Positions 1 through 64,000 of a DNA stretch of 64,000 nucleotides are shown here, one piece after another. The notes below the pieces were generated by a model. It worked only from the letters and a program-made list of their open reading frames with translations, made no database searches and was not told the DNA's origin. Source of the stretch: Candidatus Micrarchaeota archaeon. Its GTDB lineage: Archaea; Micrarchaeota; Micrarchaeia; Anstonellales; Anstonellaceae. The translations under genes and the position numbers were made by a program. The first letter of the stretch is position 1. Each line of letters begins with the position of its first letter. The stretch lies in the NCBI GenBank assembly GCA_021813025.1, contig JAKAME010000001.1, forward strand, positions 2,201 to 66,200. The letters are read 5' to 3'.

Positions 1-32
1 TTGGGCATAGAAGCGGAATGGGGAGACGCCAT

Positions 33-1263
33 TTATAATTCATATAACTCTTCGATGCGGCGCACCATGTGCTGGATAGAGAACTCTTCCTTCATCCTCA
101 ATTTCCCGCTGTCGCCCAGGCGGGCGGCCAGTTTGGGGTCGTCATGCATTCGCAGCATGGCGCCCGCCAGTGCCCCCGCATCCCCGGGCGGCACCAGCAG
201 GCCGTTCTTTTCGTGCTCCACAAGCTCGGGAATGCCCCCGACCGAGGTGGAAACGACCGGAAGCCCGGCGAACATGGCCTCTATCAGGGAATAGGGAAGC
301 CCCTCGCGGATTGAGGGGCAGACGAAGAGGTCGGAGGCGCAAAGCCACTGGCGCACCGTTTCCTGCGGGCAGAAGCCTGCGAAAATCACGCGCTCGGAAA
401 CGCCCGCCTGCCGGCAGAGCTCCTCGATGCCCGCCTTGGTCTTGCCGTCCCCAAGCAGGACAAGCTTGGATGCCGGAACTGCCTTGGAGAATTGGGCGAA
501 TGCCTCCACAAGCTCCCTATGGCCCTTGACAAGCTCGAACACCGCAACGTCGCAGATGAGATAATCGCCGCCCGCCACGCCGTTTTCGCGCCTGAATTCT
601 GCAGAATCCAGCTTGCCAATCCGCGCATCCGGCCTGCGGGGGGCGGTGTAGACCACCTGTATTTTTTCGGGCGGAAGGCCGCGGAGGGAGCGCAATTCCT
701 CCCCTAGATATTTTGCATCAGGCAGGAACAGGTCTACCGAGCGCGAAGTGAGGGCGTCCAGCAGGCGGTCGAGGAGCGGGACCTGGCGCGCGAACGGGGT
801 GTTCAGCACGGAGAAAAGGATTTTTTTCGCCCCCGCAAGGCGGCCTGCCAGCGCTGCGGAATGGCAGGAGAATGCTGCCGGGTAGCCGCCGTTCATGAGA
901 TGCAGCACCGAGCCGCGCGAGCCGCGCAAATGGATGAGGAAGAGGAGGGTGTTGGGCAGGTAAAACAGGTAGCGGAAGCCGAAAAGCCCTGCGCGCATCA
1001 GCAGCTTGGCCGACTCTGGCAGGCGGGAGTGAAGAATCCGGTTGACCAGCCCGTTGGCGCTGAAGAAAAAGACGGAGCGCACCGGAATGGAGGGATGGAG
1101 GTTCTGCCGGATGCGGCCAATGAACTCGCGCTGGCCGTTGCACATGAGCAGCACGTCGTATCCGTCCGCGCGGAGCGAGTTGCACAGGTCGAAGAGGCAC
1201 TGCTCGGCCCCGCCGTGCTGCTGGCTCTCCATGAACAATATGATTTTCCTGGGGGCAGTCATG
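33..1263 (-). CDS. Glycosyltransferase family 4 (GT-B fold)
   Basis: C-terminal EGLPYSLIEAMFAGLPVVSTSVGGIPELV...NGLLV motif typical of GT4. ORF trimmed to the MTAPRKIILF start at 1263. Confidence 0.8.
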
Positions 1264-1278
1264 GGATAAACCCGCACG

Positions 1279-2085
1279 TCAGGCTTTTTTAGCTGCTGCC
1301 AGCACCCGGGCGGCCGCCTGCAGACAGAGGCTCTTGTTTTGGCCGTTGCATGCAACCACGCCTGCCTTCAGGCGCCGGGAGGCATAGGAGATTGGCCAGC
1401 CGTCCAAGCCGTATGCAGAGCCGCCGGCTTGGGACAGAATAATTTCCGGGGCGCAGAGGTCCCAGGCGCCAAGGGCTGCGAAAGTGGCGTAGACGTCCGC
1501 CTCGCCCCGCGCGATTAGCCCGAGCTTTATGCCGATGCTGCCGGTTTGCCGCACATGCCTGATGCCGGCAAGTCTGATGAAGTCCTTCTCGCTCTGGGTG
1601 AGGTGGTTTTTGCTCAAAACTGCCCGCAGCTCTGGGGGCAGACGGCGGGGGGAAACCGAGAGGCGCGCGGGCGCCGAGTTGCCGATTGCGCGATAGGCCC
1701 CCCGGCCAGCCTGCGCATACAGCATTTCATCGGACGCGGGCGCGTAGACGGCGCCAAAAGATGGGCGGCCTGAGAGCAGCAGGCCTGCCATGATGCAGAA
1801 CTGCCCGTCATGGCGGATGAAGTTGGAGGTTCCGTCCAGAGGGTCGAGCAGCCAGCATGAGGGGGGAAGGCCGGCGGGGCCCTCGGTTTCCTCAGACACT
1901 ATGGGATATTCCGACAGGCTGGCCAGCCCGTCCTGCAAAACATGGTTGGAGGCATCGTCGGCTTTCGTGACCGGGCTCTGGTCGCTTTTCTCGCCTGCCC
2001 CAAGCTCGCCGGAGCGGTAAATCTCCATCACGGCAGCGCCCGCGCTGCGCATAAGAGGCAGGATGGAGGAGGGCTGCAAATCCAT
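1279..2085 (-). CDS. Inositol monophosphatase / CysQ-family phosphatase
   Basis: IVSEETEG...WLLDPLDGTSNF metal-binding motifs of the IMPase/CysQ family. Sits inside the glycan cluster. Confidence 0.7.
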   Translation of the reverse strand: MDLQPSSILPLMRSAGAAVMEIYRSGELGAGEKSDQSPVTKADDASNHVLQDGLASLSEYPIVSEETEGPAGLPPSCWLLDPLDGTSNFIRHDGQFCIMAGLLLSGRPSFGAVYAPASDEMLYAQAGRGAYRAIGNSAPARLSVSPRRLPPELRAVLSKNHLTQSEKDFIRLAGIRHVRQTGSIGIKLGLIARGEADVYATFAALGAWDLCAPEIILSQAGGSAYGLDGWPISYASRRLKAGVVACNGQNKSLCLQAAARVLAAAKKA

Positions 2086-2183
2086 GCACAGAGGATGGCT
2101 GGATTATTTATTAAATGGGAAGCGCCAAATTGTGGACGGAGCTGGCGGCAAGCGCGAATGGACGGACTGAACGGGGGATCGGC

Positions 2184-2984
2184 ATGCGCGTAATCTACAT
2201 GGCCAAGAACAAGGCCTCATGCATCGGGGGCCTGCGCTACCTGCTGGAGAAGGGCGTGGAGGTGGCGGCAGTGGTTGCCCCGCCCAAGGACGACCCTTCG
2301 ATGGGCGGGCGAAGCCTGGCCGAATTCGCCAAAAGCAGGGGGCTCAGGCTGGCGACTGACCAGGAGCTCTACGATGCGCTGGAAGGCAAGCCCTCGCCGG
2401 TGCCGAAATCGGCTCTGGAAAATGTTGATTTTGTCATTTCTTTCCTGTTCTGGAAGCGCATCCGCGCGCCCCTCATCCGCCTGCCGAAATTTGGGTGCGT
2501 CAATTTCCATCCCGCCCCCCTGCCAGATTTCCGCGGCGTGGGAGGATACAACGTGGCCATATGCGAAGGATTCCCCCAATGGGGCGCTTCAGTCCATTTT
2601 GTGGACGAGGCTCTCGATACCGGCGACATCATCCGCGTAGAGCGCTTCCCCATAGACCAGGAGGCAGAAACCGCCCTGTCTCTGGACCGCAAGACGCAGA
2701 ATGTGCTGCTTGGCATGTTCAGGGATTTCGTTGACCATGCCGTGCGCGGGGAGAAGTTCCCGCGCATGAAGCAGGGCCCGGGCAGGTATGTGAAAAAAGA
2801 GGAATTCGAGGCTTTGCGCAAAATCGGGGCGCATGAGGACGCCGCTTCCATAGGCCGCAAAATACGCGCGTTCTGGTATCCGCCCTACCCCGGCGCCACG
2901 ATTGAGGTGGACGGGAAGGCCTACACGCTTGTTGACGAGAAGATGATGAAAAAAATCGGCGAGATGGTGCACAAGGAAGATTGA
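2184..2984 (+). CDS. Formyltransferase (Fmt/ArnA-N-like), putative sugar N-formyltransferase
   Basis: Formyl-transferase fold with an N-terminal Rossmann-like region and a catalytic segment containing FHPAPLPDFRGVGGYNVAICEG. Context is amino-sugar genes. Start taken at MRVIYMAK. Confidence 0.75.
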   Translation: MRVIYMAKNKASCIGGLRYLLEKGVEVAAVVAPPKDDPSMGGRSLAEFAKSRGLRLATDQELYDALEGKPSPVPKSALENVDFVISFLFWKRIRAPLIRLPKFGCVNFHPAPLPDFRGVGGYNVAICEGFPQWGASVHFVDEALDTGDIIRVERFPIDQEAETALSLDRKTQNVLLGMFRDFVDHAVRGEKFPRMKQGPGRYVKKEEFEALRKIGAHEDAASIGRKIRAFWYPPYPGATIEVDGKAYTLVDEKMMKKIGEMVHKED

Positions 2985-3013
2985 ACAATGACTGGACTAC
3001 GTATATAATTTTT

Positions 3014-4189
3014 TTATTCGTCCATCATCTGCTTCTGGAACAGCTTGGCGTCCAGCGGAATATCGCAAAGCACTTTCACTATGCGCTCTGACGCATGGCC
3101 GTCCCCATAGGGCGAGGCGCAGCGGGCTGTGAGGGATTTGCGGAAAGACGGCGACAGGGCTTTCTTGACAGCTGATTCTATGGCCTTCCTCTCATGCCCC
3201 ACGCTGAGCACGTTGCCCCCCTGCTCCCGGCCTGCCTGCCGGGGGCCGATGTTCACCGCAGGCGTGCAGAACGAGGGGGCCTCCAAAATGGCGCTTGAAG
3301 TGTTGCCAACCATGGCCCCGCAATGCTTCATTAAGGAAAGGTAATCGGCATATGGCACGCTTGGGCAAATCCTCACGAGCGGCAGGCGCTTCCTTCTCTG
3401 CTCGATAACCTCAATCATCTGCCTGCCGCCTGCATCTGAGTTGGGGTAAATCAGCACCGCGGGCAGGCGGAGGCTTTCAAGCACGCTGAGGGTGAGGCCC
3501 ATCTGGGAGGCGGCCGCATCAGGGCTTGTGGAGAGAGGATGCTGCAGCACAAGCAGGAAAGGCTTTTTCGGCTCAAGACCGTATTTGCGGCAGATTGAGT
3601 CTTTAGAATCAAGCTTTTGCGAGAGTATGAAATCCACGGCAGGCGAGCCTGCGCGGAAGATGCGCCACTTGGCCTCGCCCATCCTCAGCAGGCGGGCCTC
3701 GCTCTTCTTTGAAACAGGGAAATGGATTTGTGCCAGCTTGGTAATCGCCCCGCGAGCATACTCGTCCAGCCCGCCGGTGGCATTGTCGCCCCCGTGCAAA
3801 TGGGCGAGGGGGATGGACATGTAGGTGGCGGTGATGGCGGCAGTGAGCATCTCGATGCGGTCGCCCAGCACAAGCACTATGTCCGGTTTGAGGCGCCTGA
3901 ATTCGGCAGCCATTCCCTCCACGCCGCGCGAGATGGAGAGGGTGCGCTCATAGGGCGTTTCTTCCTCTTCGTTCATGTTCTGGACCTCGGCATCCGCATC
4001 GAATCCGTCCGCGCGTATCTGGGCTATGGTGTGGCCAAATCTCTTGAGCAGATGCATGCCGCATACCAGAAGCTGCAATTTCAGCCTAGGCTCTTTCCGG
4101 ATTGCACGAAGCAGGGCTGTGAGGATGCCGTAGTCGGCCCGCGTCCCGGTAATCACGCAGATTTTCCTTTGCATAGTCTGCACCTGCAT
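3014..4189 (-). CDS. UDP-N-acetylglucosamine 2-epimerase (hydrolysing), NeuC/LegG-like
   Basis: KICVITGTRADYGIL N-terminus and GDRIEML...HLHGGD motifs of the NeuC family. Confidence 0.8.
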   Translation of the reverse strand: MQVQTMQRKICVITGTRADYGILTALLRAIRKEPRLKLQLLVCGMHLLKRFGHTIAQIRADGFDADAEVQNMNEEEETPYERTLSISRGVEGMAAEFRRLKPDIVLVLGDRIEMLTAAITATYMSIPLAHLHGGDNATGGLDEYARGAITKLAQIHFPVSKKSEARLLRMGEAKWRIFRAGSPAVDFILSQKLDSKDSICRKYGLEPKKPFLLVLQHPLSTSPDAAASQMGLTLSVLESLRLPAVLIYPNSDAGGRQMIEVIEQRRKRLPLVRICPSVPYADYLSLMKHCGAMVGNTSSAILEAPSFCTPAVNIGPRQAGREQGGNVLSVGHERKAIESAVKKALSPSFRKSLTARCASPYGDGHASERIVKVLCDIPLDAKLFQKQMMDE

Positions 4190-4192
4190 TGC

Positions 4193-5308
4193 TCATGCTT
4201 CTACATCCTTCTTATAGATGGGGGCCCCGCTGGCTATTGCAGTCCTGAGCCGCCGGCCAACCAGAGAATACAATTCCTCTGATTTGAATGCCCCCTCAAG
4301 CATGGGCCGTTTTGAAACCAAATCCTCCTCGTGGATTATGCCGCCTGCCTTCAGCCCGCGGGTGGCGAACACGCTTTTTCGCACCAGCTGCCGCGTTGCC
4401 AGCTCGGAAGGCACGGGTTCTTTTTCATGCCTGCCCAGCATAGCAGCATTCTTGTCCAACAGGTGCCTTGACTCTTCTTGCGCCCGGGGCGTCTTTAACT
4501 CCAGCCTGCGTATGAGGGCGACCATCTCCCCCAGCCCGCCGGGCTCCAGCGAGGCGGCATGGTCAGGGCCCTGCATCTTTCTGTCCAGGGTGAAATGCTT
4601 CTCGATTATGCAGGCGCCCAAGCCGACTGCCAGCGCCGGGGCCTCGATTCCCCTGCTGTGGTCGGAATAACCTATGGGAACCGGAAATTCCTTTTTCAGG
4701 GTCAGGATGTTGTTCAGGTTCAGGGAGGAGGGGGGGGCGGGATATTCGCTGGTGCAGTGCAGGATGGCCAGCTGGGTGCAGCCATTGGACTGCAGGAATT
4801 CGTATGCTTTTCTGACCTCCTGCAGGCTGGACATGCCTGTGGAGAGGATGACCGGCTTTCCGCTCTTGGCAGCAGCCTTGAGCAATTGCAGGTTGGTGAT
4901 TTCACCAGACGGGATTTTGTAGGCAGCCACGCCCAGCTTTTCCAAAAGCTCGAAGCTGACGAGGTCAAATGGTGAGGAGAGGAAGAGGATGCCCTTCTTT
5001 TCGCAATAGGTTTTGAGCGTTCGGTAATCCTCTGCCTTGAGCTGCAAACTCTTGAGCATCTCCTGCTGGTTGGCATGGCGCTTGTCATTGGTTTTCTGGT
5101 ATTGGGCTTTGCCGGCCAAGGGGGAGGCGAGCTGCTCAGCCACAAAAGTCTGGAACTTGACCGCGTCTGCCCCCGCCGCATGGGCCGCATCAACAAGCTG
5201 GAGCGCAAGCTTTACGCTGCCGTTGTGGTTGACGCCCGCCTCGGCTATTATGAAGCACGGATGGCCCCGCCCTATGAGCCGGCCTGCGACTGAGAACTCC
5301 TTCTTCAT
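4193..5308 (-). CDS. Nonulosonic acid synthase (NeuB/LegI/PseI family) with C-terminal SAF domain
   Basis: CFIIAEAGVNHNGS...AVKFQTF signature. The C-terminal portion is consistent with an SAF/antifreeze-like domain. Start taken at MKKEFSV. Confidence 0.85.
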   Translation of the reverse strand: MKKEFSVAGRLIGRGHPCFIIAEAGVNHNGSVKLALQLVDAAHAAGADAVKFQTFVAEQLASPLAGKAQYQKTNDKRHANQQEMLKSLQLKAEDYRTLKTYCEKKGILFLSSPFDLVSFELLEKLGVAAYKIPSGEITNLQLLKAAAKSGKPVILSTGMSSLQEVRKAYEFLQSNGCTQLAILHCTSEYPAPPSSLNLNNILTLKKEFPVPIGYSDHSRGIEAPALAVGLGACIIEKHFTLDRKMQGPDHAASLEPGGLGEMVALIRRLELKTPRAQEESRHLLDKNAAMLGRHEKEPVPSELATRQLVRKSVFATRGLKAGGIIHEEDLVSKRPMLEGAFKSEELYSLVGRRLRTAIASGAPIYKKDVEA

Positions 5309-5368
5309 GAACCTGATTTGGCGGGCCCAAGCATTAAAACCCAAGCATTTTGGGGAGGATTGGTGCGC

Positions 5369-6100
5369 CTATTTCTTCCTGCGCTCGCGGGCCCAAAACT
5401 CGGCCCACTTAAAATCCATTTCGTCGTCAATCTCGATGCTGAACTCGCCCCCCACCACAACGTAGCGGGTCTTGTCCGTGATAAAGCGCTTGAGTTGCTC
5501 GTATGCCGCAGTCTCGATGAGGTAGAACGGGCCGCCGAAGTAGGCCTTGGGCAAATCCTGATGGCGGGCGTAATACTTGTCAGGATAGAGGGCGCGCAGA
5601 AGGCCTGTGCCGTCGTCCACTAGGGTCCAGAACGGCGGGTCCTTGGCCTCGAACACCCCGAACACGCTGTCGCAGCGGGGGTCGGTGCGCAGAATCCCGA
5701 TTGCCTTGGCCACGTCCTCCCGCCGCCTGAACGGGGTGGTGGGCATGAGCAGGGCGAAGGCGAGGGGGTATTTGCCATCCTGCCTGAGCAGGCCCAGCCA
5801 GTGTTCCACCACTTCTTTCATTAGCGAGGTGTCCTTGGCAAATTCGGCAGGCCGCTCGATGGCGCGCGCGCCAGCCTTTTTCGCAAGCTCCAGAATCTCC
5901 GCATCGTCGCTGCTCACATACACCCCGCTGAACAGCCCGCTCTTTATGGCGAAATCGATTGTGTGCAGAATCAGCGGCTTGCCGTCAAGCTCGCGCAGGT
6001 TCTTGCGCGGGATTGTCTTGCTGCCCCCGCGCGCGGGGATGAGGCAGGGCATCTTCAGGCTCTCGAAACCTGGCTTGAATGCGACGGCGCTCTTTTTCAT
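5369..6100 (-). CDS. CMP-nonulosonic acid synthetase (acylneuraminate cytidylyltransferase, NeuA/LegF family)
   Basis: IPARGGSKTIPRKN motif. Start ambiguous between 6052 and 6133. Confidence 0.8.
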   Translation of the reverse strand: MKKSAVAFKPGFESLKMPCLIPARGGSKTIPRKNLRELDGKPLILHTIDFAIKSGLFSGVYVSSDDAEILELAKKAGARAIERPAEFAKDTSLMKEVVEHWLGLLRQDGKYPLAFALLMPTTPFRRREDVAKAIGILRTDPRCDSVFGVFEAKDPPFWTLVDDGTGLLRALYPDKYYARHQDLPKAYFGGPFYLIETAAYEQLKRFITDKTRYVVVGGEFSIEIDDEMDFKWAEFWARERRKK

Positions 6101-6111
6101 ACATATCACCT

Positions 6112-7551
6112 TCATAACAATCTGCTGAACCACTGCAGCATGCGCATGCCCACCTCGCCGCTTTTTTCAGGGTGGAACTGGGTGCCGAAAACATTGCCTT
6201 TGCGTATGACAGAGCAGAATTCCTGGCCCCCGTGCACCGAGCTGGCCAGCACCGAGCCCCCGTCCTCGGGCGCCGCGTAGAATGAGTGCACGAAATAGGC
6301 TTCCGAGCCGTCGGGCACGCTCTCAAGCGGAGTTCCATCCCATTGCGCCCCCTTCGGCTTTGAAATCTGGTTCCAGCCGATTTGGGGCACGCGGTAGCCC
6401 GGCTCCCTGACCTCGGGCACAGGCTTGAACGGCAGCACGCGGCCCGGTATTATGCCAAGCCCCCCATGGCGGCCGAATTCGAGACTTTCGGAGAGAAGCA
6501 GCTGCATGCCGAGGCAGATGCCGAAAAACGGCCGGCCGCTCTTCACATAGCCGCGGATGGGGGCGATGAGCCCGCGCTTTTCCAGCTCGCTCATGCCGAA
6601 CCCGAACGCCCCGTCGCCGGGAAGCACGAGCAGCTGGGCCTGCTCTATCTCGGCCGCGCTCGTCACAAGCTTGACAGGATTGCCAAGGTTGGAGAAGGCG
6701 GTGCGCACGCTCTTGAGGTTGCCCGCGCCGTAGTCGATGATGGAGACCTCTTTTGGATTCGGGGAGGGGTTGGCCTGCACGCGGGCAAGCATTGCCTTCC
6801 TTGTCGCGATGCCGGCGCGCGCCAGCTCCTCCTTCACTCCCCCTATGGTGGCGCGGTTGTAGTGCAGTATGGAGGCAAAGCAGGCGCCGTCGCATCCGGT
6901 TTTGCGCAAGCAGTCGGCCACGTCGGCCCCGTCCCGCGCCCCGCCGCAGGCGAGGACAGGGACTGAAACCGAGGATGCGATGCGGCCCAGAAGCTCGTGG
7001 TCATAGCCGGACATCGTCCCTTCCCTGTCCACCGATGTTACCAGAAGCTCGCCGGCGCCGAAGCCCGCCAGCTTTTTCGCCCATTCCAGCGCGTCAAGCC
7101 CCGTGCGCTCGCGGCCGTTGTCAACGTAGCATTCCCATTTCCCTTCATTGAATTTCGCCTCTATCGAGCCGACTATGCACTGCGAGCCGAAGATTTCTGC
7201 AGCCTTGGTAATAAGTTCCGGGTTTCTGGTGGCTGCGGTGTTGATGGCCACCTTGTCCGCCCCCGCGCGCAGGAGCGTGCGCACGTCCTCCACGCTGCGT
7301 ATGCCCCCGCCAACGGTGACAGGTATGTAGATGCCGTTGGACGCCATGTTCTCCACTATTTCGGTGAGGTTGTTGCGCTCATAGAGGCTGGCCACCGTGT
7401 CTATGTAGAGGATTTCGTCAGCTCCCTGCTCGTAATAGCGCTTGGCCAGAACGGCCGGGCTGCCTATGACGCGCAGGCCCTCGAGCTGGATGCCCTTGAC
7501 GACGTTGGGGCCCTTGATGTCCAGGCGGGGTATGATTCGCACCCGTTTCAT
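6112..7551 (-). CDS. Fused imidazole-glycerol-phosphate-synthase-like protein (HisF cyclase domain N-terminal + HisH glutaminase domain C-terminal), glycan-modifying amidotransferase paralogue
   Basis: N-terminal half [10 protein letters not shown]...VTVGGGIR is HisF-like. C-terminal half [11 protein letters not shown]...[11 protein letters not shown]...FVHSF...QFHPEKS is a HisH-like class-I glutamine amidotransferase. Lies between NeuA and the aminotransferase. Confidence 0.8.
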
Positions 7552-7702
7552 AGCACGACCTTTTAGGATAGAACAAGCCTCATGCGGCCAGCTTCATTTC
7601 AAGCGTTCTGTGGAGACCGACCTTTATAACGTTTAATCGCCGGCGATGGGCGGCTTTTTATTCATTCTATTCGAAATAAAAGCAGGATTTTGGCGTGATT
7701 GC

Positions 7703-8839
7703 ATGCCTTTTCGCATACCCCTGCACAAGCACTTTCATGACGAGGCGGACAGCGAAGCGGTCCTGTCGGTGATCCGCCGCGGCATGCACTGGGCCAACGG
7801 GCCGGAAATAGAGCAGCTTGAGAAGGAGCTGGCCGCGTATTCTGGCCTGCCGCACGCGCTTGCGTTCAGCAACGGCACCTGCGCCCTGCACGCCCTGATG
7901 CTGGCAAGCGGCATTGGGCCGGGCGACGAGGTCATCGTCCCCTCATTCACCTTCATAGCCACCGCCAACGCCGTCCTTTTCACTGGAGCCAAGCCGGTGT
8001 TTGCTGACATCGAGCCAAATACGCTGGCGCTGGACGCGCAGGACGTGCGCAGGCGCATCACCAGGAAAACAAAGGCCATCATGCCGATTCATTATGCAGG
8101 CACGCCCGCCTCGCAAATAAACGGGCTTGCGGCCCTTGCAAAGGAGAAGAATCTTCTGCTTCTGGAGGACGCTGCCGAGTCCATTGGCGCGAAGCTGGGG
8201 GGGAAGATGACAGGCGCCTTCGGAGATGCGGGCGTCTACAGCTTCTGCGCCAACAAGGTGATTACCTCGGGGGAGGGCGGGGCGGTGGTCACCCGCTCTC
8301 GCGAGATGCATGAGAAGCTCAAGCTTTTGCGCTCGCACGGGCGGGCCGAGACTGAGAACTACTTCGAGTCCAGCCAGCACATGGATTACGTCGCTCTGGG
8401 ATACAATTTCCGCATGCCCTCCATGGTGGCCGCGCTGGCCCTCTCGCAGCTGCGCAAGATAGACAAAATAATTTCCCTGCGCCGCTCGGTAGCCCAGCAT
8501 TACGGCCGCCTGCTCGCGCCCCTGAGCGGCGTCACGCTGCCCGCCGACGGCGGCGAACTCTTCAGCGTCTACCAGCTCTACACCATCCGCCTCAAGGACA
8601 GGGCCGCGCGCGACGGGCTGAAGAAGCACCTGGAGGGCGCTGGCATCATGTGCAAGGTGTATTTCGAGCCCGTGCACCTCACCCATTTTTACAAGAACGT
8701 GCTCAAATACTCGGAGCGGCTGCCGGTCACTGAGGAGACCGCCTCGCGCGTTCTCTCGCTGCCGATTTATGCTGACATGAAAAAGGAGGAAATCGAGCTG
8801 GTGTGCGGGGAAATCAAGCGCTATTTCCAGGGGGGATGA
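7703..8839 (+). CDS. DegT/DnrJ/EryC1-family PLP sugar aminotransferase (PseC/LegC-like)
   Basis: Family-typical N-terminus and a PLP-binding lysine region FCANKVITSGEGG. Start moved to MPFRIPL. Confidence 0.85.
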   Translation: MPFRIPLHKHFHDEADSEAVLSVIRRGMHWANGPEIEQLEKELAAYSGLPHALAFSNGTCALHALMLASGIGPGDEVIVPSFTFIATANAVLFTGAKPVFADIEPNTLALDAQDVRRRITRKTKAIMPIHYAGTPASQINGLAALAKEKNLLLLEDAAESIGAKLGGKMTGAFGDAGVYSFCANKVITSGEGGAVVTRSREMHEKLKLLRSHGRAETENYFESSQHMDYVALGYNFRMPSMVAALALSQLRKIDKIISLRRSVAQHYGRLLAPLSGVTLPADGGELFSVYQLYTIRLKDRAARDGLKKHLEGAGIMCKVYFEPVHLTHFYKNVLKYSERLPVTEETASRVLSLPIYADMKKEEIELVCGEIKRYFQGG

Positions 8840-8840
8840 C

Positions 8841-9881
8841 ATGGCACAGAACCTGAAAACATTCTTCGACAAAAAAACCATCCTGGTCACCGGCGGGGCC
8901 GGCTCAATCGGCAGCGAGCTGGTGCGCCACCTGGTCAAGAACTACTCGCCGCGCGCGGTGAGGGTGTTTGATTCCAACGAGACCGCGCTTTTCGAGCTTG
9001 AGCAGGAGTTCGGGGTGGGCAACAGCCCCATCCGCCTGTTCGTGGGCGACGTGCGGGACCGCGACCGCCTGCGCATGGCCATGGACGGAGCCGACCTCGT
9101 ATTCCACGCGGCCGCCCTCAAGCACGTCTATCTCAACGAGTACACGCCCGCCGAGGCCGTCAAGACCAACGTGCTGGGCACCCAGAACGTGATTGACATG
9201 GCGCTTGAGAAAAACGTCGAGCGTGTGATAAACATCTCCACAGACAAGGCAGTGGACCCCACCAGCGTGATGGGCACCACCAAGCTGCTTGCCGAGAAGC
9301 TCACCACCGCGGCCAACGGCCAGCGCGGCTCGCGGCGCACGGTGTTCGCATCCGTGCGCTTCGGCAACGTGCTTGCCTCGCGAGGCTCGGTGCTCCCGCT
9401 CTTCGTCAGCCAGATAAGGAAGGGAGGCCCGGTAACGGTGACAGACCCCAAGATGACGCGCTTCTTCATGACCATTCCGGCTGCGGTGTCGCTCATACTT
9501 GAGGCGACCGCGAGGGCGTCGGGGGGCGAGCTGTTCATACTTCGCATGCCATCGATGAAAATCGGCGACCTGGCCGAGGCGGTGGTGGAGAAATACGCCC
9601 CCCGCCTCGGGCGCAAATCATCTGACATCAAAATCAAGGTGATTGGCGCGCGCAAGGGGGAGAAGATGCACGAATCCCTGCTCACCGAGCATGAGCGCCT
9701 GTTCGCCCGCATGAGCGGCGGGCTGATTTGCATCCATCCCGAAATCCTTTCCAGGCACGGCACCGTGCCGGCGCCGGAGGGGCGGCCGGCGGACTGGGTG
9801 GAGGACGCGCTGGTCAGCAGCAGGACTAACAACCTCTCCAAGGCTGAAGTGCGCAAGATGCTGGACGAAGGCGAGGGCTAG
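8841..9881 (+). CDS. UDP-sugar 4,6-dehydratase, CapD/PseB/LegB-like (short form)
   Basis: ILVTGGAGSIGSEL Rossmann motif and MGTTKLLAEKL catalytic YxxxK-like region of the polysaccharide-biosynthesis CapD family. Confidence 0.8.
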   Translation: MAQNLKTFFDKKTILVTGGAGSIGSELVRHLVKNYSPRAVRVFDSNETALFELEQEFGVGNSPIRLFVGDVRDRDRLRMAMDGADLVFHAAALKHVYLNEYTPAEAVKTNVLGTQNVIDMALEKNVERVINISTDKAVDPTSVMGTTKLLAEKLTTAANGQRGSRRTVFASVRFGNVLASRGSVLPLFVSQIRKGGPVTVTDPKMTRFFMTIPAAVSLILEATARASGGELFILRMPSMKIGDLAEAVVEKYAPRLGRKSSDIKIKVIGARKGEKMHESLLTEHERLFARMSGGLICIHPEILSRHGTVPAPEGRPADWVEDALVSSRTNNLSKAEVRKMLDEGEG

Positions 9882-9974
9882 CGCCGGCGGGCGGGCGGCA
9901 GATTTTTGCGCGGCTTGCAATTAAAACTTCCCCTTATCCGCCTGGCATAAATAACTGCGCCCCGCAATTGGACC

Positions 9975-11240
9975 ATGGCCATCTCCATCGAAACCGCCGC
10001 CTTGGCGAATTTCTTCGTCGCGGTGCTGATGCTGCTCTTTTCGTCCCACTTCTTCGGATACCTCTTGGGGCGCTTTTCAATTCCGCGCGTGGTGGGAGAG
10101 ATTTTCGGGGGGCTGGTGCTCGGACCCACCCTGCTGGGCCACTTCTTTCCCCAAACCTATGCCGCCATCTTCCTAGACCAAGGGTTGCTGCTGGCCGGCC
10201 TGTATTGGATAGGGCTTGTGCTGCTGATGTTCATCTCGGGCTTTGAGCTCGCGCCCGGAGTCGAGAGTAAAGACAGGCGCACCATAGCCGCCCTTGTGCT
10301 CGGCACCACCACCATCCCCCTCCTGTGCGGCTGGGCCTTGACCTCGTTCTTTGACCTGGGGGCCTGGATGGGCCCGGCACAGAACGAGCTGGCGCTCAAG
10401 CTCGTCGTCACAGTGGCGCTCGCAGTCACGTCGATTCCGGTCATCTCCAAGATTTTCCTGGATTTGGGCGTCATCCAAACGCGCTTTGCCAAAATCGTGC
10501 TGGCGACCGCCACTATCCATGACATCATCCTATGGGTCTTCGTTTCGGTGGCCACCGGCCTGGTCGCCGCGCAGGCCCTGTCGCTGGCCGGCATTGCATC
10601 CTACGTGCTGGTGACCGTCCTGTTCTTCATGGCGGCCCTGCTCCTCATGCCCCGGATTTTCAAACTCGTTTCGGAGAGGAAACCCCACCTGATTCCCGAC
10701 AGCTATGAGTCCGCGTTCATGGTCCTCATCCTGCTGCTGTTCACGGCCGTAGCTGGCGGGCTGCAGGTCAATCTGGTGTTCGGCGCGCTGCTGGCCGGCG
10801 TGGTGGTCAATTCCATCCAAAGCCGGCGGTTTGAGGACGCCAAGCGCCACGTGAAGGAGTTCTCGATGGCGTTCTTTGTTCCAATCTATTTCGGGGTGGT
10901 CGGCCTGAAGCTCGACCTCTTGCGCCATCTCGACCCGGTCTCCGTCCTGACCTTCATCGCGTTTGCGATGGCGGTGCAGACCGCCGCCGTGCTGCTGACC
11001 ACGCGCCTGCTCAGGTATGACTGGCGTTCCGGCTTCAACTTGGCCATGGCACTTAACAACCGGGGCGGACCCTGCATCGTGCTGGCGACGCTGGCGCTGG
11101 ATGTCGGCATCATCAGCGGGGCCTTTTTCACCGCCTTGGTGCTGCTGGCCATCTTCACCTCCATGACCGCCGGGCTGTGGCTGAAATACGTGCTGGAGAG
11201 AAAGTGGCCCCTGCTGCAAGGCGAGCAGGCAGATGGATGA
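9975..11240 (+). CDS. Cation:proton antiporter (CPA2/Kef-NapA type), polytopic membrane protein
   Basis: Multiple TM helices. N-terminal FGYLLGRFSIPRVVGEIFGGLVLGP is typical of Na+/H+ exchanger family proteins. Confidence 0.75.
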   Translation: MAISIETAALANFFVAVLMLLFSSHFFGYLLGRFSIPRVVGEIFGGLVLGPTLLGHFFPQTYAAIFLDQGLLLAGLYWIGLVLLMFISGFELAPGVESKDRRTIAALVLGTTTIPLLCGWALTSFFDLGAWMGPAQNELALKLVVTVALAVTSIPVISKIFLDLGVIQTRFAKIVLATATIHDIILWVFVSVATGLVAAQALSLAGIASYVLVTVLFFMAALLLMPRIFKLVSERKPHLIPDSYESAFMVLILLLFTAVAGGLQVNLVFGALLAGVVVNSIQSRRFEDAKRHVKEFSMAFFVPIYFGVVGLKLDLLRHLDPVSVLTFIAFAMAVQTAAVLLTTRLLRYDWRSGFNLAMALNNRGGPCIVLATLALDVGIISGAFFTALVLLAIFTSMTAGLWLKYVLERKWPLLQGEQADG

Positions 11241-11273
11241 GCGGATGGCCTGCCGCCGCCCGCTTGGACCGGC

Positions 11274-12269
11274 TCAAACCTTGACCATGAGCCCGCTGCG
11301 GGCCGATGACTTTTTGGCAGCATCCGCTATTTGCACGTCAGACAGGCCGTCGGCGAGGGGGCAGGCGGATTTCTCCTTGCCGTCCAGCACCCGGATGAAA
11401 TGCTCCATCTCGCGCACATACATCCGGTTGCGGTCTTCATGGAGGTCCTGCTCCTGCGCGGCGACCAGGCCTGTGCGAACAACGGCTTTCCCGCTTATGA
11501 AATCGTACGCTGCCGCCCCTTCGGTTCCAATCGCCTTCACCCAGCGGGCCGGCAGGCGGCTGAGATAATCCAGGTGGACGGCCGAGCGGGCGCCGCCCGC
11601 GTGCATGAGCACCACGTCAGCCGTGTCCTCTGTTTCGATTCCCAAGCCCCCGCAGGTGCCGCAGAGGCAGGAGACGCCCGAAACCCGGCCTGCGAGGGCG
11701 CGAACATAGTCGATTTCGTGTATGCCGTCCAGCAGTATGCCGCCGCCAGTGGCCTTTTTGGCCGCGTAATTCTTCAGATAGTCGGTGCCCGGCCGCCATT
11801 CAGGCAGATAGGAGCTGTTGTGGGCCAGCAGCTGGACGATGCTGCCCAGGCGGCCTGAGCGCACGATGCGCTCGAACTCAATGAAGCCTGCATTGAAGCG
11901 CATGTTGCAGCCCACGAGAGTCTTGAGCCTTCTTTTGGCGGCTGCCTTCAGCACCGGCCCAGCGCCGGCCGAGGACATGAACGCGGGCTTTTCCAGAAAG
12001 AAATCCAAATCATGCGACAGGCACAGCTTCACGTGCTGCATGTGCAGGTGATTCGGCGAGCAGATGAGGGCTGCGTCATAGTTGCCGGCTTTCTCGAATG
12101 CCTTCTCGATGCTTGTGAAGGCCTCTGCCCCGCTTGCCTGCGATATTTGCCTCGCCTTTTCCGGGGAGGGGTTGAACACGCCCCCAAGCGTCTCGCCCAG
12201 CTGCACGAGGTTGCGCGCGTGCCGCTGGCCGATGGAGCCGGCGCCGATGAGAAGAAAGGAATAGGTCAT
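11274..12269 (-). CDS. Gfo/Idh/MocA-family NAD(P)-dependent oxidoreductase
   Basis: LLIGAGSIGQRHARNL N-terminal dinucleotide-binding motif and LCSPNHLHMQH...EKP region. Confidence 0.75.
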   Translation of the reverse strand: MTYSFLLIGAGSIGQRHARNLVQLGETLGGVFNPSPEKARQISQASGAEAFTSIEKAFEKAGNYDAALICSPNHLHMQHVKLCLSHDLDFFLEKPAFMSSAGAGPVLKAAAKRRLKTLVGCNMRFNAGFIEFERIVRSGRLGSIVQLLAHNSSYLPEWRPGTDYLKNYAAKKATGGGILLDGIHEIDYVRALAGRVSGVSCLCGTCGGLGIETEDTADVVLMHAGGARSAVHLDYLSRLPARWVKAIGTEGAAAYDFISGKAVVRTGLVAAQEQDLHEDRNRMYVREMEHFIRVLDGKEKSACPLADGLSDVQIADAAKKSSARSGLMVKV

Positions 12270-12306
12270 GTCGACACATCTCGTTTGGGTTAAATAAGGA
12301 TTTTAT

Positions 12307-12418
12307 AGGGAGGAGATGGGGAGGGGGTCAGGAGGAACCTGAAACTGGGGGGAGGGGGAACCCCTCCCCGCGGTTCGGGCACAAGCTTTATGAGCTTGGG
12401 CCGAACCGGATTTAAACC
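12307..12418 (+). repeat. Copy A of about 110-nt element: gggagggggtcaggagga + G-rich palindrome (ggggggagggggaacccctcccc) + gcggttcggg + tRNA-3'-end-like tail
   Basis: About 75% identical to 24018-24160, which ends in the genuine 3' end of the intron-containing tRNA. Confidence 0.55.
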
Positions 12419-13372
12419 ATGAAAATAGTCATCACCGGCGGGGCGGGCTTCATAGGCTCTCACCTGGCGGAGCGGCTCTGCCCACGGCACGAGGTCGTGG
12501 TCATAGACAACCTCTCAAGCGGCAGCATGGAGAATCTGGCCGGGCTGAAAGGAAGAATCAGGTTCGCTCGGGCGGACATCACCTGCCCCGGCGCGCTGGC
12601 GCCGCATTTCTTGGGGGCTGACGCCGTCCTGCACCTTGCCGCCCTGACTTCGGTGGGCGAGAGCGTGAAAAACCCGCAGCCCACGCTCAAGACAAACGTG
12701 GAGGGCACGCGCAACGTGCTGGAGCAGGCGCGCAAATCCGATGTCGGGCGGGTCGTGCTGGCAAGCTCGGCGAGCGTGTACGGGGACGCCAGCAGGCAGC
12801 CTGTGGCCGAGGACGACCCCCTCGCCCCCATGAGCCCCTATGCCGAGTCAAAGATGGTCAACGAGCTGGACGCGCGGGAATATTTCGAGCGCTACGGGCT
12901 GAAAACCATCTCCCTGCGCTATTTCAACGTCTACGGCCCGCGCCAGAGGCCTGACTCGGACTATGCGCCCGTGATTCCCAAGTTCATTTCCTCCATGACA
13001 AGCGGTCGCCGGCCGGTGATTTACGGCGACGGGCGGCAGAGCCGGGATTTCATTTTCGTCAGGGACGTGGCAGGAGCGAACGAGAAGGCGCTGGCGGCCA
13101 GGAAAGGGTTTGGGGAGGCTTTCAACATCGCGTCAGGAAAAAGCGTCAGCATACTCGAGCTCTACCGCGCCATCGCCCGCGAGATTGGATTTTCCGCCCC
13201 GCCGCGCTTCGGGCCCGCGCGGAAGGGCGACATACGCAAAAGCGAGGCCAGCATCGGCAAGGCCAAGGCGGTGCTGGGCTTCTCGCCCTCCACCGGCCTC
13301 AAGGACGGCCTGAAGGAAACTGCCCGGTGGTTCGCCGGCAGGACGGATGCCGAAAAGAGTGGTTTGGAATGA
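12419..13372 (+). CDS. NAD-dependent sugar epimerase/dehydratase (SDR extended family)
   Basis: MKIVITGGAGFIGSHL and YAESK catalytic motif. Confidence 0.85.
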   Translation: MKIVITGGAGFIGSHLAERLCPRHEVVVIDNLSSGSMENLAGLKGRIRFARADITCPGALAPHFLGADAVLHLAALTSVGESVKNPQPTLKTNVEGTRNVLEQARKSDVGRVVLASSASVYGDASRQPVAEDDPLAPMSPYAESKMVNELDAREYFERYGLKTISLRYFNVYGPRQRPDSDYAPVIPKFISSMTSGRRPVIYGDGRQSRDFIFVRDVAGANEKALAARKGFGEAFNIASGKSVSILELYRAIAREIGFSAPPRFGPARKGDIRKSEASIGKAKAVLGFSPSTGLKDGLKETARWFAGRTDAEKSGLE

Positions 13373-14379
13373 AAGTCCTCTACTTCGTCCACACGTTCTA
13401 CCCGGAGCTCAACGGCATCTCTATCCACCTGCATTACCTGACGAAAAATCTCGGAGCCAACGTCGAGACGGTCGTCATGCCGGGCAGGGGTTTCGCCATT
13501 CCGGGCTTTTCATCAATGCGCCTCCCGCTCGCCGAGTTTTTCAGCGCGCTGGGCGCGCCCTGCGACCTGGTGCATGTGCACGGCTACAGCTTTTTCAGCG
13601 GCGCGGGCGCTATTCTGGCCCGCCTGCGCGGCAAGCCGCTGGTGTGGACAGTGCATGGAGTGCCAAAATTCAAGGACAGGCGCAAGTGGCTGCTGGCCCT
13701 CTACGATTTTCTCTTCCTTGGCTGGCTAAAGTCGGCGGACGCGATAATATCGGTCAGCCATGACGCGAAAGTGAAGGAGTGGGAGGGGCAGGGCAGGCCG
13801 ATAAATTATCTGCCAAACGGGGTTGACACCGACTTGTTCAGGCCTGCCGGCTCCTACCGACAGGCGAAATACGCGGCCTACTTCGGCCGCCTTGACAAGG
13901 ACAAGGGAGTGGAGGAGATGATGGGGATACGCTCGCTCCCGGTTCTGCTGGTCGGGCCTGACGAGGGCATGCTTGACAAGCTCAGGGCCATGGGCGGGCT
14001 GCAATACCGCTCGGCCCCGCACGAGGAAATGCCCTCCCTCTACAGCCAGTGCCGCTACGTGCTGCTGCCCTCTCGCTATGAGGGCTACCCGCTCACCATG
14101 CTTGAGGCGCTGGCGTGCGAGCGGCCTTTTGTCGCACGGCCTGTAGGCGAGATTCCGCAGGTGATGAAGGAGCTGCTCGGCGGGGACAAATGGCGGAAAT
14201 ACATGATAGGGGATGACGAGCCTCTGGAAGCGCCGCTCGCCCGCCTTGAGAAGGAGAATCTGGAGCCAGAGCTGAAGGCTGCGCGCAGAAAAATAGAGCA
14301 AACCCTATCATGGAGCGCGGCTGCGGCCCGGACTTGTGCCATTTACGAGCAGGTGCTGGGGAAAAGAAGGCAGAAATAG
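13369..14379 (+). CDS. Glycosyltransferase family 4
   Basis: GT-B N-terminal domain. C-terminal SRYEGYPLTMLEALACERPFV motif. Start ATGA-coupled to the upstream epimerase. Confidence 0.75.
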   Translation: MKVLYFVHTFYPELNGISIHLHYLTKNLGANVETVVMPGRGFAIPGFSSMRLPLAEFFSALGAPCDLVHVHGYSFFSGAGAILARLRGKPLVWTVHGVPKFKDRRKWLLALYDFLFLGWLKSADAIISVSHDAKVKEWEGQGRPINYLPNGVDTDLFRPAGSYRQAKYAAYFGRLDKDKGVEEMMGIRSLPVLLVGPDEGMLDKLRAMGGLQYRSAPHEEMPSLYSQCRYVLLPSRYEGYPLTMLEALACERPFVARPVGEIPQVMKELLGGDKWRKYMIGDDEPLEAPLARLEKENLEPELKAARRKIEQTLSWSAAAARTCAIYEQVLGKRRQK

Positions 14380-14393
14380 GCTGTTTCCCCATT

Positions 14394-16025
14394 CTATTTC
14401 GTTTCTTCTCCGGCATGCAGGCGCGCGTCCCAGAACACCATGCGGGCCAGCGGCGTCTGCCATGCGCGCGGCACCCCGAATTTGGAAAGTATTTTGCCGA
14501 ACACCGCCCTGTCCTCAGGCTCGAAAAGATGCAGCACGTTGACAAGCACAAGGTAGAGCAGGCTGCCCGCGCCCAAAAACACGCCAAGAACCGCCATCTT
14601 GATTAGCTTGTCCAGCACGCCGCCAAGCAGCGCGGAGTCGGGGATGATTATCGGGAGGTGGACCAGCGGGTCATAGGCCGCCAGCTCGATTAGCATGAGC
14701 ACTGCCAGCACCACGGCGCCCGCAAGCAGGTTTTTCCACGCGCTTTGGGGGAATGAGAAGCCCATGCGCCTGCTCGCGTAGTGGTGGTTGACCAGGCTCA
14801 TCACGCTGAAGGCTGCCAGGCTCGCCACGGCGGCGCCGTTGATGCCATAGGCGGGGATGAGCAGCAGGCAGAGCAGGACGTTGACTGCAGCGCCGCAAAT
14901 CATGGAGTAAAGCTCGATGCGCACCAGGCGCATGCCTGCCAGGGCCGTGCGCTGGATTGCGCCCATCGCGCTGGCGAGGGTGCCAAGGCTGAACAGCACC
15001 AGCACCCAGGCCCCTGCCTCGTAGCTGGCGCCATAGAGCGAGCGCAGGATGGGGGCCGCGAAGGCGCAGACGAAAGCCGCGATGGGAACGGAAGAGAACA
15101 GGGTCCAGCGCAGGGCGGTCTGTGACATGCGCTGCACGCGGGCGCGGTCCTCGCGGCCTATCAGTTCGGATACCACAGGCAGGAAGATGGGCGTGATGGA
15201 GCCTGCGAAAATCAGCACCAGGCCGGCGAAGCTGGAGGCTATGGTGTAGATGGCGATTTGGGGGTTTACGTCGCTGGACAGGTAATAGCCCAGCAGCACC
15301 CGGTCGGTGTAGGCAACGAAGTTGGAGAACAGCACCACGCCCACGATGGTGAGGCCGAAGGGGACCATCTCGCGCGCGATGGGCCAGTATGTTTGGAGCG
15401 GGAAGCGCGGATGCTGGCCCAGCGAGGACAGCGGCTTGAGCAGGGCCCACATCAGGTAGAAGCAGGGGATGACGAAGGAGAGCATGTAGGTGATGGAGAG
15501 CGAGCGGGCGTCCACGCCAAGGGTGAAGATGAGGGAGAGCAGCAGGAGGATTTTGAGCACGTTCTGCGCGCTGTAGCCCACAGAGTATGCGTGCAGCTGC
15601 TTGAAGGCGACCAGCAGGCTGAGCAAAATGTTGAATGCGGCGTAAATCGAGAGCTGGATGGCGAGCAGCTGCATCACGGGCCCGAGGCCGGGGTTGTGGA
15701 AGAAGGCGGCGAAGGCGTCCGCCAAGAGGAAAGTGGCTACGCTGCAGAGGGCCAGCAGCGCGGTGCCGGCCGTGACTGAGAAGCGGATGACCTGCTCGGC
15801 GACTGCCTTCTCCTTGCGGCCCAGATGGTAGGGGATGTAGCGCTGAATGGCGGTGGAAAGGCCGAAATCCGCGAAAATGCCCATGATGCCCACGATGCTG
15901 AGGCCGAAATAGAACAGCCCGACCTGCTCCTGCGCGGCGAGGCGGGCTACGAGTATGGTGTAGACAAAAGAGCAGAGCTTGACTATTATGCTGGAGAGGT
16001 TCTGCCACATCGTGCCCTTGGCCAT
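14394..16025 (-). CDS. Polysaccharide/oligosaccharide flippase (Wzx-like, MOP superfamily), 12+ TM
   Basis: Long hydrophobic protein with the Wzx-type topology. Start ambiguous (16010-16070). Confidence 0.7.
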   Translation of the reverse strand: MAKGTMWQNLSSIIVKLCSFVYTILVARLAAQEQVGLFYFGLSIVGIMGIFADFGLSTAIQRYIPYHLGRKEKAVAEQVIRFSVTAGTALLALCSVATFLLADAFAAFFHNPGLGPVMQLLAIQLSIYAAFNILLSLLVAFKQLHAYSVGYSAQNVLKILLLLSLIFTLGVDARSLSITYMLSFVIPCFYLMWALLKPLSSLGQHPRFPLQTYWPIAREMVPFGLTIVGVVLFSNFVAYTDRVLLGYYLSSDVNPQIAIYTIASSFAGLVLIFAGSITPIFLPVVSELIGREDRARVQRMSQTALRWTLFSSVPIAAFVCAFAAPILRSLYGASYEAGAWVLVLFSLGTLASAMGAIQRTALAGMRLVRIELYSMICGAAVNVLLCLLLIPAYGINGAAVASLAAFSVMSLVNHHYASRRMGFSFPQSAWKNLLAGAVVLAVLMLIELAAYDPLVHLPIIIPDSALLGGVLDKLIKMAVLGVFLGAGSLLYLVLVNVLHLFEPEDRAVFGKILSKFGVPRAWQTPLARMVFWDARLHAGEETK

Positions 16026-16111
16026 TACGGCCGTCTCCTCGTCAAGCTCCATAGCAAACCAAAGGGGCATAGCACGGCGACCTTTTAATAATCAAATCAC
16101 ATGATTCGGCC

Positions 16112-16660
16112 ATGAAGCTCCGCCTCTCTCCCACCCTCTCCTACCTCATAGGCCTGTGGAAGCACTGCCGCACGCGCGAGGGCATCGGCATAGTGGGAAA
16201 CGAAGCCATGCGCACGGCCTTCCTCTCCAAAGTGATTGAGGCCGGGCTCACTCCGGCCGACAAGGTTGTGGTGGAGGACAATGCAACCTATTTCCACCAC
16301 ACCGCCTACCGCGCGTTTTTTGAGGAAGTGCTGAAAGAGGAAACCGAGCGCTTCTGCCATGCGAATGATTTTTCCGCCGCATTCCTGGCCGGCCTCTATG
16401 ACGCCAACGGCGGGACGGAGAAGGGCAAGCTGTATTTGGGCAGATGGGACCAGCATGACGAGATGGTGCTGCTTAGGCTCAACTTCATGGCTGCAAAGGC
16501 TGGCGGGAGGCTCTGGGTGGGGCCTGCGGACGTGTTTTTGAAATTCACAAAGGAGTGGAGACAGGTGGACAGGCCGAGTGTGAGGGTGGAGAGGACGGAC
16601 AGGCGGGGCGAGAGGGGGCGAGGATTGGATAAAGAAGAAGGCTCTAAATATCCAGAATAG
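16112..16660 (+). CDS. Degenerate LAGLIDADG homing-endonuclease-like protein
   Basis: Motif LAGLYDANGG followed by KGKLYLG resembles a LAGLIDADG block with the second acidic residue replaced by N. A weaker first block SYLIGLW lies about 85 aa upstream. Confidence 0.4.
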   Translation: MKLRLSPTLSYLIGLWKHCRTREGIGIVGNEAMRTAFLSKVIEAGLTPADKVVVEDNATYFHHTAYRAFFEEVLKEETERFCHANDFSAAFLAGLYDANGGTEKGKLYLGRWDQHDEMVLLRLNFMAAKAGGRLWVGPADVFLKFTKEWRQVDRPSVRVERTDRRGERGRGLDKEEGSKYPE

Positions 16661-16741
16661 GCCGGATAGATGCGCCATCCACAGGTGTGGTAATAATACA
16701 AACGATATGTTTATATATCGCTTTGGGCAGAATAATAGACG

Positions 16742-17404
16742 GTGAGATTCATGACTTCCCCATGGACGCTGATGCAAAAACCACAGATGCCACCGCGAAA
16801 TCCACAAATGGCAATGGCGCAACGACCGAATGAATTGGTTCTTAGACAAAGTCGAGTTTTAACAAGACAAAATCCATTTTTAACAACCTTGGAAGGGCAC
16901 ATGAAACAAGAGGCAGGCCTGAAATTGGACTTAATACGTCAAAAGCTCTTACGTGGCGAATTTCATGATTACTTAGAAGTGCAAGCAACGACTCTGAGAT
17001 GGATAGAAGATTTAGATATGAACTTTAGAGGGATGGCGGTAGGACACGTAGCCGCCGACATTGCCAACAAATTTGCGCCTGACAGAACACAAATAATTGG
17101 TGACGAACTGAGGGTCATTGTAAAGAGAAACGCCCGCGGCTATACGCTGGATGAGGTTGCAAGGGAGTCTGCAAAACTTGGCAGGCAGCTTAAGCAGATA
17201 AAAATTGAAAAGGGCGCCAGTGTCAAATACGGGCTGTATTATGTTTTAGCCAAAAAGATTGACCAGCAAATGAGAAAGCGCACGAAAGAAAACATCTCCA
17301 GAGCACTAACAGGCATTAAGGAACTCGACAGCCTCATCGAGGATATTGAAAAGAAAATTGACGGCCTGTACATGCTTCCGAAAAGCGAGGGTTTGATTAA
17401 ATAA
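16742..17404 (+). CDS. Hypothetical protein in AT-rich islet
   Basis: ORF with a clear GC drop relative to its flanks. No recognisable family. Followed by a hairpin plus T-tract. Confidence 0.5.
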   Translation: MRFMTSPWTLMQKPQMPPRNPQMAMAQRPNELVLRQSRVLTRQNPFLTTLEGHMKQEAGLKLDLIRQKLLRGEFHDYLEVQATTLRWIEDLDMNFRGMAVGHVAADIANKFAPDRTQIIGDELRVIVKRNARGYTLDEVARESAKLGRQLKQIKIEKGASVKYGLYYVLAKKIDQQMRKRTKENISRALTGIKELDSLIEDIEKKIDGLYMLPKSEGLIK

Positions 17405-17405
17405 C

Positions 17406-17440
17406 GCGCAAAAACAAATGCGCGTATTTTATTTATTGCA
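17406..17440 (+). terminator. Candidate intrinsic terminator (hairpin cgcgca-aaaacaaa-tgcgcg followed by tattttattt)
   Basis: Perfect 6-bp inverted repeat immediately after the stop codon, followed by a T-rich tract. Confidence 0.45.
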
Positions 17441-17497
17441 TAGCGGGAGCCATGAGCGGCCACAGCACCAGAACCGATGATATGGGCAGCACGATTT

Positions 17498-19063
17498 CTA
17501 CTTTGTCACAATGAGCTGCGCATTCTTGCCCAGAAGCAGCACAAGCTCGCCCGGCTGGCCGCCCGGCACGGGATTTGACTTCACCCAATAGTCCACCATC
17601 GCGTCGCGCAAAGAGAGCAAGTCTCCGGGCTTGATGCCGTCCGCGCGCGGGGGCTGCACGTAAAGAGGCAGCTGGTGCTTGCCGTCTGAGAGAAGCAGGC
17701 GGTTGTAGGCCAGCAGCTTCTTGCCGTGCGGCACGGATACCACCATGTTGTCCAGAACTTCGAGCGGCAGGGTGGAGAGTTTCTTCAAGCCCGGCTTGAG
17801 GCCGGAGAGGTTCTCGATTCCCTCCTGGTGCGTGCGCTTGACAGCTATTTCAAAGGCAAGCTCGATGTCGGATTTTGCCTCCTTCATGAGCCTCTCCTTC
17901 TCCTTCTTTATTTCCGAGGCCTTGATGCCGGGCGTGAGCGCAATCGCATAGGCGAGCTTGTAGTAGTAGAGCGCGTGCCTCGGCATCTTCACGCCCTCCT
18001 CGTCCATTGACTGCGGCTCGGCAGGCTCCTCTGCCAGCATGGAAGGGATTGCGGCAGTCGGCGAGGGGGCTTTGGGCTGGAGGTATTCGGGGATGGGGAA
18101 ATTGGTGGCTTCCTCCATGCGGGATTGCATTGAAGGGGAGGAAGAGGAAAGGGACGGCTGGCGGGATGAGCCGGCCTCTGCCTGGCCAGAATAACCCGCG
18201 TGCGCGCCCCTCATTCGCCGCAATTCTTCCGGCGAGCGCAAATGCGCAGGCACGCCCACGTCTGCTTCGGCCTGCTCAAGCATGCTGGAGCGCGCAGCGC
18301 GGATGGCTTCCATGCCCGCCATCGGGTCGCGGGCGGGAATGGGAACCGATGCGGGAACAGCATCAGAGGAGTCGTCATCTCCTGCATCTTCCCCCTCAGC
18401 CTGCATCCGCGCAGCTTCCTCGGCCTGGGCAGCCCTGGCGCTCTCGGCCTGCTGGGCCCTTGCAGTTGCTTTCTCCTCGTCGCTCAGGTGCGCAGTAGCA
18501 ACCTGCTCGAAAGAGGGGCGTGAAGTGGAATGGCCTGCCTCGGCCGGGCGGGAGGCCGGAGTTTGGGAGGGCGCAGCCCCGCCGGGCGCGCCGGGCATCC
18601 ATGAAAACAGCTTCTCGATAGAGGGCAGAAGCCTGTCTCGCGCCGCCTTGTTTTTGGAGAAAAGGCGCTCAAGGGATGGAAGGAGCTTCTGGCGCGCCTC
18701 GGCCATGTCCGCGGGCGGAGGCTTGCCCTCCTGCCTTGCCTCGAAAATCTTCTCAAGGCTCACCAGAGCCTCCCTCTCCTCGCCCTTGAAGCTGTCAAGG
18801 GCTGCGCGCGCCATCTCCTGCACGCCAGGGTCCTTGTCTGCCCCCAATTCGAGCAGGGCGAACACCGCGCGCGGGTCGTCCAGCCCGGCCAGCTCCTGCG
18901 CCGCCCGGCGGCGCACGTCTGGGTTGGAATCATAGGTAAGGGAAACAAGCTTGTCTATACGGGCGCTCTCGTCCTGCGCGGGCGGAGGGGCGGGGGGGAG
19001 GTGGGACTGGCCTGCAGAGGCTGCGGCGCTGCCCTTTGTGCCTTTGCGCTCGCTCATGGCCAT
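17498..19063 (-). CDS. HEAT-repeat (PBS-lyase type) protein with low-complexity A/E/S-rich linker and uncharacterised C-terminal domain
   Basis: NPDVRRRAAQELAGLDDPRAVFALLELGADKDPGVQEMA HEAT-like repeats at the N-terminus. Confidence 0.65.
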   Translation of the reverse strand: MAMSERKGTKGSAAASAGQSHLPPAPPPAQDESARIDKLVSLTYDSNPDVRRRAAQELAGLDDPRAVFALLELGADKDPGVQEMARAALDSFKGEEREALVSLEKIFEARQEGKPPPADMAEARQKLLPSLERLFSKNKAARDRLLPSIEKLFSWMPGAPGGAAPSQTPASRPAEAGHSTSRPSFEQVATAHLSDEEKATARAQQAESARAAQAEEAARMQAEGEDAGDDDSSDAVPASVPIPARDPMAGMEAIRAARSSMLEQAEADVGVPAHLRSPEELRRMRGAHAGYSGQAEAGSSRQPSLSSSSPSMQSRMEEATNFPIPEYLQPKAPSPTAAIPSMLAEEPAEPQSMDEEGVKMPRHALYYYKLAYAIALTPGIKASEIKKEKERLMKEAKSDIELAFEIAVKRTHQEGIENLSGLKPGLKKLSTLPLEVLDNMVVSVPHGKKLLAYNRLLLSDGKHQLPLYVQPPRADGIKPGDLLSLRDAMVDYWVKSNPVPGGQPGELVLLLGKNAQLIVTK

Positions 19064-19139
19064 CCCTCGCTATAGGAGGGGGCAGAGGCAGCCAAACCTT
19101 AAAAGACGCTTCCAGACGACGAAGAGGCTTTGCGGGGTG

Positions 19140-19195
19140 GGCGTCGCTAGTATATTTTTATACAAAAATGTTTATATTTAGAAAGCGGAGCAGGA
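19140..19195. promoter_or_regulatory. AT-rich archaeal TATA/BRE-like promoter region (possibly bidirectional)
   Basis: tatatttttatacaaaaatgtttatatttag in otherwise GC-rich DNA, upstream of the HEAT-protein start. Confidence 0.4.
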
Positions 19196-19566
19196 GTAGT
19201 TGGTGATGATTGTGAACAGTTTCATGCCCAGAAAAATCCCGCAGCCCGCCATATTCGTGGTGCTCAACAGCCAAAAGCGCGAGGAGAAGGCGAGGGAAAA
19301 AGCGCCTGACTCCAACTCCTCGTTCGGGGGCTATCGGCAGTTCGCGTTCAAGCGGGGCGAGGGGCTCGGCAGCGAGCTGATGGGGCGGCAAAAAAATCCC
19401 ATGACAAAGTCGGAGCAGAATGAAACGCCCAAGGACAAGACGCCGGCCAAAAGCGAGGAGACGGCCAAAAGGCCGGCCAATGTTGAAAAGGAAAAACACA
19501 GATTTGATTATGGCCCGGAGGTGCAGCCTGGAGGATTCAGAATACCGCCCGGGACATACTGCTGAT

Positions 19567-19638
19567 TGGACTCGGAGGGATTTGAACCCTCGACCTTTCC
19601 GTTGCAAACGGAACGCGCTACCGCTGCGCCACGAGCCC
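19567..19638 (-). tRNA. tRNA-Ala (anticodon UGC)
   Basis: Reverse complement folds as a cloverleaf GGGCTCG...anticodon loop TTTGCAA...GGTTCAAATCC, with the G3:U70 alanine identity pair. Confidence 0.9.
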
Positions 19639-19730
19639 GCATTAAAATTGGCGCATTTGGGGCTAATAAACAATATGGACGGAAATCCGCCCCCCTCGCC
19701 CATAAAAAGAACTGGGCCTCAGAAAAAGGC

Positions 19731-21113
19731 ATGGATGATTCGCCGGCCCCCCCTCTTTCCCCTCCCGCCAGATGGGGGGAATTCTTGGCGCGCGCGCAGG
19801 AATGCCACGAGGTGGTGGAGCGGATGAAAAGCCCGCTCATAGTCAACCACTACGACTGCGACGGCCTGACTTCGGGGGCAATAGTGTGCGCCTTTTTGGA
19901 AGAAAGAAAAATTCCTTATCGGATTAACACCATACGCAAGCTCGATGAAGCCGTGCTCAATGAAATCAGGCGCGAGCCGGAGCTTGTTTTCACTGATTTG
20001 GGCGGCGGAACTGACGGCGTGCAGGAATTGGAAGGAGAGGTGGTTATTTTCGACCACCATCCAATTGCCCCAAAAAATGCGCGCCTGCAGCTCAACCCGC
20101 ACATGTTCGGGATAGATGGTGGGGCGCAGATGTGCGGAGCCACCACCGCCTATTGGAGCCTGCGCGCCCTGCCTGAAGCGGCCATAGTGGGCGCGGTGGG
20201 GGACGTGCAGTCCCCCATGCAGGGGCCCAACCGCCTGCTGCTGCAGGAGCTGCAGGCGGCGGGAGTGGTGCAGGCACCAATCGACCTCAAGATGTACGGG
20301 CGCATCAGCAGGCCGCTGCCCCAGCTTCTGGCCTATGCGGACGACCCCTATTTGCCCGGCCTTAGCGGGCATGAGGAGAGATGCGCCCAGTTTCTGGAAA
20401 GCATTGCCAAAAGCTTTGGAAAAAAGGATGCTGGGTGGAAGACTTATGGCGAGCTGGATGCGGAGGAGCGCAAAAAGCTCATAGGCGCGCTGGCAGTGCA
20501 TCTGGCGGAAAGCGCAGGGGGCAGGGCGGCCGCCTCCCGCCTGGTTGGCGAAGTCTATCTTTTCCCAAGATTTGCAAACACGCCTGAATTGTATGAGGCG
20601 GGAGAATTCTCCACCCTCATGAACGCCTGCGGCAGGCATGAGCAGCCGCAGCTTGGGATAGACATCTGTTTGGGCAGGGCGGAGGCGCTGGAAAAAGGCG
20701 CTGCCCTGCTTGCCCTGCACCGCAGGCTCCTGCGCGAGGGCGTGGAATATGCTTATGCCAGCGTGCGCGACTGGGGGCCTTTCCTTTTCCTTGACGGCCG
20801 CGGAGTGATTGACGACGGCATAATCGGAGTGGTGGCAGGCATGCTTTATCCGGGCGGGAGGCAGAAGCCCATAGTGGCAATCGCGCTTGACAGGGAGGGG
20901 AAAATCAAGGTTTCCATGCGCGGCACCAAGAAACTTGTGTCACAAGGCCTTAACCTCGGCCTTGCCCTGCGCGAAGCCTGCATGCCGTTGGGCGGGGCGG
21001 GCGGGGGGCACGCCATAGCTGCCGGAGCGAGCGTGCCGCCCGACAGGCTGGACGAGTTTTTGAAGAGCTTTCCGAAAATTTTGCAAAAGCAGATGGTGAA
21101 AGCGGGTGAGTAG
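19731..21113 (+). CDS. DHH-family phosphoesterase with DHHA1 domain (archaeal RecJ/GAN-like or NrnA-like)
   Basis: NHYDCDGLTSGA, FDHHP and C-terminal GGGHAIAAGA motifs. The ORF track N-terminus overlaps tRNA-Ala and was trimmed to MDDSP. Confidence 0.7.
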   Translation: MDDSPAPPLSPPARWGEFLARAQECHEVVERMKSPLIVNHYDCDGLTSGAIVCAFLEERKIPYRINTIRKLDEAVLNEIRREPELVFTDLGGGTDGVQELEGEVVIFDHHPIAPKNARLQLNPHMFGIDGGAQMCGATTAYWSLRALPEAAIVGAVGDVQSPMQGPNRLLLQELQAAGVVQAPIDLKMYGRISRPLPQLLAYADDPYLPGLSGHEERCAQFLESIAKSFGKKDAGWKTYGELDAEERKKLIGALAVHLAESAGGRAAASRLVGEVYLFPRFANTPELYEAGEFSTLMNACGRHEQPQLGIDICLGRAEALEKGAALLALHRRLLREGVEYAYASVRDWGPFLFLDGRGVIDDGIIGVVAGMLYPGGRQKPIVAIALDREGKIKVSMRGTKKLVSQGLNLGLALREACMPLGGAGGGHAIAAGASVPPDRLDEFLKSFPKILQKQMVKAGE

Positions 21114-21120
21114 GCCCCGG

Positions 21121-22551
21121 TCAAACTTTTTGGCGCAGATAAAACATCAGCAGCAGGCCCGCCCCGAGCATCAGCAGCCCGCCGGCGGCAGGCGCAAGAG
21201 AGGATGGCTGGAAATAATCCGCCTGCGCCCCGCGCCAGGAATTTGAATTTGATAAAAGGACGCGGATAAGGCCCCGATAGGGGGAGGATTGGAGTGAAGC
21301 TGCATGCGCTCTTTCATCTGCCAATATTGCGGTTGCATTTTCCGCCACAGCGCCCGCTATTCCCGATGGCGCGCGCGTGAGAAGGGGGAAGGAGGCGTTC
21401 CATTTGTCGTTGAAATCATCGCTCCACTCAAGCGTGAGGTTTGACCGGCCAAGCGGGAATGGATAGAGCATCTGCTGCGAGTACTGGTAAGCGAAAGCGC
21501 GGCCTTGCGAATCAAGCTCGGATGGGGAGAGGAAAAGATGGCTGAAATTGGTTGAAATTGAAGGCGAGAAAGACATGGAATCATTTGGCTTGTTCGGCCA
21601 TTCGCTTGTGTCGTTCTCCTGCCTGCTTATGCTCCAAAAGCCGACTTCGTCTTTTAGCATGGAGTAATGCGCATAGCGGGTGGAGGAAATCGGAATGCCG
21701 TTCAGGGCAAGAACTGAGGAAAACGGCAGGCGGCTGGAAAGGTCTGCGCGCCAGAAGCCTGAGGAGAGGGAAAGCTGCTCTCTGTCTGCTGGGCGCAGCT
21801 TGAGGAAAAGAGGCTCGCCATGCTCCACCCCATAGGCGCGGGCGGAATGCACGGGCAGGGCGAAAGTCACGAGTGCTGAGGAGCGGGATGATTGGCAAGA
21901 CTCGATTGCGTTGCCTGCTGCATCGGCTGATTTGACCAGATAGTGCTCTTCCACTTCCTTCATGTACGGCACCTGCACCGTGCCTGAGAAGGAAATGGAG
22001 AATGGGGGCAGGATTGCTGATTTGTTTTGGCCTTCTGTTGTGCTAAGCGAGGCCCATGCCGAAGCCGGCAGAGGGTTTTGCAGCAGGGCGGGCGCATGGT
22101 CGTCAATAGGCTGCACCACAGATGCGCCCGGCAAAGACCATGTTAGCGTGCCTGACAGCGCAGGCTTGCCAAATTCGCTTAATGAAATTTTTGACTGGCC
22201 GCATGAGGAGTCAAGAGTGTAATAGGAAACAACGAATGGCGCATGCGATTCGCCCCATGTCCAGAAGAAAACTGGCGGATGGAGGCTGGAAACCCGCCCA
22301 TCCACTGACGGGCTGGCCGGGCTAAGCTCTATGAAAGCCCACTCGATTGGCTGTGAGGTGGTTGGCGCAACCGGATGCACCCAAGAGGGAGGAGAAGAGA
22401 GCGGGGAAGAAGCCGCCGAGCCTGCATTTGCCTGCCGCATCCAGACATGGTCTGGAAAATCTGTTGTTTGGGCGGAAAGGGGAGGAATGAAAAAAAGGAG
22501 AAAGAGGGGGAGAAAGGCAAAAAGCGCCCGACCGGCACATGGCCATCCCAT
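21121..22551 (-). CDS. Secreted/surface protein with signal peptide, at least 7 N-glycosylation sequons and C-terminal TM anchor (S-layer or surface glycoprotein candidate)
   Basis: N-terminus LFAFLPLFLLFFIPPLSA. Sequons NKS, NDT, NDS, NFS, NLT, NAS, NAT. C-terminus AAGGLLMLGAGLLLMFYLRQKV (hydrophobic stretch plus basic tail, archaeosortase-signal-like). Confidence 0.6.
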   Translation of the reverse strand: MGWPCAGRALFAFLPLFLLFFIPPLSAQTTDFPDHVWMRQANAGSAASSPLSSPPSWVHPVAPTTSQPIEWAFIELSPASPSVDGRVSSLHPPVFFWTWGESHAPFVVSYYTLDSSCGQSKISLSEFGKPALSGTLTWSLPGASVVQPIDDHAPALLQNPLPASAWASLSTTEGQNKSAILPPFSISFSGTVQVPYMKEVEEHYLVKSADAAGNAIESCQSSRSSALVTFALPVHSARAYGVEHGEPLFLKLRPADREQLSLSSGFWRADLSSRLPFSSVLALNGIPISSTRYAHYSMLKDEVGFWSISRQENDTSEWPNKPNDSMSFSPSISTNFSHLFLSPSELDSQGRAFAYQYSQQMLYPFPLGRSNLTLEWSDDFNDKWNASFPLLTRAPSGIAGAVAENATAILADERAHAASLQSSPYRGLIRVLLSNSNSWRGAQADYFQPSSLAPAAGGLLMLGAGLLLMFYLRQKV

Positions 22552-22560
22552 CTTTTTCCC

Positions 22561-23076
22561 TTACACCACCAGTTCGTACGTGGAGAACAGCCTCTCGCAA
22601 TAGGCGCAGCGCAGGCGGCCCTTCTCTGCTGAGAACACGCTCGCCTCGCGCTCAAGGCGGCTGATGCAGGAGGGGTTGGGGCAGGCGGCGATGTCCTCAA
22701 GCTTTGAGGGCAGCTTGACGTCGACCTTCTGCACCACCTTGCCTGCGCGAATGACGTTGAGACGCGCGCGCGGGGCGATGAGGGCTATCTTGTTCGCCTC
22801 CACCGGCTTGATTTCCCTGCCCTCGATTTTGAGTATGTCCTTGCGGCCCATGTGACGTGACGGCACGTTGATGACAAGAGCCACGCGGTGGGCCAAATCT
22901 GGCTTGGCTGGAGAGGCGGGGCTGCGAGAGGATTTTTCATTGCCTGAAGCCTCGCTCTGGCGAGCCGCCTGATTTGACGGCACCAGCTTGAGGATTTCCA
23001 ATACATGTATTCCGGCGAAAGCCTCGATTCGGTCAATCACCGTGCCCTGCTCTATGCGTTCAACCAAGAGCGGCAT
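22561..23076 (-). CDS. pyrI: Aspartate carbamoyltransferase regulatory subunit
   Basis: C-terminal zinc domain CPNPSC...CAYCE. N-terminal allosteric domain. Confidence 0.9.
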   Translation of the reverse strand: MPLLVERIEQGTVIDRIEAFAGIHVLEILKLVPSNQAARQSEASGNEKSSRSPASPAKPDLAHRVALVINVPSRHMGRKDILKIEGREIKPVEANKIALIAPRARLNVIRAGKVVQKVDVKLPSKLEDIAACPNPSCISRLEREASVFSAEKGRLRCAYCERLFSTYELVV

Positions 23077-23077
23077 G

Positions 23078-23980
23078 TCATCCCTCCTTGAGAGCGTGCT
23101 CCAGCACGGCCATTCTCACCGGCACCCCGTGGCTGGCCTGCTGGAAGTAGTGCGCGTGCGGCGAGGCGTCCACCTCTGCCGGTATTTCGTCTATTTTCGG
23201 CAAGGGATGCAGCAGAATCATGTCCTGCTTTGCATCCAGCAGGAGTTCGGGCATTATGCGGAATGAGGCCTGCATCTTGGCGGCCTGATAGGGGTCTGAG
23301 AAGCGCTCTTTCTGTATTCTGCACACATAGGCCACGTCAGCGCCGGCCAAATCAAGCTGCTCTGATGCCTCCACCTGCGCATCGAATTTCTCCTTCACTT
23401 CCTCCACAATCTGCGAATCCATCTCCAATCCTCGCGGGGCGATGAGCTTGACTTTGGCCCCGAACATGGCAAGGCCGTAGAGCAGGGAGCGCATGGCGCG
23501 CGCGTGTGATAAATCTCCTATGAGCGAGACGTTGAGGCCTTTTATTTTGCCTTTCGCCTTCTGGATTGTGTATAGGTCGATGAGCGTTTGGGTGGGGTGC
23601 TGGTTGCCCCCGTCGCCGGCGTTGATTACAGGGTGGCGGCACACCTCGGCAGCATAGCGTGCGGAGCCTTCCGCAGGGTGGCGGATTACGAGAAGGTCTG
23701 CATAGCCGTCCACGATTTTGAGGGTGTCGCTCAAGGACTCGCCCTTGGTGGAGGAGGAGGCGGCGTGGTAGTAGGGCACCACGCTCATCCCTAAGCGCTG
23801 TGCGGCCGTTTGGAAGGAAAGATGCGTTCTCGTGCTTGGCTCGAAGAAGAGTGTGGCCGCCACTTTGCCCGGGAACTTGTCGTAGGAGGTGAAAAGGTTT
23901 TTCTCCATTTTTTCTGAAACCGAAAGCAGCTTCTCGATAGTCGGCTTGTCCAAATCCCGGATTGAAATCAGGTCGGCCAT
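23078..23980 (-). CDS. pyrB: Aspartate carbamoyltransferase catalytic subunit
   Basis: STRTHLSF, HPTQ and HPLP motifs. 2-nt spacing to pyrI. Confidence 0.9.
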   Translation of the reverse strand: MADLISIRDLDKPTIEKLLSVSEKMEKNLFTSYDKFPGKVAATLFFEPSTRTHLSFQTAAQRLGMSVVPYYHAASSSTKGESLSDTLKIVDGYADLLVIRHPAEGSARYAAEVCRHPVINAGDGGNQHPTQTLIDLYTIQKAKGKIKGLNVSLIGDLSHARAMRSLLYGLAMFGAKVKLIAPRGLEMDSQIVEEVKEKFDAQVEASEQLDLAGADVAYVCRIQKERFSDPYQAAKMQASFRIMPELLLDAKQDMILLHPLPKIDEIPAEVDASPHAHYFQQASHGVPVRMAVLEHALKEG

Positions 23981-24017
23981 CCCAGCACCTAATTATTGGC
24001 GAGTTTGAGATTTAAAA

Positions 24018-24138
24018 AAGGGGGGGAGGGTCAGGAGGACAATCGACGGCCCTTGTTGGCCGTCGGTGCACCGGCGCGCTCGGGCGCGCCGGTTGACCAG
24101 GAACTGGGGAGGGGGGCTTGAGGCCCCCCTCCGCGGTT
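24018..24138 (+). repeat. Copy B of the same element, immediately 3' of the intron-containing tRNA
   Basis: gggggggagggtcaggagga ... ctggggaggggggcttgaggcccccctcc gcggtttggg. Confidence 0.55.
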
Positions 24139-24252
24139 TGGGCCCGAAGGGATTTGAACTCTTGACCACCTGCTCTCCTCGAGAGCTCATCCGACAATCC
24201 GGACGAATCCACATATAAGACAGGCGCTCTAACCGGGCTGAGCTACGGGCCC
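24139..24252 (-). tRNA. Intron-containing tRNA (about 39-nt intron after position 37); positional anticodon UAU, so candidate tRNA-Ile(UAU)
   Basis: Reverse complement gives GGGCCCG-TA-GCTC-AGCCCGGTTA-GAGC-G-CCTGT-CTTATA[intron]A-GCAGG-TGGTC-AAGAG-TTCAAAT-CCCTT-CGGGCCC-A. U33 and purine 37 are in place. One A-C mismatch in the T stem. Confidence 0.65.
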
Positions 24253-24349
24253 GATAAGATTAGGGAAAACGGCGTTTATAATCACTTGGCAAGATTCCCG
24301 TTCTTGTCCACTGAAGCGCTTTCTCTTTTCACAGGAAAGAAAATGACCC

Positions 24350-24388
24350 AAGACAGGCACTATGAACCGGGCTGAGCTACGGATCCGG
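24350..24388 (-). other. Degenerate duplicate of the 5' half of the adjacent tRNA (non-functional fragment)
   Basis: ccggatccgtagctcagcccggttcatagtgcctgtctt versus the tRNA 5' half gggcccgtagctcagcccggttagagcgcctgtctt. The D-stem is disrupted. Confidence 0.6.
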
Positions 24389-24415
24389 AATGAATGGCGA
24401 ATGGAACTTTGTGAA

Positions 24416-25681
24416 CTACCACGTCCTGATGGGTGCGGCTTCCGGCGTTCCATCCGAAGGATGCTCATCCGGCCGGTTCAGGGCCAGTCCACAGGTGGCC
24501 CCGCTTCCGTCCATATAGGGCAGAAGCCTCTTTCCAATGTTGATGGCACCATTAAGGTCGGCGTTGTATTGGCCGCAATTTGAGCAGACAAAACAGCCCT
24601 GGCTCTTTCGCTGGCCTTCCAGACCGCAGGCATGGCAGGTGCGGCTGGTCATTCTCTCGTCCACAGCCACAACTGGAATGCCCAATAGCCCTGCCTTGTA
24701 TTCAATCATCGACCGCAGCTTATAGAAAGGCATTGAGGAAACAATGCGGTTGAACCGCTTTCCCCTGCCTCTGGCCCCCTTTCGGATGCCACGCAAATTG
24801 CCCAAGGCAATGCAGGAATTGGAAGCCACGGCAGCATCCACAAGGTGGCGGCTGACGCAGTGGAGAATGTCGTTTACGCGAATTCTCTCCCGCGCTCCAA
24901 TCCTTTTCACTACCTTTAGCAACTTGCGCTCCTGCAGCCTCTTTCGCAGCCAGGCATGGTGCCTTCGTATTCCCCTGATTTCCCGGCCCAAGAACATGGG
25001 CTTCATCACTTGGCCTTCCCACAGCAGCACCGCAGTCGCGGGGGTCCGCTCGCCCATGTCAATGGCCAGAACAGAGGAAAAGTGAGTTTTGAGTTTGGTA
25101 GGGATTTCATAGACCAGATTGGCTATGAATTTCCCCTTTCTTTTGAACAATTTGCTTTCGCACAATTTGGCGTCGACAGGAATAGGCCGATGAGGCTTGA
25201 AGGGGACTTTGATGCCGCCCCGCTGGCCTGCTACTGGGATTCTCAAGAAGTAGAAACTCTTGCTTTTTTGCACATTAATAAGGTCATTTCTCAGACTGAG
25301 AGGATATTGGACGCCTTTCTTGATTTTCTTGTAGAAACGCAGGGCCTGCTGTTTGTGGGCAGAATAGAGAGGGGCATTCCCTCCTTGCAGAACGATTTGG
25401 AGGTTGGCATATTCCCTATCCAGAAGCTGCTGCTTGCGCTGGGTGAGCTTGATGAGGCCGCAGCGGATGGTCAGGCGCATGAGAATTTGCCGGTTTGAAA
25501 CGCCTTTAAGATTTGGAGAGGGTGACTTTCCGCTCGTCGGAGAAGGGAGAGTCTTCATCAGGCGTCTGAAGGCGCCGATTTTCACGAGAGCGAGAGCATA
25601 TAAGATTGAACTGCCCATACCTCTTTCATGTTCCACCGCCTCTTCTATCCCCGCCAGACCTGCATGCTCGCGGCCACGCAC
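24416..25681 (-). CDS. tnpB: TnpB (IS200/IS605-family OrfB, RNA-guided RuvC-like nuclease)
   Basis: RuvC-I (LAIDMGE), a zinc finger (CHACG...CSNCG) and a RuvC-III-like block (DLNGAINIGKR). No tnpA nearby. True start may be internal. Confidence 0.85.
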   Translation of the reverse strand: MRGREHAGLAGIEEAVEHERGMGSSILYALALVKIGAFRRLMKTLPSPTSGKSPSPNLKGVSNRQILMRLTIRCGLIKLTQRKQQLLDREYANLQIVLQGGNAPLYSAHKQQALRFYKKIKKGVQYPLSLRNDLINVQKSKSFYFLRIPVAGQRGGIKVPFKPHRPIPVDAKLCESKLFKRKGKFIANLVYEIPTKLKTHFSSVLAIDMGERTPATAVLLWEGQVMKPMFLGREIRGIRRHHAWLRKRLQERKLLKVVKRIGARERIRVNDILHCVSRHLVDAAVASNSCIALGNLRGIRKGARGRGKRFNRIVSSMPFYKLRSMIEYKAGLLGIPVVAVDERMTSRTCHACGLEGQRKSQGCFVCSNCGQYNADLNGAINIGKRLLPYMDGSGATCGLALNRPDEHPSDGTPEAAPIRTW

Positions 25682-26281
25682 GAGGACAAGTCCAATGTAA
25701 CCGTTGTTGACTGGGCCACGCCTGTGTCTGTCAAGCCTCCCATGCTGGCAGTTGCCCTCAACCTCAAGAGCTACAGCCTCGAGCTGCTGCTGGCCTCGCG
25801 CTGCTTCACCCTCTCGGTGCTGCCCGAATCAATGGCAGACAAGGCGGCTGCGGTCGGCTCGGCCACGGGCAGGGTGATTGACAAGGTGGACGAATACCAG
25901 CTCAAGCTCAAGCCGGCCAAATCGGTGAAGGCGCCCCGCCTTGACGGCGCGATGGCATGGGTGGAATGCGAGCTTCAGGGCGTGTTCAGCTCCGGCGACC
26001 ACGCGCTTGTTGTGGCCGAGGTGATGGAGACTCATTTCCCTGACGAGGAGGCTGGCAAGACGCCGATGCTGTTCAACTGGGGCAACAAGAATTACTTTGG
26101 GATTAAGAGGGAGTGGAAGGAGGAGAAAGGGAAGGAGAGGGAGGAGAAGAACGGCAGGGAGAAAGACGAGAAAAAAGAAGATACTCGTCTCGTGGTTGTG
26201 AAAAAGGAAGAAAAGAAAGAGGAAAACAAAAAAGAAAAAGAGAGTTCGACCACGGAGAAAAAAGAGGAAAAGAAATCTTGA
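25664..26281 (+). CDS. Flavin-reductase-like (FMN-binding split-barrel) protein with long K/E-rich C-terminal tail
   Basis: Flavin reductase-like domain (VTVVDWATP...SGDHALVVAEV) followed by about 70 aa of KEEK low-complexity sequence. Confidence 0.65.
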   Translation: MLAATHEDKSNVTVVDWATPVSVKPPMLAVALNLKSYSLELLLASRCFTLSVLPESMADKAAAVGSATGRVIDKVDEYQLKLKPAKSVKAPRLDGAMAWVECELQGVFSSGDHALVVAEVMETHFPDEEAGKTPMLFNWGNKNYFGIKREWKEEKGKEREEKNGREKDEKKEDTRLVVVKKEEKKEENKKEKESSTTEKKEEKKS

Positions 26282-26293
26282 TGCTGGTTCTCT

Positions 26294-26620
26294 ATGTCCA
26301 AATTCAAATCCAGCCTCGACCCCCTGCCCGTCATCGCCAATCGGAGAATCGACACCCTTCTGGCATTTGCAAAATCCGAGGTGCGCGCCCACCCTGATTT
26401 GGCCAAGCGCTATGTGAAACTGGCGCGCGCGATTGCGATGCGCCACCGCGTGCCTCTTGGCAGGGGAAGAAAGCATTTGTTTTGCCAAGAGTGCAATCTT
26501 CCATGGGTGGTCGGCTATAATGTGAAGGTGAGGCTGGAGCCCAAAACTAGGCGGATGATTTATTCGTGCAAGTGCGGAAAGAGGACGGCATTTGTTTATT
26601 CGAAAAAGCGGGCAAAATGA
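26294..26620 (+). CDS. RNase P protein subunit Rpp21/Rpr2 (zinc ribbon)
   Basis: LAKRYVKLARAIAMRHRV then CQECNLPWVVGYNVKVRL...CKCGK, the typical Rpr2 architecture. Confidence 0.75.
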   Translation: MSKFKSSLDPLPVIANRRIDTLLAFAKSEVRAHPDLAKRYVKLARAIAMRHRVPLGRGRKHLFCQECNLPWVVGYNVKVRLEPKTRRMIYSCKCGKRTAFVYSKKRAK

Positions 26621-26741
26621 CCCCGCCTGCCCCCGCTCACCCCGTCCCCATAGTCTTTTATACCCCAAATTCCCATTACTGACGTCTATTTCCCCAGGGA
26701 TTAGACCATCGCCCGCAAGGGCTCACATTCAGAGGTGGAAC

Positions 26742-27167
26742 ATGGTTACAGCCTACGATGCTAACCCTCACCAGCTAGTCCGCGCGACCGCGGCACGCTT
26801 GGAGAAAATCGAGGGACTGACGCCCCCCAAGTGGGTGGGCCTCGTGAAATCAGGAGCGCACAAGGAGCGCCTGCCGCAGGACGACAAGTTCTGGTACATG
26901 CGCTGCGCGTCTTTGCTATACCAGGCCTACTGCCACTCCCCAATCGGAGTCTCGAGCCTGCAGAGCCACTACGGCGGAAGACAAAAGCGCGGAGTGGCAC
27001 GCGAGCACTTCAGGCGCGCCGGCGGCAACATGATTCGAAAAGGGCTGCAGGCCATGGAAAAGGCCGGCCTGCTTGCCAAGAAGAAGGTTGGCAGATACAT
27101 CGCCCCCAAGGGGCAGCAGATGCTTGACGCAGTTGCAAAGGAACTGGCCAGCGTGAAGAAAGAGTGA
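26742..27167 (+). CDS. rps19e: Ribosomal protein eS19 (S19e)
   Basis: MVTAYDANPHQLV start. VSSLQSHYGG...RGVAREHF...GNMIRKGLQAMEKAGL signature. Confidence 0.9.
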   Translation: MVTAYDANPHQLVRATAARLEKIEGLTPPKWVGLVKSGAHKERLPQDDKFWYMRCASLLYQAYCHSPIGVSSLQSHYGGRQKRGVAREHFRRAGGNMIRKGLQAMEKAGLLAKKKVGRYIAPKGQQMLDAVAKELASVKKE

Positions 27168-27173
27168 TGAGAA

Positions 27174-27509
27174 ATGCCGGACGAGCAGGACATCCAAGCC
27201 TTGCGCCAGAAAAAGATGGCAGAGGCATACCAGCAGGCGCAGGCACGGGCAGAGCAGGAGGAACAACTGCGCTCGGCCCTGAGCCAGATGCTGGAGCCAG
27301 CCGCCTATGAGAGGCTGATGCTGGTGAAGATGTCCAGCCCGCCCACATTTGCGAAAGTGGTGCAGGGCCTGAGCTACCTGCAGCAGGCGGGGCAGCTGAA
27401 AGGCCGCATCAATGACGCGCAGCTCAAGGGGCTGCTGGGAAAGATGGCGGGCTCCAAGCCCGAGCCGACCATCACAATCAGGAGAAAAGGCGGCGAGGAG
27501 AAAAAATAG
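27174..27509 (+). CDS. PDCD5/TFAR19-like double-stranded-DNA-binding protein
   Basis: Conserved archaeal partner of S19e. Family-like helical protein with the ILTPEARERLxxL-type block AYERLMLVKMSSP. Confidence 0.7.
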   Translation: MPDEQDIQALRQKKMAEAYQQAQARAEQEEQLRSALSQMLEPAAYERLMLVKMSSPPTFAKVVQGLSYLQQAGQLKGRINDAQLKGLLGKMAGSKPEPTITIRRKGGEEKK

Positions 27510-27521
27510 GAGGCGCATGCT

Positions 27522-27854
27522 ATGTACCACCCCGGAAAAGTGATTGAAGTCCTGCGGCCTGCCGACAAGGACGTCAAGGCGTCAGGCGCGGACACGCAGG
27601 CCACGGTGCGCATGTGGGACGACAACATACTCACGCTTCTGGTGGCTCCGAAGCTGGCGGCCGCCATCAAGGCAGGGCAGACGGTGCTTGTGGACTATAG
27701 GCCCATGCCGGACTTCCGCGCGGCCGTGCCAAGCCACACGGTGGTGAAAATACTGGAGGGCAAGAAGGCGGAGACCGTGTGGATGGCGTACCGCGACATG
27801 CACGATCGGCAGAAGCGTTCGGCCACGCCGCCCGCGCAGAATTACATAGGATAA
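27522..27854 (+). CDS. Conserved hypothetical protein in ribosomal operon
   Basis: Fills the slot between the PDCD5-like gene and L39e with good spacing. No family recognised. Confidence 0.5.
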   Translation: MYHPGKVIEVLRPADKDVKASGADTQATVRMWDDNILTLLVAPKLAAAIKAGQTVLVDYRPMPDFRAAVPSHTVVKILEGKKAETVWMAYRDMHDRQKRSATPPAQNYIG

Positions 27855-27874
27855 GGTTTACTGAGGTGGATGAA

Positions 27875-28033
27875 ATGGGTATCAAGACGCCGAAGAAGAA
27901 AGCGCGCCTCGCGCGTGCTATGAAGACCAGCCGGCGCGTCCCGGTGTTCGTGATTGCAAAAACCAACCGCCGGGTGCGCTACCCGACGAGGAGCCGCAAC
28001 TGGCGGCACAGCCGGCTGCAAATCAAGGACTAG
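27875..28033 (+). CDS. rpl39e: Ribosomal protein eL39 (L39e)
   Basis: 52-aa basic protein MGIKTPKKKARLARAMKTSRRVPVFVIAKTNRRVRY. Confidence 0.85.
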   Translation: MGIKTPKKKARLARAMKTSRRVPVFVIAKTNRRVRYPTRSRNWRHSRLQIKD

Positions 28034-28036
28034 GTG

Positions 28037-28606
28037 ATGCTGATGGCAGAAGAAAACAAGGTTACTTCCAAGAAACTGGAGCGCATCTACACCGTGCCGT
28101 TCGGCAAGGCGTACGAGTATTTGCGCACGCGCCGCACACGGCGCGCCATGAAGCTGCTGCGCGCATTTTTGTCGCGCCACTTCAAGGTCAAGGACGAGGC
28201 GGTGCGCATTTCACAAGGCGTCAATGACGCCATGTGGCGCGACGGCATCCAAAAGCCCCCCCGCTCGCTCAAAATAAGGGGCGTGTTCGAGGACGGCAGG
28301 CTTACCGCATGGATGATTGGCGAGGAGGAGAAGGTCAAGAAGGCAATGGATGAGAAAAAGGCGGCAGAGGAGAAGATGAAGAAGGAGAGGGAAGCCAAAA
28401 AGCCGGCTGAAAAGAAAGAGGAGAAAAAAGAAAGCAAACCTGCCCCGGCCAAAACAGAGGAAAAGAAAGAAAACAAGCCCGAGGCGGCCAAGCCTGCTTC
28501 AGGCTCGCCCGCTCCTGTCTCAAAAACAGCCGAACCCAGAGCCGGCGACGTCAAGCCCATGCCCAAAACATCGGGCGGCCCGCTGCTTGGGCGCAAGCAA
28601 ATCTAA
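28037..28606 (+). CDS. rpl31e: Ribosomal protein eL31 (L31e) with about 90-aa K/E/A-rich C-terminal extension
   Basis: L31e core (YTVPFGKAYEYLRTRRTRRAMKLLRAFL...) then a KEEKKESKPAPAKTEEKKENKPE tail. Confidence 0.8.
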   Translation: MLMAEENKVTSKKLERIYTVPFGKAYEYLRTRRTRRAMKLLRAFLSRHFKVKDEAVRISQGVNDAMWRDGIQKPPRSLKIRGVFEDGRLTAWMIGEEEKVKKAMDEKKAAEEKMKKEREAKKPAEKKEEKKESKPAPAKTEEKKENKPEAAKPASGSPAPVSKTAEPRAGDVKPMPKTSGGPLLGRKQI

Positions 28607-28617
28607 GAGGAACAACC

Positions 28618-29283
28618 ATGGCGGTCTGGAGAGGGCATTATGAAGGCAATCCGTACGTGGGCCTTTATGCCAAAGCCACAGACCGCCTGTGCCTGATTCC
28701 GCGCGGCGCGCCAGAGAAGTTCATGCGCGGCGCGTCCGCGCTGGGCGTGCCCCTCATCCAGGCGTCGGTGGACGGCTCGCCATACGTCGGCCTCTATTTT
28801 GCCATGAATTCGAACGGCATACTTGCCCCTCCGTTTTTGAGCAAAGAGGAGCGTGGAGTGCTTGAAGAGGCAGGCTTGAACGTGGCGGTGATGCGCGACA
28901 GCCGCTTCTCCGCCCTTGGAAACAACATTGCATGCAATGACCATGGCGCGCTGGTGAATCCCGACATACACCATGAGGATGCTCGCCTGATTGAGAAAAC
29001 GCTTGGCGTGCCGGTGCGCTATGGAGCAGTTGCCGGCTACCACACGCCGGGCAGCTGCCTTGTTGTGAGCAACAAGGGCTGGCTGGCCCACAACCGCATC
29101 TCTGAGCTTGAAGCCGGCATGCTCAAGGAGCTGTTCGGATGCGACGGCCTGAACGGCACCACCAACATGGGCAGCGCGTTTGTCGGAATCGGGGCGGTGG
29201 CCAATTCGAAGGGAGTCATTGTGGGCGAGAGCTCGTCGGGATTCGAGGAATCGAGGATTACGCAGGCGCTGGATTTGGTGTGA
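28618..29283 (+). CDS. eif6: Translation initiation factor 6 (aIF6)
   Basis: GNPYVGLY...SPYVGLYFAMNSNGILAPP pentameric repeat signature. Confidence 0.9.
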   Translation: MAVWRGHYEGNPYVGLYAKATDRLCLIPRGAPEKFMRGASALGVPLIQASVDGSPYVGLYFAMNSNGILAPPFLSKEERGVLEEAGLNVAVMRDSRFSALGNNIACNDHGALVNPDIHHEDARLIEKTLGVPVRYGAVAGYHTPGSCLVVSNKGWLAHNRISELEAGMLKELFGCDGLNGTTNMGSAFVGIGAVANSKGVIVGESSSGFEESRITQALDLV

Positions 29284-29285
29284 AC

Positions 29286-29696
29286 ATGGAATTCGTCGAC
29301 AAATACCTCATGCCCCATAAAAGAGCGCTCATGCTGCTATTGGCCATCACGTTCATACCTCTGGGAGGTATCGTTGGGTATTTGGCCGTGCTTGTCAATT
29401 TTGGCACGTTTATCTGGATAGGTTTTGACGGCCAGCGACGGCTTGGGTATGATTTTAGGGAAAGCGTCAAAACGGCCTTTGTCATCGGTGCGTTGTTTGC
29501 GGTATTAATGATCGTTTTTAGGATTGTGACATTAAGCCCAAAACCATTGGATGACACCATACGACTCGACATATTCAGTGGAATTGGCGATGGCATACTC
29601 GTTCTAATCGGATATGTCATCGCCCGGTATCTGGCCCCAAAACAGCCAGTTGCCAGCAAAACCAAACACAAACCAGTTTCAAAAAGAAAGGATTAA
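29286..29696 (+). CDS. Small membrane protein (3-4 TM), lower GC
   Basis: Hydrophobic segments LMLLLAITFIPLGGIVGYLAVLV and AFVIGALFAVLMIVF. Inserted between eif6 and rplX. Confidence 0.5.
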   Translation: MEFVDKYLMPHKRALMLLLAITFIPLGGIVGYLAVLVNFGTFIWIGFDGQRRLGYDFRESVKTAFVIGALFAVLMIVFRIVTLSPKPLDDTIRLDIFSGIGDGILVLIGYVIARYLAPKQPVASKTKHKPVSKRKD

Positions 29697-29721
29697 AGCA
29701 TGCTAATACTAAGGTGATGTC

Positions 29722-29898
29722 ATGAAATACACTGTCTATGGCTCGATGAAAATCAAGCGCGCGTGGAAGCCATTCGTCAAGGAGATGGAGGCCGCCAGCG
29801 AGTCCCGCTGCCGCGAGACGGCGCTTGCCACCATCGGCTCGGACCACCGGCTGCCCCGCACGCAAATCAGGATTGACAAGATGGAGGCGGTGAAGTGA
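29722..29898 (+). CDS. rplX: Ribosomal protein LX (L18Ae family)
   Basis: 58-aa protein MKYTVYGSMKIKRAWKPFVKEMEAASE...GSDHRLPRTQIRI, matching LX at its canonical operon position. Confidence 0.7.
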   Translation: MKYTVYGSMKIKRAWKPFVKEMEAASESRCRETALATIGSDHRLPRTQIRIDKMEAVK

Positions 29899-30335
29899 GC
29901 GTGCAAGACGACGAGAAGGACCTCAACCAGATCGCCATCCAGGCGCAGCTTCTCCAGCGCCAGGGCGGCACCCTGCAGAACCAGATTGAGGTGATGCAGA
30001 CCACCCTCAACGACTTGCAGGCCACAATCGAGACCTTGGAGAACCTGTCCAAGGCAAAGGAGCTGGGCCTGCTGCCCGTGGGCTCGGGCGCATACATCAC
30101 CTGCAAGCAGGTGGACACCGATTCTGTGCTGCTCTCGGTCGGCTCAGGCCTCATAGTAACCAAGAAGGCGGCTGACGCGGCTGAAGTCCTGCGCAAGCGC
30201 TCCAAGTCCCTGCTTGAGGCGCTGGACAAGGCGAACACGAGCATGGCCAGCATCAACCAGCAGATGCAGGACCTCAACGCCAAGGCCTCGGTGCTGGCGG
30301 CGAGGATTGAGGATGTTCGGCCTTCTCAAGGATAA
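29895..30335 (+). CDS. pfdA: Prefoldin alpha subunit
   Basis: Coiled-coil/beta-hairpin/coiled-coil architecture and operon position. GTG start overlaps the rplX stop. Confidence 0.8.
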   Translation: MSVQDDEKDLNQIAIQAQLLQRQGGTLQNQIEVMQTTLNDLQATIETLENLSKAKELGLLPVGSGAYITCKQVDTDSVLLSVGSGLIVTKKAADAAEVLRKRSKSLLEALDKANTSMASINQQMQDLNAKASVLAARIEDVRPSQG

Positions 30336-31884
30336 ACTCGCCGGCTTTGTCAACAAGCTGATAAGGCGGGAGGAGGACAAGGCGCCAGTGCAGGCGCCAG
30401 TCGTTCCCTCGGAACCTGTTTCTTCTCCTCCGAAAAAGGAGGAACCTGCGCCAATCGTAAAAGTGGAGCCAAAAAAAATAGAAACTCCAAAGCCGGCTCA
30501 GAAAGTTGCGCCAATTATTTCCGCGCCAAAACCTGTTGAGAAGCCCGCGCCGGTTATTTCCATTCCCCAACCGAAGCCGGCCGAGAAAGCAGCGCCTCCT
30601 GTCTTTGTTCCAGAGCCGAAGCCCGCTCCAAAAATTGAGCCCGTTGTTTCCATGCCGGCTCAGAAGCCTGTTGAGAAACCAGCGCCTCCAACCCCTGTTT
30701 CGGAACCCAAGAAAAACATCCTTTCATCAATCTGGCCGTTTGGCGGAAAAAAGGAGGAAAAGAAAGTTCCTGCGCCGCAGCCGGCGCCTAAACCTATTCA
30801 AACAAGCTCGCCGGCTGTGATGCCTGAGCCAAAGAAAGAAGGGCCTGCCCCGGCAATGAAGACTGCCCAGACCATAGCCGCTTCCCCTGCCATCACAACT
30901 GCCGCAAAACCAATCGAAACCGCCCCTGAAATCGATGACGCAGGCTTGGCGCGCTTGGAGAAAAAATCAATGTCTGATGCCGAGCGCGAGATGAAGGTGA
31001 GGATGGGGCTTGGAAAATCCATGCTTGGCTTCATCGCGCCAACAGTAACTATAGAGGAAAACGACGTGCGCGACTTGCTTGACGAGCTTGAGCTGTCGCT
31101 GCTTGAATCAGACGTGGCTGTTGAGGTTTCAACTGAGGTGACCAAGCGCCTGCGCTCCACTCTTGTTGGCATGAAAGTAGGCAAGAATGAGATGCAGGAG
31201 GAAGTGCAGAGGCAGCTGCGGATGGTCCTGACAGATGTCATGACTTCGGCCAGCGCCTTCAACTTCCTTGAGAGAGTGCAGCAGAAGCCAAGGCCCGTGA
31301 AAATCCTTTTCGTAGGCCCAAATGGGGCTGGCAAGACCACCACAATGGCCAAAATAGCCCATCTGCTGATGGAGGCAAGGCTGAGTGTTGTATTTGCGGC
31401 AGGAGACACATTCCGTGCGGCAGCAATTGAGCAGACCGAAGTGCATGCCAAGCGCTTGGGCATACCAGTGGTCAAGTCAAAATACGGCGCAGACCCCGCC
31501 TCGGTGGCTTGGGATGCGGTGAATTACGCGAAAGCGCACCAGACAGACGTCGTGCTGATTGATTCGGCAGGCAGGCAGGACACCAACGCCAACCTGCTGG
31601 ACGAGCTGAAGAAGATAAACAGGGTAATTTCGCCTGACTTGAAAATCTACATAGGCGAGAGCATAGGAGGCCATGCTCTGATGGAGCAGGTGCGCGCATT
31701 CCATGAGGCCATTGGAATAGATGGCGCAATTCTCACCAAGCTTGACTGCGACGCAAAAGGCGGCACGGCTCTTTCACTTACGCATGCCACCGGAGTGCCC
31801 ATCCTCTACTTGGGCACGGGGCAGGGCTATGAGGATTTGGAAAAGTTCGATGCAGACAAGGTGGCTGGGCAGATACTGACGTGA
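30313..31884 (+). CDS. ftsY: Signal recognition particle receptor FtsY with long P/K/E-rich repetitive N-terminal region
   Basis: NG domain: FVGPNGAGKTTT, DTFRAAAIEQ, DSAGR, TKLD. Confidence 0.9.
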   Translation: MFGLLKDKLAGFVNKLIRREEDKAPVQAPVVPSEPVSSPPKKEEPAPIVKVEPKKIETPKPAQKVAPIISAPKPVEKPAPVISIPQPKPAEKAAPPVFVPEPKPAPKIEPVVSMPAQKPVEKPAPPTPVSEPKKNILSSIWPFGGKKEEKKVPAPQPAPKPIQTSSPAVMPEPKKEGPAPAMKTAQTIAASPAITTAAKPIETAPEIDDAGLARLEKKSMSDAEREMKVRMGLGKSMLGFIAPTVTIEENDVRDLLDELELSLLESDVAVEVSTEVTKRLRSTLVGMKVGKNEMQEEVQRQLRMVLTDVMTSASAFNFLERVQQKPRPVKILFVGPNGAGKTTTMAKIAHLLMEARLSVVFAAGDTFRAAAIEQTEVHAKRLGIPVVKSKYGADPASVAWDAVNYAKAHQTDVVLIDSAGRQDTNANLLDELKKINRVISPDLKIYIGESIGGHALMEQVRAFHEAIGIDGAILTKLDCDAKGGTALSLTHATGVPILYLGTGQGYEDLEKFDADKVAGQILT

Positions 31885-33137
31885 AAAGGGGCTATGGCGC
31901 TGCCAAAGGCGCCTTCCGCGGGGCCGCCGCCACTTTAATTAACCTCCTCCTCCAACCCACCATCATGACGGTCCGCCTCGAGCAGATTGTCCCCCGCGCG
32001 GTGCTTGAGCAGGTGCACCGGATAAACGAGCAGCCGGGGGAAGGCTACTTTTCCTCCGGCGCGCCAGTGCGCAGAAACGCAGGCTTTGGCGGCGAAACTT
32101 CCCGCTTCACTGAGCTGGAAAACGGCCAACTGGCCGGCGCGCCCGCCGAGGACGGCATGCCTCCGCTGCCAAGCCTTGACTTCATAGCCCCGCCGCCCAT
32201 GCCAAACCCGCTGGCGCAGCAGGGGCTGGCCGAGGTGGGAATTGCCCGCAGCTTCATGGAACAGGTGGAGCGCCGCCTGATTGAGAAAAGCAGGCACGGG
32301 GCGCCCAAACCTTGGCTTACGCCCACCCGCACGCCTGACGAGGAAATAGCCGAGCGCCTGGCGCCATCCATCAGCCAGGCGGCAGGGGCGGTGGCGCAAT
32401 GGCTTAATCAGGACTGCAACGGCAACATGGCATTGATGCAGAGGGTGCTGGACCGCTTCTGGGCCAAATGGGCCGTGGAGCGCTTCGCCAGCCCGGATTT
32501 GAGCAGCTTGCTTATGATGGCGTATGAAGAGGTGCTGTCTGAAGAGGGAGGCAAGCCTGTGCAGGGCTTGGAGAGCTGGCCTGCTTTGCGCATAGAGCCT
32601 GCGGTGCTGAGGCCCCTGAGCGAGCCCATGGCTGTGAGCGTGCAGACCCAGCAGATACTTCTTGCCACCCGCCACGGGCCGGAGAGGCCTGATGAGGGGG
32701 GCGGGCAGGAGCCTGCCTCAATTGCGGGAGTGCAGCCGGCCATAGGCCCAAGGCGGGAGGATGAAGTGGAAGTGCGCCTTGTTTCTGTGCGCGAGATGCT
32801 GCGCAGATATTTCCAAGGCAGGCCTGCCGAATACGCGGCCGCTCTGGCTGGCGCGCTTGATTTGGAGAGGGGCAACTGGAACGCCTCGCTGATTGGCGCG
32901 CGCCTGAGCAGCGAGCGCTCGCGTGTTGGCGCTGCGGGCGTGTGCATAAAGCTTTGGCAGGTGGTGCGCGGCAGGCACAGCACGCCTCCGCGCAAGCCTC
33001 AGGAGGTGGCCGCATGGGGGGCGGCTCCATTGGAGGAGCCGATGGTGTGGGAGCTTGCGCCGCGCTGGCTGCCCCTTGACTTGGGGCAGAAGCTGCGCCT
33101 GCTCATGGGCTGGATTGAGCAGAGCGAGGCAGGATAA
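31881..33137 (+). CDS. Hypothetical protein (GTGA-coupled to ftsY)
   Basis: 418-aa ORF with no recognisable family. A competing antisense ORF exists, so the coding strand is not certain. Confidence 0.4.
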   Translation: MKRGYGAAKGAFRGAAATLINLLLQPTIMTVRLEQIVPRAVLEQVHRINEQPGEGYFSSGAPVRRNAGFGGETSRFTELENGQLAGAPAEDGMPPLPSLDFIAPPPMPNPLAQQGLAEVGIARSFMEQVERRLIEKSRHGAPKPWLTPTRTPDEEIAERLAPSISQAAGAVAQWLNQDCNGNMALMQRVLDRFWAKWAVERFASPDLSSLLMMAYEEVLSEEGGKPVQGLESWPALRIEPAVLRPLSEPMAVSVQTQQILLATRHGPERPDEGGGQEPASIAGVQPAIGPRREDEVEVRLVSVREMLRRYFQGRPAEYAAALAGALDLERGNWNASLIGARLSSERSRVGAAGVCIKLWQVVRGRHSTPPRKPQEVAAWGAAPLEEPMVWELAPRWLPLDLGQKLRLLMGWIEQSEAG

Positions 33138-33142
33138 GAAAC

Positions 33143-34828
33143 TCATTCTGTGACAACAACCCCGCGCCCCATCAGCGCAGAGGCCTGCAGTTCGAATAGC
33201 GCGGCTGGCTGCTCAAGGCCGAATGACTCCAAAACTGCAGGGTGCACTTCGCCAATCAAGCCGATTGGGGAGGAGAGCACAGAGGCCGACTGACTGCCCG
33301 CCGGTTCGGCCGGGCCTTCGCCGCCCCCGATTCGCAAACACACCCGCGCCGAGCGGCCCGGAATGAAGCCTTCCATGTCGGTTTCCTCCAGCGCCAGCGC
33401 GATGCCCAGAGCCGAGCCAACGCCCTGCAGGTGCGCCCAGCTTTCCGAAAAGCAGGATTTCGGATGCATTGCAATTGCGGCGAAATGCTCGGACTGGACA
33501 AAGTCGGCCGCCTTTGACGCGCCCGGCCCGCCTTCCGGCTCCTCCACAGGCCCCACCTCGTAGAGATAGATTGGCAGGGGCTGGGATTTGGAATGTGAGA
33601 GGATGCCGAGCAGGTTTGGATAAAGCCACGGGCGCAGGGTGGTGAATTCTTCAGTGAGAGGATTGCTCACTTTGAGCGCAGGCCCTTCTGCGCGCGAGTT
33701 GGCAATGACTTGCTGGTTGGTGAGAATCCAGCTCATGGCCTCGAAATAGCCCAAGCCGAGCGCAGCCTCGTGCAGCGGGCCTGAGGAGTCCTGCCGCGCG
33801 CCCGTTGCGCCGAATGACGGCAGGTGCATGGGCAGCTCGTTGTAGCCAATCGAGATGGCGATGTCTTCTATCAGGTCGGCTTCCCCAAGCAAATCCGCGC
33901 GGAAAGCCGGCGAATGCACGCTGCGCCCGCTGACTGCGTGCCCCATGCGCGAGAGATGGCGGGCAATGGCGGGCGCGTCCAAATCAACGCCAAGCAGCTT
34001 TTTGGCAGAAGCGATTGGCAGGGGCGTCACCTGCGGCTCGAAGACGCGGCAGGGCTTGGAATTGATTTTCACTTCCTCCACCTGCCCGCCCCGGTCGGCC
34101 AGTGCGGCGCAGAGGATGCTGACAGTCACTCGCACCGCCTGCTCGCTGGTGCCTGTGCAGTCTATGAGCAGGTCATGGCTTGAGAGGGTGACGCGCGTGC
34201 GCTCGCCGTTGATTATGGGCGGGAATGAGAGCACGTCTCCGTCCGCATCCACAATCAGCGGGCATCGCTCGCCGACCAGGTGCGCATAGGCGCGCCCCTT
34301 CTCATGCTCGACAAGTATCTGGCCCGGAGTCATGGGCGCGCTCTTGCCCAGCGGGACGAAGCGCGCCTCGCTCCGGCCAACCGCCTTGTATGTGAAAGGC
34401 GGGCGTATTGCCATCATGTCATGCAGGCCTATGGCCATCTTGCGCCTGCCCCTGCCCAGAGTGTCGTGCAGCTTTTCCTGCAGCTGGATGAGCGACTGGA
34501 GGGACTCCTCGTCGAGAACCACGTTTCGCACAAGCGCGCTGCCCAAGACAGGACGCACGTTGCGCACAGACTCGTCAAGCGCAAAATGCACTTTGGCTGG
34601 ACCGGCTTTGTAGATTTTTGGCTTGGCGGTGCGCCAGCTAAAGCAGGAGCGCGCGATGCCCTCAACAGAGAGCCAGTCGGGCCTGTTGGGGGTGATTTCA
34701 AGCGCCAAGTCGTCGCCCTCCTGCCCCTCCAGCGGGATTCCCAATGACGTGAGCGTGGGCTCTATCTGTTGGGGTTTGAGGCCTGAAAGCTTGCACAGGC
34801 TGCTGGCGGAGACGTGGATGAGGGCCAT
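33143..34828 (-). CDS. pheT: Phenylalanine--tRNA ligase beta subunit (archaeal type)
   Basis: Archaeal PheT length and B3/4-B5 region. ITPNRPDWLSVEGIARS motif. Confidence 0.9.
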   Translation of the reverse strand: MALIHVSASSLCKLSGLKPQQIEPTLTSLGIPLEGQEGDDLALEITPNRPDWLSVEGIARSCFSWRTAKPKIYKAGPAKVHFALDESVRNVRPVLGSALVRNVVLDEESLQSLIQLQEKLHDTLGRGRRKMAIGLHDMMAIRPPFTYKAVGRSEARFVPLGKSAPMTPGQILVEHEKGRAYAHLVGERCPLIVDADGDVLSFPPIINGERTRVTLSSHDLLIDCTGTSEQAVRVTVSILCAALADRGGQVEEVKINSKPCRVFEPQVTPLPIASAKKLLGVDLDAPAIARHLSRMGHAVSGRSVHSPAFRADLLGEADLIEDIAISIGYNELPMHLPSFGATGARQDSSGPLHEAALGLGYFEAMSWILTNQQVIANSRAEGPALKVSNPLTEEFTTLRPWLYPNLLGILSHSKSQPLPIYLYEVGPVEEPEGGPGASKAADFVQSEHFAAIAMHPKSCFSESWAHLQGVGSALGIALALEETDMEGFIPGRSARVCLRIGGGEGPAEPAGSQSASVLSSPIGLIGEVHPAVLESFGLEQPAALFELQASALMGRGVVVTE

Positions 34829-35068
34829 GAGGATTACCTAGATTTTTCGCCGAGTGAGCCAGTCGCGCGCGGCAGCCAGCGGGCTTGCCGGGCCTGACAT
34901 CACGCGGTATTGGCGCGTCGGGAGTTGGGCTTGAATGATTTTAAAGCGCATGGACGGCTCGGACGTCGGAAAAGAGCGGGATGGAAAAGATGGAGGGGAG
35001 GCACGGCGAAGGGAAACCTGGCCGGGATGGCCCGCTCTTTTTGCTTTTTTATTTTTTCGCGCAGCCAT

Positions 35069-35902
35069 TCATTTCACCCTCTGTATCCTGCCGGCCTTGC
35101 AAAGCTTGTCCAGCGCGTCCTCCACCCGCTGGCCGCCCACGCCAAGCGAGCGGGCCACCTCGCGGATGCTCATCGAGCCGTCATGAGCGCGCAGCCATTC
35201 CATAAGCTCCTCCTCAAGCACCGAATCCGGCAGGTGCTCGAGATGGCGGATGCGGGCCTGCAGGGACTGGATGGCCTGCGCATCAAGCAGGGCGCGCTTG
35301 GCATCAGCCTCGCGCTGCGCTTCCATCGGCCTTATGCGGGCCTGCAGCTCCTTGAGCTGCTTTCCCATGGCCTCGAGCTGGAGATGCATGGCCTGCGAGT
35401 CTTCGGAAACAAGAGCCAGCGCGTCAGAGAGAGCCTGAGAGAGGTGGCGGCTGAATTCGCCGGAGGCAGGCATTGCGCCGGAGGCCGAGAGGGTGAGCAA
35501 GAGCAGATGCCATGCCTGCAGCCGCCGCACGGCAGGATGCTGGTCCGCTCTGCGCGTGTATTCGGCCTCCGCGCCCCTGCGCGAGAGGCGCAGGCGGATG
35601 AACTGGTGAGGCCTGCCCTGCAAATCCAGCGCTTCGGCCAGCTCAAGCAGCAGGCCGTCGCGCGATTGCGAGAGGCTGCTGAAGCCCAAGTCGGCAAGAC
35701 CGGATGCCCACTGCTGCGGGGAGCCCGCCAAATTTAGCGGGACTGAGAAGTGCTCTGCTGAGACATCGGCCGGCGAGCCGGAGGGAAGCAAGCGGCGAAG
35801 CTGGTCTGCAAGAGGCTGGGCTGGGTCCGGGAGGGAAGAAGGAACAGACATTGATTGGATGTCTGCGGGTGCGAGGCCTGGCTTAGTTCTTTTTTGGCTC
35901 AT
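35069..35902 (-). CDS. Coiled-coil protein with C-terminal winged-helix DNA-binding domain
   Basis: C-terminus SIREVARSLGVGGQRVEDALDKLCKAGRIQRV is wHTH-like. Central heptad-like region. Start may be at 35851. Confidence 0.5.
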   Translation of the reverse strand: MSQKRTKPGLAPADIQSMSVPSSLPDPAQPLADQLRRLLPSGSPADVSAEHFSVPLNLAGSPQQWASGLADLGFSSLSQSRDGLLLELAEALDLQGRPHQFIRLRLSRRGAEAEYTRRADQHPAVRRLQAWHLLLLTLSASGAMPASGEFSRHLSQALSDALALVSEDSQAMHLQLEAMGKQLKELQARIRPMEAQREADAKRALLDAQAIQSLQARIRHLEHLPDSVLEEELMEWLRAHDGSMSIREVARSLGVGGQRVEDALDKLCKAGRIQRVK

Positions 35903-37490
35903 CAGACACCTCGATTAAGACCAGTTCGTTTGGCGACACGCCAAGCGAGCGAGCGGCAAGGCGCGAGAAGAGGGACACCAGCGGCTCCTCAGGCACGCCA
36001 ATGCCGCGCATGAATGAGAGAATTACCGAGCGGCTCAGGCCCCAGCCAAGCAGCAGGCGGGCCAGCTCGTCGGCAGCCAGCGTGCGGTCGGCACGCTCGA
36101 AAGCATCGCACACCTGGCTGATTTGCGGGTCGGTAAGCCCGAGGCGCCAGAGGCGCTTGCGCAGCACTTCACGCTCCACTTCAATGTCCATGTCACCCAC
36201 CCTCATAATGAACGATCTGGCCGGCTCCTCCCCCTCGATTCGCACAAGGAATGGCGCGGCAGCCTCGTCCGGCCTGTCCCAGCCCAAGCGCAGCAGGGCG
36301 CAGCCCACCGGCAGGCGCTCCAGCTCGTCCGACAGCCCCTGCGGAATCTGCAATGACTGGCGCAAGGATTCGCGATACTCATGCAGACTAAGCCTGAAGG
36401 CAAGAAGGGTGCCCGCGTTTGAGAAAATCGTCTTGGAAAGGTCTGTCGGGTTCTGGCTGGCCACTATGAGGCCGAAGGCGTATTTGCGCCCCTCGCGCAG
36501 GATTGCGACCAAATCCGAGCGCTCGTCCTGCGCGATTTTCCATGCCTCGTCCGCCACAACCAGCAGGCGCAGGGAGCGGCTCGCGCTCCAGCCTGACGAG
36601 CGCATGCGCTCCTTGAGCATTTGCAATATTGTGAGGCCGGCCAATGAGCGGTGGGCTTCGTGCGGCAGGCCGGAGAGGTCGACAGACACCACGCCGCTGC
36701 CTATGAGGTCGTCAAGGCGCAGGCCGCCGGAGCGGGAGAAATAATCCGCGCCTGGCGGGCAGAAGAATTCGAGGGTGGAGATGGCCAGCATCAGCTCCTC
36801 GTCATCCTTGCTCTTTTTGGCCCGCTTTTTGAGCAGGATGAGGGCATCACGCAGGGTGGGCAGGCGCGATGAGGATAGCGAAGCCTTGAGAGGCTTGTCC
36901 GGCGCGAGTCTGCGGCGCTTGAAAGACTCCTGCATCACTTCCTGCAGAATTCTTGCGGCGCGCGGATGGCCGTCAAGCCCGCCGAGGATTTTGAAAGATT
37001 CCACAAGCTGCTCGATGCGGAAGCGGGGGGTGTGGGCAAAGGGTGAGTGGGAATAGGGATGGGCAGGGGCGGTTTCATTTTTTCTTTTTCTCTTCTCTTT
37101 CTTTTCCGGCCTGCAGTCCAGCACGTTGAGGCCCGCGCCGCGCGCAAGCGGCACTACCCTGCCGCCCGCCTGCTCCACCCAGGGAGTGTATTCTCCTGCC
37201 CAGTCAAGAATTAGCGAGGGAGTTGCCCACTGATGCCACGCCCGGGTGATGAATGCCTTGATGAAATAGGATTTGCCGCTGCCTGTCATGCCTACCACTG
37301 CCAGGTGCGGGTTGGCCAGAGTGTGGAAGTCCCAATAGACAGGCACTGCCATCAGGCGGCTGCGGCCCAGATAAAGGCCGGCATCGGAGGAGGCGAGAAG
37401 GAGGTGGGCAGGGGGCTCGGGCGGACGCACCCAGATGCGCCTGCGCGCGAGGTCGCGGCTGTAAAGGGATTGGGGCTGCAAAACGCTCAT
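35883..37490 (-). CDS. HerA/FtsK-superfamily ATPase (DUF87-like) with C-terminal extension
   Basis: Walker A AVVGMTGSGKSYFIK, Walker B LLVVADEAWK, sensor ASQNP. Confidence 0.75.
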   Translation of the reverse strand: MSVLQPQSLYSRDLARRRIWVRPPEPPAHLLLASSDAGLYLGRSRLMAVPVYWDFHTLANPHLAVVGMTGSGKSYFIKAFITRAWHQWATPSLILDWAGEYTPWVEQAGGRVVPLARGAGLNVLDCRPEKKEKRKRKNETAPAHPYSHSPFAHTPRFRIEQLVESFKILGGLDGHPRAARILQEVMQESFKRRRLAPDKPLKASLSSSRLPTLRDALILLKKRAKKSKDDEELMLAISTLEFFCPPGADYFSRSGGLRLDDLIGSGVVSVDLSGLPHEAHRSLAGLTILQMLKERMRSSGWSASRSLRLLVVADEAWKIAQDERSDLVAILREGRKYAFGLIVASQNPTDLSKTIFSNAGTLLAFRLSLHEYRESLRQSLQIPQGLSDELERLPVGCALLRLGWDRPDEAAAPFLVRIEGEEPARSFIMRVGDMDIEVEREVLRKRLWRLGLTDPQISQVCDAFERADRTLAADELARLLLGWGLSRSVILSFMRGIGVPEEPLVSLFSRLAARSLGVSPNELVLIEVSDEPKKN

Positions 37491-37502
37491 GCGCCATTCC
37501 CC

Positions 37503-38294
37503 CTAGAACGTCTGGTCCTCCAGCTCTTCCTTGCTCATGGGAATCCATTTCTGCCATTCTGCCGCGCGCAAGAATTCTTCGCCTCGCAGGGGTGCTACTG
37601 AGCATGAAAGCGAACCGGACAGCACGGCCGAGGCTTCCTGCGCCTGCGAGCGGGCGCGCTGCAAAGCCTCCTCGCGCGTGAGGCCGGCGGCGGTGGTGAG
37701 AGCCCATGCCGACACCTTCATCGGCCGCTCTCCTCCCGTGAGGCGGCGGATTTGGGCATTGCATGACTCGATGTCGCGCTCCAATTTGGCCGCCTCGTCA
37801 GAATCCTTCTGCCCCCGCAGGCGCGCGCGCCGATGCTCTGCCAGGCTGCGGCGCTCCTCCAGACGCTGGATTTGCTGTGAAGTGTCAAGCGGGCACACCA
37901 GAAGAGTGAGCGAGAGAGGATAGCGCAGGCCTCCAATCGCCTTCTCGAACAGCTCCATCATCAGAGCCTGCTGCCCCTGCGTGGAGAGAGTGGCCGAGTC
38001 GCGAAGCTGCACGCCCAAGCACACGCTGGCCCGCCAGCCACCCGAAGTGCGCTGCAGCATCACATCTTGTGAGGGGGGGAATTCGCAGTCTCCTTCAGAC
38101 ACGCGCAGGCGGGAGGCGGAGGCAAGGGCAGGGCCCAGCATCCAGCCAAGGCGCCACACAAGAAGGGAGAGAAAGAAGAGGAGAGCTGCGGGAAGAAGAG
38201 CCAGAGGCTCGCCCAAAACCCAGGCGGCTGCCATGCAGAGCAGCCCGCCCGCCAATCCGGCGAGGGTGATGGATTTGTTCGATGCCGCATCCAT
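37503..38294 (-). CDS. Membrane protein (2 N-terminal TM helices + coiled-coil soluble domain)
   Basis: Hydrophobic LAGLAGGLLCMAAAWVLG and LALLPAALLFFLSLLVW. 12-nt spacing to the ATPase gene. Confidence 0.55.
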   Translation of the reverse strand: MDAASNKSITLAGLAGGLLCMAAAWVLGEPLALLPAALLFFLSLLVWRLGWMLGPALASASRLRVSEGDCEFPPSQDVMLQRTSGGWRASVCLGVQLRDSATLSTQGQQALMMELFEKAIGGLRYPLSLTLLVCPLDTSQQIQRLEERRSLAEHRRARLRGQKDSDEAAKLERDIESCNAQIRRLTGGERPMKVSAWALTTAAGLTREEALQRARSQAQEASAVLSGSLSCSVAPLRGEEFLRAAEWQKWIPMSKEELEDQTF

Positions 38295-38304
38295 GAATGG
38301 GACC

Positions 38305-38934
38305 TTAGAGCAGTATGCGCACGTCCGTGCTGGGCGAGCTTTGCGCCACAAGGCGCTTGAACTCGGCCGGGTCTATGCGCAGGTCTGAGAGGTAATTGTA
38401 ATGATACGGGACGACTACCTTGGGCTTGATGTCAGCCACTGCCGAGGCAGCCTCGGCCATGTCCATCGTGTAAGTGCCGCCTATGGGCAGGATGGCCACG
38501 TCGCACTTGTAGCCTGCCATCTCTTGTATGCGGTCGGTGTCTCCTGCAACATAGACGCGCACGGGCGGAGAGGAGCCGAAAGCGAGTATGTATCCAACCC
38601 CTGTTCCGCGCGGATGGAATTGCTTGCTTGGATTGTAGGCCTGCACCGCCTGTATTGTGATTGAACCCAGTTTGAAAGACTGGCCGGGCGAGACTGACTG
38701 GCCCGGATGCTTGCAGCTTGGGCTGGCGATGAGCGTGGTGTTTGGCTTGAGGATTGATGGGGCGGGAACGCAATGGTCGAAATGGCCGTGGGTGTGAAGC
38801 ACAAGGTCGGCGGGCTTGGCGCCCCGCGGCAAAACATAGGGGTCTACATAGATGACTAGGCCCCCGTACTCGAAAGAAACGCTGGAATGCCCATGGCAGG
38901 TGATTCGCACGCCGCCGACGGTGGTGGTGTTCAT
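38305..38934 (-). CDS. Metallo-beta-lactamase-fold hydrolase (UPF0173-like)
   Basis: HTHGHFDH metal-binding motif. Confidence 0.8.
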   Translation of the reverse strand: MNTTTVGGVRITCHGHSSVSFEYGGLVIYVDPYVLPRGAKPADLVLHTHGHFDHCVPAPSILKPNTTLIASPSCKHPGQSVSPGQSFKLGSITIQAVQAYNPSKQFHPRGTGVGYILAFGSSPPVRVYVAGDTDRIQEMAGYKCDVAILPIGGTYTMDMAEAASAVADIKPKVVVPYHYNYLSDLRIDPAEFKRLVAQSSPSTDVRILL

Positions 38935-39002
38935 GGCCTCCCCATTAGAGAAGGAAGATGGGTTATAAGAAGCTGATGGAGAAAAGCCGCCTTTTTCTTT
39001 TT

Positions 39003-39338
39003 CTAAATCCCGCGCTCGCTGAAATCCGAATCCTGCCCGCCGACCGCCACGAAATGAATCGGCATGAGGGCGTCCAGCGGATTGCCCAATTTCGGCGAGG
39101 CTCCGGCCTGAGGCTCGTAATACACCATCTCGCGGCCGCGCTGCACCACGTGCGAGAGTATGCGCCCGTCAGGCTCTGTAACTGTAAGAGTGGTTGTGCC
39201 GGGGCCGACGCCTATGTTGATTATGCGCTTCTGCTTGCCCACCTCAACTGAGAAGGAGTGGAAGGCGCCGTTCTGCGAGACTGAGATGCGCTTGACCTTG
39301 GTCCAGTCGACCTTGGAGAGGAAGGCGCGCAAATCCAT
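39003..39338 (-). CDS. Hypothetical small protein
   Basis: ORF trimmed to MDLRAFLSKV. No family recognised. Confidence 0.35.
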   Translation of the reverse strand: MDLRAFLSKVDWTKVKRISVSQNGAFHSFSVEVGKQKRIINIGVGPGTTTLTVTEPDGRILSHVVQRGREMVYYEPQAGASPKLGNPLDALMPIHFVAVGGQDSDFSERGI

Positions 39339-39339
39339 C

Positions 39340-39570
39340 TTAAGCCCTCCGATGGCGGGGTGGCGAGGCGGGCGCGTAGCGCGCTGCTTTGTCTGCAAAA
39401 TCCTCGATGAATTTGAGGGTGGGCGCAAAAGTCGGGCTTTTTGGCGTGAGCTCGGTTGTTTTTGTGACATGCACGCCTGCAAGTTTGAGGGTGTCTGGGG
39501 CCAGCTCGGCCTGCTCAAACGCCTTGCGCGCCTCTTGCGCGGCTTTCTTTCCAACGGGAGCCGGAACCAT
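39340..39570 (-). CDS. Hypothetical small protein
   Basis: ORF from MVPAPVGKKAAQEARKAFEQ. Directly upstream of 39003-39338 and possibly co-transcribed. Confidence 0.3.
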   Translation of the reverse strand: MVPAPVGKKAAQEARKAFEQAELAPDTLKLAGVHVTKTTELTPKSPTFAPTLKFIEDFADKAARYAPASPPRHRRA

Positions 39571-39773
39571 GTATAAAATGGCGCGCTGGGGACTTAAAAA
39601 GATGGAGGATGCGCCAGAAAACAAAAGGATTGGAAATGTGCATGCGAAAGGAAAATGCGCGGGGCAGAATTTTCGTTCGGAGTGAGAATATATTAAATAT
39701 ATACAGATGTATCTTTTAGCAATACATCAACAAACCACCTGGGTTTTTTAGCCGACAGGAAAAACAGCAGCCC

Positions 39774-39923
39774 ATGGCTCTCTCCGAATGCCCCAAATGC
39801 GCAATCCACATCATCCGCCACCCTGACTGGAAAGAGGGCATGGTTGTCGAATGCCCGGAGTGCGGCGCCAAGCTTGTGGTGTCAAGCCTTGAGCCACTCG
39901 AATTGGAAGAGGCGCAGGAATAG
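39774..39923 (+). CDS. LysW-like zinc-ribbon protein (third paralogue, lacks the EDWGE tail)
   Basis: MALSECPKCAIHI...VVECPECGAKLVVSSLEPLELEEAQE. CxxC...CxxC spacing and acidic C-terminus as in LysW. AT-rich promoter-like sequence upstream. Confidence 0.5.
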   Translation: MALSECPKCAIHIIRHPDWKEGMVVECPECGAKLVVSSLEPLELEEAQE

Positions 39924-40054
39924 GCGAGCCGGTGCGCATGGACGCAGGAATGGCATTTTGCGCTTTTTGACGAACCTTCTTTAACTTTCATCCCCCACTT
40001 AAGCGCCATAATGAACGACGGGCCGTGGGAGACTCGTTTTTGAGGAGAGCATGC

Positions 40055-41254
40055 ATGACAACTCCTTCCATTTCGCGACGAACTCAGGGCTTGGGCACCG
40101 AGAACGCGTTCGAGGTGCTGGCTGAAGTGAACAAGCTCAAGCGCGAAGGAAAAGACGTTGTGAGCTTCTGCATAGGCCAGCCGGATTTCGGCACGCCAAA
40201 CCACATCAGAGAGGCCGCAATTGAGGCCATCAAGGCAGGCAAGAGCGGCTACACCGATTCTGCCGGCATTCTGGAGGCTCGCGAGGCGGTGGCGCGCTAT
40301 TTTTCGCGCACGCGCGGAATTGAGGTGAAAGCACAGGATGTTGTAATCGCCAACGGAGCCAAGCCATTCATTGGATATGCTATAGCCTGCGCAACAGACC
40401 CCGGCATCGGGGATGAAGTGATTTGCCCTGTGCCGGGCTATCCAATCTACCAGTCGCAGGTGGTGGCGCACGGCGCAACGGCAGTGGGGCTGCCTCTTTC
40501 GGAAGAAAAGAAATTCAGCTTTGATTTGGATGATTTGCGCGCGCGCATAAGCCCGCGCACGCGCCTGCTGATTCTCAACACCCCCCACAATCCGACCGGA
40601 GGAGTAATTGGCAGAAGCGATTTGGAGGAAATTGGCGCGCTGGCCAAGAAACACGATTTCTGGATTTATGCTGACGAAGTGTACAGCCAAATCATTTATG
40701 ACGGCAAATTCGAAAGCATCGCGTCCGTGGAGGGAATGTACGAGCGAACCATCCTCTCGGACGGCGCGTCCAAATCCTATGCAATGCCCGGCTGGCGCTT
40801 GGGCTTTGCTGCCAATCCAAGCCTTGCCCCGCATTTGGCGCGCTGGGTGACAAACACAGAAAGCTGCGCGAATCACATGACCCAGCATGCAATAATACGC
40901 GCGCTGGACGGGCCTCATGACGACACGCATGCCATGGTGGCCGAGTTCAAGCGGAGGCGCGATGTCATGGTGCGCCTGCTCAATGAGATGGACGGCGTGA
41001 GCTGCCAGATGCCGGCCGGGGCTTTCTATGCCTATCCGAACATGAATGGCGCGCTCAAGAAACTGAACCTTCGCAGCGCGGAGCAGCTGCGCCAGATGCT
41101 GCTCAAGGAAGGCGTGGCCGTGCTGGCGGACCACCACTTTGGCAGGCGCGAGCCGGGAGAGAAAAACCACTACATTCGCCTGAGCTATTGCACTTCAATG
41201 GAAAACATCGAGAAGGGCCTGGCGCGCATGAAAGGAGTGCTGGGCGCGAAGTAA
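40055..41254 (+). CDS. Class-I PLP aminotransferase (AspC/LysN-like)
   Basis: Aminotransferase class I/II fold. Has the family-typical N-P-T-G block and SKSY-type PLP lysine. Confidence 0.85.
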   Translation: MTTPSISRRTQGLGTENAFEVLAEVNKLKREGKDVVSFCIGQPDFGTPNHIREAAIEAIKAGKSGYTDSAGILEAREAVARYFSRTRGIEVKAQDVVIANGAKPFIGYAIACATDPGIGDEVICPVPGYPIYQSQVVAHGATAVGLPLSEEKKFSFDLDDLRARISPRTRLLILNTPHNPTGGVIGRSDLEEIGALAKKHDFWIYADEVYSQIIYDGKFESIASVEGMYERTILSDGASKSYAMPGWRLGFAANPSLAPHLARWVTNTESCANHMTQHAIIRALDGPHDDTHAMVAEFKRRRDVMVRLLNEMDGVSCQMPAGAFYAYPNMNGALKKLNLRSAEQLRQMLLKEGVAVLADHHFGRREPGEKNHYIRLSYCTSMENIEKGLARMKGVLGAK

Positions 41255-41266
41255 GCAGGTGGATGG

Positions 41267-43276
41267 ATGGGCATCATCGGAACAGACGGAAAGGAGAAGG
41301 CTTTTTCTTCGGCACAAATCAAGCAGGCTGCCGCCGAAATGCGCGGCTATGCCCTGATTTCGATTCATTGCGCAGGCTCAGGCCATTCAGGCGGCACGCT
41401 CTCTGCAATGGATGCGCTGGCCGCACTATATTTGCGCGTCATGAAGCACAAGCCGTCCGAGCCTGACTGGGCAGGGCGGGACAGGCTGTTTTTCTCTGCA
41501 GGCCACAAGGCTCCGGCATGGTATGCCCCGTTGGGCTGGTGCGGCTATTTTGACGTGAAGCAGACTGCAACCCTGAGAAAGCTTGGAAGCTCGTTTCAGG
41601 GTCATCCAGACAGGAGGAAATGCGCAGGAATCGAGCTTTCGTGCGGAAGCTTGGGACAGGGCCTGAGCGTGGCTGTGGGAGACGCGCTGGCTGCCCGCCT
41701 GCGCGGGCAAAATTATCGCGTGTACTGCCTGATGGGGGACGGCGAGCAGCAGGAAGGCCAGATTTGGGAGGCTGCCATGGAGGCAGGCCACTACAAGCTG
41801 GACAATCTTGTGGGAATTGTGGACAAGAACGAGCTGCAGATTGACGGATGGGTGCGCGAAGTCATGGACATCGACCCCATAGCGGACAAATACCGCGCAT
41901 TCGGCTGGCATGCAATTGAATGCGATGGGCATGACATTGATGCGCTACTTGCTGCATTTGAGGAGGCAGGGCGCACGAAAGGAAAACCAACCGTGATTAT
42001 TGCGCGCACCATCAAGGGCAGGGGAGTCTCGTTCATGGAAAAGCAGGCGGGATGGCATGGAAAAGCGCCAAATGCTCAGGAGCTGGATACGGCGCTCAAG
42101 GAGCTTGGAGTGGAGCACCTGCCAAAAGACGAGATGAAGGCAATTGCCGCAGCGCACCAGAGGAAGGCGGAAAGCGAGCTGGCAGATTCGATGCCAAAAT
42201 TCTCCAAAAATTACTGGTGGAACGCGCAAGAGGACATGAAAGTGGAAATGAAGCCGACGCGCACGGGATTCGGGGAGGCTTTGCGCGACAGCACAAACCC
42301 CAATGTGGTGGCGCTTGGGGCGGACATTTCCAGCTCAATCAGCATTTCCATGTTCCATGAGGGCAAGCCTGAGCGAAAAGGCCGCTGGTTTTCGATGGGA
42401 ATTGCCGAACAGTCAGGCACCTGCGTTGCCGCAGGCATGGCCAAGGAAGGCTTCATACCATTCTTCGGAACTTATGGAGTGTTTGCGGCAGGGCGGGCGC
42501 TTGACCAGCTGCGCACCACCGTAGCTTATGGGAACTACAATGTCAAGATAGCGGGCGCGCACGGAGGCGTGTCGGTGGGGCCAGACGGGGCAACCCATCA
42601 GGCATTGGAGGAGATTTTCCAGATAGCAGGTTTGCCGAACATGAGCCTGCTCACGCCATGCGACGCAGAAGAGACAAGAAAATGCACCGAAGCCATTATC
42701 GCTCGCGATGGGCCGTGCTATCTGCGCTATGCGCGCGAGGCAACGCCGGTTGTGACAGATGGGAAGACGCCTTACAAATTCGGCGAGGCCACAGTGATAA
42801 GGTATCGCGGAAAGAAAGCAAAATTCGCGGATGCGTATGAACACATGCTTGCATCAGAGGCCAAGAACGAAGCTGAAGCAATCGCCATCATTGCCTGCGG
42901 GCCGCAGGTGCCTGAGGCAATGCGCGCGGCCTGGATTTTGAAAGAGGAATACGGAATAAGCGCGCGCGTAATCAACATATCCACCATCAAGCCGCTTGAC
43001 AAGAGCGCCGTCATTGCGGCGGCGCGAGACACAGGCTGCGTGCTCACGGCAGAGGAGCACCAGAAAGGCGGGCTTGGAAATCTTGTCTCGTCCGCCATAC
43101 TCTGCGAGCCCTCGCTTTACGGCCGGCCAGTCATGTTTGACATGATTGGGGTGCCTGACACGTTCGGCGAGTCTGGCGCGGCATGGGAATTAATCAAAAG
43201 ATTCGGATTGAGCGCAGAGCATATCGCTCAAAAGGCGAAAGAAATGATTGATAGGAAAAAGAAGGTGATTGAATGA
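41267..43276 (+). CDS. tkt: Transketolase (full length, N- and C-terminal halves fused)
   Basis: ThDP-binding motifs GSGHSGG and GDGEQQEG, plus pyrimidine-binding and C-terminal domains. Confidence 0.9.
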   Translation: MGIIGTDGKEKAFSSAQIKQAAAEMRGYALISIHCAGSGHSGGTLSAMDALAALYLRVMKHKPSEPDWAGRDRLFFSAGHKAPAWYAPLGWCGYFDVKQTATLRKLGSSFQGHPDRRKCAGIELSCGSLGQGLSVAVGDALAARLRGQNYRVYCLMGDGEQQEGQIWEAAMEAGHYKLDNLVGIVDKNELQIDGWVREVMDIDPIADKYRAFGWHAIECDGHDIDALLAAFEEAGRTKGKPTVIIARTIKGRGVSFMEKQAGWHGKAPNAQELDTALKELGVEHLPKDEMKAIAAAHQRKAESELADSMPKFSKNYWWNAQEDMKVEMKPTRTGFGEALRDSTNPNVVALGADISSSISISMFHEGKPERKGRWFSMGIAEQSGTCVAAGMAKEGFIPFFGTYGVFAAGRALDQLRTTVAYGNYNVKIAGAHGGVSVGPDGATHQALEEIFQIAGLPNMSLLTPCDAEETRKCTEAIIARDGPCYLRYAREATPVVTDGKTPYKFGEATVIRYRGKKAKFADAYEHMLASEAKNEAEAIAIIACGPQVPEAMRAAWILKEEYGISARVINISTIKPLDKSAVIAAARDTGCVLTAEEHQKGGLGNLVSSAILCEPSLYGRPVMFDMIGVPDTFGESGAAWELIKRFGLSAEHIAQKAKEMIDRKKKVIE

Positions 43277-43480
43277 GTATGAAAAAGAGTCCAGTGAAGC
43301 GCAACCCGGATGCCCCGGGCATGCGCAGCGAATTTCCATACAATATTTATTTCAGCAAAAAGAGTGGCGAGAGCATCGCGCGCCCGGAGTGCAGGCGCGA
43401 AAAAGCCGAAATGCACAAAGGCGAGGTGGTGGACCCGGAGCCAGATGCCCGCGAAATAAGGCAATGATGCGCGGCTGGCT

Positions 43481-43942
43481 TCACCCGTCATATTTTTTCA
43501 TTGCCTTCAATTTGTCAACATAGCTTTGCGCAGAGAAGTCTATCCTCTTCAAATCATCCTCGCTCGCTTGGCGCACAACCTTGCCCGGCACGCCCATCAC
43601 CACAGAGTGCGGCGGGATGACGGCGTTTTCGAGCACCAGCGCGCCGGCGGCTATGATTGAATGCTCGCCTATTTGGCATTTGTTTAGCAGGGTGGCGTGC
43701 ATTCCAATGAGCACATGGCTGCCGACAGAGCATCCGTGCACAATCGCGCCATGGCCCACAGTAACATAGGAGCCGATTTTGACCCTGTGGCCATGGACTA
43801 CGCATGACTCCTGCACAGAAGTGCAGTCTCCTATTTCTATCTCGCCCTCATCAGCGCGAATCGCGGCAAAGGCGGCAACATAGACATTCCGGCCGAGTTT
43901 TGCCCTCGAATCAACTTCTGATTTTGGGTGGATGAAGGACAT
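43481..43942 (-). CDS. Hexapeptide-repeat (LbH) protein, gamma-carbonic-anhydrase/PaaY-like
   Basis: Left-handed beta-helix repeats with His ligands (VHGHRVKIG...HGAIVHG). Confidence 0.8.
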   Translation of the reverse strand: MSFIHPKSEVDSRAKLGRNVYVAAFAAIRADEGEIEIGDCTSVQESCVVHGHRVKIGSYVTVGHGAIVHGCSVGSHVLIGMHATLLNKCQIGEHSIIAAGALVLENAVIPPHSVVMGVPGKVVRQASEDDLKRIDFSAQSYVDKLKAMKKYDG

Positions 43943-43951
43943 TGGGATGCC

Positions 43952-45076
43952 TCATTTTGCGTGGCTGGCCAGAGCGGGCTGGTGCAAGAACTTCTCCAGC
44001 ACAACAATGGCCTTCTCATAGTCCGCCCATGCAAGATATTCCGCATCCGTGTGGTCGAGCTTGGAATCTCCCGGCCCGTAGGCAATGGTGGGGATGCCGG
44101 CCGCCATGGACAGGTTCATGTCAGCGCTGCCGGACTTCTTCAAATAGCGCGGGGTGAGGCCGGAGGAGCGTATGGCGGCCACCATGGCGCGCGCAAGCGG
44201 ATGGTTTGGGGAAAGCTCGCAGCCTGCGAATGATTCGGTGATGGTAACCTTGAGGCCGGAGGGGGCGGAGGAGCGGAAGAGGTGGATTATGTCCTCCACC
44301 TTCTTGGAGGGCGGCACGCGCACGTCCATGAAGAAATCCATATGGCCCGGAATGACGTTGAGCGCGTCGCGGCGGCCGTAGTCCACGTGGGTGATGTTGA
44401 AGATGACTGAGTCAAAGGCGTGGTTGCGTGGGAAGTGGCTGCGCAGCTTCTCGTAATACTCGATGGTTCGCTCAATAGGATTCTCGGCATGCGAGCCGGC
44501 GTGCATGGGCGTGCCTTCCGAGCGGCATTCGGCCAGTATGCGGCCCTTGTAGGCAATTGTGAGGCCGTCGCTGTTGGATGGCTCGCCATTGAGCGCGAGG
44601 CGCGGCTTGAGACAAGCGAGCAGGTGCTTGGCTCCGCGAGAAGTTGGGGCCTCCTCTTCAGTAACTCCGGCCACCACAAGCTTGAGAGAGGAGGGGGAGG
44701 CCGGACGGGCCTCGCGGCCGCCGGCGTGGGCCCCGTCCCGCGGGGGCATGACGCTTGCGCCGGCCTCTATGAATGAGGCAAGGCAGCCCTTGGCATCCAC
44801 TGCGCCTCTTCCAGATACGCCCTTCTCATCTGCCTTGACAAGCCAGAAGCCGCCCACTGTGTCCAAGTGGGAGAAGAGCAGCAGGTCGCAATGCGGGTCG
44901 CGGGTGTAATCGTAATTGCCGCCCACCACATTGCCGGCCTCGTCTATTCTGACGTGCTTGTAGCCAAGCTCGCGCATGCGCTGGGCGCACAGCAGCGCTG
45001 CGGCGGATTCCTTGCCAGAAAAGCTCTTGGTCTTCACCAGCTCGATCAGGAACTTGCGGCTTGCGGGCATGGTCAT
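43952..45076 (-). CDS. argE: [LysW]-lysine/ornithine hydrolase (M20 peptidase, ArgE/LysK)
   Basis: M20 family HxD...D motif region LLFSHLDTV and GRGAVDAKG. ATGA-coupled to argD/lysJ. Confidence 0.8.
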   Translation of the reverse strand: MTMPASRKFLIELVKTKSFSGKESAAALLCAQRMRELGYKHVRIDEAGNVVGGNYDYTRDPHCDLLLFSHLDTVGGFWLVKADEKGVSGRGAVDAKGCLASFIEAGASVMPPRDGAHAGGREARPASPSSLKLVVAGVTEEEAPTSRGAKHLLACLKPRLALNGEPSNSDGLTIAYKGRILAECRSEGTPMHAGSHAENPIERTIEYYEKLRSHFPRNHAFDSVIFNITHVDYGRRDALNVIPGHMDFFMDVRVPPSKKVEDIIHLFRSSAPSGLKVTITESFAGCELSPNHPLARAMVAAIRSSGLTPRYLKKSGSADMNLSMAAGIPTIAYGPGDSKLDHTDAEYLAWADYEKAIVVLEKFLHQPALASHAK

Positions 45077-46275
45077 GCGGGCAGCACCTCGTCCAGTGTT
45101 TGCAGGGCTTGCTCGAAATCCTCGCGCGGCGTGTTGAGTGGGGGCAGAAGGCGCACCACCAAATCTCCGGCAGCAAGCACAAGCAATCCCCTGAGTTGAG
45201 CGGCTTGCAGCACTGGCTTTGACTCGCTCTTGAGCTCGATGGCCAGCATGAGGCCCATGCCGCGTATTTCGGTGATGGATGCATGGCGGGCCTTGAGAGC
45301 GTTGAGCCGCTCCATAAGCCATGAGCCGTTTTGGGCAGCCATTTGCAGAACATTCTCCTTCTCCATAACATCCAGCATGGCATTGGCTGCGGCGCAGGCG
45401 AGCGGATTGCCGCCAAAAGTGGAGCCATGCTCCAGAGGCTTGAAAGCACAGACATCTTCGCTGGCGATGAGGGCGCCGATGGGCACGCCTCCACCCAATC
45501 CCTTTGCCAGAGTGACTGCATCAGGCGAGATGCCATAATACTCGAAAGCAAAGAAGCGGCCAGTCCTGCCGCAGCCGGTCTGGATTTCGTCTATGATGAG
45601 CAATGCGCCGGCAGAAGTGCAGATTTCGCGCGCAGCTTGGATGTATTCCTGCGTGGCCGGCCTGATGCCGCCCTCGCCCTGAATGACTTCAAGGAAAACT
45701 GCCGCAGTGTCGGAATTGACTGCTGTGCGCAAGCCCTCGATGTCGTTGTAGCGCACGCGGGTGACTGGCCCGATGAGCGGCTCGAAGCGCTCGCGGTACT
45801 TGGGCTTGAATGTAAGGCTTAAGCTGCCGGTGCTTCTTCCATGGAACGCGTTCATGGCTGCTACAAAGCCCTTTCTTCCGGTCTTGGCGCGGGCAAGCTT
45901 CATGGCTGCTTCAATGGCCTCGGTGCCTGAATTGCACAAGAAAATGCGGCCGGAAGAGCGAGTAGCCTGATTCCAGAGCTTCGCCAGACGCTCAAGCAAT
46001 CTTGCCCTCTCGTCATTTGCAAAAGACTCGTTGCAGGTGATGAGCGTGTTGGCTTGCCTGCCCACTGCCTCCACTATTCTCGGGTGAGCATGGCCCAGAA
46101 TGGCGATGCCTATGCCTGAAGTGAAGTCTATGTATTCCTTTCCATCCGCGTCCCAGACATGGCTTCCGCTGCCGCGCACCAGCGCGATGCCGCGCTTTGG
46201 GTAGACGCCAATTTCGTGCGCTGTTTCGGAAGCGATGAGTGAAGAGTTTGTTTGGTTGCCAGTCATTTCAATCAA
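45073..46275 (-). CDS. argD: Acetylornithine/[LysW]-aminoadipate-semialdehyde aminotransferase (class III)
   Basis: Class-III aminotransferase motifs (DEIQTGCGRTG, PLP lysine in TLAKGLGGG). Confidence 0.9.
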   Translation of the reverse strand: MIEMTGNQTNSSLIASETAHEIGVYPKRGIALVRGSGSHVWDADGKEYIDFTSGIGIAILGHAHPRIVEAVGRQANTLITCNESFANDERARLLERLAKLWNQATRSSGRIFLCNSGTEAIEAAMKLARAKTGRKGFVAAMNAFHGRSTGSLSLTFKPKYRERFEPLIGPVTRVRYNDIEGLRTAVNSDTAAVFLEVIQGEGGIRPATQEYIQAAREICTSAGALLIIDEIQTGCGRTGRFFAFEYYGISPDAVTLAKGLGGGVPIGALIASEDVCAFKPLEHGSTFGGNPLACAAANAMLDVMEKENVLQMAAQNGSWLMERLNALKARHASITEIRGMGLMLAIELKSESKPVLQAAQLRGLLVLAAGDLVVRLLPPLNTPREDFEQALQTLDEVLPA

Positions 46276-46276
46276 C

Positions 46277-47122
46277 TCAATTCTTGGTGATGTGCGTGCC
46301 TGCGCCTGCGAGCAGGCTGGAAATTGGCGAGGCGACCGTGCCGTTTCCTATAATGACTTCGCGCACGCCCCCATTGATGGCTTCGATGCAGCCCATGAGC
46401 TTCTTCTTCATTCCGCCCGAGGCTGCGCCAGCACCAGCATTCTTCATGGCTGCCTCAAGCTCTGAAGCAGTAAGGCTCGGCACGAGGTCGTTGGGGAAAT
46501 TCCGATAATAGCCATCAACATCAGTGAGTGAGATGGCCATGTCTGCATGCAGGGCGGATGCAAGGGCGGCCATGAGCCTGTCGCCGTCAATATTGAGAGG
46601 CTGATTGGACTCGCCAATAGCCAAGGCCGCGAGGACGGGAGTATAACCGGCCGAAAGCAGGGTTTGCAAAAGCTCGGCATTCACCTTCTCAATCTTGCCA
46701 GTATAATCATCTCTTATGATTTTCTGCTTGCCGCTCTCATCAACAGATGTGATGATTTTCTGCCTTGCAGTAACGGCCCGGCCATCAAGGCCGGTGAGGC
46801 CGATGGCATTCACGCCAGCTGCCTGAAGCGCGCAGACGATTTGAGAATTTGCCTGCCCGCCGCAGGCCATGGCATAGAGCGAGATGATTTGCGCATCAGT
46901 GGCGCGCGACTTGATGCCGGCAGGGGAGGTGTAGAACTTGGGCGCGATGCCAAGGCGCTTGCACAGCTCGTTTGTCTGGGAGGAGCCGCCATGCGCAAGC
47001 ACGAATGAGTATTGCGAGCTGAGGCTGGCCATGTCTTGCGCAATGGAGGCAAGAGCAGCCGGATTGCCGGCTGTGGAGCCGCCAATCTTGAGCACGATGA
47101 TGGGAGTTTGAGCCATGGGCAT
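46277..47122 (-). CDS. argB: [LysW]-aminoadipate/glutamate kinase (ArgB/LysZ)
   Basis: Amino-acid kinase fold IIVLKIGGS...LAHGGS. Confidence 0.85.
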   Translation of the reverse strand: MPMAQTPIIVLKIGGSTAGNPAALASIAQDMASLSSQYSFVLAHGGSSQTNELCKRLGIAPKFYTSPAGIKSRATDAQIISLYAMACGGQANSQIVCALQAAGVNAIGLTGLDGRAVTARQKIITSVDESGKQKIIRDDYTGKIEKVNAELLQTLLSAGYTPVLAALAIGESNQPLNIDGDRLMAALASALHADMAISLTDVDGYYRNFPNDLVPSLTASELEAAMKNAGAGAASGGMKKKLMGCIEAINGGVREVIIGNGTVASPISSLLAGAGTHITKN

Positions 47123-47131
47123 CCGTCCTTT

Positions 47132-48202
47132 CTAGATTGGATGGAAGCCAGGCACCCAGAGGCCGGTCTTCTCGTCCAGTCCGTGCATCAGGTTGAAGCA
47201 CTGGATGGCAGGTCCGGCCGAGCCGCGCACCAAATTGTCGATGGCTGACATTACCACTATGCGCGGATGAGTTGCATCCAGCTCAAAGCCGATGTCTGCA
47301 AAGTTCGTGCCCGCGACTGGCTTGGGCTCCGGGTAGCGGTAGAGGGTGCCCTTGTCCTTGACCAGGCGGATGAAGGGGGAATTTGCATAGAAGGAGCGGT
47401 AGGCCTTCCAAACTTCGATGTCGGTGAGAGGCCGGACCACAGGAGCATGAATGGTGGAGAGTATTCCTCTTACCATTTCTACTGCGTGCGGTGAGAATCC
47501 AACCGACACATTGGCTGGATGCCCTGCACCAACCGCAATCTCATTGAGCTCCTGCTCCATCTCAGCCGTGTGCCTATGTCCGGTGGGCTTGTAGGCGCGC
47601 ACCGTGCCCTGCCTCTCTGGGTGATGGGTGGAAATGTCGAAGGCAGCGCCTCCGGCTGAAGAGCCGATTTTTGAGTCGGCGATAATGCGCGAGGCATCGA
47701 TTAGGCCGGCATGCACAAGAGGCGCGGTTGCAAGTATGACTGAGGAGGCCAGACAGCCCACACCAGATACCAGCTGCGCCCCCCTGATTTGCTCACGGTG
47801 CAATTCGGGCAGGCCGTAGACTGCTCTTGGCAGAAGCTCGGGGCAGGGGTGGGGCTGGTAGTACTTTTCATAGGTGCGCGCGTCATGCAGGCGGAAATCG
47901 GCCGAGAGGTCGATTATCTTCACGCCGGTTTCGATGTATTGCTTCACAAAAGGCGCAGACACCTTGTGAGGCAGGCACAGGAAAAGCGTGTCAACATCTG
48001 TGTTGAGCTGCTTGGATGACACGAATTCTGCCTGCGTAAAGCCGCGCAGATTCGGGTTGAGCTTGGTGACTGGGGTGCCGGCAAACCGCTCTGAAGTCAC
48101 TTGCGCGATTTGCATTTCTGGGTGCAGGAGCGCCCAGCGCATAAGCTCGCCGCCCGTGTAGCCGGACGCGCCGATGATGGAGACTGTATAGGCCATGTGC
48201 AT
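47132..48202 (-). CDS. argC: [LysW]-aminoadipyl/glutamyl-phosphate reductase (ArgC/LysY)
   Basis: VSIIGASGYTGGEL N-terminus. Catalytic Cys region GCLASS. Confidence 0.9.
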   Translation of the reverse strand: MHMAYTVSIIGASGYTGGELMRWALLHPEMQIAQVTSERFAGTPVTKLNPNLRGFTQAEFVSSKQLNTDVDTLFLCLPHKVSAPFVKQYIETGVKIIDLSADFRLHDARTYEKYYQPHPCPELLPRAVYGLPELHREQIRGAQLVSGVGCLASSVILATAPLVHAGLIDASRIIADSKIGSSAGGAAFDISTHHPERQGTVRAYKPTGHRHTAEMEQELNEIAVGAGHPANVSVGFSPHAVEMVRGILSTIHAPVVRPLTDIEVWKAYRSFYANSPFIRLVKDKGTLYRYPEPKPVAGTNFADIGFELDATHPRIVVMSAIDNLVRGSAGPAIQCFNLMHGLDEKTGLWVPGFHPI

Positions 48203-49056
48203 TACCTCTTTGCTGCTGAAACGAAATATTCAATCATCCTGCCCGGAATGTCGACGCCGGTTGGCGCGACTGAGTTGCGGAATTCGGTGGTGTGGTTGAC
48301 TTCGTGCACCACGAGCCCGTTCGCCGACTCCATCATGTCAACTCCATAAATTCCTTCGCCGAAAACATTTGCAGCACGAACTGCAAGGTCGCCGAGCTCG
48401 TCGGACACCTCGCACTTGCTGGCCGTGCCGCCTCTTCCCGTATTTGTTATCCACCCAGACTTCTCTGTCGAATTGCGGTAGATGGCGGCAATGCACTCAT
48501 TGCCCACCACAAAGGCGCGGATGTCGCGCCCCGGCTTGTCGATGTGCTCCTGTAGGTAATACACCTTCTGGAACGCATGCCCCATCTCCTCGCGGTTCTC
48601 AAGCTCTGCCTCCAGAGCTTCGCGGCTCTGGATTTTGTGAACCATGCGCGCCCACGAGCCGAACACCGGCTTGGTGACAAGGGGGAAGGAAAGATGCGCG
48701 GCAGCCTGGGTGGCGGATTCGGGCGAGAACGCCCCGTATGTCTTGGGCGTGGGTATTCCGGCCTTGGCCAGCAGGGTGGAGGCAAGAAACTTGTCGCCGC
48801 ACAGCTGGTGCGCCCTGTATGGATTGCACACGAACGCGCCCGCCTGCTCGAACCAGAACGAGGTGTAGAGGGTGCGGGCATAGGAGGAGGAGCGCTGGAG
48901 GATTGCGTCATAGTCTGTGTGCGGTTCGGTGAGCTCAAGCTGCAGCTCGCCATCAGCCAGGCGCTCAAGCTCCAAGCCCCTGGCCTTCGCTGCCTCGATG
49001 AGAAGCTTGTTCTCGGCCGATATGATGGTGTAGAGCAGTGCGGCACGCATAGACAA
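48202..49056 (-). CDS. lysX: Alpha-aminoadipate--LysW ligase LysX (RimK-type ATP-grasp)
   Basis: ATP-grasp fold. Adjacent to lysW. Confidence 0.85.
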   Translation of the reverse strand: MSMRAALLYTIISAENKLLIEAAKARGLELERLADGELQLELTEPHTDYDAILQRSSSYARTLYTSFWFEQAGAFVCNPYRAHQLCGDKFLASTLLAKAGIPTPKTYGAFSPESATQAAAHLSFPLVTKPVFGSWARMVHKIQSREALEAELENREEMGHAFQKVYYLQEHIDKPGRDIRAFVVGNECIAAIYRNSTEKSGWITNTGRGGTASKCEVSDELGDLAVRAANVFGEGIYGVDMMESANGLVVHEVNHTTEFRNSVAPTGVDIPGRMIEYFVSAAKR

Positions 49057-49071
49057 CAGACTCCGTTCTAC

Positions 49072-49242
49072 TTATTCGCCCCAGTCCTCGTCCACGTTGG
49101 GGGCTTTCTGCAGGAGGAGTGGTGAGACTGATTTTACCTCGAGTTTGGCCCCGCAGTCCGGGCAGGCGAGTATTTCGCCGACTTCAAGATTGGGGCGCGG
49201 CGTTATATGGCCGGCGCATTCTGGGCATTCGGACTCAGGCAT
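49072..49242 (-). CDS. lysW: Amino-group carrier protein LysW
   Basis: 56-aa MPESECPECAGHI...ACPDCGAKLEV...EDWGE with the characteristic EDWGE C-terminus. Below the ORF-track length cutoff. Confidence 0.8.
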   Translation of the reverse strand: MPESECPECAGHITPRPNLEVGEILACPDCGAKLEVKSVSPLLLQKAPNVDEDWGE

Positions 49243-49280
49243 GATTATCACCAGATTATACGACGCCGGCTTATAATAAA

Positions 49281-50529
49281 TACATAATGTTGTGAATGTA
49301 ACATATCGGCACCAACCAGAACGACCGGAATCCTACCCTCTACAAACCCACATAGGCTAGCTAGGCTTTATCTTAGTTATGAGAGCTTACCGCTTTCGCC
49401 TCTACCCCTCCAAATGGCAGGAGAAGGAGTTGCTTCATCATCTCTTTATAGAGAAAAACCTCTGGAACATGCTTCTGGAGAAAACCAAGAAAAAATATAA
49501 CGAAGAGGGGAAATTCTACTCCAAATCCGAGATTCAACTTCTGGTTAAAGACAGCGGCCTGTACTCCCAATCGGCCCAAGCCATCGCTCATCGCCTCCAC
49601 CATGCCCTCCAGGCAAAAGTTCGGGCCAAGAACAGAGGTCAGAAGTGGGGGTTCCCAAGATTCAAATCCATCGAGCGCATGAAAAGTATCTACTACCCCC
49701 AATCTGGTTTTTCTCTTGGCCAAAAGCTCAAGGTCTCACCATTCGGAGAAATTTCTATCGTTCGGCATCGGATAATCAAAGGCCGTATCAAAACCCTCAC
49801 ACTCAAGAAAGAAGCTTCTGGTAAGTGGCATGCCATTTTCATGGTTGAGGAAGAATCCGTTCCTCAAAAACCCAACAACGGTCCAACTGTTGGATTGGAT
49901 TTGGGCCTCAACCATCTGGCTACTCTTTCTAACGGGAATTTCATTGAAAATCCACGCATTTTCAGCCAGTTTGAGAACGAGCTTGCACGGACCCAACGCC
50001 ATCTGTCCAGAAAGCGCAGAGGAAGCCACAATCGAGAGGAATCTAAGAAGAAAGTGGCTCGAGTCTATGAATCTTTAGCCAACGCCAGAAAAGACTATCT
50101 TCACAAGGCAGCCAACGCCCTTCTTTCTCAATACTCTAAAGTTGCTATGGAGGATTTGAGGATACAGAAGATGGCCAGAGAGGGTCATGGTAAAAACATT
50201 CATGATGCCTCATGGGCCCTGTTCACAAATATGCTCTGCTACAAGGCTGAGAGTGCCGGTTCAGAGATTGTGTTTGTGGACCCAAGGAATACGTCAAAAG
50301 AGTGCAGTCGTTGCCATTCAATTGCCAGCAAAAGCCTGTGGGAGCGAACTCATCAATGCTCCTCTTGCGGTCTGGTGCTTGACCGGGATGTCAATGCTGC
50401 CATCAACATACTCCAACGAGCTACGGCCGGGATGGCCGGAAGTAACGCCTGTGGAGATGGAATAGAGATTCCGTCTTTGAAGCAGGAAGCCGCGCCCAGT
50501 ATGGCGTGGTGATTCACTACATAATGTTG
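49281..50529 (+). mobile_element. IS200/IS605-family (IS1341-type) tnpB-only element, lower GC, flanked by 12-bp direct repeat tacataatgttg
   Basis: Repeat copies at 49281-49292 and 50518-50529. A single TnpB gene inside. Inserted between the lysW promoter and argF. Confidence 0.65.
49379..50512 (+). CDS. tnpB: TnpB (IS605 OrfB family)
   Basis: N-terminus MRAYRFRLYPS. C-terminal zinc finger CSRCHS...CSSCG and DRDVNAAINILQRA (RuvC-III). Confidence 0.85.
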   Translation: MRAYRFRLYPSKWQEKELLHHLFIEKNLWNMLLEKTKKKYNEEGKFYSKSEIQLLVKDSGLYSQSAQAIAHRLHHALQAKVRAKNRGQKWGFPRFKSIERMKSIYYPQSGFSLGQKLKVSPFGEISIVRHRIIKGRIKTLTLKKEASGKWHAIFMVEEESVPQKPNNGPTVGLDLGLNHLATLSNGNFIENPRIFSQFENELARTQRHLSRKRRGSHNREESKKKVARVYESLANARKDYLHKAANALLSQYSKVAMEDLRIQKMAREGHGKNIHDASWALFTNMLCYKAESAGSEIVFVDPRNTSKECSRCHSIASKSLWERTHQCSSCGLVLDRDVNAAINILQRATAGMAGSNACGDGIEIPSLKQEAAPSMAW

Positions 50530-50535
50530 CGATAG

Positions 50536-51447
50536 CTACTTGCGCCCAGCCAGCCAGACCAGCAGCCCCTTCTGGGCATGCAGGCGGTTGTTGGCCTGTT
50601 GGAAGACAATGCTTTGCGCCCCGTCCAGCACCTCGCTTGCCACTTCCTCGCCCCTGTGCGCTGGCAGGCAGTGCATGAAAACAGCTGTTGGTTTGGCATA
50701 AGCCATGAGCTTGGAATTGACTTGGTATGGGGCAAAGAGCTTGAGGCGGGCGGCTGCTTCCTTCTCATCGCCCATCGAAACCCACGTGTCTGTGTAGACG
50801 ATGTCTGAATTGGCGAGACCGGACGCTGCATCAGAAGTAAAAGAAACATTTGTACCGAATGCTTTCGCATTTTTCAAATATTCCGCCTTTGGCTTTGCTT
50901 TCTGCGGCCCCACAAGGGAAACGCCCATACCCATCATTGCACAGCCGAGCATGAGCGAGCGGGCCACGTTGTTGTCGCAGTCGCCGGCATAGGCAAGTTT
51001 GCGGCCCTTCAGCTCGCCAAGCTTCTCCTGTAGTGTAAGCAAATCCGCAAGTATTTGGCACGGATGCTCCTCGTCAGTAAGCCCGTTGATGACAGGGCAT
51101 GGCGAGCCGGAGGCCAGCGCTTCGAGGTCGGCGTGGCTGTTCAGCCTTGCCATGATGAAGTCCGCCATTCCGCCCAGAGCCGCGCCGGTGTCATAATAGG
51201 ATTCGCCGCGTGAGGTTTGCGACGCGCGGGCGTCAAGAAAAATCGCATGCCCGCCAAGCTGGGCCATGGCTGTTTCGAAGGAGACGCGCGTGCGGCTGGA
51301 GTTTTTCTCGAAAAGCATGAGAAGTGTTTTCTTGCCCAGCAGGGGGGGTGCGCGGCCTTTTGCATAGTCTGCCTTGAGCTTGGAGGAAATGGCGAGAATT
51401 TCGCGCAGTTGCGCGGGCGTGATGTCGGTTATTTTGAGAAAATCCAT
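50536..51447 (-). CDS. argF: Ornithine carbamoyltransferase
   Basis: SSRTRVSFETA, HCLP and DxxxSMG motifs. Confidence 0.9.
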   Translation of the reverse strand: MDFLKITDITPAQLREILAISSKLKADYAKGRAPPLLGKKTLLMLFEKNSSRTRVSFETAMAQLGGHAIFLDARASQTSRGESYYDTGAALGGMADFIMARLNSHADLEALASGSPCPVINGLTDEEHPCQILADLLTLQEKLGELKGRKLAYAGDCDNNVARSLMLGCAMMGMGVSLVGPQKAKPKAEYLKNAKAFGTNVSFTSDAASGLANSDIVYTDTWVSMGDEKEAAARLKLFAPYQVNSKLMAYAKPTAVFMHCLPAHRGEEVASEVLDGAQSIVFQQANNRLHAQKGLLVWLAGRK

Positions 51448-51457
51448 GGAGACCGCT

Positions 51458-52369
51458 TCATTTCTTTGCTTTTGCGAGGGCGAATTTCACTATTTTTTCA
51501 GCCACCTGCCCTGCCTTCTCCCCGGCAGATTTGGAGAATTCGGGCGCATGGTTCACTTCCAGCACGGCCGCATGGCCGTCCGGGTATTCGATGAGGTCAA
51601 CGCCATAAATACCTGCTCCAAAGCAGCTGGCCGTCCGATGCACCAGCTCGGCCATCTCGTCCGTCATGCTGAATTCCTCGGCCGCGCCCCCGTGATTGAG
51701 GTTGGTGATGAAAGAGCTTGAGCTGGTCTCTGATATTTTGCGGTAGATGGAGAAGGCAACTTCGTCTCCCACCACAAACACCCGTATGTCGCGCTGGGGC
51801 TTGTCAACATATTCCTGAACATAATACACCTTGTCAGTGTAATGGCCAAGGCTGTCCTTTAGCCCCACCACGGCTTCGGCTGCGTGCTTGTCGCTGATTT
51901 TGCACACCATGCGCCCCCAGCTGCCCACCGGAGGCTTGATGACGCAAGGGTATCCCATCTGTTCAACTGCCTGAAGGGCGGAGGATGGTGAGAAGGCAAG
52001 CAGCACTTTTGGAGTGGGAATGTTTTTTTGCATCAGAAACGCGCTGGTGAGCGCCTTGTCGCCACACAGTGACTGGGCTGAGCTGGAGTTGATGGTGGGC
52101 ACGCCGGCATATTCGGCCAAGCGTGAGAGGTAGAGCGAGCGGGTGAAGGAGGAGGAGCGGGCAAGAATGACATCAAGATTGGAGAGGGAAGGCTCGCCAT
52201 GAAGTGAGAAGGGCGCCTGCTCGTCCCGAATTATGGAAAGCTGGGCGCCGGCCGCCTCGGCCGCCTTTTTGATGGCCATGTTCTCAGGAGTGAGCATGGT
52301 GCAGACTAGACCAAGTTTCGCCATAGCGCCCATCCGTCCATTTGCTGGTAAATCAAAGAAACGAAACAA
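51458..52369 (-). CDS. Second LysX-type ATP-grasp ligase (glutamate--LysW ligase, ArgX-like)
   Basis: Paralogue of the 48202-49056 protein. Adjacent to the second lysW and to argF. Confidence 0.8.
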   Translation of the reverse strand: MFRFFDLPANGRMGAMAKLGLVCTMLTPENMAIKKAAEAAGAQLSIIRDEQAPFSLHGEPSLSNLDVILARSSSFTRSLYLSRLAEYAGVPTINSSSAQSLCGDKALTSAFLMQKNIPTPKVLLAFSPSSALQAVEQMGYPCVIKPPVGSWGRMVCKISDKHAAEAVVGLKDSLGHYTDKVYYVQEYVDKPQRDIRVFVVGDEVAFSIYRKISETSSSSFITNLNHGGAAEEFSMTDEMAELVHRTASCFGAGIYGVDLIEYPDGHAAVLEVNHAPEFSKSAGEKAGQVAEKIVKFALAKAKK

Positions 52370-52372
52370 CCC

Positions 52373-52549
52373 CTACTCGCCGAAGTCCTCCTCGATTTGC
52401 GGCGCGTGGCCGATTTGCATTGGGATGAGGGAGAGCACTTCCAGGCGCGCGCCGCAGTCCGCGCAGCTTAGCAGCTGGCCGACTTCGGTCTGGGGTGCGA
52501 GGGCCTTGTGGCCGCCGCAGTCCGGGCATTCGATTTGGTTTGCGTTCAT
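52373..52549 (-). CDS. lysW: Second LysW-family carrier protein
   Basis: 58-aa MNANQIECPDCGGHK...CADCGARLEV...EEDFGE. Confidence 0.75.
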   Translation of the reverse strand: MNANQIECPDCGGHKALAPQTEVGQLLSCADCGARLEVLSLIPMQIGHAPQIEEDFGE

Positions 52550-52700
52550 GGCGTGGCACCTCTGCCGGGTTTGTTGAAAGAGATGGGCCGGCTTCGCGGA
52601 TTTAAAAGCTAGGTGAATTTGGGGACAAAATTGGTTTGAAAAGTATTAATTGAAACAAGAAGAGAGAGGTTAGAGGCTCGCGCGGATGGCGGCGGGTTTT

Positions 52701-53750
52701 TCAGAGGTTGGCGCGGATGGCTTCAACCATCTGCGCCGTGCTGGCGCTCCCGCCAACATCCTTGGTAACGATGCGCTGCTCATAGGCGCGCGCAATCGCC
52801 TTCTCCAGCCGGACGGCCTCCTTCTTGCAGCCGATGCGCTCCAGCATCATGGCTGCCGAGCGCAGCATGCCGGTGGGGTTTGCAATGCCCCTGCCTGCGA
52901 TGTCTGGAGCCGAGCCGTGCACAGGCTCGAAGAGGGAGTGCTTCTCGCCGATGTTGGCGGATGGGGCCACGCCAAGCCCTCCAATCAGCGCGCTGGCCTC
53001 GTCAGAGAGGATGTCGCCGAAGAGGTTGGTGGTTGCGATGACCTGGAAATCCTGCGGGCTCTTCACCAGGCGCATGGCAACTGAATCCACAATGGCGTCG
53101 TCGCAGGAAATGCCGGCGCGGGCGTATGACTTGGCGATTTCGCGGCCTGCCTCCAAAAACAGCCCGTCGGTCTTGCGAAGCACGTTGGCCTTGTGAACCA
53201 GAGTGACGCGGCTGAACTTGCGCGCCTTGGCGTAATCGAAGGCGAACTTGACTATTCTCTCACTGGCGTGGCGGGTAATCACCCGCAGAGCGGTGGCCCG
53301 CTGGCCGTCAGACTCCTCTATGCTAGAGTAAAGGCCTTCGGTGTTTTCGCGCACTATGGCGAAATGGAGAGGGGAAGCCGAAGGCGGCTGCTGGAGGCCG
53401 CCAGATGCCCAAGCAGGCACCGACACGTTTGGCAAAGAATCGAACGGGCGCAAATTGGCGTAAAGGTCAAGCTCTTGGCGCAGGGTGATGATGGCGCTCT
53501 TGTAGTTTGGTATGTTGGGAGGAGTGGTGACTGCGCAGAAGAGGACGGAATCGCAGGCGCGTGCGGAATCTATGGTGGCCTGCGGCAGGGGGGTGCCCTG
53601 CTGCTTGAATGTGGCATAGCCAGCATGGCCCTCCACCCATTCGACGTCTACCAGCTCGTCTATGACTGAGCGCGCGCTGGCCATGAGCTCGGGGCCGACG
53701 CCGTCGCCGTTGATGTATAGGATGCTTTTGGTCATGGGAATCAAATCCAA
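52701..53750 (-). CDS. Homoisocitrate/isopropylmalate dehydrogenase (beta-decarboxylating dehydrogenase family)
   Basis: ICDH/IPMDH family motifs (NLFGDILSDEASALIGGLG). Confidence 0.85.
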   Translation of the reverse strand: MDLIPMTKSILYINGDGVGPELMASARSVIDELVDVEWVEGHAGYATFKQQGTPLPQATIDSARACDSVLFCAVTTPPNIPNYKSAIITLRQELDLYANLRPFDSLPNVSVPAWASGGLQQPPSASPLHFAIVRENTEGLYSSIEESDGQRATALRVITRHASERIVKFAFDYAKARKFSRVTLVHKANVLRKTDGLFLEAGREIAKSYARAGISCDDAIVDSVAMRLVKSPQDFQVIATTNLFGDILSDEASALIGGLGVAPSANIGEKHSLFEPVHGSAPDIAGRGIANPTGMLRSAAMMLERIGCKKEAVRLEKAIARAYEQRIVTKDVGGSASTAQMVEAIRANL

Positions 53751-53756
53751 TTCTGA

Positions 53757-54386
53757 TTAGAGCCTGCGCTTGCGCGAGGATGGTTTTGTGGCAGAGGGCT
53801 TCCTGCCAGGGCTCGCCGAGGCCGGCGTTTGGCCATTTTTTGTGGCCGGGCCATTTCCAACTCCGGCCGGAAGCTCGCTCTCACCGCTGCCGGCGCTGGA
53901 TTCCAGTTCCTCGATTTTGTGGCTCTTGAGGAAATTCAAAATGCCTCCAAATTCACGCAGCTTTTGCATGAGGGGCGGGATGGAGACTGGGGCCGAAGTG
54001 CGCCGCGTCTTGTTCACCAGCCGCCCATTCTCTATCGCCATCTCGTCCCCATCCTGCACCGAATCCACGAATGCTGCAGGCGCGACCAGCGCCATCACCC
54101 CGTTGTTGATGCAGTTGCGGTAGAAGATGCGCGCATAAGACTTGGCCACGATGGCCATAAGGCCGTTGGCCTTGAGCGCATATACTGCCGTTTCGCGCGA
54201 GGAGCCGCAGCCGAAATTTCGGCCTGCCACCAAGAAGTCGCCTGACCTGACGCCCTTGGCATATTCCGGCCTGTGCTCGATGAAGGCTATTCGCCCAAGC
54301 TCGGCCATGTCAAGTGTCATGTTGTAGCGGCCAGGGGTGATGAGGTCGGTGTTGACCGAGTCTGCGAACTTCCATGCGCGTGCCAT
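53757..54386 (-). CDS. Homoaconitase/3-isopropylmalate dehydratase small subunit with about 50-aa basic disordered C-terminal tail
   Basis: LeuD-like swivel domain. The tail SAGSGESELPAGVGNGPATKNGQTPASASPGRKPSATKPSSRKRRL is atypical. Confidence 0.85.
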   Translation of the reverse strand: MARAWKFADSVNTDLITPGRYNMTLDMAELGRIAFIEHRPEYAKGVRSGDFLVAGRNFGCGSSRETAVYALKANGLMAIVAKSYARIFYRNCINNGVMALVAPAAFVDSVQDGDEMAIENGRLVNKTRRTSAPVSIPPLMQKLREFGGILNFLKSHKIEELESSAGSGESELPAGVGNGPATKNGQTPASASPGRKPSATKPSSRKRRL

Positions 54387-54402
54387 AGTATCACATCCGA
54401 TG

Positions 54403-55668
54403 TCATGCCCTGAAGTACTTGCGCGGGTCGGCCAGCTTGCCTTCTATTGCCGAGGCGGCGGCCGTGGCAGGCGAGGCGAGATAGATTTTGGCCTTTGGCG
54501 AGCCCATCCTGCCGGTGAAATTGCGGTTGGAGGTGGAGACGCACACGTCGTCATCATCCAGCACGCCCATATGGCGGCCCAAGCATGCGCCGCAGCCTGG
54601 GGAGGTGATGATTGCGCCCATGCGCGAGAACTCGGCTAGTAGGCCGCGCTCGAGCGCCTGCTCAAACACCTGGCGCGAGGCGGGCGTGATGATGAACTTG
54701 AGGTTTTTGGCTATCTTCCTGCCCTTGAGGATGTTGTAGGCGACTTCCAAATCCTCAATCCTGCAATTGGTGCAGGAGCCTAAGAAAACTTGGGTGATGG
54801 GCGTGCCTGCCACTGCTGAGACCGGCACGTCGCGGTCGATGTCTGGCGGGCAGGCAACAGTTGGCTCGATTTTCGAGACATCGTATGTGAGGGTTTGCTC
54901 GAATTCAGCGTTTGGGTCGGAAGCCGTGCGCTCAAAGGGGCGATAGCGGCCCTGTCTTCGCAAATATTCCTCAGTTCTCCTGTCTGCCGGCACGATGCCG
55001 GTCTTGGCCCCTATTTCAGCGCACATGTTGGTGAGAGTCATGCGAGAGGGCACGTCGAACTGGGCTATGGCGCTGCCGCCGAATTCCACCACCTTGTAAT
55101 TGGCCCCCTCTGCCGAGAGGTCCTTGGCAATGGAGAGGATGACGTCCTTGGGATAGACGCCGCCGGGCAGCTTGCCTTCCAAATTAATGCGAATGGTGCC
55201 AGGCACGCGCGTCCATATTTTGCCCGTAGCCATCGCAACGGCCGCATCGGTGGAGCCAAAGCCCATGCACAGCGCGCCCGTGCCGCCGCCGGTGGGCGTG
55301 TGGCTGTCGGCGCCGGCCAGCAGGGTGTTTGGATAGAGGAAGCGCTCTGACATCACCTGATGGCATACTCCGTCCGTAATGATGGGAATGCCCTGCTCCT
55401 GCGCGAACTTCCTAATCTTGGTCTGCAATTGCGCGGCCTGCACGCTGGGGGCGGGGTAGGCGTGGTCGAAGAAGATGTGGATTTTCTTCGGGTCAAAGAC
55501 CTTTTTCGCTATCTGATGGAATGGCTCGATGGCCCATGCGCAGGTGGTGTCGTGCGCCAGCACGTAATCCACCCTCACCACTGCCAAATCCCCGACTGAG
55601 AGCGGGCGGCCCGCATGGGCTGAGAGAATCTTCTGCGCCAGAGTCTGGGGGGAGGTGCGGGAAGCCAT
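54403..55668 (-). CDS. Homoaconitase/3-isopropylmalate dehydratase large subunit
   Basis: Aconitase family with Fe-S cysteine motifs (CGACLG, GSCTNCR). Confidence 0.9.
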   Translation of the reverse strand: MASRTSPQTLAQKILSAHAGRPLSVGDLAVVRVDYVLAHDTTCAWAIEPFHQIAKKVFDPKKIHIFFDHAYPAPSVQAAQLQTKIRKFAQEQGIPIITDGVCHQVMSERFLYPNTLLAGADSHTPTGGGTGALCMGFGSTDAAVAMATGKIWTRVPGTIRINLEGKLPGGVYPKDVILSIAKDLSAEGANYKVVEFGGSAIAQFDVPSRMTLTNMCAEIGAKTGIVPADRRTEEYLRRQGRYRPFERTASDPNAEFEQTLTYDVSKIEPTVACPPDIDRDVPVSAVAGTPITQVFLGSCTNCRIEDLEVAYNILKGRKIAKNLKFIITPASRQVFEQALERGLLAEFSRMGAIITSPGCGACLGRHMGVLDDDDVCVSTSNRNFTGRMGSPKAKIYLASPATAAASAIEGKLADPRKYFRA

Positions 55669-55674
55669 GGCGGG

Positions 55675-55944
55675 TTACACCTCATTCGCCCCGTGCGTGT
55701 CAAGCACCAGATAGGAGGTGGCCTGCAGCACGCCGGGGCTGGCGCGCACTGCCTCGACCACGTCATTGATGGCCTGAATTGAGGGCGAGCGCACAAGAAC
55801 GAGAAGGTCGAGCGAGCCGGTGAGCTCCCAGACCTGACTGACGCCATTGATTTTGAGCAGTGCTTCGGAAATGGACGCGGTTTTGACTTTCTCGTCCGTG
55901 ACCGCGCCGATGAAGATGCTGATGTTGTTTTCCACATGAATCAC
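55675..55944 (-). CDS. Stand-alone RAM (Lrp/AsnC C-terminal ligand-binding) domain protein
   Basis: 89 aa with a beta-alpha-beta-beta-alpha-beta pattern. ISEALLKINGVSQVWELTGSLDLLVLV resembles AsnC C-terminal domains. No HTH. Confidence 0.55.
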   Translation of the reverse strand: MIHVENNISIFIGAVTDEKVKTASISEALLKINGVSQVWELTGSLDLLVLVRSPSIQAINDVVEAVRASPGVLQATSYLVLDTHGANEV

Positions 55945-55962
55945 CTTGTGCTTTTCCGCTCC

Positions 55963-57045
55963 TCACACTTCAAATTCAAACATGTCGCCTTCCTTTTCCT
56001 TTAGGCGGATGAGGGCCTTGGCGACCTGCTCGTCTGTCAGATGCAGGCCCAGAGCGTCGGACAAATATCTTACCACGTTCTTGCCGGAATACTCGCCCAC
56101 CACCACGCGCCGGCGTATACCCAAAGAGGTTGGGGAGAAAGCCTCATAGGCCTTGCCATCGGTTCGCAGCACCGCGCCCAAGTGGGTTCCTCCCTTGTGG
56201 CGGAATACGTTTTCTCCGACTATGGGGCTGAAGGGGTCGGCCGGAAGGCCGGTGATGGATGAGAAAAGGCGCGAAAGCTTCGGAAGCTCGACTGCCTTCA
56301 TCTCGTTTCGCTGGCCATAGAGCACTTGGAGAGCCATAACCACTTCGGCCAAGCGCGGGATGCCTGCGCGCTCTCCCGCGCCGTTGATGGAGGCGTGGAT
56401 GCAGTCTGCTCCGGCTTCTATTCCAGCCAGCGAATTTGCAAGCGCAAGGCCCAAGTCATTGTGGCAGTGCAAATCTAGGCCAATGTTTGGAAGGGCGGCG
56501 CGCACGTGGCGGATGAGGGCATGCATGCTCGAAGGAGTCATGATGCCGACAGTATCAGTAATAGATATTCTATCCGCTCCCGCCTCGGCCGCCACTTTGG
56601 CAAACTGCATCAGCTCCTCCATGTTGGTTCTTGACGCATCCTCGCATGTGAAGCGCATTTTCACCCCATGGCTTTTGGCATACTCAATCATTTTTCGCGT
56701 CTGCTCCAAGGCAGCTTGCCTGTCCATGTGCAGCTTGTGCTCCAGATGAACCGGGGAGGTGGAGAGGTAGATGGCAATCCATTGGGGGTCGAATTTGAGC
56801 AGGAGGTCGATATCGGATTGGGTGGCTCTTCCGTGGAGGATGACATTGGAGCGGAAGCCTGCTTGCAAGAGGTCTTTGGCTGTCTGCTCGCTTCTCTGGC
56901 TCACTATTGGAGAGTATTCGATGAAATCCACACCCAAGGTGTTGAGGCCGTGGGCTATCTTGAGCGCCTGCTCGGGGCTGAAACGCACTCTTGTGGCCTG
57001 CGCGCCCTCGCGCAGGGTGGAATCTAGCACCAGAATGTTTTGCAT
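55963..57045 (-). CDS. Homocitrate synthase / 2-isopropylmalate synthase family (short form without LeuA regulatory domain)
   Basis: DTLREGAQ N-terminus. HxH metal motif LHCHNDLGLA. About 360 aa. Confidence 0.85.
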   Translation of the reverse strand: MQNILVLDSTLREGAQATRVRFSPEQALKIAHGLNTLGVDFIEYSPIVSQRSEQTAKDLLQAGFRSNVILHGRATQSDIDLLLKFDPQWIAIYLSTSPVHLEHKLHMDRQAALEQTRKMIEYAKSHGVKMRFTCEDASRTNMEELMQFAKVAAEAGADRISITDTVGIMTPSSMHALIRHVRAALPNIGLDLHCHNDLGLALANSLAGIEAGADCIHASINGAGERAGIPRLAEVVMALQVLYGQRNEMKAVELPKLSRLFSSITGLPADPFSPIVGENVFRHKGGTHLGAVLRTDGKAYEAFSPTSLGIRRRVVVGEYSGKNVVRYLSDALGLHLTDEQVAKALIRLKEKEGDMFEFEV

Positions 57046-57411
57046 AAGTTGGAATGAGGCTGGCTTTAATTAAATACTAAATGTTGCAGGTATAACAAAA
57101 TAAGATGAGGAGGAACGGACGGACTGATACCTTTTCGTTAGCCTGACCGACGGGGTTGTTTGGCTGATGACGAGTTTTGGACTAGTGAAACTTCGACACG
57201 CCCCTAAAAGAAAACGAAAGACGCGGAAATCATAGGAAACCACGGGAGAAAACCAGAACTGTTCGATAGTTTAAAACGTTCCTACTGCAATTTCTGTCAG
57301 ACTATGGATATCAAGATAACGCAGATAACCAAAATAGAGTGCAAACAGTGCGGGAAAACGAGATTGATAACAACAAGGATAAAATAACCTCAAGAACGGA
57401 TAAGTGATTGA

Positions 57412-58056
57412 ATGGCAAAAGTAATTGAAAAAAGAGAGGTAATAATCGCAGGAGTAGGTGCAGGTCGCATGATTTTATCCGAGATTGCAGACTGTGCGCA
57501 TGAATTCGGGGGCGGTAGATTACCTGCTGTATTGTATGATACACATATGGGAGGTATCGCGTGCGCCAAATCGCCGACTAAAGGCGTTTTAATCGGCAAA
57601 GAAATCTTTGGAGGGAGCGGTGCGTTTGGAGAAATTAAAAAATGCAGAATTTCCGCCTTAAAAGAACGGAAAAAGATTGGCGATGCAATTGCAGGTTCAA
57701 AAGTTGTAATCGTTGTGACATGTCTTGGAGGCGGCACTGGATCCGGCATTGCGCCGGTTGTGTGCGATATTGCAGGCAAACAAGGCGCATTTGTGATTGC
57801 GGTTGCCACTTATCCTGCGAAGTGTATCCCTAAGACATGGAAAAAATGCAGAGAGATGGCAGAAACAGGGCTGGATGGACTCAAAAAACATGCAGACGTT
57901 TTGATGATAGTGGATAGTGAAAAGATACGCAGGCATATGGAAAAAAATACCGAGTGGCCGGATTTGTGTTTGGTTTGTAATCGTATTGCGGCAAGGATGG
58001 TCTGGGACATATGCAAGGGTAAGGGCTTACAGCAAGTGTGGGATGCAAAGGATTGA
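57412..58056 (+). CDS. Tubulin/FtsZ-superfamily GTPase-domain-only protein (214 aa, lacks the C-terminal T7 domain)
   Basis: T1-like IAGVGAGRMILSEI. Tubulin signature VVTCLGGGTGSGIAPVV (GGGTGSG). FtsZ-like ADVLMIVDSEKI block. Confidence 0.5.
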   Translation: MAKVIEKREVIIAGVGAGRMILSEIADCAHEFGGGRLPAVLYDTHMGGIACAKSPTKGVLIGKEIFGGSGAFGEIKKCRISALKERKKIGDAIAGSKVVIVVTCLGGGTGSGIAPVVCDIAGKQGAFVIAVATYPAKCIPKTWKKCREMAETGLDGLKKHADVLMIVDSEKIRRHMEKNTEWPDLCLVCNRIAARMVWDICKGKGLQQVWDAKD

Positions 58057-58088
58057 CAACTGAGAAGGAAAATATCGAGGACAAGAAA

Positions 58089-58700
58089 ATGAACGACTCT
58101 GACGAAAATTTTTATAAATGCGGCACGCCCATGTCCAAACGGCATAATGAACGATGTAAAGAGTGCAAAACGCGGGTTTTCCAGCTACTATGTGGGCTAT
58201 TCGGAGAAGTAAAACGTGAGCATAATTTGGGGATTAGCAGCGGTTTAGATTCGTTCGAGCATTCCACAAACTATGCTCACTTGAGTAACATCCTCCATAT
58301 GCTTCAGGAATATCGTGGCTACAACAACTTCGTCAGAAGAAGGCGGATGACCAATGTGGATTTTTTTGTTCCCGCCCACGGGCTTATCGTTGAATTCGAT
58401 GAATCCCAACACTTCACTAAACCCCGTCAAATCGCGTTAGATAACTATCCTGCCGACCTCAAACTTGGATTTAATCGGAAACAATGGGTTGAACGATGCG
58501 TGCATCTGCATAAGACGGACAACGACCCGCCCTACCGCGACGAGACACGGGCATGGTATGACACATTGAAGGACTTTGCGCCGTCAATCCTCGATTTGAA
58601 GCCTACCGTTCGTTTATACTCCAAAGATTGTGTTTGGTGCGAATTGGATCTGGGGAATAGCGGAAACATAGCGGAGTTCAAGAGGAGGTTGGGCGTATGA
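58089..58700 (+). CDS. Zinc-ribbon protein with Vsr/DUF559-like (PD-(D/E)xK-related) nuclease-fold motif
   Basis: YKCGTPMSKRHNERCKECK zinc ribbon. VDFFVPAHGLIVEFDESQHF resembles the D...(I/V)E(V/F)DGxxH core of restriction-endonuclease-like proteins. Start ambiguous (58038 or 58089). Confidence 0.4.
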   Translation: MNDSDENFYKCGTPMSKRHNERCKECKTRVFQLLCGLFGEVKREHNLGISSGLDSFEHSTNYAHLSNILHMLQEYRGYNNFVRRRRMTNVDFFVPAHGLIVEFDESQHFTKPRQIALDNYPADLKLGFNRKQWVERCVHLHKTDNDPPYRDETRAWYDTLKDFAPSILDLKPTVRLYSKDCVWCELDLGNSGNIAEFKRRLGV

Positions 58701-59530
58701 AATGCGCAGTGGTTTCATTTATTATGCATGTAGATGGCGGAACTTCAAGCAAGCCGAAACGCGCTGGCAAAGCCAAACGCGGAAATAGGACGCCGAACAA
58801 CGCTGACCTCGTGTTGGAAGTTTTAGAAAAGACCAAAGATTTAGCGATGGTTCTATTCTCAGGCTGGACGCTTGATAATGAAAACGAGTTGAATCGCGTG
58901 ATTGATGGCCTCCACGCGCCTCATCCGACATTCATTTTAGAAGTAGGTAGCGGATACGATACAAACGACAATCCACATTCTCCAGCAGGTTTTTACGTGA
59001 TTCAAGATGGCAAACTCAAACTCAATAAGGTGAAACAGTGGTTTGCTACGAGCGAAGAAGCCAACCGTAATGAAAAAAATCTTATAGAAAACTATCTGAC
59101 TACGCTAGAAAAAGATAGATGTTTTAGTGTCGATGGTAAGCGAGTTCGTCTGATTATCTGTGGTGAGAATAACGTCCTCCGAAACGAACAATCTCATAAT
59201 AACAAAGTTTATTGCCGAGCGGAAGACAAAGAATCGCAGACAAAGCTGGAATCGATACTTAACGACACCGACATCTTCATCAACCCGGCTCACACGCCGA
59301 TGGGCAACTTGGGAAAGATGAAAAAACGCTGGAAGTTCTTGAGTGAAACCAACAGGGTGCTATTGTTCGTAACTAACGAGTGCGCGAAGGCAGGAGTGAA
59401 AAATTTCGAGCCAAACTTATCCAAGCAGTCGCTCAAGTACGCATTTATCAACGGAAAAGAAACTGAATTCTCGAAATTGGCGTCTGGGAAACAATATCAA
59501 ATATCACAGGTTGATATTCCGACAAATTGA
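58697..59530 (+). CDS. Hypothetical protein (277 aa) of the island operon
   Basis: ATGA-coupled to the upstream gene. No family recognised. Confidence 0.45.
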   Translation: MKCAVVSFIMHVDGGTSSKPKRAGKAKRGNRTPNNADLVLEVLEKTKDLAMVLFSGWTLDNENELNRVIDGLHAPHPTFILEVGSGYDTNDNPHSPAGFYVIQDGKLKLNKVKQWFATSEEANRNEKNLIENYLTTLEKDRCFSVDGKRVRLIICGENNVLRNEQSHNNKVYCRAEDKESQTKLESILNDTDIFINPAHTPMGNLGKMKKRWKFLSETNRVLLFVTNECAKAGVKNFEPNLSKQSLKYAFINGKETEFSKLASGKQYQISQVDIPTN

Positions 59531-59650
59531 CCCATAAACGAGAGCAGCCCTAGGGACACCTCCCTCATTTCCGCGTCTTGGGCTGTTTTAGGCGTTTTTC
59601 GCGTAGCTCAGGCAGACGAGTTCTCTCCTAACGGACGGACTGCCATCCCT

Positions 59651-60730
59651 TCATCTCTTATACACGCAAATCACGTCCCCGTCTTGAAGAACGTGGTCCA
59701 ACCCGGCCTTTTGCCCCGGAAATTTGGCGGACGGCCCCCACACCTGCGCGTAGCGGAACAGCTTCTTCAAATCCCGGTGCAGCCGCTCGCACGCATCCCC
59801 GACGTTGGAGCCTGCGCGCATCATCATGGGGGTGGAATCGGCATCCTCATTTCTGCGTTTGGTGTAGATGCGAATGAGCTGCAGTTTCTCCCATATTTTC
59901 TCCTTAAGCTCCTCCACCCCCTGATTTTTCTCTGCGGAAAGCGGCACGAAGCCGTAGGGAATTGCCTTGAGGAACTGCGGCTGGACCAAGTCGATTTTGT
60001 TGAGAAGGGTAATCGAGGGAGTGTATTTGCGCGAGCCTTCCAGCACGTCGATGAATTCATCAACAGTTGCATCCTGGCGAAGCATCACTTCGGCGTTGTG
60101 GATGCCCTGCTCGTGCAGAATAGCGATAATCATGCGCTCGTTCAGGTGCGTGAGCGGCACGGTGGCATGTATGTTGACGCCTCCGCGCAGCTTGGGATGC
60201 ACCAGCAGGTTGGGCCTTGACTTGTCCACGCGTATGCCGATGCCCTCAAGCTCCTCAATCAGCTTGGGCCGATAGAGAGGGTCGAATACGTCGAGCAGGA
60301 GCAGGATGAGGTCTGCGTTTCGCGCCACCGCTAAAACTTCCTTGCCACGCCCGGAGCCCTCTTTCGCGCCTGCAATAATGCCGGGCAGGTCCAGCAGCTG
60401 GATTTTCGCGCCCCGATAATCCAGGGCGCCGGGCACCACGGTCAGGGTGGTGAAGTGGTAGGCCGCAGTCTTGGATTTGGCGCCGGTGAGCGCGTTGAGA
60501 AGGGTGGATTTGCCGGTTGAGGGCAGGCCGATGAACACCACTGTTGCGTCGCCTGACTTCTTGACGTCAAACCCGCCTGTCTGCAATCCTGATTTCTTGG
60601 GGGCGGAGATGGCTTTCTTCAGGTGGGCTATTTTGGACTTGAGGATGCCGATGTGGAATTCGGTGGCTTTGTTTTTCTGGGTGCGGGCCAGCTCGTCCTC
60701 TAGCTCCTTGAGTTTGTCGGCAGAACCCAT
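59651..60730 (-). CDS. DRG/Obg-family GTPase with C-terminal TGS domain
   Basis: G1 GLPSTGKSTLLN, G3 DLPGII, G4 NKID. TGS-like C-terminus. Confidence 0.85.
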   Translation of the reverse strand: MGSADKLKELEDELARTQKNKATEFHIGILKSKIAHLKKAISAPKKSGLQTGGFDVKKSGDATVVFIGLPSTGKSTLLNALTGAKSKTAAYHFTTLTVVPGALDYRGAKIQLLDLPGIIAGAKEGSGRGKEVLAVARNADLILLLLDVFDPLYRPKLIEELEGIGIRVDKSRPNLLVHPKLRGGVNIHATVPLTHLNERMIIAILHEQGIHNAEVMLRQDATVDEFIDVLEGSRKYTPSITLLNKIDLVQPQFLKAIPYGFVPLSAEKNQGVEELKEKIWEKLQLIRIYTKRRNEDADSTPMMMRAGSNVGDACERLHRDLKKLFRYAQVWGPSAKFPGQKAGLDHVLQDGDVICVYKR

Positions 60731-60817
60731 GAGAGAATGAAGCGGTGGGGGAATAAAAATCAGGCGGGAGAGGAAAATCTGGCCAGAGAGGCTCGGGTTT
60801 CTGAGGTGGAGGACAGC

Positions 60818-61501
60818 TCAGGATTTGGAGGTAGTCACAATATCGTGCACCAGCGCACCGGCCTCCACTAACACCCCATTACTGAGGTCGCGCCAGTTGC
60901 CGACGAAGACCTCCCAGCCGGCACCAGATATGTTGTCATAGCCGGCACTGCGCCCAAGCGAGCCGAATTCGCTCCGGAATGAACGGTAGAGAGCATTTGT
61001 GCCAAAAGGACGCGAAGCCTGGCTTCCAGGCATACCTTCAACTGCGGAAAACCACCCTTTTGTTTGGGGTTGGTTGGCATAGAATTTGAGGAACTGGCGC
61101 CTATCCGCTGTGAATTCCTTGGAGACGAAAAGGCCAAAGTCGACGACGCAGATAGAAGGGTTGATAACCAAGAGGGGGTTCTGGGCCTTCAGCTCGTCTG
61201 GAGTGAGGACTTTCTCTGCATTGGGCAGGTGGAAGTCACCACCATTGCCGCGCACGGTGAGAGTGCCAGTCTTGGTGTTGATGGACTCACCCAAAGGCTT
61301 TTCGGTGTTGACCGAGAAACCCATAAAGAGAGGCATTTTGAGCGCTTTGAGTGCTTCGGGATTCTGCTGGGCGAACCGCTGCACTTCGGCCGGACCGAGC
61401 ATCTTTTCGAAGAATTTTTTCCCAGAGGTGTCGAAGGCAGTGATGCCTTTGATCAAATCGACCCCAGAAGCAACGCGCTGGGTTCGGAAGTTTAAAGCCA
61501 T
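60818..61501 (-). CDS. Hypothetical protein
   Basis: 227-aa ORF with good coding appearance. No family recognised. Confidence 0.5.
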   Translation of the reverse strand: MALNFRTQRVASGVDLIKGITAFDTSGKKFFEKMLGPAEVQRFAQQNPEALKALKMPLFMGFSVNTEKPLGESINTKTGTLTVRGNGGDFHLPNAEKVLTPDELKAQNPLLVINPSICVVDFGLFVSKEFTADRRQFLKFYANQPQTKGWFSAVEGMPGSQASRPFGTNALYRSFRSEFGSLGRSAGYDNISGAGWEVFVGNWRDLSNGVLVEAGALVHDIVTTSKS

Positions 61502-61616
61502 AGATACATCTCACTTGACGTAATTATTGTGTATTTTTGTGTTTAAATAAGTATCTGTGAAGCGACGGATGGGTGAGAGATTTAACAAGCTTAAGACCGG
61601 CCTCGAAGAGAAGCCC

Positions 61617-63980
61617 CTAGTTTTGGCTCTCTTCGCCAGCCGGTTCTTCGCTCGGGGCGGCTTCCTCCTCTTCTGCTTCCAGAACTTCGTCAGCTTCGAG
61701 AGGAGTTGATTTTGAGGCACGGGCGCGGGGCGCATTGTCTTGGCCGGATGGCGCAGGAACCGGCCGGCGGGCGGATTTTGCAGGAGCTGCCTTTTGCGCC
61801 GAAGCAGATGCCCCCGTTTTCTTTGTTTTTTTCTCCTGTCCGGTTGTTTGCGCAGTGGTTTCGCGCTCTTTCAATTCATCCGCCAGAATCTGGCTGAACT
61901 CGCCCACCAGCAGCTTGTCATAGGCGCCCCAGTCCGGCTCCTGCCCGGAATGCTCTTTCAAAATCCGATTCGCTGCCATGAGGCATTTGAGCACGAAGTC
62001 AAGCTCTATGAGGGCAGGCTCGTCATAATCCACAGAGGCATGGTAAATCAGGTCATAGAGCTTGCCTTTGTAGAATGCCTCCATGACATAGTCTTTCGCA
62101 GGCAGGCCGGTCTCGTCGGCGCGCCTCTGCAATGCGGGCGGGACGAACTTGAGCTTGAGGCGTCTGGCAATTGAGCCCAAATCGGCGTTGTAGAGCTCCT
62201 GCGCGCTTGCTTCAGGCAAATCGCAGAACAGGCATTGCAGGCGCGTGGAGGCAAGGTCCTCGCCGCGGTGCAAATCAAACACCTGCGCATACTGCCGCTT
62301 GTCCAAATCAGTCTCGTATTGGAAGCCCAGCATGCGGTAGACGCGCGACTTGCGGCCAAAGCGCACTTTCTTCAAAAATGAGTAGCGGTCGGTTGAATAC
62401 ATCGAGGCCGCAGGCATGCCGAACACCAATTCCAGGCGGTCCTGGATGTCTTTCAATGACTGGGCGTGAAGGTTGTAAAGCAAAAAGATGCCCGGCTGGG
62501 TGTTGAGCATGTTGATGACTCCCTGAATGGCGGTGCGGGAGCGTATTTCGTTGATAATGACGCAGGCGTCTCCCATGCGCAAAGACGCGTTGGTCATTGA
62601 AACTAGGTCAAGCTCGGAGCTTGTCTGCTGGGTTTCCTCATGCTCTGAGGAAGCCACGCGGATGGCGCCAATGTGGAAGCCGCGCTTGCGGTAGGCGCGG
62701 GTGGGGATTTCCTCTATGTCCTGAATCGGCAGGATGCGCCGATGCAGGCCGATGGCAGAGATTTTGGCTGAAGTAAAGGCCGTTTTGCCCACGCCTTTGA
62801 GGCCCAGCACCGCTTCCGAGCAGCCCAAGCCCACCATGACGTCGTCATAACCTGCGAAGAAGGGGGTGAAGGAGGAGTATTTGAGGTATTCGGCATAGGT
62901 GAAGGGCTGCTCTTTCATCAGCCTTAGCGCAGCCTGCAGTTCGCCGAATGTGGCTGGCGGGCGCTGGAGATGGCAGCGCATTGCAAGCCTTGTGAGCACG
63001 ATGTCGATTACCGGGTTGTCTTTGTCGAATTTGCGCCCGCCCCCTAATGAGATGACGATGTTGCGGAAAGCGCGCTCAAGCATTTCCGGCGAATACTGCC
63101 ACAAGGTGTGGCAGAGGCCGAACTTCTGGTGCTCGACATAGATTGGCGCATTGGGCGCGTCGATATAGACATCGGTGAGATTGTCGCGGTCCATTGCCAG
63201 GTTTTCCAGCGGGGAGCCAAGGCCCACTGTCCACGCAGCAGCTTCGCGGCCCATTGCAAGAGCCTGCTCTGAAGTGATTTGGATGTTCTTGAGCTGGGCC
63301 TGGTCTATGAAATGCTGGCGCAGGGTGCGCATCTTCGAGTCAAAGATTGTGGTGTAATCAACGGTTTCCTTGACAGCCTTGAGCTCGTCTGTTATGGTGT
63401 CCTGAAGCAGGGTGACAAGCGCCGGCGGCAGGCTTTCGATTATGGGATTGCGCAAAGAGTAGAGGTAGGCTTCTGAGCCGGGAGCCTCGTAGATTTCCAC
63501 CTGCACCCCATAGGGCAGCTCGTATTTGCCGCCCTCCAGCAGTTTGGCGCCGGCCGGGATGGTCTTGAGGAAGGTTTGTGAGTATGGCATGGCCTTGAGG
63601 CTGAGGAGCGAGAGGAACACCTGGCGCAAATCCTCCTCTTTTGAGGCAAGGGAATACATGCGGCTCTGCTGGTAGGCCGCGAGGATTCCATTCACCCACC
63701 CGCGGAAGGTGCGCCACCCTTCCACGAACACGGCGCGCTCTGGGGAGGCTTCCTCGTATTCGCGCAGCACTCTGGCCGCCTCCACCGGGCTTTGGAACAT
63801 TGACTCGTAGAAATCCTTGAGCAGCTTCTGGCGGCTTCTGTACTGCTCGTCCTGCTCATGGCCATAGACTTTGGGGTCGAGCATGATTTGCTCCACTTGG
63901 CGTATGATTGCGACATATTCCCAGAAGATGGCCGACTTGTCCTCGTCCAAGTCTATGATGACTTCCTCCTCATAGCGCAT
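61617..63980 (-). CDS. Large secretion-ATPase-superfamily (FlaI/VirB11/GspE-like) protein with atypical Walker A, about 470-aa N-terminal region and acidic/lysine-rich C-terminal tail. 5' end may extend beyond the window
   Basis: Walker-A-like GLKGVGKTAF. GEIR-box analogue ACVIINEIRSR. His-box-like NTQPGIFLLYNLHAQS. No in-frame stop between the annotated Met and the window edge. Confidence 0.5.
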   Translation of the reverse strand: MRYEEEVIIDLDEDKSAIFWEYVAIIRQVEQIMLDPKVYGHEQDEQYRSRQKLLKDFYESMFQSPVEAARVLREYEEASPERAVFVEGWRTFRGWVNGILAAYQQSRMYSLASKEEDLRQVFLSLLSLKAMPYSQTFLKTIPAGAKLLEGGKYELPYGVQVEIYEAPGSEAYLYSLRNPIIESLPPALVTLLQDTITDELKAVKETVDYTTIFDSKMRTLRQHFIDQAQLKNIQITSEQALAMGREAAAWTVGLGSPLENLAMDRDNLTDVYIDAPNAPIYVEHQKFGLCHTLWQYSPEMLERAFRNIVISLGGGRKFDKDNPVIDIVLTRLAMRCHLQRPPATFGELQAALRLMKEQPFTYAEYLKYSSFTPFFAGYDDVMVGLGCSEAVLGLKGVGKTAFTSAKISAIGLHRRILPIQDIEEIPTRAYRKRGFHIGAIRVASSEHEETQQTSSELDLVSMTNASLRMGDACVIINEIRSRTAIQGVINMLNTQPGIFLLYNLHAQSLKDIQDRLELVFGMPAASMYSTDRYSFLKKVRFGRKSRVYRMLGFQYETDLDKRQYAQVFDLHRGEDLASTRLQCLFCDLPEASAQELYNADLGSIARRLKLKFVPPALQRRADETGLPAKDYVMEAFYKGKLYDLIYHASVDYDEPALIELDFVLKCLMAANRILKEHSGQEPDWGAYDKLLVGEFSQILADELKERETTAQTTGQEKKTKKTGASASAQKAAPAKSARRPVPAPSGQDNAPRARASKSTPLEADEVLEAEEEEAAPSEEPAGEESQN

Positions 63981-64000
63981 GGTCTTCCAAGGCTTGTCAA

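Follow-up and report, generated by a model that had tools for sequence, protein, structure and literature searches.

Genes of the locus

The window, that is, the whole stretch of 64,000 nucleotides that was analysed, carries at its left end the following features (coordinates, strand, assignment and supporting match).

33..1262, minus strand: GT4 glycosyltransferase, 409 aa (PF00534, 137.7 bits; PF13692)
1279..2085, minus strand: CysQ-like 3'(2'),5'-bisphosphate nucleotidase (PAP phosphatase) (PF00459, 145 bits)
2184..2984, plus strand: sugar N-formyltransferase (FT), 266 aa (PF00551, 71.8 bits)
3014..4189, minus strand: NeuC/LegG-type hydrolysing UDP-HexNAc 2-epimerase, 391 aa (TIGR03568; PF02350)
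4193..5308, minus strand: NeuB/LegI-type nonulosonic acid synthase, 371 aa, with SAF domain (TIGR03569)
5369..6115, minus strand: CMP-nonulosonate synthetase (CTP_transf_3), 248 aa (PF02348, 70.1 bits)
6112..7551, minus strand: HisF-HisH fusion (HisFH), 479 aa (PF00977, 213.5 bits; PF00117)
7552..7702, no strand: divergent intergenic region, 151 bp (sequence inspection)
7703..8839, plus strand: DegT-family sugar C4 aminotransferase, 378 aa (PF01041, 376 bits)
8841..9881, plus strand: short soluble UDP-GlcNAc 4,6-dehydratase, Polysacc_synt_2, 346 aa (PF02719, 349.7 bits)
9975..11240: Na+/H+ antiporter, next after the dehydratase gene
11274..12269, minus strand: Gfo/Idh/MocA oxidoreductase (PF01408; PF22725)
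12419..13372, plus strand: SDR nucleotide-sugar epimerase/dehydratase (PF01370, 212.8 bits)
13369..14379, plus strand: GT4 glycosyltransferase, 336 aa (PF13439; PF13692)
14394..16070, minus strand: Wzx/MurJ-type lipid-linked oligosaccharide flippase (PF01943; PF13440; PF03023)

The genes for nonulosonate (NulO) synthesis named in the preliminary description were all found at their positions with strong HMM support, and Pfam searches likewise recovered the GT4 glycosyltransferases, Wzx-like flippase, epimerase and Gfo/Idh/MocA oxidoreductase that it had assigned to a surface-glycan locus. The gene run it described as contiguous is not strictly so, in that the HisF-HisH fusion splits the CMP-transferase and DegT genes. 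The archaeal host was borne out by eIF6 and PyrB, which fall into clusters of at least 90% with proteins of Ca. Marsarchaeota MAGs.

The intergenic region separates a HisFH-NeuA-NeuB-NeuC operon, in which the CMP-transferase start and the HisFH stop share 4 bases, from the divergent DegT-dehydratase operon; with its A/T-rich TATA-like boxes, this region is a putative promoter region. Among the flanking genes, the GT4 gene at 33..1262 has an identical gene call in public contigs, the oxidoreductase is UDP-GlcNAc 3-dehydrogenase-like (87 bits) and the SDR protein is GalE-like (184 bits), the latter two scores being under their cut-offs. The left flank considered below is 10 kb on a contig that overlaps window positions 1–11262 without mismatch.

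Pathway type and stereochemistry

The NeuC-type enzyme scored 395.8 bits with TIGR03568 (cut-off 235.9; PF02350, 253.7 bits) and the NeuB-type synthase 402.7 with TIGR03569 (cut-off 399.65), two models that make no distinction between Neu and Leg enzymes. The synthase remained below the cut-off of the PseI model (265.8; cut-off 340.25), and its identity is 42–46% to plasmid genes annotated neuB, haloarchaeal ones included, and 35–36% to genes annotated pseI. The CMP-transferase was below the cut-off for PseF (TIGR03584, 136.8; cut-off 205.7) and is assigned to no subfamily. A general scan of the ORFs, as opposed to one specific for PseG or PseH, revealed neither an additional PseG-type GT-B protein nor a PseH-type GNAT. 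The legionaminic-like route proposed earlier is thus upheld insofar as the NeuC and NeuB HMMs indicate a Leg/Neu-type rather than a Pse-type pathway; the D-glycero-D-galacto stereochemistry is putative.

The aminotransferase and the CMP-transferase score under every equivalog cut-off, the former giving 305.7 with the PseC model and 267.4 with the LegC-family model. The best model for the dehydratase is PseB (TIGR03589, 306.6), also below its cut-off of 407.75, and the score with GDP-type LegB (TIGR04180) was only 72.8. Comparison with solved structures in the PDB gave 262.7 bits for Pen, 228.9 for PseB, 225.5 for CapE, 218.8 for FnlA and 176.9 for PglF; hence, the enzyme is nearer to inverting or 5,6-ene-forming dehydratases than to the retaining PglF, and its product may lack the Leg configuration. 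No deacetylase, PtmE-like nucleotidyltransferase or GDP-type LegB was found in the locus, the window or the left flank. Since the dehydratase is UDP-type and a PtmE-like nucleotidyltransferase and deacetylase are absent there, UDP-GlcNAc is expected to contribute the N-acetyl group already attached at C2.

These dehydratase scores speak for a different stereoisomer, in which an inverting PseB-like dehydratase acting with a NeuC-type 2-epimerase would yield an 8-epi-legionaminic-type or other non-Leg 5,7-diamino NulO, as 5-inversion followed by 2-epimerisation leads to the L-gulo precursor of 8eLeg. We regard this outcome as unlikely: bit scores do not fix a stereochemical outcome, short PseB-like dehydratases accompany NeuC in the clusters of many lineages, and Halorubrum PV6, whose LegB gene amplicon is 1,025 bp, makes authentic Leg.

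The formyltransferase and the acyltransferase position

A start of the FT gene at 2184, in preference to the longer ORF from 2115, is backed by 17 homologues in family alignment A1, in which the catalytic Asn-His-Asp residues (N107, H109 and D145) are invariant. The AF2 model has a pLDDT of 88.8, and the best PDB match both by sequence (E 2e-17) and by fold (TM 0.76–0.82) is WbkC, a GDP-perosamine N-formyltransferase which acts on the C4 amine of a 4-amino-6-deoxy sugar. The FT family is bacterial for the most part. Within 10 kb of its genes, a Polysacc_synt_2 dehydratase was found at 45 of 80 genomic loci and a DegT gene at 35, mostly without NeuB; NeuB/NeuC/NeuA were present at seven of the 80. 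This usual company fits action on the dehydratase/DegT product, and together with the kinship to WbkC it makes a 7-N-formyl product the best inference. We propose from these comparisons that FT would formylate the C4 amine of a UDP-4-amino-4,6-dideoxy-HexNAc, the amine that is to become N7.

As claimed, the cluster lacks an LbH acetyltransferase: in the window and left flank together, six-frame phmmer searching identified a sole LbH ORF (43484–43951), 33 kb away, which is gamma-carbonic-anhydrase/PaaY-like and adjoins a lysine-biosynthesis operon; no GNAT was seen in the cluster or among the long ORFs scanned elsewhere in the window. An acetyltransferase just outside the window had been named as a finding that would overturn the claim, and none is present in the 10 kb to the left. 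That FT takes the place of the acetyltransferase agrees with syntenic operons, in which the position X of NeuB-NeuC-[X]-DegT-dehydratase is occupied by an FT or by a small LbH acetyltransferase. The order NeuB-NeuC-FT-DegT(-dehydratase) occurs on one strand in a Parcubacteria locus (L012) and in two Woesearchaeota loci (L094 and L019, the latter with overlapping stop and start codons), X being an LbH protein of 133–137 aa in L093 and L095 and NeuD in Haladaptatus. In Omnitrophota L016, one fusion protein combines an FT of this family with a PglD-type acetyltransferase, so that FT need not substitute for acetylation; an acetyltransferase may be encoded elsewhere in the genome, unlinked to the cluster, and the candidate LegH of Halorubrum PV6 lies about 30 genes from its cluster.

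The shared operons bear on the idea of two separate products, with dehydratase, DegT and FT making a UDP-2-acetamido-4-formamido-2,4,6-trideoxyhexose, N-formyl-bacillosamine-like and itself serving as a glycan donor, and NeuC, NeuB and NeuA making Neu5Ac or another NulO from UDP-GlcNAc. Most FT-family loci (Thermoleophilaceae/Solirubrobacterales) do combine dehydratase and DegT without NeuB, the formylated hexose itself being the end product there, and the inability of TIGR03568 and TIGR03569 to tell Neu from Leg leaves room for such a split. It is nevertheless quite improbable, as NeuB, NeuC, an acyltransferase or FT, DegT and dehydratase share one same-strand operon in several unrelated lineages, with codon overlap in L019, the two operons of the window diverge from a single intergenic region, and PV6 demonstrates that such a gene set yields a Leg derivative in archaea.

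Halorubrum PV6 makes N-formyl-Leg and has an FT gene in its cluster, but the formyl group is on N5, not N7, in this only structurally (NMR) defined archaeal N-formyl-Leg (PMC6137143). An N5-formyl product here would have FT acting on a free C2 amine, of an NDP-GlcN-type or de-N-acetylated intermediate, with N7 left free or acetylated by an unlinked enzyme. The NulOs of Kuenenia, in which one amine is formylated and the other free, lend this some weight, as do the L016 fusion and the side-by-side position of FT and NeuD in PV6, which indicate that formylation and acetylation can coexist. We nonetheless give it little credence in view of the missing deacetylase, PtmE-like nucleotidyltransferase, GDP-type LegB and acetyltransferase in locus, window and left flank, the main FT context of dehydratase and DegT on UDP-GlcNAc-type substrates, and the action of WbkC on a C4 amine.

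The predicted amidine module and the proposed pathway

The HisF-HisH fusion inside the operon had been overlooked. Its scores with WbuZ (260.6), HisF (265.9) and AglZ (184) are all under cut-off, and the HisH model TIGR01855 gave 182.4 (cut-off 105.4); C346, H460, E462 and D11 are invariant, with Glu at the position equivalent to D130. A WbuX-type amidotransferase with an SGGKDS PP-loop (318.8 bits; cut-off 203.2) is encoded on the same contig, 6.6–7.8 kb left of the window. In other genomes, HisFH homologues directly adjoin WbuX (TIGR03573, 364–375 bits) within NulO operons, and Omnitrophota L016 has the complete set of FT, NeuC, NeuB, NeuA, HisF, HisH and WbuX. The fusion is therefore predicted to be the glutamine-dependent, ammonia-delivering half of a WbuX/Y/Z-type acetamidino module. 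The WbuX gene of this contig lies apart from HisFH, and its product may act on a different N-acetyl sugar. The 7-N-formyl product foreseen in the preliminary description is in keeping with the FT partners and the relation to WbkC, but that prediction left out the amidine module.

With moderate confidence, we favour a UDP-GlcNAc-based, legionaminic-acid-type 5,7-diamino NulO pathway of a Marsarchaeota-like archaeon, carrying a 7-N-formyl and probably a 5-acetamidino group, in which (i) the dehydratase would convert UDP-GlcNAc to the 4-keto-6-deoxy sugar, (ii) DegT would aminate C4, (iii) FT, taking over the role of the absent PglD/LegH acetyltransferase, would formylate that amine, presumably with N10-formyl-tetrahydrofolate as donor, (iv) the NeuC-type enzyme would remove UDP and epimerise C2, (v) the NeuB-type synthase would condense the hexose with PEP to 5-acetamido-7-formamido-3,5,7,9-tetradeoxy-nonulosonate, (vi) the CMP-transferase would activate it, and (vii) the HisF-HisH fusion and WbuX would most likely turn the 5-N-acetyl into an acetamidino group (Leg5Am7Fo-type), probably at the CMP-sugar stage by analogy with Campylobacter. 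The product would presumably be attached to a surface glycan.

In the standard Pse pathway, the acyl group at N7 is an acetyl supplied by PseH. PseJ is an FT supplying the 7-N-formyl group of Pse, and PseJ and PseA serve Pse5Ac7Fo and Pse5Ac7Am (PMC11040635); for ptmG, Leg5Am7Ac is formed at the CMP-sugar stage (PMC5378307). Kuenenia, too, is reported to have an FT in a Leg-like cluster. The cases of Halorubrum PV6, PseJ/Pse5Ac7Fo and Kuenenia make the idea less novel; what this locus adds to a type of pathway known from Halorubrum and bacteria is probably a new pattern of decoration.

The locus sits in a surface-glycan island with a sulfation module. The CysQ-like PAP phosphatase gene adjoining FT, which had been missed (TIGR01331, 168 bits; cut-off 228.8), is the in-window member of that module; its off-window neighbours encode a sulfotransferase, APS kinase and ATP sulfurylase. 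The Na+/H+ antiporter gene that follows the dehydratase gene had likewise escaped notice.

Layout of the glycan locus

All of the genes named in the preliminary description were recovered by the ORF listing and the profile searches, and their coordinates were right, including the start of the sugar N-formyltransferase gene (FT). That description had missed a HisF-HisH fusion (HisFH), which belongs to a tightly packed minus-strand operon together with the CMP-transferase, NeuB and NeuC genes. The features of the locus are as follows:

33-1262, GT4 transferase
1279-2085, CysQ-like PAP phosphatase
2184-2984, plus strand, FT, 266 aa; convergent with the NeuC-type gene and divergent from the CysQ-like gene and the GT4 gene
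3014-4189, minus strand, NeuC-type epimerase
4193-5308, minus strand, NeuB-family synthase with SAF domain
5369-6115, minus strand, CTP_transf_3 CMP-transferase; its start overlaps the HisFH stop
6112-7551, minus strand, HisFH, 479 aa (PF00977, 213.5 bits)
7703-8839, DegT aminotransferase, divergent from the HisFH operon across a 151-bp intergenic region
8841-9881, short Polysacc_synt_2 4,6-dehydratase, downstream of DegT in the same divergent unit
9975-11240, CPA2-type Na+/H+ antiporter
rightward of the antiporter, up to 16070, GFO oxidoreductase, SDR epimerase, second GT4 transferase and Wzx-type flippase

The antiporter gene lies within the glycan locus, directly 3' of the dehydratase gene, on every contig that carries the locus. 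Two small ORFs without family match (16112-16660 and 16901-17404) mark the right border; the latter stands out by its low GC content of 0.44 and GC3 of 0.49, against approximately 0.6 and 0.75 for its neighbours.

Exact-protein look-ups placed the locus on several public metagenome contigs. One of these, DAIEPU010000013.1 (GCA_027348265.1), matches window positions 1-11262 with zero mismatches and was therefore usable as a leftward extension of the window. The extension carries two methyltransferases, a Sulfotransfer_1 protein, an APS kinase, a pyruvate-kinase/ATP-sulfurylase fusion and a GFO oxidoreductase, and further a 427-aa protein of the WbuX family (N-acetyl sugar amidotransferase), another methyltransferase and a glycerophosphotransferase. 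A complete sulfation module is thereby found beside the nonulosonic acid (NulO) genes, with the CysQ-like gene at 1279-2085 of the window and the Sulfotransfer_1, APS kinase and sulfurylase-fusion genes at 12827-16768 of L005, the leftward extension contig (1.6-5.5 kb left of the window start). An ATP sulfurylase fused to a pyruvate-kinase-like domain (797 aa) is an unusual arrangement. The module suggests a sulfated glycan.

The eIF6 and PyrB proteins of the window fall into clusters of at least 90% identity with Candidatus Marsarchaeota MAG proteins; judged by these sequences, the host is archaeal and Marsarchaeota-like, not haloarchaeal. A literature search combining Marsarchaeota and nonulosonic found no papers. 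Past approximately 17.5 kb, every ORF with a family match is either a housekeeping gene or a TnpB-type transposase gene; several long ORFs are matchless. The recognisable genes include PyrBI, eIF6, L31e, FtsY, PheRS, transketolase and the LysW-type lysine/arginine pathway. A tRNA-Ala(TGC) at 19567-19638 (minus strand) is overlapped by a mechanically called, DHH/RecJ-like ORF (19566-21113), and the true start of that gene must therefore lie further downstream. Two TnpB/Cas12f-like (IS200/IS605 OrfB) genes are located at 24416-25681 (minus) and 49379-50512 (plus). The LysW-type region (43484-57045) contains an M20 peptidase, a class-III aminotransferase, an amino-acid kinase, a semialdehyde dehydrogenase, two LysX-like ATP-grasp genes, OTCase, homoisocitrate dehydrogenase, homoaconitase subunits and homocitrate synthase, with a TnpB gene inserted mid-region and a gamma-carbonic-anhydrase-like gene of the left-handed-beta-helix (LbH) fold at the end. 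At 57412-58056, a 214-aa ORF with only the Tubulin/FtsZ GTPase domain is overlapped by an ORF without family match (58038-58700); the pair may represent an FtsZ/CetZ-like gene that is split, frameshifted or divergent.

Type of nonulosonic acid route

NulOs cap cell-surface glycans, and their N-acyl groups set charge, virus recognition and antigenicity. To our knowledge, few archaeal NulO pathways are as yet backed by structural and genetic evidence, Halorubrum sp. PV6 being one case. The present locus had been read as a legionaminic acid (Leg)-type pathway, and the family scores uphold this reading insofar as the route is of the Leg/Neu type and not the pseudaminic acid (Pse) type. The epimerase passes TIGR03568 for the NeuC/LegG step (395.8 against a cut-off of 235.9), and the synthase barely passes TIGR03569 for the NeuB step (402.7 against 399.65) and fails PseI (265.8 against 340.25). 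A tblastn search gave the synthase 42-46% identity with plasmid genes annotated neuB, Haladaptatus and Halorussus genes among them, and 35-36% with genes annotated pseI. The CMP-NulO synthetase matches PF02348 (70.1 bits against 22.6) and stays below every equivalog subfamily cut-off, and the aminotransferase is a DegT-family member (376 bits) that reaches 305.7 of the 423.5 set for PseC and 267.4 of the 420 set for the LegC family. The dehydratase (PF02719, 349.7 bits) is of the UDP-GlcNAc (Polysacc_synt_2) type and gives only 72.8 bits with the GDP-type LegB model TIGR04180; a PtmE-like nucleotidyltransferase was not found in the locus by Pfam and equivalog searches. Apart from the NeuC-type epimerase and the two GT4s, the scanned ORFs include no protein of the GT-B type, to which PseG belongs, and family scans of long window ORFs gave no match for a GNAT, the type of PseH. 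PseI scores below cut-off, and a NeuC-type enzyme is present instead. By its protein families, the locus encodes a Leg/Neu-type route that draws on UDP-GlcNAc, rather than a Pse route.

The Leg configuration of the product is putative. The dehydratase, clear as its family membership is, scores higher for Pen (262.7 bits), PseB (228.9), CapE (225.5) and FnlA (218.8) than for the retaining PglF (176.9). On a rival, less probable reading, the enzyme is 5-inverting; by hexose stereochemistry, 5-inversion and subsequent NeuC-type 2-epimerisation would give an 8-epi-Leg-type product.

The formyltransferase and the acetyltransferase slot

FT matches Formyl_trans_N (PF00551) with 71.8 bits against 26.1, and its catalytic Asn-His-Asp (N107, H109 and D145), located inside the motif NFHPAPLPDFRG, is invariant in the family alignment, as expected of the N10-formyl-THF-dependent sugar N-formyltransferases (WbkC/ArnA/WlaRD/PseJ type). 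All 17 of the 17 aligned homologues begin at the equivalent of MRVIYM; a longer ORF from 2115 was rejected on this ground, its ATG lying within an A/T-rich intergenic box. The top Foldseek matches of the FT model (pLDDT 88.8) are to WbkC (TM 0.76-0.82), which is also the nearest solved relative by sequence (E 2e-17), PseJ being far more distant (E 1e-7, 34.8 bits). WbkC of Brucella melitensis (PDB 5vyr-5vyu), close to FT in size at approximately 260 aa, is a GDP-perosamine N-formyltransferase that formylates the C4 amine of a 4-amino-4,6-dideoxyhexose; despite being the top match by sequence and fold, it is only about 25% identical, acts on a GDP-mannose-derived substrate and has no NulO context. 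PseJ (PDB 6ci2/6ci4) is described as the formyltransferase giving the N7 acyl group in the Pse5Ac7Fo pathway (PMC11040635). The likeness lies in a formyltransferase taking the place of an acetyltransferase for N7 of a 5,7-diamino NulO; however, PseJ serves the PseB/C/G/I route, whereas the window has a NeuC/NeuB-type route and an FT closer to WbkC.

The FT family is large, well conserved (50-57% identity) and mostly bacterial, with members in Thermoleophilaceae/Solirubrobacterales, Omnitrophota, Acidobacteriota, Cyanobacteriota and Parcubacteria, plus Woesearchaeota, and the proteins closest to the window FT come from bacteria or DPANN. A contig scan with the FT alignment gave neither the genome of the window itself nor any Marsarchaeota or haloarchaeal locus among the best 80 genomic loci, and no haloarchaeal relative was found by tblastn of the window FT against plasmids. 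Within these best 80 loci, a Polysacc_synt_2 dehydratase is present within 10 kb in 45 and DegT in 35, usually without NeuB; seven contain NeuB, six of them with NeuC and NeuA as well. The common denominator of these contexts is the product of a dehydratase and an aminotransferase, i.e., a C4 amine, and gene context supports a predicted activity of FT on a nucleotide-linked amino sugar. Recent horizontal acquisition of FT was also considered; its GC (0.593) and GC3 (0.745) are like those of its neighbours, and there is therefore no compositional signal of acquisition.

The absence of an LbH acetyltransferase from the cluster, on which the preliminary description had built its proposal, was borne out by phmmer and Pfam. 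Intergenic gaps across 1-16 kb are all at most 151 bp; therefore, no gene is hidden between the annotated ones. Pfam scans of long ORFs across the whole window revealed no GNAT, and no PglD/LegH-type 4-N-acetyltransferase was found in the cluster, the scanned window ORFs or the 10-kb left flank. When all ORFs of 50 aa or more from the six frames of the window and its left extension were searched by phmmer with three LbH queries, a single LbH ORF was detected (43484-43951), where the LysX/Y/Z/J/K operon ends. Its best family match is gamma-carbonic anhydrase/PaaY/CaiE (106 bits), and it reaches 79 for NeuD against a cut-off of 160.8; given its distance, context and family scores, it was not counted as a pathway member. 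The earlier reading had also been said to fall if a canonical acetyltransferase lay just outside the window, and the 10 kb leftwards contain none. An unlinked acetyltransferase may be encoded elsewhere in the genome.

Gene order in comparison loci is as follows:

L019 (Woesearchaeota): NeuB-NeuC-FT-DegT-dehydratase, on a single strand with overlapping stop/start codons
L012 (Parcubacteria): NeuB-NeuC-FT-(CBS)DegT
L094 (Woesearchaeota): NeuB-NeuC-FT-DegT-dehydratase, FT of another family (29% identity)
L093 and L095: same positions but with an LbH protein (133-137 aa, NeuD-like matches)
Haladaptatus plasmid: annotated NeuD/PglB/VioB acetyltransferase immediately 3' of neuC

The occupants of this slot, FT in the first three loci versus an LbH acetyltransferase in the others, are thus alternatives. 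The shared slot is the strongest support for the proposal that FT replaces the acetyltransferase, and synteny across such distant lineages shows WbkC-like formyltransferases and small LbH acetyltransferases to be interchangeable cassettes. In L019, the NeuC-type gene (2820-4005) is split into two 149-aa ORFs in an otherwise intact operon, which may reflect a frameshift, a pseudogene or an assembly error.

An Omnitrophota MAG contig (JAQTSV010000001.1; L016) encodes at 10001-11482 a 493-aa protein combining an FT of the same family as that of the window (52% identity) with a PglD_N plus Hexapep acetyltransferase. NeuC and NeuB flank the fusion gene, and the Leg-like cluster around it is of the GDP type, with a CBS nucleotidyltransferase, a GDP_Man_Dehyd-type dehydratase, HisF, HisH and WbuX. 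The fusion recalls Halorubrum PV6, where FT and NeuD adjoin. As a caveat to the replacement proposal, one system can thus combine formylation with acetylation. Fusions of this type may mark 5-N-formyl/7-N-acetyl systems, and the formylated nitrogen may differ between systems. Neither a deacetylase nor an NDP-GlcN route is present in the window; together with the missing acetyltransferase, this leaves the C4 amine (N7 of the NulO) as the sole evident acceptor. We infer that FT would formylate the C4 amine, which would become N7.

Among archaea, the cluster HrrPV6_1046-1053 of Halorubrum sp. PV6 is associated with 5-N-formyl-Leg on the N-glycans of the S-layer and of HRPV-1 VP4; a candidate LegH lies about 30 genes from the Leg cluster, and the region lists a sulfatase (PMC6137143). 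The two systems share archaeal LegB-, LegC-, LegG(NeuC)-, LegI(NeuB)- and LegF-like genes, a NulO that is formylated (by prediction, in the window) and an FT gene (in PV6 HrrPV6_1050, GenBank MH673034) adjoining the NeuC-type gene. PV6, however, has its own NeuD-type acetyltransferase beside FT in addition to the candidate LegH and carries the formyl group on N5, whereas the window has no acetyltransferase, an added HisFH/WbuX amidine module and a Marsarchaeota-like instead of a haloarchaeal host; neither NeuD nor any LbH protein is in the window locus to form the PV6-type pairing with FT. With respect to sulfation, the window cluster adjoins a sulfation module, and the PV6 N-glycan was reportedly found by Kandiba et al. 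in 2012 to contain sulphated glucuronic acid. The bacterium Ca. Kuenenia stuttgartiensis likewise has a Leg-like cluster containing an FT, but with a deacetylase, and its formylated CMP-NulOs have been detected (bioRxiv 10.64898/2026.04.20.719630), which shows that formylation precedes glycan assembly there. A free amine accompanies the formyl group in Kuenenia, in contrast to the window, which has no deacetylase.

Amidine module and predicted product

The domain order of HisFH is HisF then HisH, the reverse of eukaryotic His7, in which HisH precedes HisF. The glutaminase half passes the HisH model TIGR01855 (182.4 against 105.4), and the barrel half scores 260.6 for WbuZ (cut-off 299.7), 184.3 for AglZ (310) and 265.9 for HisF (294.55). 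The glutaminase triad (C346, H460 and E462) is invariant, as is D11, and the barrel retains both GGG/GGA phosphate-binding loops; at the position of HisF D130, nearly all family members have Glu. Members (approximately 480 aa, 50-63% identity) were found in Woesearchaeota, Nanoarchaeota, Promethearchaeota and Omnitrophota. At all three family loci sampled, the fusion gene belongs to a NulO operon, and the next gene encodes a WbuX-family protein (406-411 aa, 364-375 bits); L016 has separate HisF and HisH genes together with WbuX, adjoining NeuA. The presence of WbuX at all four of these loci speaks for a WbuZ role of the HisF half. A housekeeping IGP synthase is unlikely, given the score below the HisF cut-off, the D130 to Glu change and the relatives beside WbuX in NulO operons.

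The WbuX of the window contig (L005 17820-19103, i.e., 6.6-7.8 kb left of window position 1; 427 aa) has no Pfam match, passes TIGR03573 (318.8 against 203.2) and contains an SGGKDS PP-loop. Its family includes PseA and PtmG, known amidine synthases for Pse5Ac7Am and Leg5Am7Ac (PMC11040635; PMC5378307), and in Campylobacter amidination by this family takes place at the CMP-sugar stage (PMC5378307). The known amidine systems (PtmG, PseA; WbuX/WbuY/WbuZ; AglX/Y/Z) likewise combine a WbuX-family PP-loop amidotransferase with a HisH/HisF-like ammonia supply in association with NulO operons; the window differs in that HisF and HisH are fused with the D130 to Glu change, WbuX lies approximately 13 kb from HisFH, and formyl is predicted as the second N-acyl group.

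Since WbuX-family members are known NulO amidine synthases, the best prediction is that the WbuX/HisFH module would lead to a 5-acetamidino-7-formamido NulO, not a 5-acetamido-7-formamido sugar. The product proposed in the preliminary description is thus retained, as an inference, in respect of the formylated NulO, whereas the 5-acetamidino group, which HisFH and WbuX bring in, had been omitted. WbuX could instead serve another N-acetyl sugar of the glycan, and the distance between WbuX and HisFH in this genome makes the link between the two somewhat weaker. A bolder formamidino variant, with WbuX acting on the formamide, is conceivable but has no support. The literature searched holds no description of the 5-acetamidino-7-formamido combination.

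The set of FT, HisF/HisH, WbuX and NeuB/C/A recurs in Woesearchaeota (L094) and Omnitrophota (L016). We tentatively propose, with some doubt, that a Leg5Am7Fo-type NulO (residue of approximately 301 Da, zwitterionic and net-neutral) caps sulfated surface glycans in this archaeon of a thermoacidophile lineage and represents a widespread uncharacterised chemotype; if true, the pattern would define a NulO chemotype widespread among uncultivated lineages. New are the host lineage, the use of a WbkC-like FT family in a locus that lacks an acetyltransferase, the HisFH fusion and the predicted Am/Fo combination. Archaeal N-formyl-Leg (PV6), an N7-formyl FT (PseJ), the Kuenenia FT cluster and WbuX-type amidination were already known, and the advance is incremental, not conceptual, because each element has published precedent. 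Formylated Leg-type pathways would be extended to a Marsarchaeota-like archaeon and tied to a fused HisFH/WbuX amidine module, and the locus offers candidate enzymes for the chemoenzymatic synthesis of N-formyl and N-amidino NulOs.

The calculated masses of the glycan residues are 302.11 Da for Ac/Fo, 301.13 Da for Am/Fo and 316.13 Da for the diacetyl form. The "316-Da class with +28" expected in the preliminary description is accordingly to be reread as 302.11 or 301.13 Da, against 316.13 Da for the diacetyl residue; predicted signatures are UDP-sugar intermediates at +28 Da and glycan residues of 302 or 301 Da.

Follow-up and report, generated by a model that had tools for sequence, protein, structure and literature searches.

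The open reading frame that fills exactly positions 6112..7551 on the minus strand of the window (the whole 64-kb stretch of DNA that was analysed) encodes one polypeptide in which a HisF-paralogous (beta/alpha)8 barrel and a HisH-type glutaminase are genuinely fused. Judged from its sequence, the fusion belongs to a distinct paralogue lineage that is found with WbuX N-acetyl-sugar amidotransferases in nonulosonic-acid clusters, and among the fused members seen it alone lacks a linked WbuX. We consider it fairly probable that the fusion is a WbuX-linked module of the amidation lineage that still functions with a WbuX whose gene lies at another place in the genome, because the gene shows no decay.

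The frame, taken from the ORF list, runs from an ATG start through 479 amino acids to a stop codon. Pfam assigned residues 5-233 of its product to His_biosynth (E 3.5e-63) and residues 271-473 to the class-I GATase family (E 8e-18), and residues 7-211 of PDB 1jvn, the N-terminal glutaminase of yeast HIS7, aligned with fusion residues 269-475. The domain order, HisF-like then HisH-like, is the reverse of that in yeast HIS7, as the first-pass annotation had stated in reading the frame as one polypeptide. On the minus strand, the barrel (aa 1-252) occupies 6796..7551, as delimited by the signature table, the family alignment and Foldseek; a linker, roughly aa 253-267, occupies 6751..6795, placed by columns 300-385 of the family alignment and by a dip in pLDDT; and the glutaminase (aa 268-479) occupies 6115..6750, recognised by TIGR01855 and a conserved triad. 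The linker varies in length and sequence across the fused family in the alignment, and pLDDT falls to 73 at residues 251-260 of the AF2 model (pLDDT 93.7, pTM 0.93). In Foldseek the barrel domain matched HisF-LUCA with TM 0.96-0.97; structure comparison supports the fold of each domain taken separately, and two things, a pTM of 0.93 and residue conservation at the interface, suggest the predicted docking of one domain on the other. By profile, tree and motif the glutaminase half is generic: it scored 182.4 bits against TIGR01855 (HisH; cut-off 105.4), a model that does not tell HisH from WbuY, it showed neither a lineage-specific clade in the HisH-half tree (bootstrap 0) nor a lineage signature, and its triad C346/H460/E462, which accompanies interface residue K463, is kept in all groups compared. 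The fusion is not an assembly artefact, because full-length fused homologues form more than 120 clusters; the names that these carry in their sources, where given, are only HisF or HisH. The same protein is recorded on nine contigs and the gene DNA was 100% identical to the window in 5/5 retrieved loci, so that the independent assemblies represent one clonal population and carry no selection signal within the species. The host is archaeal: aIF6, an archaeal PheRS-beta and HerA are encoded in the window, and cluster-mates of its proteins bear the name Candidatus Marsarchaeota.

Placement in the lineage is carried by the barrel. At the signature positions 9, 130, 144 and 176 (T. maritima numbering), HisF controls from canonical his operons, which made up most of the loci listed by genome and metagenome scans, had C9, D130 and D176 in 73/73 and G144 in 72/73, whereas WbuX-linked proteins combined R or K at 9 with E130 in 14/14, had N, C or H at 144 and mostly had E at 176; D, A or V stands at 130 in some lineage members. 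We use lineage 1 for the WbuX-linked HisF paralogues of gene order F-H, recognised by R/K9, mostly E130, N/C/H144 and clade membership, and the fusion has R9, E130, N144 and E176 (R9, E131, N145 and E177 in its own numbering) together with a place in the clade. In a neighbour-joining tree, a phylogeny that the first-pass annotation had suggested, it fell inside the 24-member WbuX-linked lineage with bootstrap 91/100 on a subsample of the 170 taxa; its neighbours there were fused archaeal proteins linked to WbuX, and its branch was unremarkable in length. Fused proteins were not monophyletic in this tree (5/100), and for that reason no single origin of the fusion is claimed. Of the 102 positions with 95% or higher conservation across 119 relatives, the fusion retains 100. 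Its barrel has kept the ammonia-gate residues R5, E46, K100 and E168, D11 and K19, and both phosphate-binding sites with their glycines. Of the HisF catalytic-face set (D11, D130, D176, C9, G144) it keeps D11 only. Lineage-specific changes cluster at positions 9, 130, 144, 176, 222 and 223, that is on the catalytic face, where the fusion has C/F at Tm positions 222/223, and the HisF variant in the crystal structure with rCdRP (PDB 4ewn) carries its mutations at two of these positions, 130 and 176. Changes so placed suggest that the barrel does more than conduct ammonia.

Assignment by curated models alone was rejected, the hisF and WbuZ scores being near-equal and both under cut-off: 265.9 bits against TIGR00735 (hisF; cut-off 294.55), on which true archaeal his-operon HisF reached 364-372 bits, and 260.6 bits against TIGR03572 (WbuZ; cut-off 299.7), on which all lineage-1 proteins scored 248-284 bits and one sister-lineage locus, L165, scored 300.8. 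Against NF038364 (AglZ/HisF2; cut-off 310) the fusion scored 184.3 bits and a genuine member, the second set at locus L016, scored 353. That the barrel falls under the WbuZ, AglZ/HisF2 and hisF cut-offs alike counts against the reading that we prefer.

WbuX adjoins or flanks the other fused loci in 13/13 cases (L006-L011, L015, L095, L096, L175-L178) and lies within 5 kb, usually adjacent, in 25/27 lineage loci, as it does in 12 split F-H loci; for 17 further fused proteins the longest contig is identical in size to that of a WbuX match. The identity of WbuX in the fused loci is given by 364-375 bits against TIGR03573 (cut-off 203) and 486-776 bits against a custom HMM, and the SGGKDS PP-loop was present in the four loci inspected for the motif. 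These relatives lie in NeuB/NeuC clusters, hisA or any other his gene occurs in 0/28 lineage loci, and the his-operon HisF controls always had the gene order H-(A)-F. With the signature residues, the tree and the score under the hisF cut-off, the WbuX-bearing NeuB/NeuC clusters of the relatives bear out the earlier view that this is a glycan-associated paralogue and not the histidine enzyme.

At the present locus WbuX is absent. NCBIfam models run on all large unannotated ORFs found none in the 64-kb window, tblastn with three WbuX proteins found none in the window or in L001-L005, so that the absence extends to the 4 kb past its left end, and scans for PP-loop and tetracysteine motifs found no other PP-loop enzyme in the window, the few tetracysteine pattern matches falling within spurious antisense ORFs. 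No wbuX remnant was found at the locus. In a profile search for a distal copy, none of the best 120 of at least 8000 WbuX-family members was attributable to this organism. The first-pass annotation had proposed an amidino-modified nonulosonic acid; an amidino-sugar product at this locus is not yet supported, because an amidotransferase of the WbuX/PseA/AglX type is absent from the 64 kb and the 4 kb to its left, and the amidine-forming partner is either unlinked or missing. This absence had escaped the first-pass annotation. A distal partner would be out of character for the family, all other loci with adequate sampling having WbuX no more than 5 kb away, and this counts against it. Among the other lineage members just one, L102, shows no WbuX; it is on a 5-kb contig and has a formyltransferase-family gene at the usual WbuX position. 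The GC3 of the gene, 0.79, matches the host cluster (relatives' loci have 27-49% GC), its codon usage is native, and compared with all relatives the locus shows extensive rearrangement and compositional amelioration.

The location in a glycan cluster next to NeuA was correctly recognised in the first-pass annotation. Four nucleotides (ATGA) are shared between the stop of the fusion and the start of a CMP-nonulosonate cytidylyltransferase, NeuA/LegF/PseF-like (5369..6115, minus strand; PF02348, PseF model 137 bits, below cut-off), and this is followed on the same strand by a NeuB/LegI-type nonulosonate synthase (4193..5308; PF03102 3e-95, TIGR03569 402.7 bits against a cut-off of 399.65), whose homologues are named N,N'-diacetyllegionaminate synthase, and by a hydrolysing UDP-sugar 2-epimerase of NeuC/LegG type (3014..4189; TIGR03568 395.8 bits against 235.9). 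Divergent from the fusion, on the plus strand, are a DegT-family sugar aminotransferase, LegC/PseC-like (7646..8839; PF01041 2e-112, PseC and LegC models below cut-off), and a UDP-GlcNAc 4,6-dehydratase, PseB/FnlA/LegB-like (8841..9881; PF02719 1.5e-104, PseB model 306.6 under its cut-off of 407.75). A formyltransferase-family gene (2115..2984, plus strand; PF00551 7.9e-20) takes the place of the hexapeptide N-acetyltransferase of the relatives; with it filling the acyltransferase role, all six functions of a Leg-type pathway are present. The neighbouring genes specify a sugar of legionaminic-acid type (Leg or an epimer of it) that is probably N-formylated. The left part of the cluster holds a GT4 glycosyltransferase (33-1355, minus strand) and a CysQ-like PAP phosphatase (1279-2085, minus strand), and L001 continues it leftward with two methyltransferases, a sulfotransferase, APS kinase and ATP sulfurylase; the right part (11274..16070) holds a GFO/MocA oxidoreductase, an NAD epimerase/dehydratase, a GT4 and a Wzx-type flippase. 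No his genes were found in the 64-kb window. The nearest relative of the NeuB, 65% identical, lies on a contig of 2 kb and all others are at most 53% identical, so that sister-species loci with usable gene context did not emerge from this comparison.

If the fusion does work with a distal WbuX, its mode of action may be sketched by analogy with IGP synthase. Glutamine would be hydrolysed by the C346/H460/E462 triad of the C-terminal domain, and the ammonia would pass the conserved R5/E46/K100/E168 gate into the barrel, to exit at the remodelled C-terminal face. There it would normally be passed to WbuX, which would use ATP to activate the N-acetyl group of the sugar, and the ammonia would turn the activated group into an acetamidino group. 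IGP synthase (T. maritima 1GPW and yeast HIS7, 1JVN) resembles the fusion in fold (TM 0.91-0.97), glutaminase triad, interface pair D98/K181 and ammonia-gate residues, and HIS7 is also a single chain; it differs in that HIS7 has its two domains in the opposite order, that C9, D130 and D176 are replaced in the fusion, and that the lineage never occurs in a his operon.

Several systems associated with acetamidino sugars offer further comparison. PseA of Campylobacter jejuni, a WbuX-family enzyme beside the hisF/hisH paralogues Cj1314c/Cj1315c, is linked to the acetamidino nonulosonic acid PseAm. This system, likened here by description and not by sequence, is bacterial, concerns pseudaminic acid, and has separate proteins with PseA present. 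In the E. coli O145 O-antigen cluster the HisH/HisF paralogues WbuY/WbuZ lie beside the PP-loop amidotransferase WbuX (TIGR03572 for WbuZ, TIGR03573 for WbuX), as such paralogues do in glycan clusters; the ammonia used to make the acetamidino group is proposed to come from them, and the relatives of the fusion show the same association with WbuX. The pair had been named wbuX/wbuY in the first-pass annotation, a naming that has to be amended since WbuX is the amidotransferase. Loci at or near the TIGR03572 cut-off (L165, L160) constitute a sister lineage with the order X-H-F and a signature that largely resembles the canonical one (C or I at 9, D130, D176), whereas the fusion is a single F-H chain and WbuX is absent. 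WbuX/NASAT is a PP-loop, Zn-tetracysteine enzyme (PMC10607449). AglX/AglY/AglZ of M. maripaludis (MMP1081-1083) are archaeal like the fusion, and there the WbuX/WbpG homologue is needed for the acetamidino sugar of the N-glycan: its deletion led to loss of the acetamidino group, and the HisF-like gene has an influence on the glycan as well, deletion of MMP1083 giving flagellins that were apparently smaller (PMC2952790). They differ in belonging to another HisF lineage (the fusion being below the NF038364 cut-off), in having ManNAc3NAmA as target, and in having separate proteins with the amidotransferase present. The Leg cluster of Halorubrum sp. PV6 (legB, legC, legF, legG, a formyltransferase and legI) has the same enzyme set as the window, and this archaeal cluster with its formyltransferase yields N-formyl-legionaminic acid, on an N-glycan that also bears a sulfated sugar, as the window locus also has sulfation genes; HisH and an amidotransferase are unmentioned in the Halorubrum paper (PMC6137143). 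Compared with the Leg/Pse models, the enzymes of the window are only distantly related and mostly under cut-offs.

An explanation without a distal WbuX could be that the partner was lost and that the fusion took on a new job, feeding ammonia to another acceptor or amidating a nucleotide-sugar or nonulosonate by its own barrel, with the formyltransferase-dependent branch of the cluster as a candidate pathway. This we regard as rather unlikely, although the lack of any local WbuX or PP-loop enzyme beside a gene that is fully conserved, translationally coupled and compositionally native would be consistent with it, as would the clustering of changes on the catalytic face with phosphate sites kept, which suggests ligand binding and not a passive pipe, and the formyltransferase-family gene at the WbuX position of L102. 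It has no precedent, however: WbuX is kept in all 13 other fused loci, three of which also have a formyltransferase (L008, L015, L176), L102 is a contig of just 5 kb, and conversion of an amide to an amidine needs activation, for example by ATP, that the HisF barrel is not known to provide. A more specific proposal, quite unlikely in our estimation, is that the fused barrel-glutaminase needs no WbuX and that its remodelled face binds a nucleotide-activated or free nonulosonate for glutamine-dependent amidation, or that its ammonia passes to an enzyme outside the PP-loop family in this pathway of an N-formyl, sulfated glycan. If amidation without WbuX did occur, the HisF fold would gain a novel reaction, and the HisF-like partners of WbuXYZ systems would be catalysts and not mere ammonia pipes. 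The locus without WbuX offers a natural experiment on whether the module works by itself, and cultured representatives of Marsarchaeota (Tardisphaeria) exist. A single-chain fusion would be a handy subject for biochemical work and for structural studies together with WbuX, of which a crystal structure exists.

Alternatively, WbuX may have been deleted recently and the fusion may be a non-functional relic that has not yet decayed. The usual partner is indeed missing, and with all assemblies from one clonal population purifying selection is not measurable; but the ORF is intact, it retains every catalytic and gate residue and, as family members usually do, nearly all near-invariant positions (100/102), its ATGA junction is clean with no wbuX remnant, and the extensive rearrangement and compositional amelioration point to a long independent history without decay, all of which makes a relic improbable. 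It is very improbable that the fusion is housekeeping IGP synthase, a true HisF/HisH lying by chance in a glycan cluster, since its best NCBIfam score, nominally hisF (265.9 bits against 260.6 for WbuZ), is under the hisF cut-off and far from the 364-372 bits of genuine archaeal HisF, and since, for all the conservation of D11, gate residues and phosphate-binding glycines, other residues stand in place of C9, the catalytic D130, G144 and D176, the protein is placed in the WbuX-linked clade with 91% bootstrap, his genes occur in 0/28 lineage loci where his-operon HisF is always H-(A)-F, and the family occurs in Woesearchaeota and Nanoarchaeota MAGs. These two groups are commonly regarded as lacking amino-acid biosynthesis.

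The F-H lineage, fused or split, lies under the cut-offs of the hisF, WbuZ and AglZ/HisF2 models, and MAGs of Woesearchaeota, Nanoarchaeota, Asgard and Omnitrophota carry it labelled as housekeeping HisF/HisH. Such mislabelling can inflate the histidine-biosynthesis capacity inferred for these organisms. Four residues, at positions 9, 130, 144 and 176, suffice to tell the F-H lineage from housekeeping HisF.

The fused gene at 6112-7551 (minus strand) is a genuine open reading frame of 479 residues, in which a His_biosynth (HisF/HisA) barrel at residues 5-233 (Pfam, E 3.5e-63) is followed by a class-I glutaminase at residues 271-473 (Pfam, E 8e-18). In yeast HIS7 the glutaminase is N-terminal whereas here it is C-terminal, and the reversed order proposed in the first-pass annotation held on alignment, where residues 7-211 of PDB 1jvn, the HIS7 glutaminase, matched query residues 269-475. 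The identical protein is recorded on nine contigs and there are more than 120 clusters of full-length homologues (450-545 residues, 47-63% identity), so the fusion is not an artefact of assembly, nor is it an isolated case; in five retrieved loci the gene DNA is 100% identical to that of the window. An AlphaFold model of the fusion from 120 family sequences had pLDDT 93.7 and pTM 0.93, with the modelled barrel superposing on HisF structures at TM 0.91-0.97.

Curated models fail to tell hisF from WbuZ for the barrel, which fell below the cut-offs of hisF (265.9 bits, cut-off 294.55), WbuZ (260.6, cut-off 299.7) and AglZ/HisF2 (184.3, cut-off 310), the sole curated model passed by the protein being generic HisH. 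A comparison labelled by genomic context was therefore built from about 145 HisF-like genes, among the matches listed in genome and metagenome scans plus look-ups of single homologues, with gene classes assigned by our own HMMs for HisF, HisH, WbuX, NeuB and other cluster genes. Canonical his operons run hisH-(hisA)-hisF, and in a first set their HisF carried, in T. maritima numbering, C9, D130, D176 and L222 in 73/73, G144 in 72/73 and A223 in 70/73; the larger set held 138 genes with C-D-G-D at 9, 130, 144 and 176. Those T. maritima residues at 9, 130 and 176 have independent confirmation in the PDB titles HisF-C9S and HisF-D130V+D176V. There were three groups linked to WbuX, an N-acetyl-sugar amidotransferase. 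Lineage 1 has HisF before HisH, fused or split, in NeuB/NeuC clusters adjoining WbuX, with R/K9, mostly E130 (three members have D, A or V), N/C/H144, usually E176 and altered 222/223. Lineage 2 (loci L160 and L165), ordered WbuX-HisH-HisF and mostly canonical-like (C or I at 9, D130, D176), corresponds to TIGR03572 WbuZ in NCBIfam, L165 scoring 300.8, and the third group, the second set in locus L016, matches AglZ/HisF2 and corresponds to NF038364 (353 bits). All lineage-1 proteins scored below every cut-off (hisF 243-293, WbuZ 248-284, AglZ 184-206; true archaeal HisF reach 364-372 bits on the hisF model), which makes lineage 1 a third WbuX-associated HisF lineage, uncovered by any curated model.

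The window protein has R9, E130 (its own residue 131), N144, E176, C222 and F223. In a neighbour-joining tree of the barrel domain, 24 lineage-1 barrels formed one bipartition (bootstrap 91/100) apart from his-operon HisF, archaeal Nitrosopumilaceae and Bathyarchaeum sequences included, and the window protein was nested on an ordinary branch among fused, WbuX-linked archaeal proteins. It retains the ammonia gate (R5, E46, K99, E167), D11, K19, the D98/K181 interface pair and the glycine-rich phosphate sites. The HisH half carries no lineage signature, its glutaminase triad and interface lysine being universal; the residues that differ between lineages lie on the catalytic face of the barrel. 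HisH/HisF paralogues serving WbuX are a known kind of system; what is new is the widespread fused architecture and the uncovered lineage. No description of either was found in the literature searched, and sources naming these proteins call them HisF or HisH. The main value is for annotation, by way of the four-residue discriminator (9, 130, 144, 176), with a possible route into the actual role of the HisF-like barrel in WbuX systems.

WbuX adjoins the fusion in 13/13 other fused loci (L006-L011, L015, L095, L096 and L175-L178); in 12 it is the next gene downstream, and in L177 it is convergent. Its identity was established with TIGR03573 in three (364-375 bits, cut-off 203) and with our own HMM in all 13 (486-776 bits), and the SGGKDS PP-loop was present in 4/4 WbuX loci inspected for it. 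For a further 17 fused proteins, among the matches listed, the longest contig has the length of that of a WbuX match, implying a shared contig. WbuX also lay within 5 kb in 12 split HisF-HisH loci; split loci run HisF-HisH-WbuX (e.g. Azospirillum thermophilum), so the fusion merely joins neighbouring genes. WbuX is a PP-loop ATP-pyrophosphatase of solved structure with a zinc tetracysteine motif, proposed to ligate ammonia onto a sugar N-acetyl group (PMC10607449); in M. maripaludis deletion of its homologue abolished the acetamidino group, and the glycan seems to change too when the HisF-like gene is deleted (PMC2952790). In L177, from a Promethearchaeota MAG, two divergent WbuX paralogues (8716-9852 and 11474-12721; 690 and 348 bits with our HMM) flank the fusion, and a single ammonia module may serve two amidotransferases. 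L016 of Neisseriaceae bacterium JH1-16 holds two complete sets of different lineages at 7764-15241, a lineage-1 WbuX-HisF-HisH and a HisH-HisF-WbuX whose barrel is of AglZ/HisF2 type (353 bits) and whose WbuX is very divergent. Linkage is not absolute in either direction, since WbuX also occurs without nearby HisF or HisH: six-frame HMM searches of up to 8 kb on each side found neither in L012 (Azospirillum lipoferum plasmid) or L013 (Alistipes plasmid), the mirror image of the window, where HisF-HisH stands without WbuX. The HisH/HisF partners are reported to be dispensable for WbuX, which these two loci fit.

WbuX was sought among the window's unannotated reading frames with NCBIfam, in the window and the five loci carrying the identical gene by tblastn with three WbuX proteins, and by a PP-loop motif scan; all were negative, which leaves at least 10 kb on one flank of the fusion and 56 kb on the opposite flank free of WbuX. 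The window fusion is unique among sampled fused members in this respect; two other lineage-1 members among the loci listed, one of them L102, have no visible WbuX, both on short contigs. The amidino sugar put forward in the first-pass annotation is therefore not yet borne out, as it depends on WbuX. Probably the fusion works as an ammonia-supply module for a WbuX encoded elsewhere. That it is an orphan with a new acceptor or a catalytic role of its own is unlikely. Less likely again is a relic not yet decayed: the gene is free of decay, keeping 100 of 102 positions at least 95% conserved among 119 relatives (typical of the family, since 34% of members have two or more deviations), and its GC3 of 0.79, in line with the host cluster where relatives' loci have 27-49% GC, points to long residence. 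A housekeeping IGP synthase is very improbable, and the proposal of a glycan-associated paralogue stands on the lineage-1 signature and clade, the sub-threshold hisF score and the NeuB/NeuC and WbuX clusters of its relatives.

The fusion stop overlaps by 4 nt (ATGA) the start of a same-strand CMP-sugar cytidylyltransferase, a clean junction where WbuX normally sits. The cytidylyltransferase gene is followed by genes for a NeuB-type synthase (402.7 bits against the TIGR03569 cut-off of 399.65) and a hydrolysing 2-epimerase of the NeuC type (395.8 bits against a cut-off of 235.9). Beyond these lie a formyltransferase-family gene on the opposite strand, then a CysQ-like PAP phosphatase (1279-2085, minus strand) and a GT4 glycosyltransferase. 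Upstream and divergently transcribed are a DegT aminotransferase and a PseB/FnlA-like 4,6-dehydratase, with an oxidoreductase, an epimerase, a second GT4 and a flippase farther out. The cluster thereby encodes the enzymes for a legionaminic-acid-type 5,7-diamino nonulosonate, the formyltransferase occupying the place of the relatives' hexapeptide acetyltransferase. In relative locus L102 a formyltransferase-family gene sits exactly at the usual WbuX place, yet three fused loci carry a formyltransferase and keep WbuX. Halorubrum sp. PV6, an archaeon with a similar gene set, makes N-formyl-legionaminic acid on a glycan also bearing a sulfated sugar (PMC6137143). L001, an overlapping contig that continues the window leftward, carries two methyltransferases, a sulfotransferase, APS kinase and ATP sulfurylase, and the glycan is probably sulfated and methylated. 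With the CysQ-like gene, the sulfation module is complete (L001 19116-21440), its ATP-sulfurylase being a large PK/PUA_2/ATP-sulfurylase fusion of about 797 residues. A Na+/H+ exchanger gene (421 residues, 9975-11240, plus strand) lies amid the sugar genes, between the 4,6-dehydratase and the GFO/MocA oxidoreductase. A TTTATAA box about 20 nt 5′ of the aminotransferase ATG at 7646 (7620-7650) fits a leaderless archaeal transcript from that ATG and not the shorter public gene call of 378 residues.

The host is archaeal: genes in the window include those for aIF6, FtsY, a PheRS-beta of archaeal type and HerA, and aIF6 and a transketolase fall in 90% clusters together with proteins named Candidatus Marsarchaeota. 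The window also has a LysW-type lysine/arginine pathway. This pathway, LysW/AAA-type and complete-looking at 43952-57045 (minus strand), comprises homocitrate synthase, homoaconitase subunits, homoisocitrate dehydrogenase, two LysX/ArgX ATP-grasp ligases, LysZ, LysY, LysJ and LysK, and the organism is therefore not a reduced auxotroph. Two carbamoyltransferase-family genes lie at 23078-23980 and 50536-51447. There are also two TnpB/IS605 OrfB-type genes with a Cas12f-like TNB domain, at 24416-25681 (minus strand) and 49379-50512 (plus strand), with GC of 0.54 and 0.48, below their surroundings; the second breaks into the LysW-type cluster, with a LysX-like ATP-grasp gene on one side and a carbamoyltransferase on the other. 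On the plus strand, a reading frame of 214 residues with only a tubulin/FtsZ GTPase domain (57412-58056) slightly overlaps, in another frame, one of 220 residues with no clear family (58038-58700), and this may represent an FtsZ/CetZ-like gene that is split or frameshifted, or else a short tubulin-family protein. The window has a single tRNA gene, tRNA-Ala(TGC) at 19567-19638 (minus strand), which overlaps the annotated TTG start of a DHH/DHHA1 phosphoesterase frame (19566-21113), whose true start is probably farther downstream.

Follow-up and report, generated by a model that had tools for sequence, protein, structure and literature searches.

Organization of the locus

The window, which is the whole 64,000-nucleotide stretch of DNA analyzed here, contains a complete intron-bearing tRNA gene on its minus strand, upstream of pyrB. 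On the promoter-proximal side of this gene lie a TATA-like box, a degenerate copy of a tRNA 5' half, and an insertion sequence (IS) whose only gene is tnpB (Table 1).

Table 1. Features of the tRNA-Ile(UAU) locus in the window
Feature	Coordinates	Strand	Basis
Pre-tRNA-Ile(UAU) gene, whole, 114 nt	24139..24252	minus	Rfam RF00005, hand numbering
Exon 1, tRNA positions 1-37	24214..24252	minus	Covariance model and hand numbering; cloverleaf covariation
Anticodon UAU, positions 34-36, between U33 and A37	24215..24217	minus	Hand numbering
Intron, 39 nt, canonical 37/38 site	24175..24213	minus	Hand numbering; compensatory changes versus L001
Intron nt -6 to -3 (GAGG), central BHB helix strand	24177..24180	minus	Pairs with 24219-24216
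Exon 2, tRNA positions 38-73	24139..24174	minus	Covariance model and hand numbering
TATA-like box TTATAAA, 22 nt upstream of tRNA +1	24275..24281	minus	Read from sequence
Degenerate tRNA 5'-half copy (GGAUCCGUAGCUCAGCCCGGUUCAUAGUGCCUGUCUU)	24350..24386	minus	33-nt match, 91% identity
TnpB-only IS, ~1.19 kb	24411..25598	minus	TNB domain, empty sites, shared 3' end
tnpB, 354 aa	25480..24416	minus	Pfam Cas12f1-like TNB domain, PF07282 E = 1e-20
CTTATA, left-flank target of the IS and 5' part of ancestral TATA box	25599..25604	minus	Empty sites CTTATAAAG

The Rfam tRNA model RF00005 matches the gene end to end (model positions 1-71 on 24252..24139) at 54.8 bits (gathering score 29), with E = 4.8e-9 over the whole window and a 40-nt insertion in the anticodon loop; the score over the full model places it in the tRNA family. 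The limits proposed for a tRNA in the initial annotation, which named no strand, are exact, and the good cloverleaf fit claimed there is borne out. Exon 1 comprises the acceptor 5' strand GGGCCCG, the D arm (GCUC-AGCCCGGUUA-GAGC), the 5' strand of the anticodon stem (CCUGU) and loop nucleotides CUUAUA. Exon 2 begins with A38 and continues with GCAGG, which closes the anticodon stem, a variable loop of 5 nt (UGGUC), the T arm AAGAG-UUCAAAU-CCCUU, the acceptor 3' strand CGGGCCC and the discriminator A73; CCA is not encoded. The variable loop is short, as in a class I body.

Splicing in silico yields a 75-mer with the 7-nt loop CUUAUAA, in which UAU is flanked by U33 and A37; the anticodon is therefore UAU, as had been read from positions 34-36, and ARAGORN calls the spliced product tRNA-Ile(tat). 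Between 55 and 70 of the 75 positions are identical to those of 22 other archaeal UAU tRNAs. In its default mode ARAGORN missed the gene and reported from the window only a tRNA-Ala at 19567-19638. A minimum free energy fold of the precursor recovered neither the cloverleaf nor a bulge-helix-bulge (BHB) motif and was uninformative.

The TTATAAA box is likely the promoter of the intact gene, judging from its sequence and position; similar boxes lie at an equal distance from the tRNA in the related loci L001, L129, L139 and L141. The space between the tRNA 3' end and pyrB is filled by three consecutive G+C-rich hairpins (24044-24132; ggaggggggc..gcccccctcc, ccggcgcgc..gcgcgccgg and cgacggcc..ggccgtcg). 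These are shared with L001; since they are absent from L129 and L139, they look like an inserted element of ~110 nt or a terminator array.

Relatives of the gene in other genomes

A scan of a genome collection with a pattern comprising the D arm and the UAU loop returned at least 120 loci, most of them bacterial: at least about 20 archaeal UAU tRNA genes and at least about 100 bacterial ones; the genome of the window itself was not among the matches listed. The archaeal genes listed come from Woese-, Pace-, Nano-, Aenigm-, Iain- and Micrarchaeota and from one Promethearchaeota genome, so the initial statement that a genomically encoded UAU anticodon is known in only a few lineages is out of date. 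Among the matches listed, the gene is interrupted by an intron in Woese-, Pace-, Nano-, Aenigm- and Iainarchaeota, in one Asgard genome and in the lineage of the window, and only five genes of Micrarchaeota (L054, L075, L088, L109 and L120) lack it. A metagenome scan for the same anticodon stem and intron added four AT-rich contigs of DPANN type and found no close relatives of the window gene.

When 20 spliced archaeal UAU tRNAs are folded together the consensus is the cloverleaf, and 13 of its 21 pairs change on both sides, so that all four arms are upheld by compensatory changes. Two more distant loci also retain UAU together with an intron. In L139 (PyrB 85% identical) the gene likewise precedes pyrB, at the same place as in the window, and its T stem is paired throughout; L141 (PyrB 66% identical) has a UAU gene with a 35-nt intron that carries the same AUUG loop on a different stem. 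The anticodon stem of L141 covaries with that of the window, and the anticodon and T stems covary across L139 and L141.

Several other features of these loci were observed. The Promethearchaeota gene (L123; JBGLND010000001.1, minus strand, near 6960-7100 of the locus) is tRNA-Ile(UAU)-like, with an intron of ~41 nt after CTTATA, a central BHB helix paired at three of four positions, and an unusual T loop, GGGAUCGAGGCCC, that lacks UUC. The matches listed (L005-L124) include many bacterial UAU tRNAs whose D arm is Ile-like, from CPR/Patescibacteria, Planctomycetes (Gemmataceae, Pirellulales), Chloroflexota and Ignavibacteria. Streptomyces has such genes too, among them one on a plasmid (L014, NZ_CP108729.1), and the true total is larger. 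Upstream of the L141 tRNA (locus 2108-2250, minus strand) the promoter-like sequence GGGATTATAAAGTTGATTTGA occurs twice in tandem, ~75 nt apart, a second sign of a tendency toward duplication upstream of tRNA-Ile(UAU) in this lineage. A gene for FtsY, the SRP receptor, lies within a few kb of tRNA-Ile(UAU) in L024 (Woesearchaeota) and in L075 and L120 (Micrarchaeota), and in the window it lies ~6 kb away (30214-31884). In several lineages the tRNA gene may thus sit beside the conserved archaeal L39e-L31e-eIF6-FtsY cluster.

Intron structure and splicing register

The register of the splice sites was set from the A-I-pair geometry, in which the partner of position 32 is the intron nucleotide lying 3 nt before the 3' splice site. 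In archaeal BHB motifs the cuts are made behind the second nucleotide of each 3-nt bulge. The intron of roughly 39 nt at the canonical 37/38 site that had been proposed is then exactly 39 nt long and coincides with the site of the insertion in the covariance model. From its 5' end it consists of one nucleotide of the 5' bulge, a 14-nt stem strand, the AUUG loop, a second 14-nt stem strand, four nucleotides that face positions 32-35, and two nucleotides of the 3' bulge.

A BHB can be formed at 37/38, as the initial annotation had required, but in the window it is a relaxed one. The bulges are U36-A37|U and A-G|A38, and the anticodon stem is the outer helix. In the central helix with C32-U33-U34-A35 the C-G, U.G and U-A pairs form and A35 faces an unpaired G, giving three of four pairs. 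The remainder of the intron extends the motif in the same register as one long, irregular hairpin, which is mismatched (U x U and A x C) close to its base. The strict hBHBh' form, with two 3-nt bulges, exactly four central pairs of Watson-Crick or G.U type and regular flanking helices, is therefore not present: it fails at A35 x G and at the U x U and A x C mismatches in h' beside the 5' bulge. The relaxed motif nonetheless has bulges at both sites, a largely paired central helix and the register that gives a 7-nt loop. Because the motif is relaxed, the endonuclease that cuts it is probably one of broad specificity; no gene for a splicing endonuclease was found in the 64-kb window. A box C/D guide within the intron was considered but is not supported, since inspection by eye found no D box and the C-like GGAUGAG is absent from L001.

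Among the matches listed, a canonical BHB with three or four central pairs forms in all 23 intron-bearing archaeal pre-tRNAs, and 22 of 23 relatives keep the loop CUUAUAA unchanged. The G at intron position -6, which leaves A35 unpaired in the window, recurs in L055, L057, L098, L105 and L141. The 23 pre-tRNAs were aligned with the splice sites as anchors, and slid registers and 500 shuffles served as controls. Standard pairs occupy 85.1% of cells in the canonical register, compared with 30-48% in slid registers and 71.5 ± 1.5% in shuffled alignments (0 of 500 reach the observed value), and nine pairs change on both sides, compared with four to six when the register is slid. Part of the 85% arises by construction, since exon 2 was located through the anticodon stem, which is consequently 100% paired; the register draws independent support from the central helix, at 92% pairing, and from the pairs that open the intron helix.

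Two other registers yield different products. In its intron mode (-i) ARAGORN reports tRNA-Ser(tga) i(37,39), with a 39-nt intron placed 3 nt earlier and the loop CUUGAGA. In this register the central helix forms only one or two of its four pairs in 20 of the 23 relatives, and position 37 is C or U in four of them. tRNA-Ser has a long variable arm; the variable loop here is 5 nt, and none of the compared tRNAs has a long arm. Assignment as tRNA-Ser(UGA) was rejected on both the variable arm and the BHB.

An enumeration of strict BHB motifs ranks first in the window a register in which the 5' site moves by -1 and the 3' site by +1, with four of four central pairs and a 6-bp outer helix. The excised piece is then 41 nt long, and ARAGORN calls the 73-nt product 'tRNA-Stop(UUA)'. 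Four of four central pairs also form in 21 of the 23 relatives, a perfect helix made possible by U31, which is available as a partner for the conserved intron A at -2. The product, however, has a 5-nt loop, or a 7-nt loop with C33; the helix on the intron side is missing from 16 of the 23 relatives, and L001 has lost it; and A38, which would be intronic, is conserved in 22 of 23. Moreover, in ARMAN-2, the one homologue examined by experiment, the cleavage fragments have the sizes that canonical cuts predict (PMC3239211). The suggestion that the intron lies at a non-canonical site with a different anticodon is not borne out: the covariance model places the insertion at 37/38, and a BHB forms there.

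Allelic variation

Contigs that encode an identical PyrB carry the same tRNA gene; overall it recurs in eight other contigs from close relatives and in two from more distant ones. Its exons are identical in L001-L004 and L129-L131, of which L001, L004 and L129 carry a second allele. Compared with the L001/L129 allele, the window shows no difference over the 75 exon positions and six over the 39 of the intron (Fisher p = 0.0012). Five of these are located in three hairpin pairs and preserve the pairing (C-G to U-A, U-A to C-G, and G.U to G-C). The sixth is intron position -6, which is G in the window and U in L001/L129, where A35-U completes four of four central pairs; the sister allele thus has the full central helix that the window lacks.

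Both alleles also have an A52.C62 mismatch in the T stem (24159-24163 / 24147-24151). Neither L139 nor L141 has it, and an A.C at this pair is unique in the set of 20 spliced archaeal UAU tRNAs; the T arm of L105 is the same as that of the window except for G52. Since the mismatch is common to both alleles it appears to be tolerated. That the exons are identical although 15% of intron positions have changed, with compensation, indicates that the exons, and the mismatch with them, are under purifying selection.

The TnpB element and the decayed tRNA copy

The IS upstream of the tRNA belongs with the TnpB-only elements of the IS200/IS605 type, having a TNB/RuvC region, conserved ends and a precise empty site. 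TnpB relatives at 62-85% identity share a common 3' end, ...GGTAGTTCAC, after which the sequences diverge completely. Six copies or relatives of the element have this conserved end and a left-end hairpin, and all are preceded by (C/T)TATA, from which we place the element at about 25598-24411. Like known elements of this kind it has a single tnpB with a TNB domain and is inserted 3' of a short target, and its conserved 3' end overlaps the end of tnpB, as expected for an omega-RNA scaffold. It differs in that its apparent target, Y-TATA, coincides with an archaeal TATA box. We infer an omega-RNA and a TAM from these ends: the putative omega-RNA would finish in ...GGUAGUUCAC and be followed by a guide beginning AAGUUCCAUUCGCC. 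The target or TAM may coincide both with archaeal TATA boxes and with the CTTATA of the tRNA's own anticodon loop.

Comparison with the empty sites in L001 and L129 shows that the element inserted directly after the CTTATA of the TATA box of an upstream tRNA copy (CTTATA|AAG). Because the apparent Y-TATA target coincides with an archaeal TATA box, this insertion cut the tRNA gene at that position off from its promoter. The sequence that follows the right end of the IS aligns with the spacer of the empty site and then with the tRNA 5' half, and the degenerate copy occupies the promoter-proximal position held by the single tRNA gene in the IS-free alleles (L001, L129). The segment at 24386-24350 is thus a decayed copy at the ancestral position. 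The intact gene lies 87 nt downstream and has its own TTATAAA box. The segment downstream of tnpB matches no Rfam family and folds no better than shuffled sequence. Two other readings of it, as part of the omega-RNA or as the result of an IS right end abutting the tRNA +1, were rejected on the position of the ...GGTAGTTCAC end in relatives.

One further contig, L130 (ENA ERZ27237554 k141_1776889, 800-2500), has the tnpB 3' end, pseudo-tRNA, tRNA and pyrB arranged as in the window, with an IS left end that differs in sequence and adjoins Rpb7/Spt4 rather than the flavin reductase gene. Either two IS copies have recombined, or the assembly is chimeric across the repeat. The window also contains a second, unrelated tnpB (49379-50512, plus strand, 377 aa; HTH_OrfB_IS605, OrfB_IS605 and TNB domains), which adjoins an ornithine/aspartate carbamoyltransferase gene.

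Affinity of the organism and decoding of AUA

Clusters at 90% identity or above carry one NCBI label, 'Candidatus Marsarchaeota archaeon', which derives from a single metagenome-assembled genome (MAG). The named relatives of PyrB at 58-64% identity belong to Micrarchaeota families or Iainarchaeum, with no Thermoproteota among them, and an exhaustive search with PheRS-beta gives as nearest named sequences Candidatus Burarchaeum (42%) and 'Micrarchaeota archaeon' (41%), followed by Bathyarchaeota (38%). A local tblastn of window proteins against the loci from the scan did not refine the placement. The label of the MAG therefore conflicts with the nearest relatives of both proteins, which are Micrarchaeota (Burarchaeum, Anstonellaceae, Gugararchaeum). 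As PyrB and PheRS-beta contradict it, we provisionally treat the organism as related to Micrarchaeota (DPANN). The window has a G+C content of 58-60% and encodes nonulosonic-acid synthesis (about 2115-9881), LysX-type lysine/arginine synthesis together with leucine-type enzymes (about 46277-57045), and transketolase, a gene content that is metabolically rich for a DPANN genome.

AUA had been expected to be rare in a genome of 60% GC. In 49 crude open reading frames it accounts for 231 of 17,889 codons (12.9 per 1000) and 24% of isoleucine codons at roughly 58-60% GC, contrary to that expectation. With AUA this frequent a decoder for it is needed. Pfam and NCBIfam scans found no match to TiaS (agmatidine synthetase) in the window (~64 kb) or in related loci (~60 kb), and tblastn with a query 100% identical to PDB 4RVZ/3AMT likewise found none in either. 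Neither tiaS nor a tRNA-Ile(CAU) gene was found within the window and the fetched loci. A TiaS search of a protein collection returned only Archaeoglobi among its best 120 matches and is uninformative for this lineage.

Taken together, the sequence evidence makes it very probable that this is a functional gene for a minor tRNA-Ile with a genomically encoded UAU anticodon that reads AUA. Transcription would start from the TATA-like box, the archaeal splicing endonuclease would cut the precursor at both bulges, and the halves would be ligated and CCA added. A37 would probably be converted to t6A and the tRNA charged by IleRS, after which it would decode AUA, 1.3% of codons. By analogy with ARMAN, Korarchaeum and Nanoarchaeum, this tRNA likely replaces the system of tRNA-Ile2(CAU) and TiaS. 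That it is the sole decoder of AUA is an extrapolation from ~64 kb of the window and ~60 kb of related loci, over which the absence of the alternative was checked.

We consider unlikely the two-part proposal that a Thermoproteota lineage similar to Marsarchaeota or Tardisphaerales gave up agmatidine independently of DPANN and Korarchaeota and that, separately, the intron that pairs with the anticodon has been kept almost universally in archaeal tRNA-Ile(UAU) genes for an intron-dependent modification of U34 and U36, as in eukaryotes. The chance seems rather small, too, that the tRNA is functional but supplementary, in a genome that also keeps tRNA-Ile2(CAU) and TiaS. Were the 'Marsarchaeota' label right, agmatidine would be expected, as in most relatives within Thermoproteota; the two markers nevertheless put the organism nearest Micrarchaeota, and TiaS was not found in ~125 kb from the lineage of the window. 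In ARMAN-2, -4 and -5, moreover, the UAU tRNA accompanies the absence of both tiaS and the CAU tRNA-Ile2 (PMC3239211), and it likewise occurs in archaea without a tiaS homologue, as cited in PMC3575796.

Some features of the locus could instead point to a decaying or silent relic: the T-stem mismatch found in no other relative, the A x G in the central BHB helix, the IS 160 bp upstream and the clearly decayed copy at 97 bp upstream. Yet the exons are the same in two alleles whose introns have diverged with compensation, the A35 x G recurs in five other lineages, the intact copy retains its TATA-like box at the normal distance, and the frequent AUA codons need a decoder. The decayed copy itself shows what real erosion looks like at this locus, and we regard a relic as very improbable. 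Least credible of all, given the comparison of registers above, is an intron in another register and a mature anticodon that is not UAU.

Comparison with known systems

The window gene is a further case of a rare and already documented mode of AUA decoding; the kind is a known one because ARMAN-2, itself a Micrarchaeon, has been published with the same arrangement. In both, the anticodon UAU is genomic and the 37/38 site holds an intron within a BHB motif (Fujishima et al. 2011, PMC3239211). That of ARMAN-2 measures 25 nt and lies in a strict hBHBh' motif, whereas that of the window is 39 nt and relaxed, with A x G and two mismatches in h'. The ARMAN-2 precursor was cut in vitro by its own broad-specificity epsilon2 endonuclease (PMC3239211), while the window gene is known from its sequence. 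Korarchaeum cryptofilum and Nanoarchaeum equitans, which belong to other phyla, also have tRNA-Ile(UAU) genes (PMC6000648, PMC3575796), and the K. cryptofilum gene, like that of the window, has an intron (PMC6000648); these two are likened here by description rather than by sequence.

The locus therefore adds one more lineage, of high G+C content, fairly rich metabolism and probable relationship to Micrarchaeota, to the archaea that appear to read AUA with a genomic UAU tRNA in place of agmatidine, and the scan reveals them to be common among DPANN genomes now available, with at least one Asgard genome having such a gene as well. It also calls for caution in annotation, since ARAGORN misses the gene by default and mis-assigns it as Ser(UGA) in intron mode. 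The biological question is how an archaeal tRNA with U34 avoids reading AUG as isoleucine. The window gene is one more candidate for tRNA mass spectrometry, and alone it does not make this question newly testable.

The canonical system of tRNA-Ile2(CAU) and TiaS performs the same task of reading AUA, and not AUG, as isoleucine. There C34 is converted to agmatidine, whereas the window gene encodes U34 and TiaS was not found in the available sequence. Eukaryotic tRNA-Ile(UAU) resembles the window gene in its UAU and in its intron, which follows position 37 and forms base pairs with the anticodon. In yeast this intron is needed for formation of pseudouridine at positions 34 and 36 of tRNA-Ile(UAU). 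AUG could be avoided in the window lineage through a modified anticodon similar to this eukaryotic pseudouridine-A-pseudouridine.

Alternatively, U34 could be unmodified, with IleRS and the ribosome adapted to it, as in Mycoplasma mobile. The tRNA-Ile2(UAU) of M. mobile resembles that of the window in that UAU replaces a system based on a modified cytidine, and its A37 is t6A (PMC3575796). It differs in being bacterial and intronless, and in that its U34 has been shown to be unmodified, with adaptation of both IleRS, at Arg865, and the ribosome (PMC3575796).
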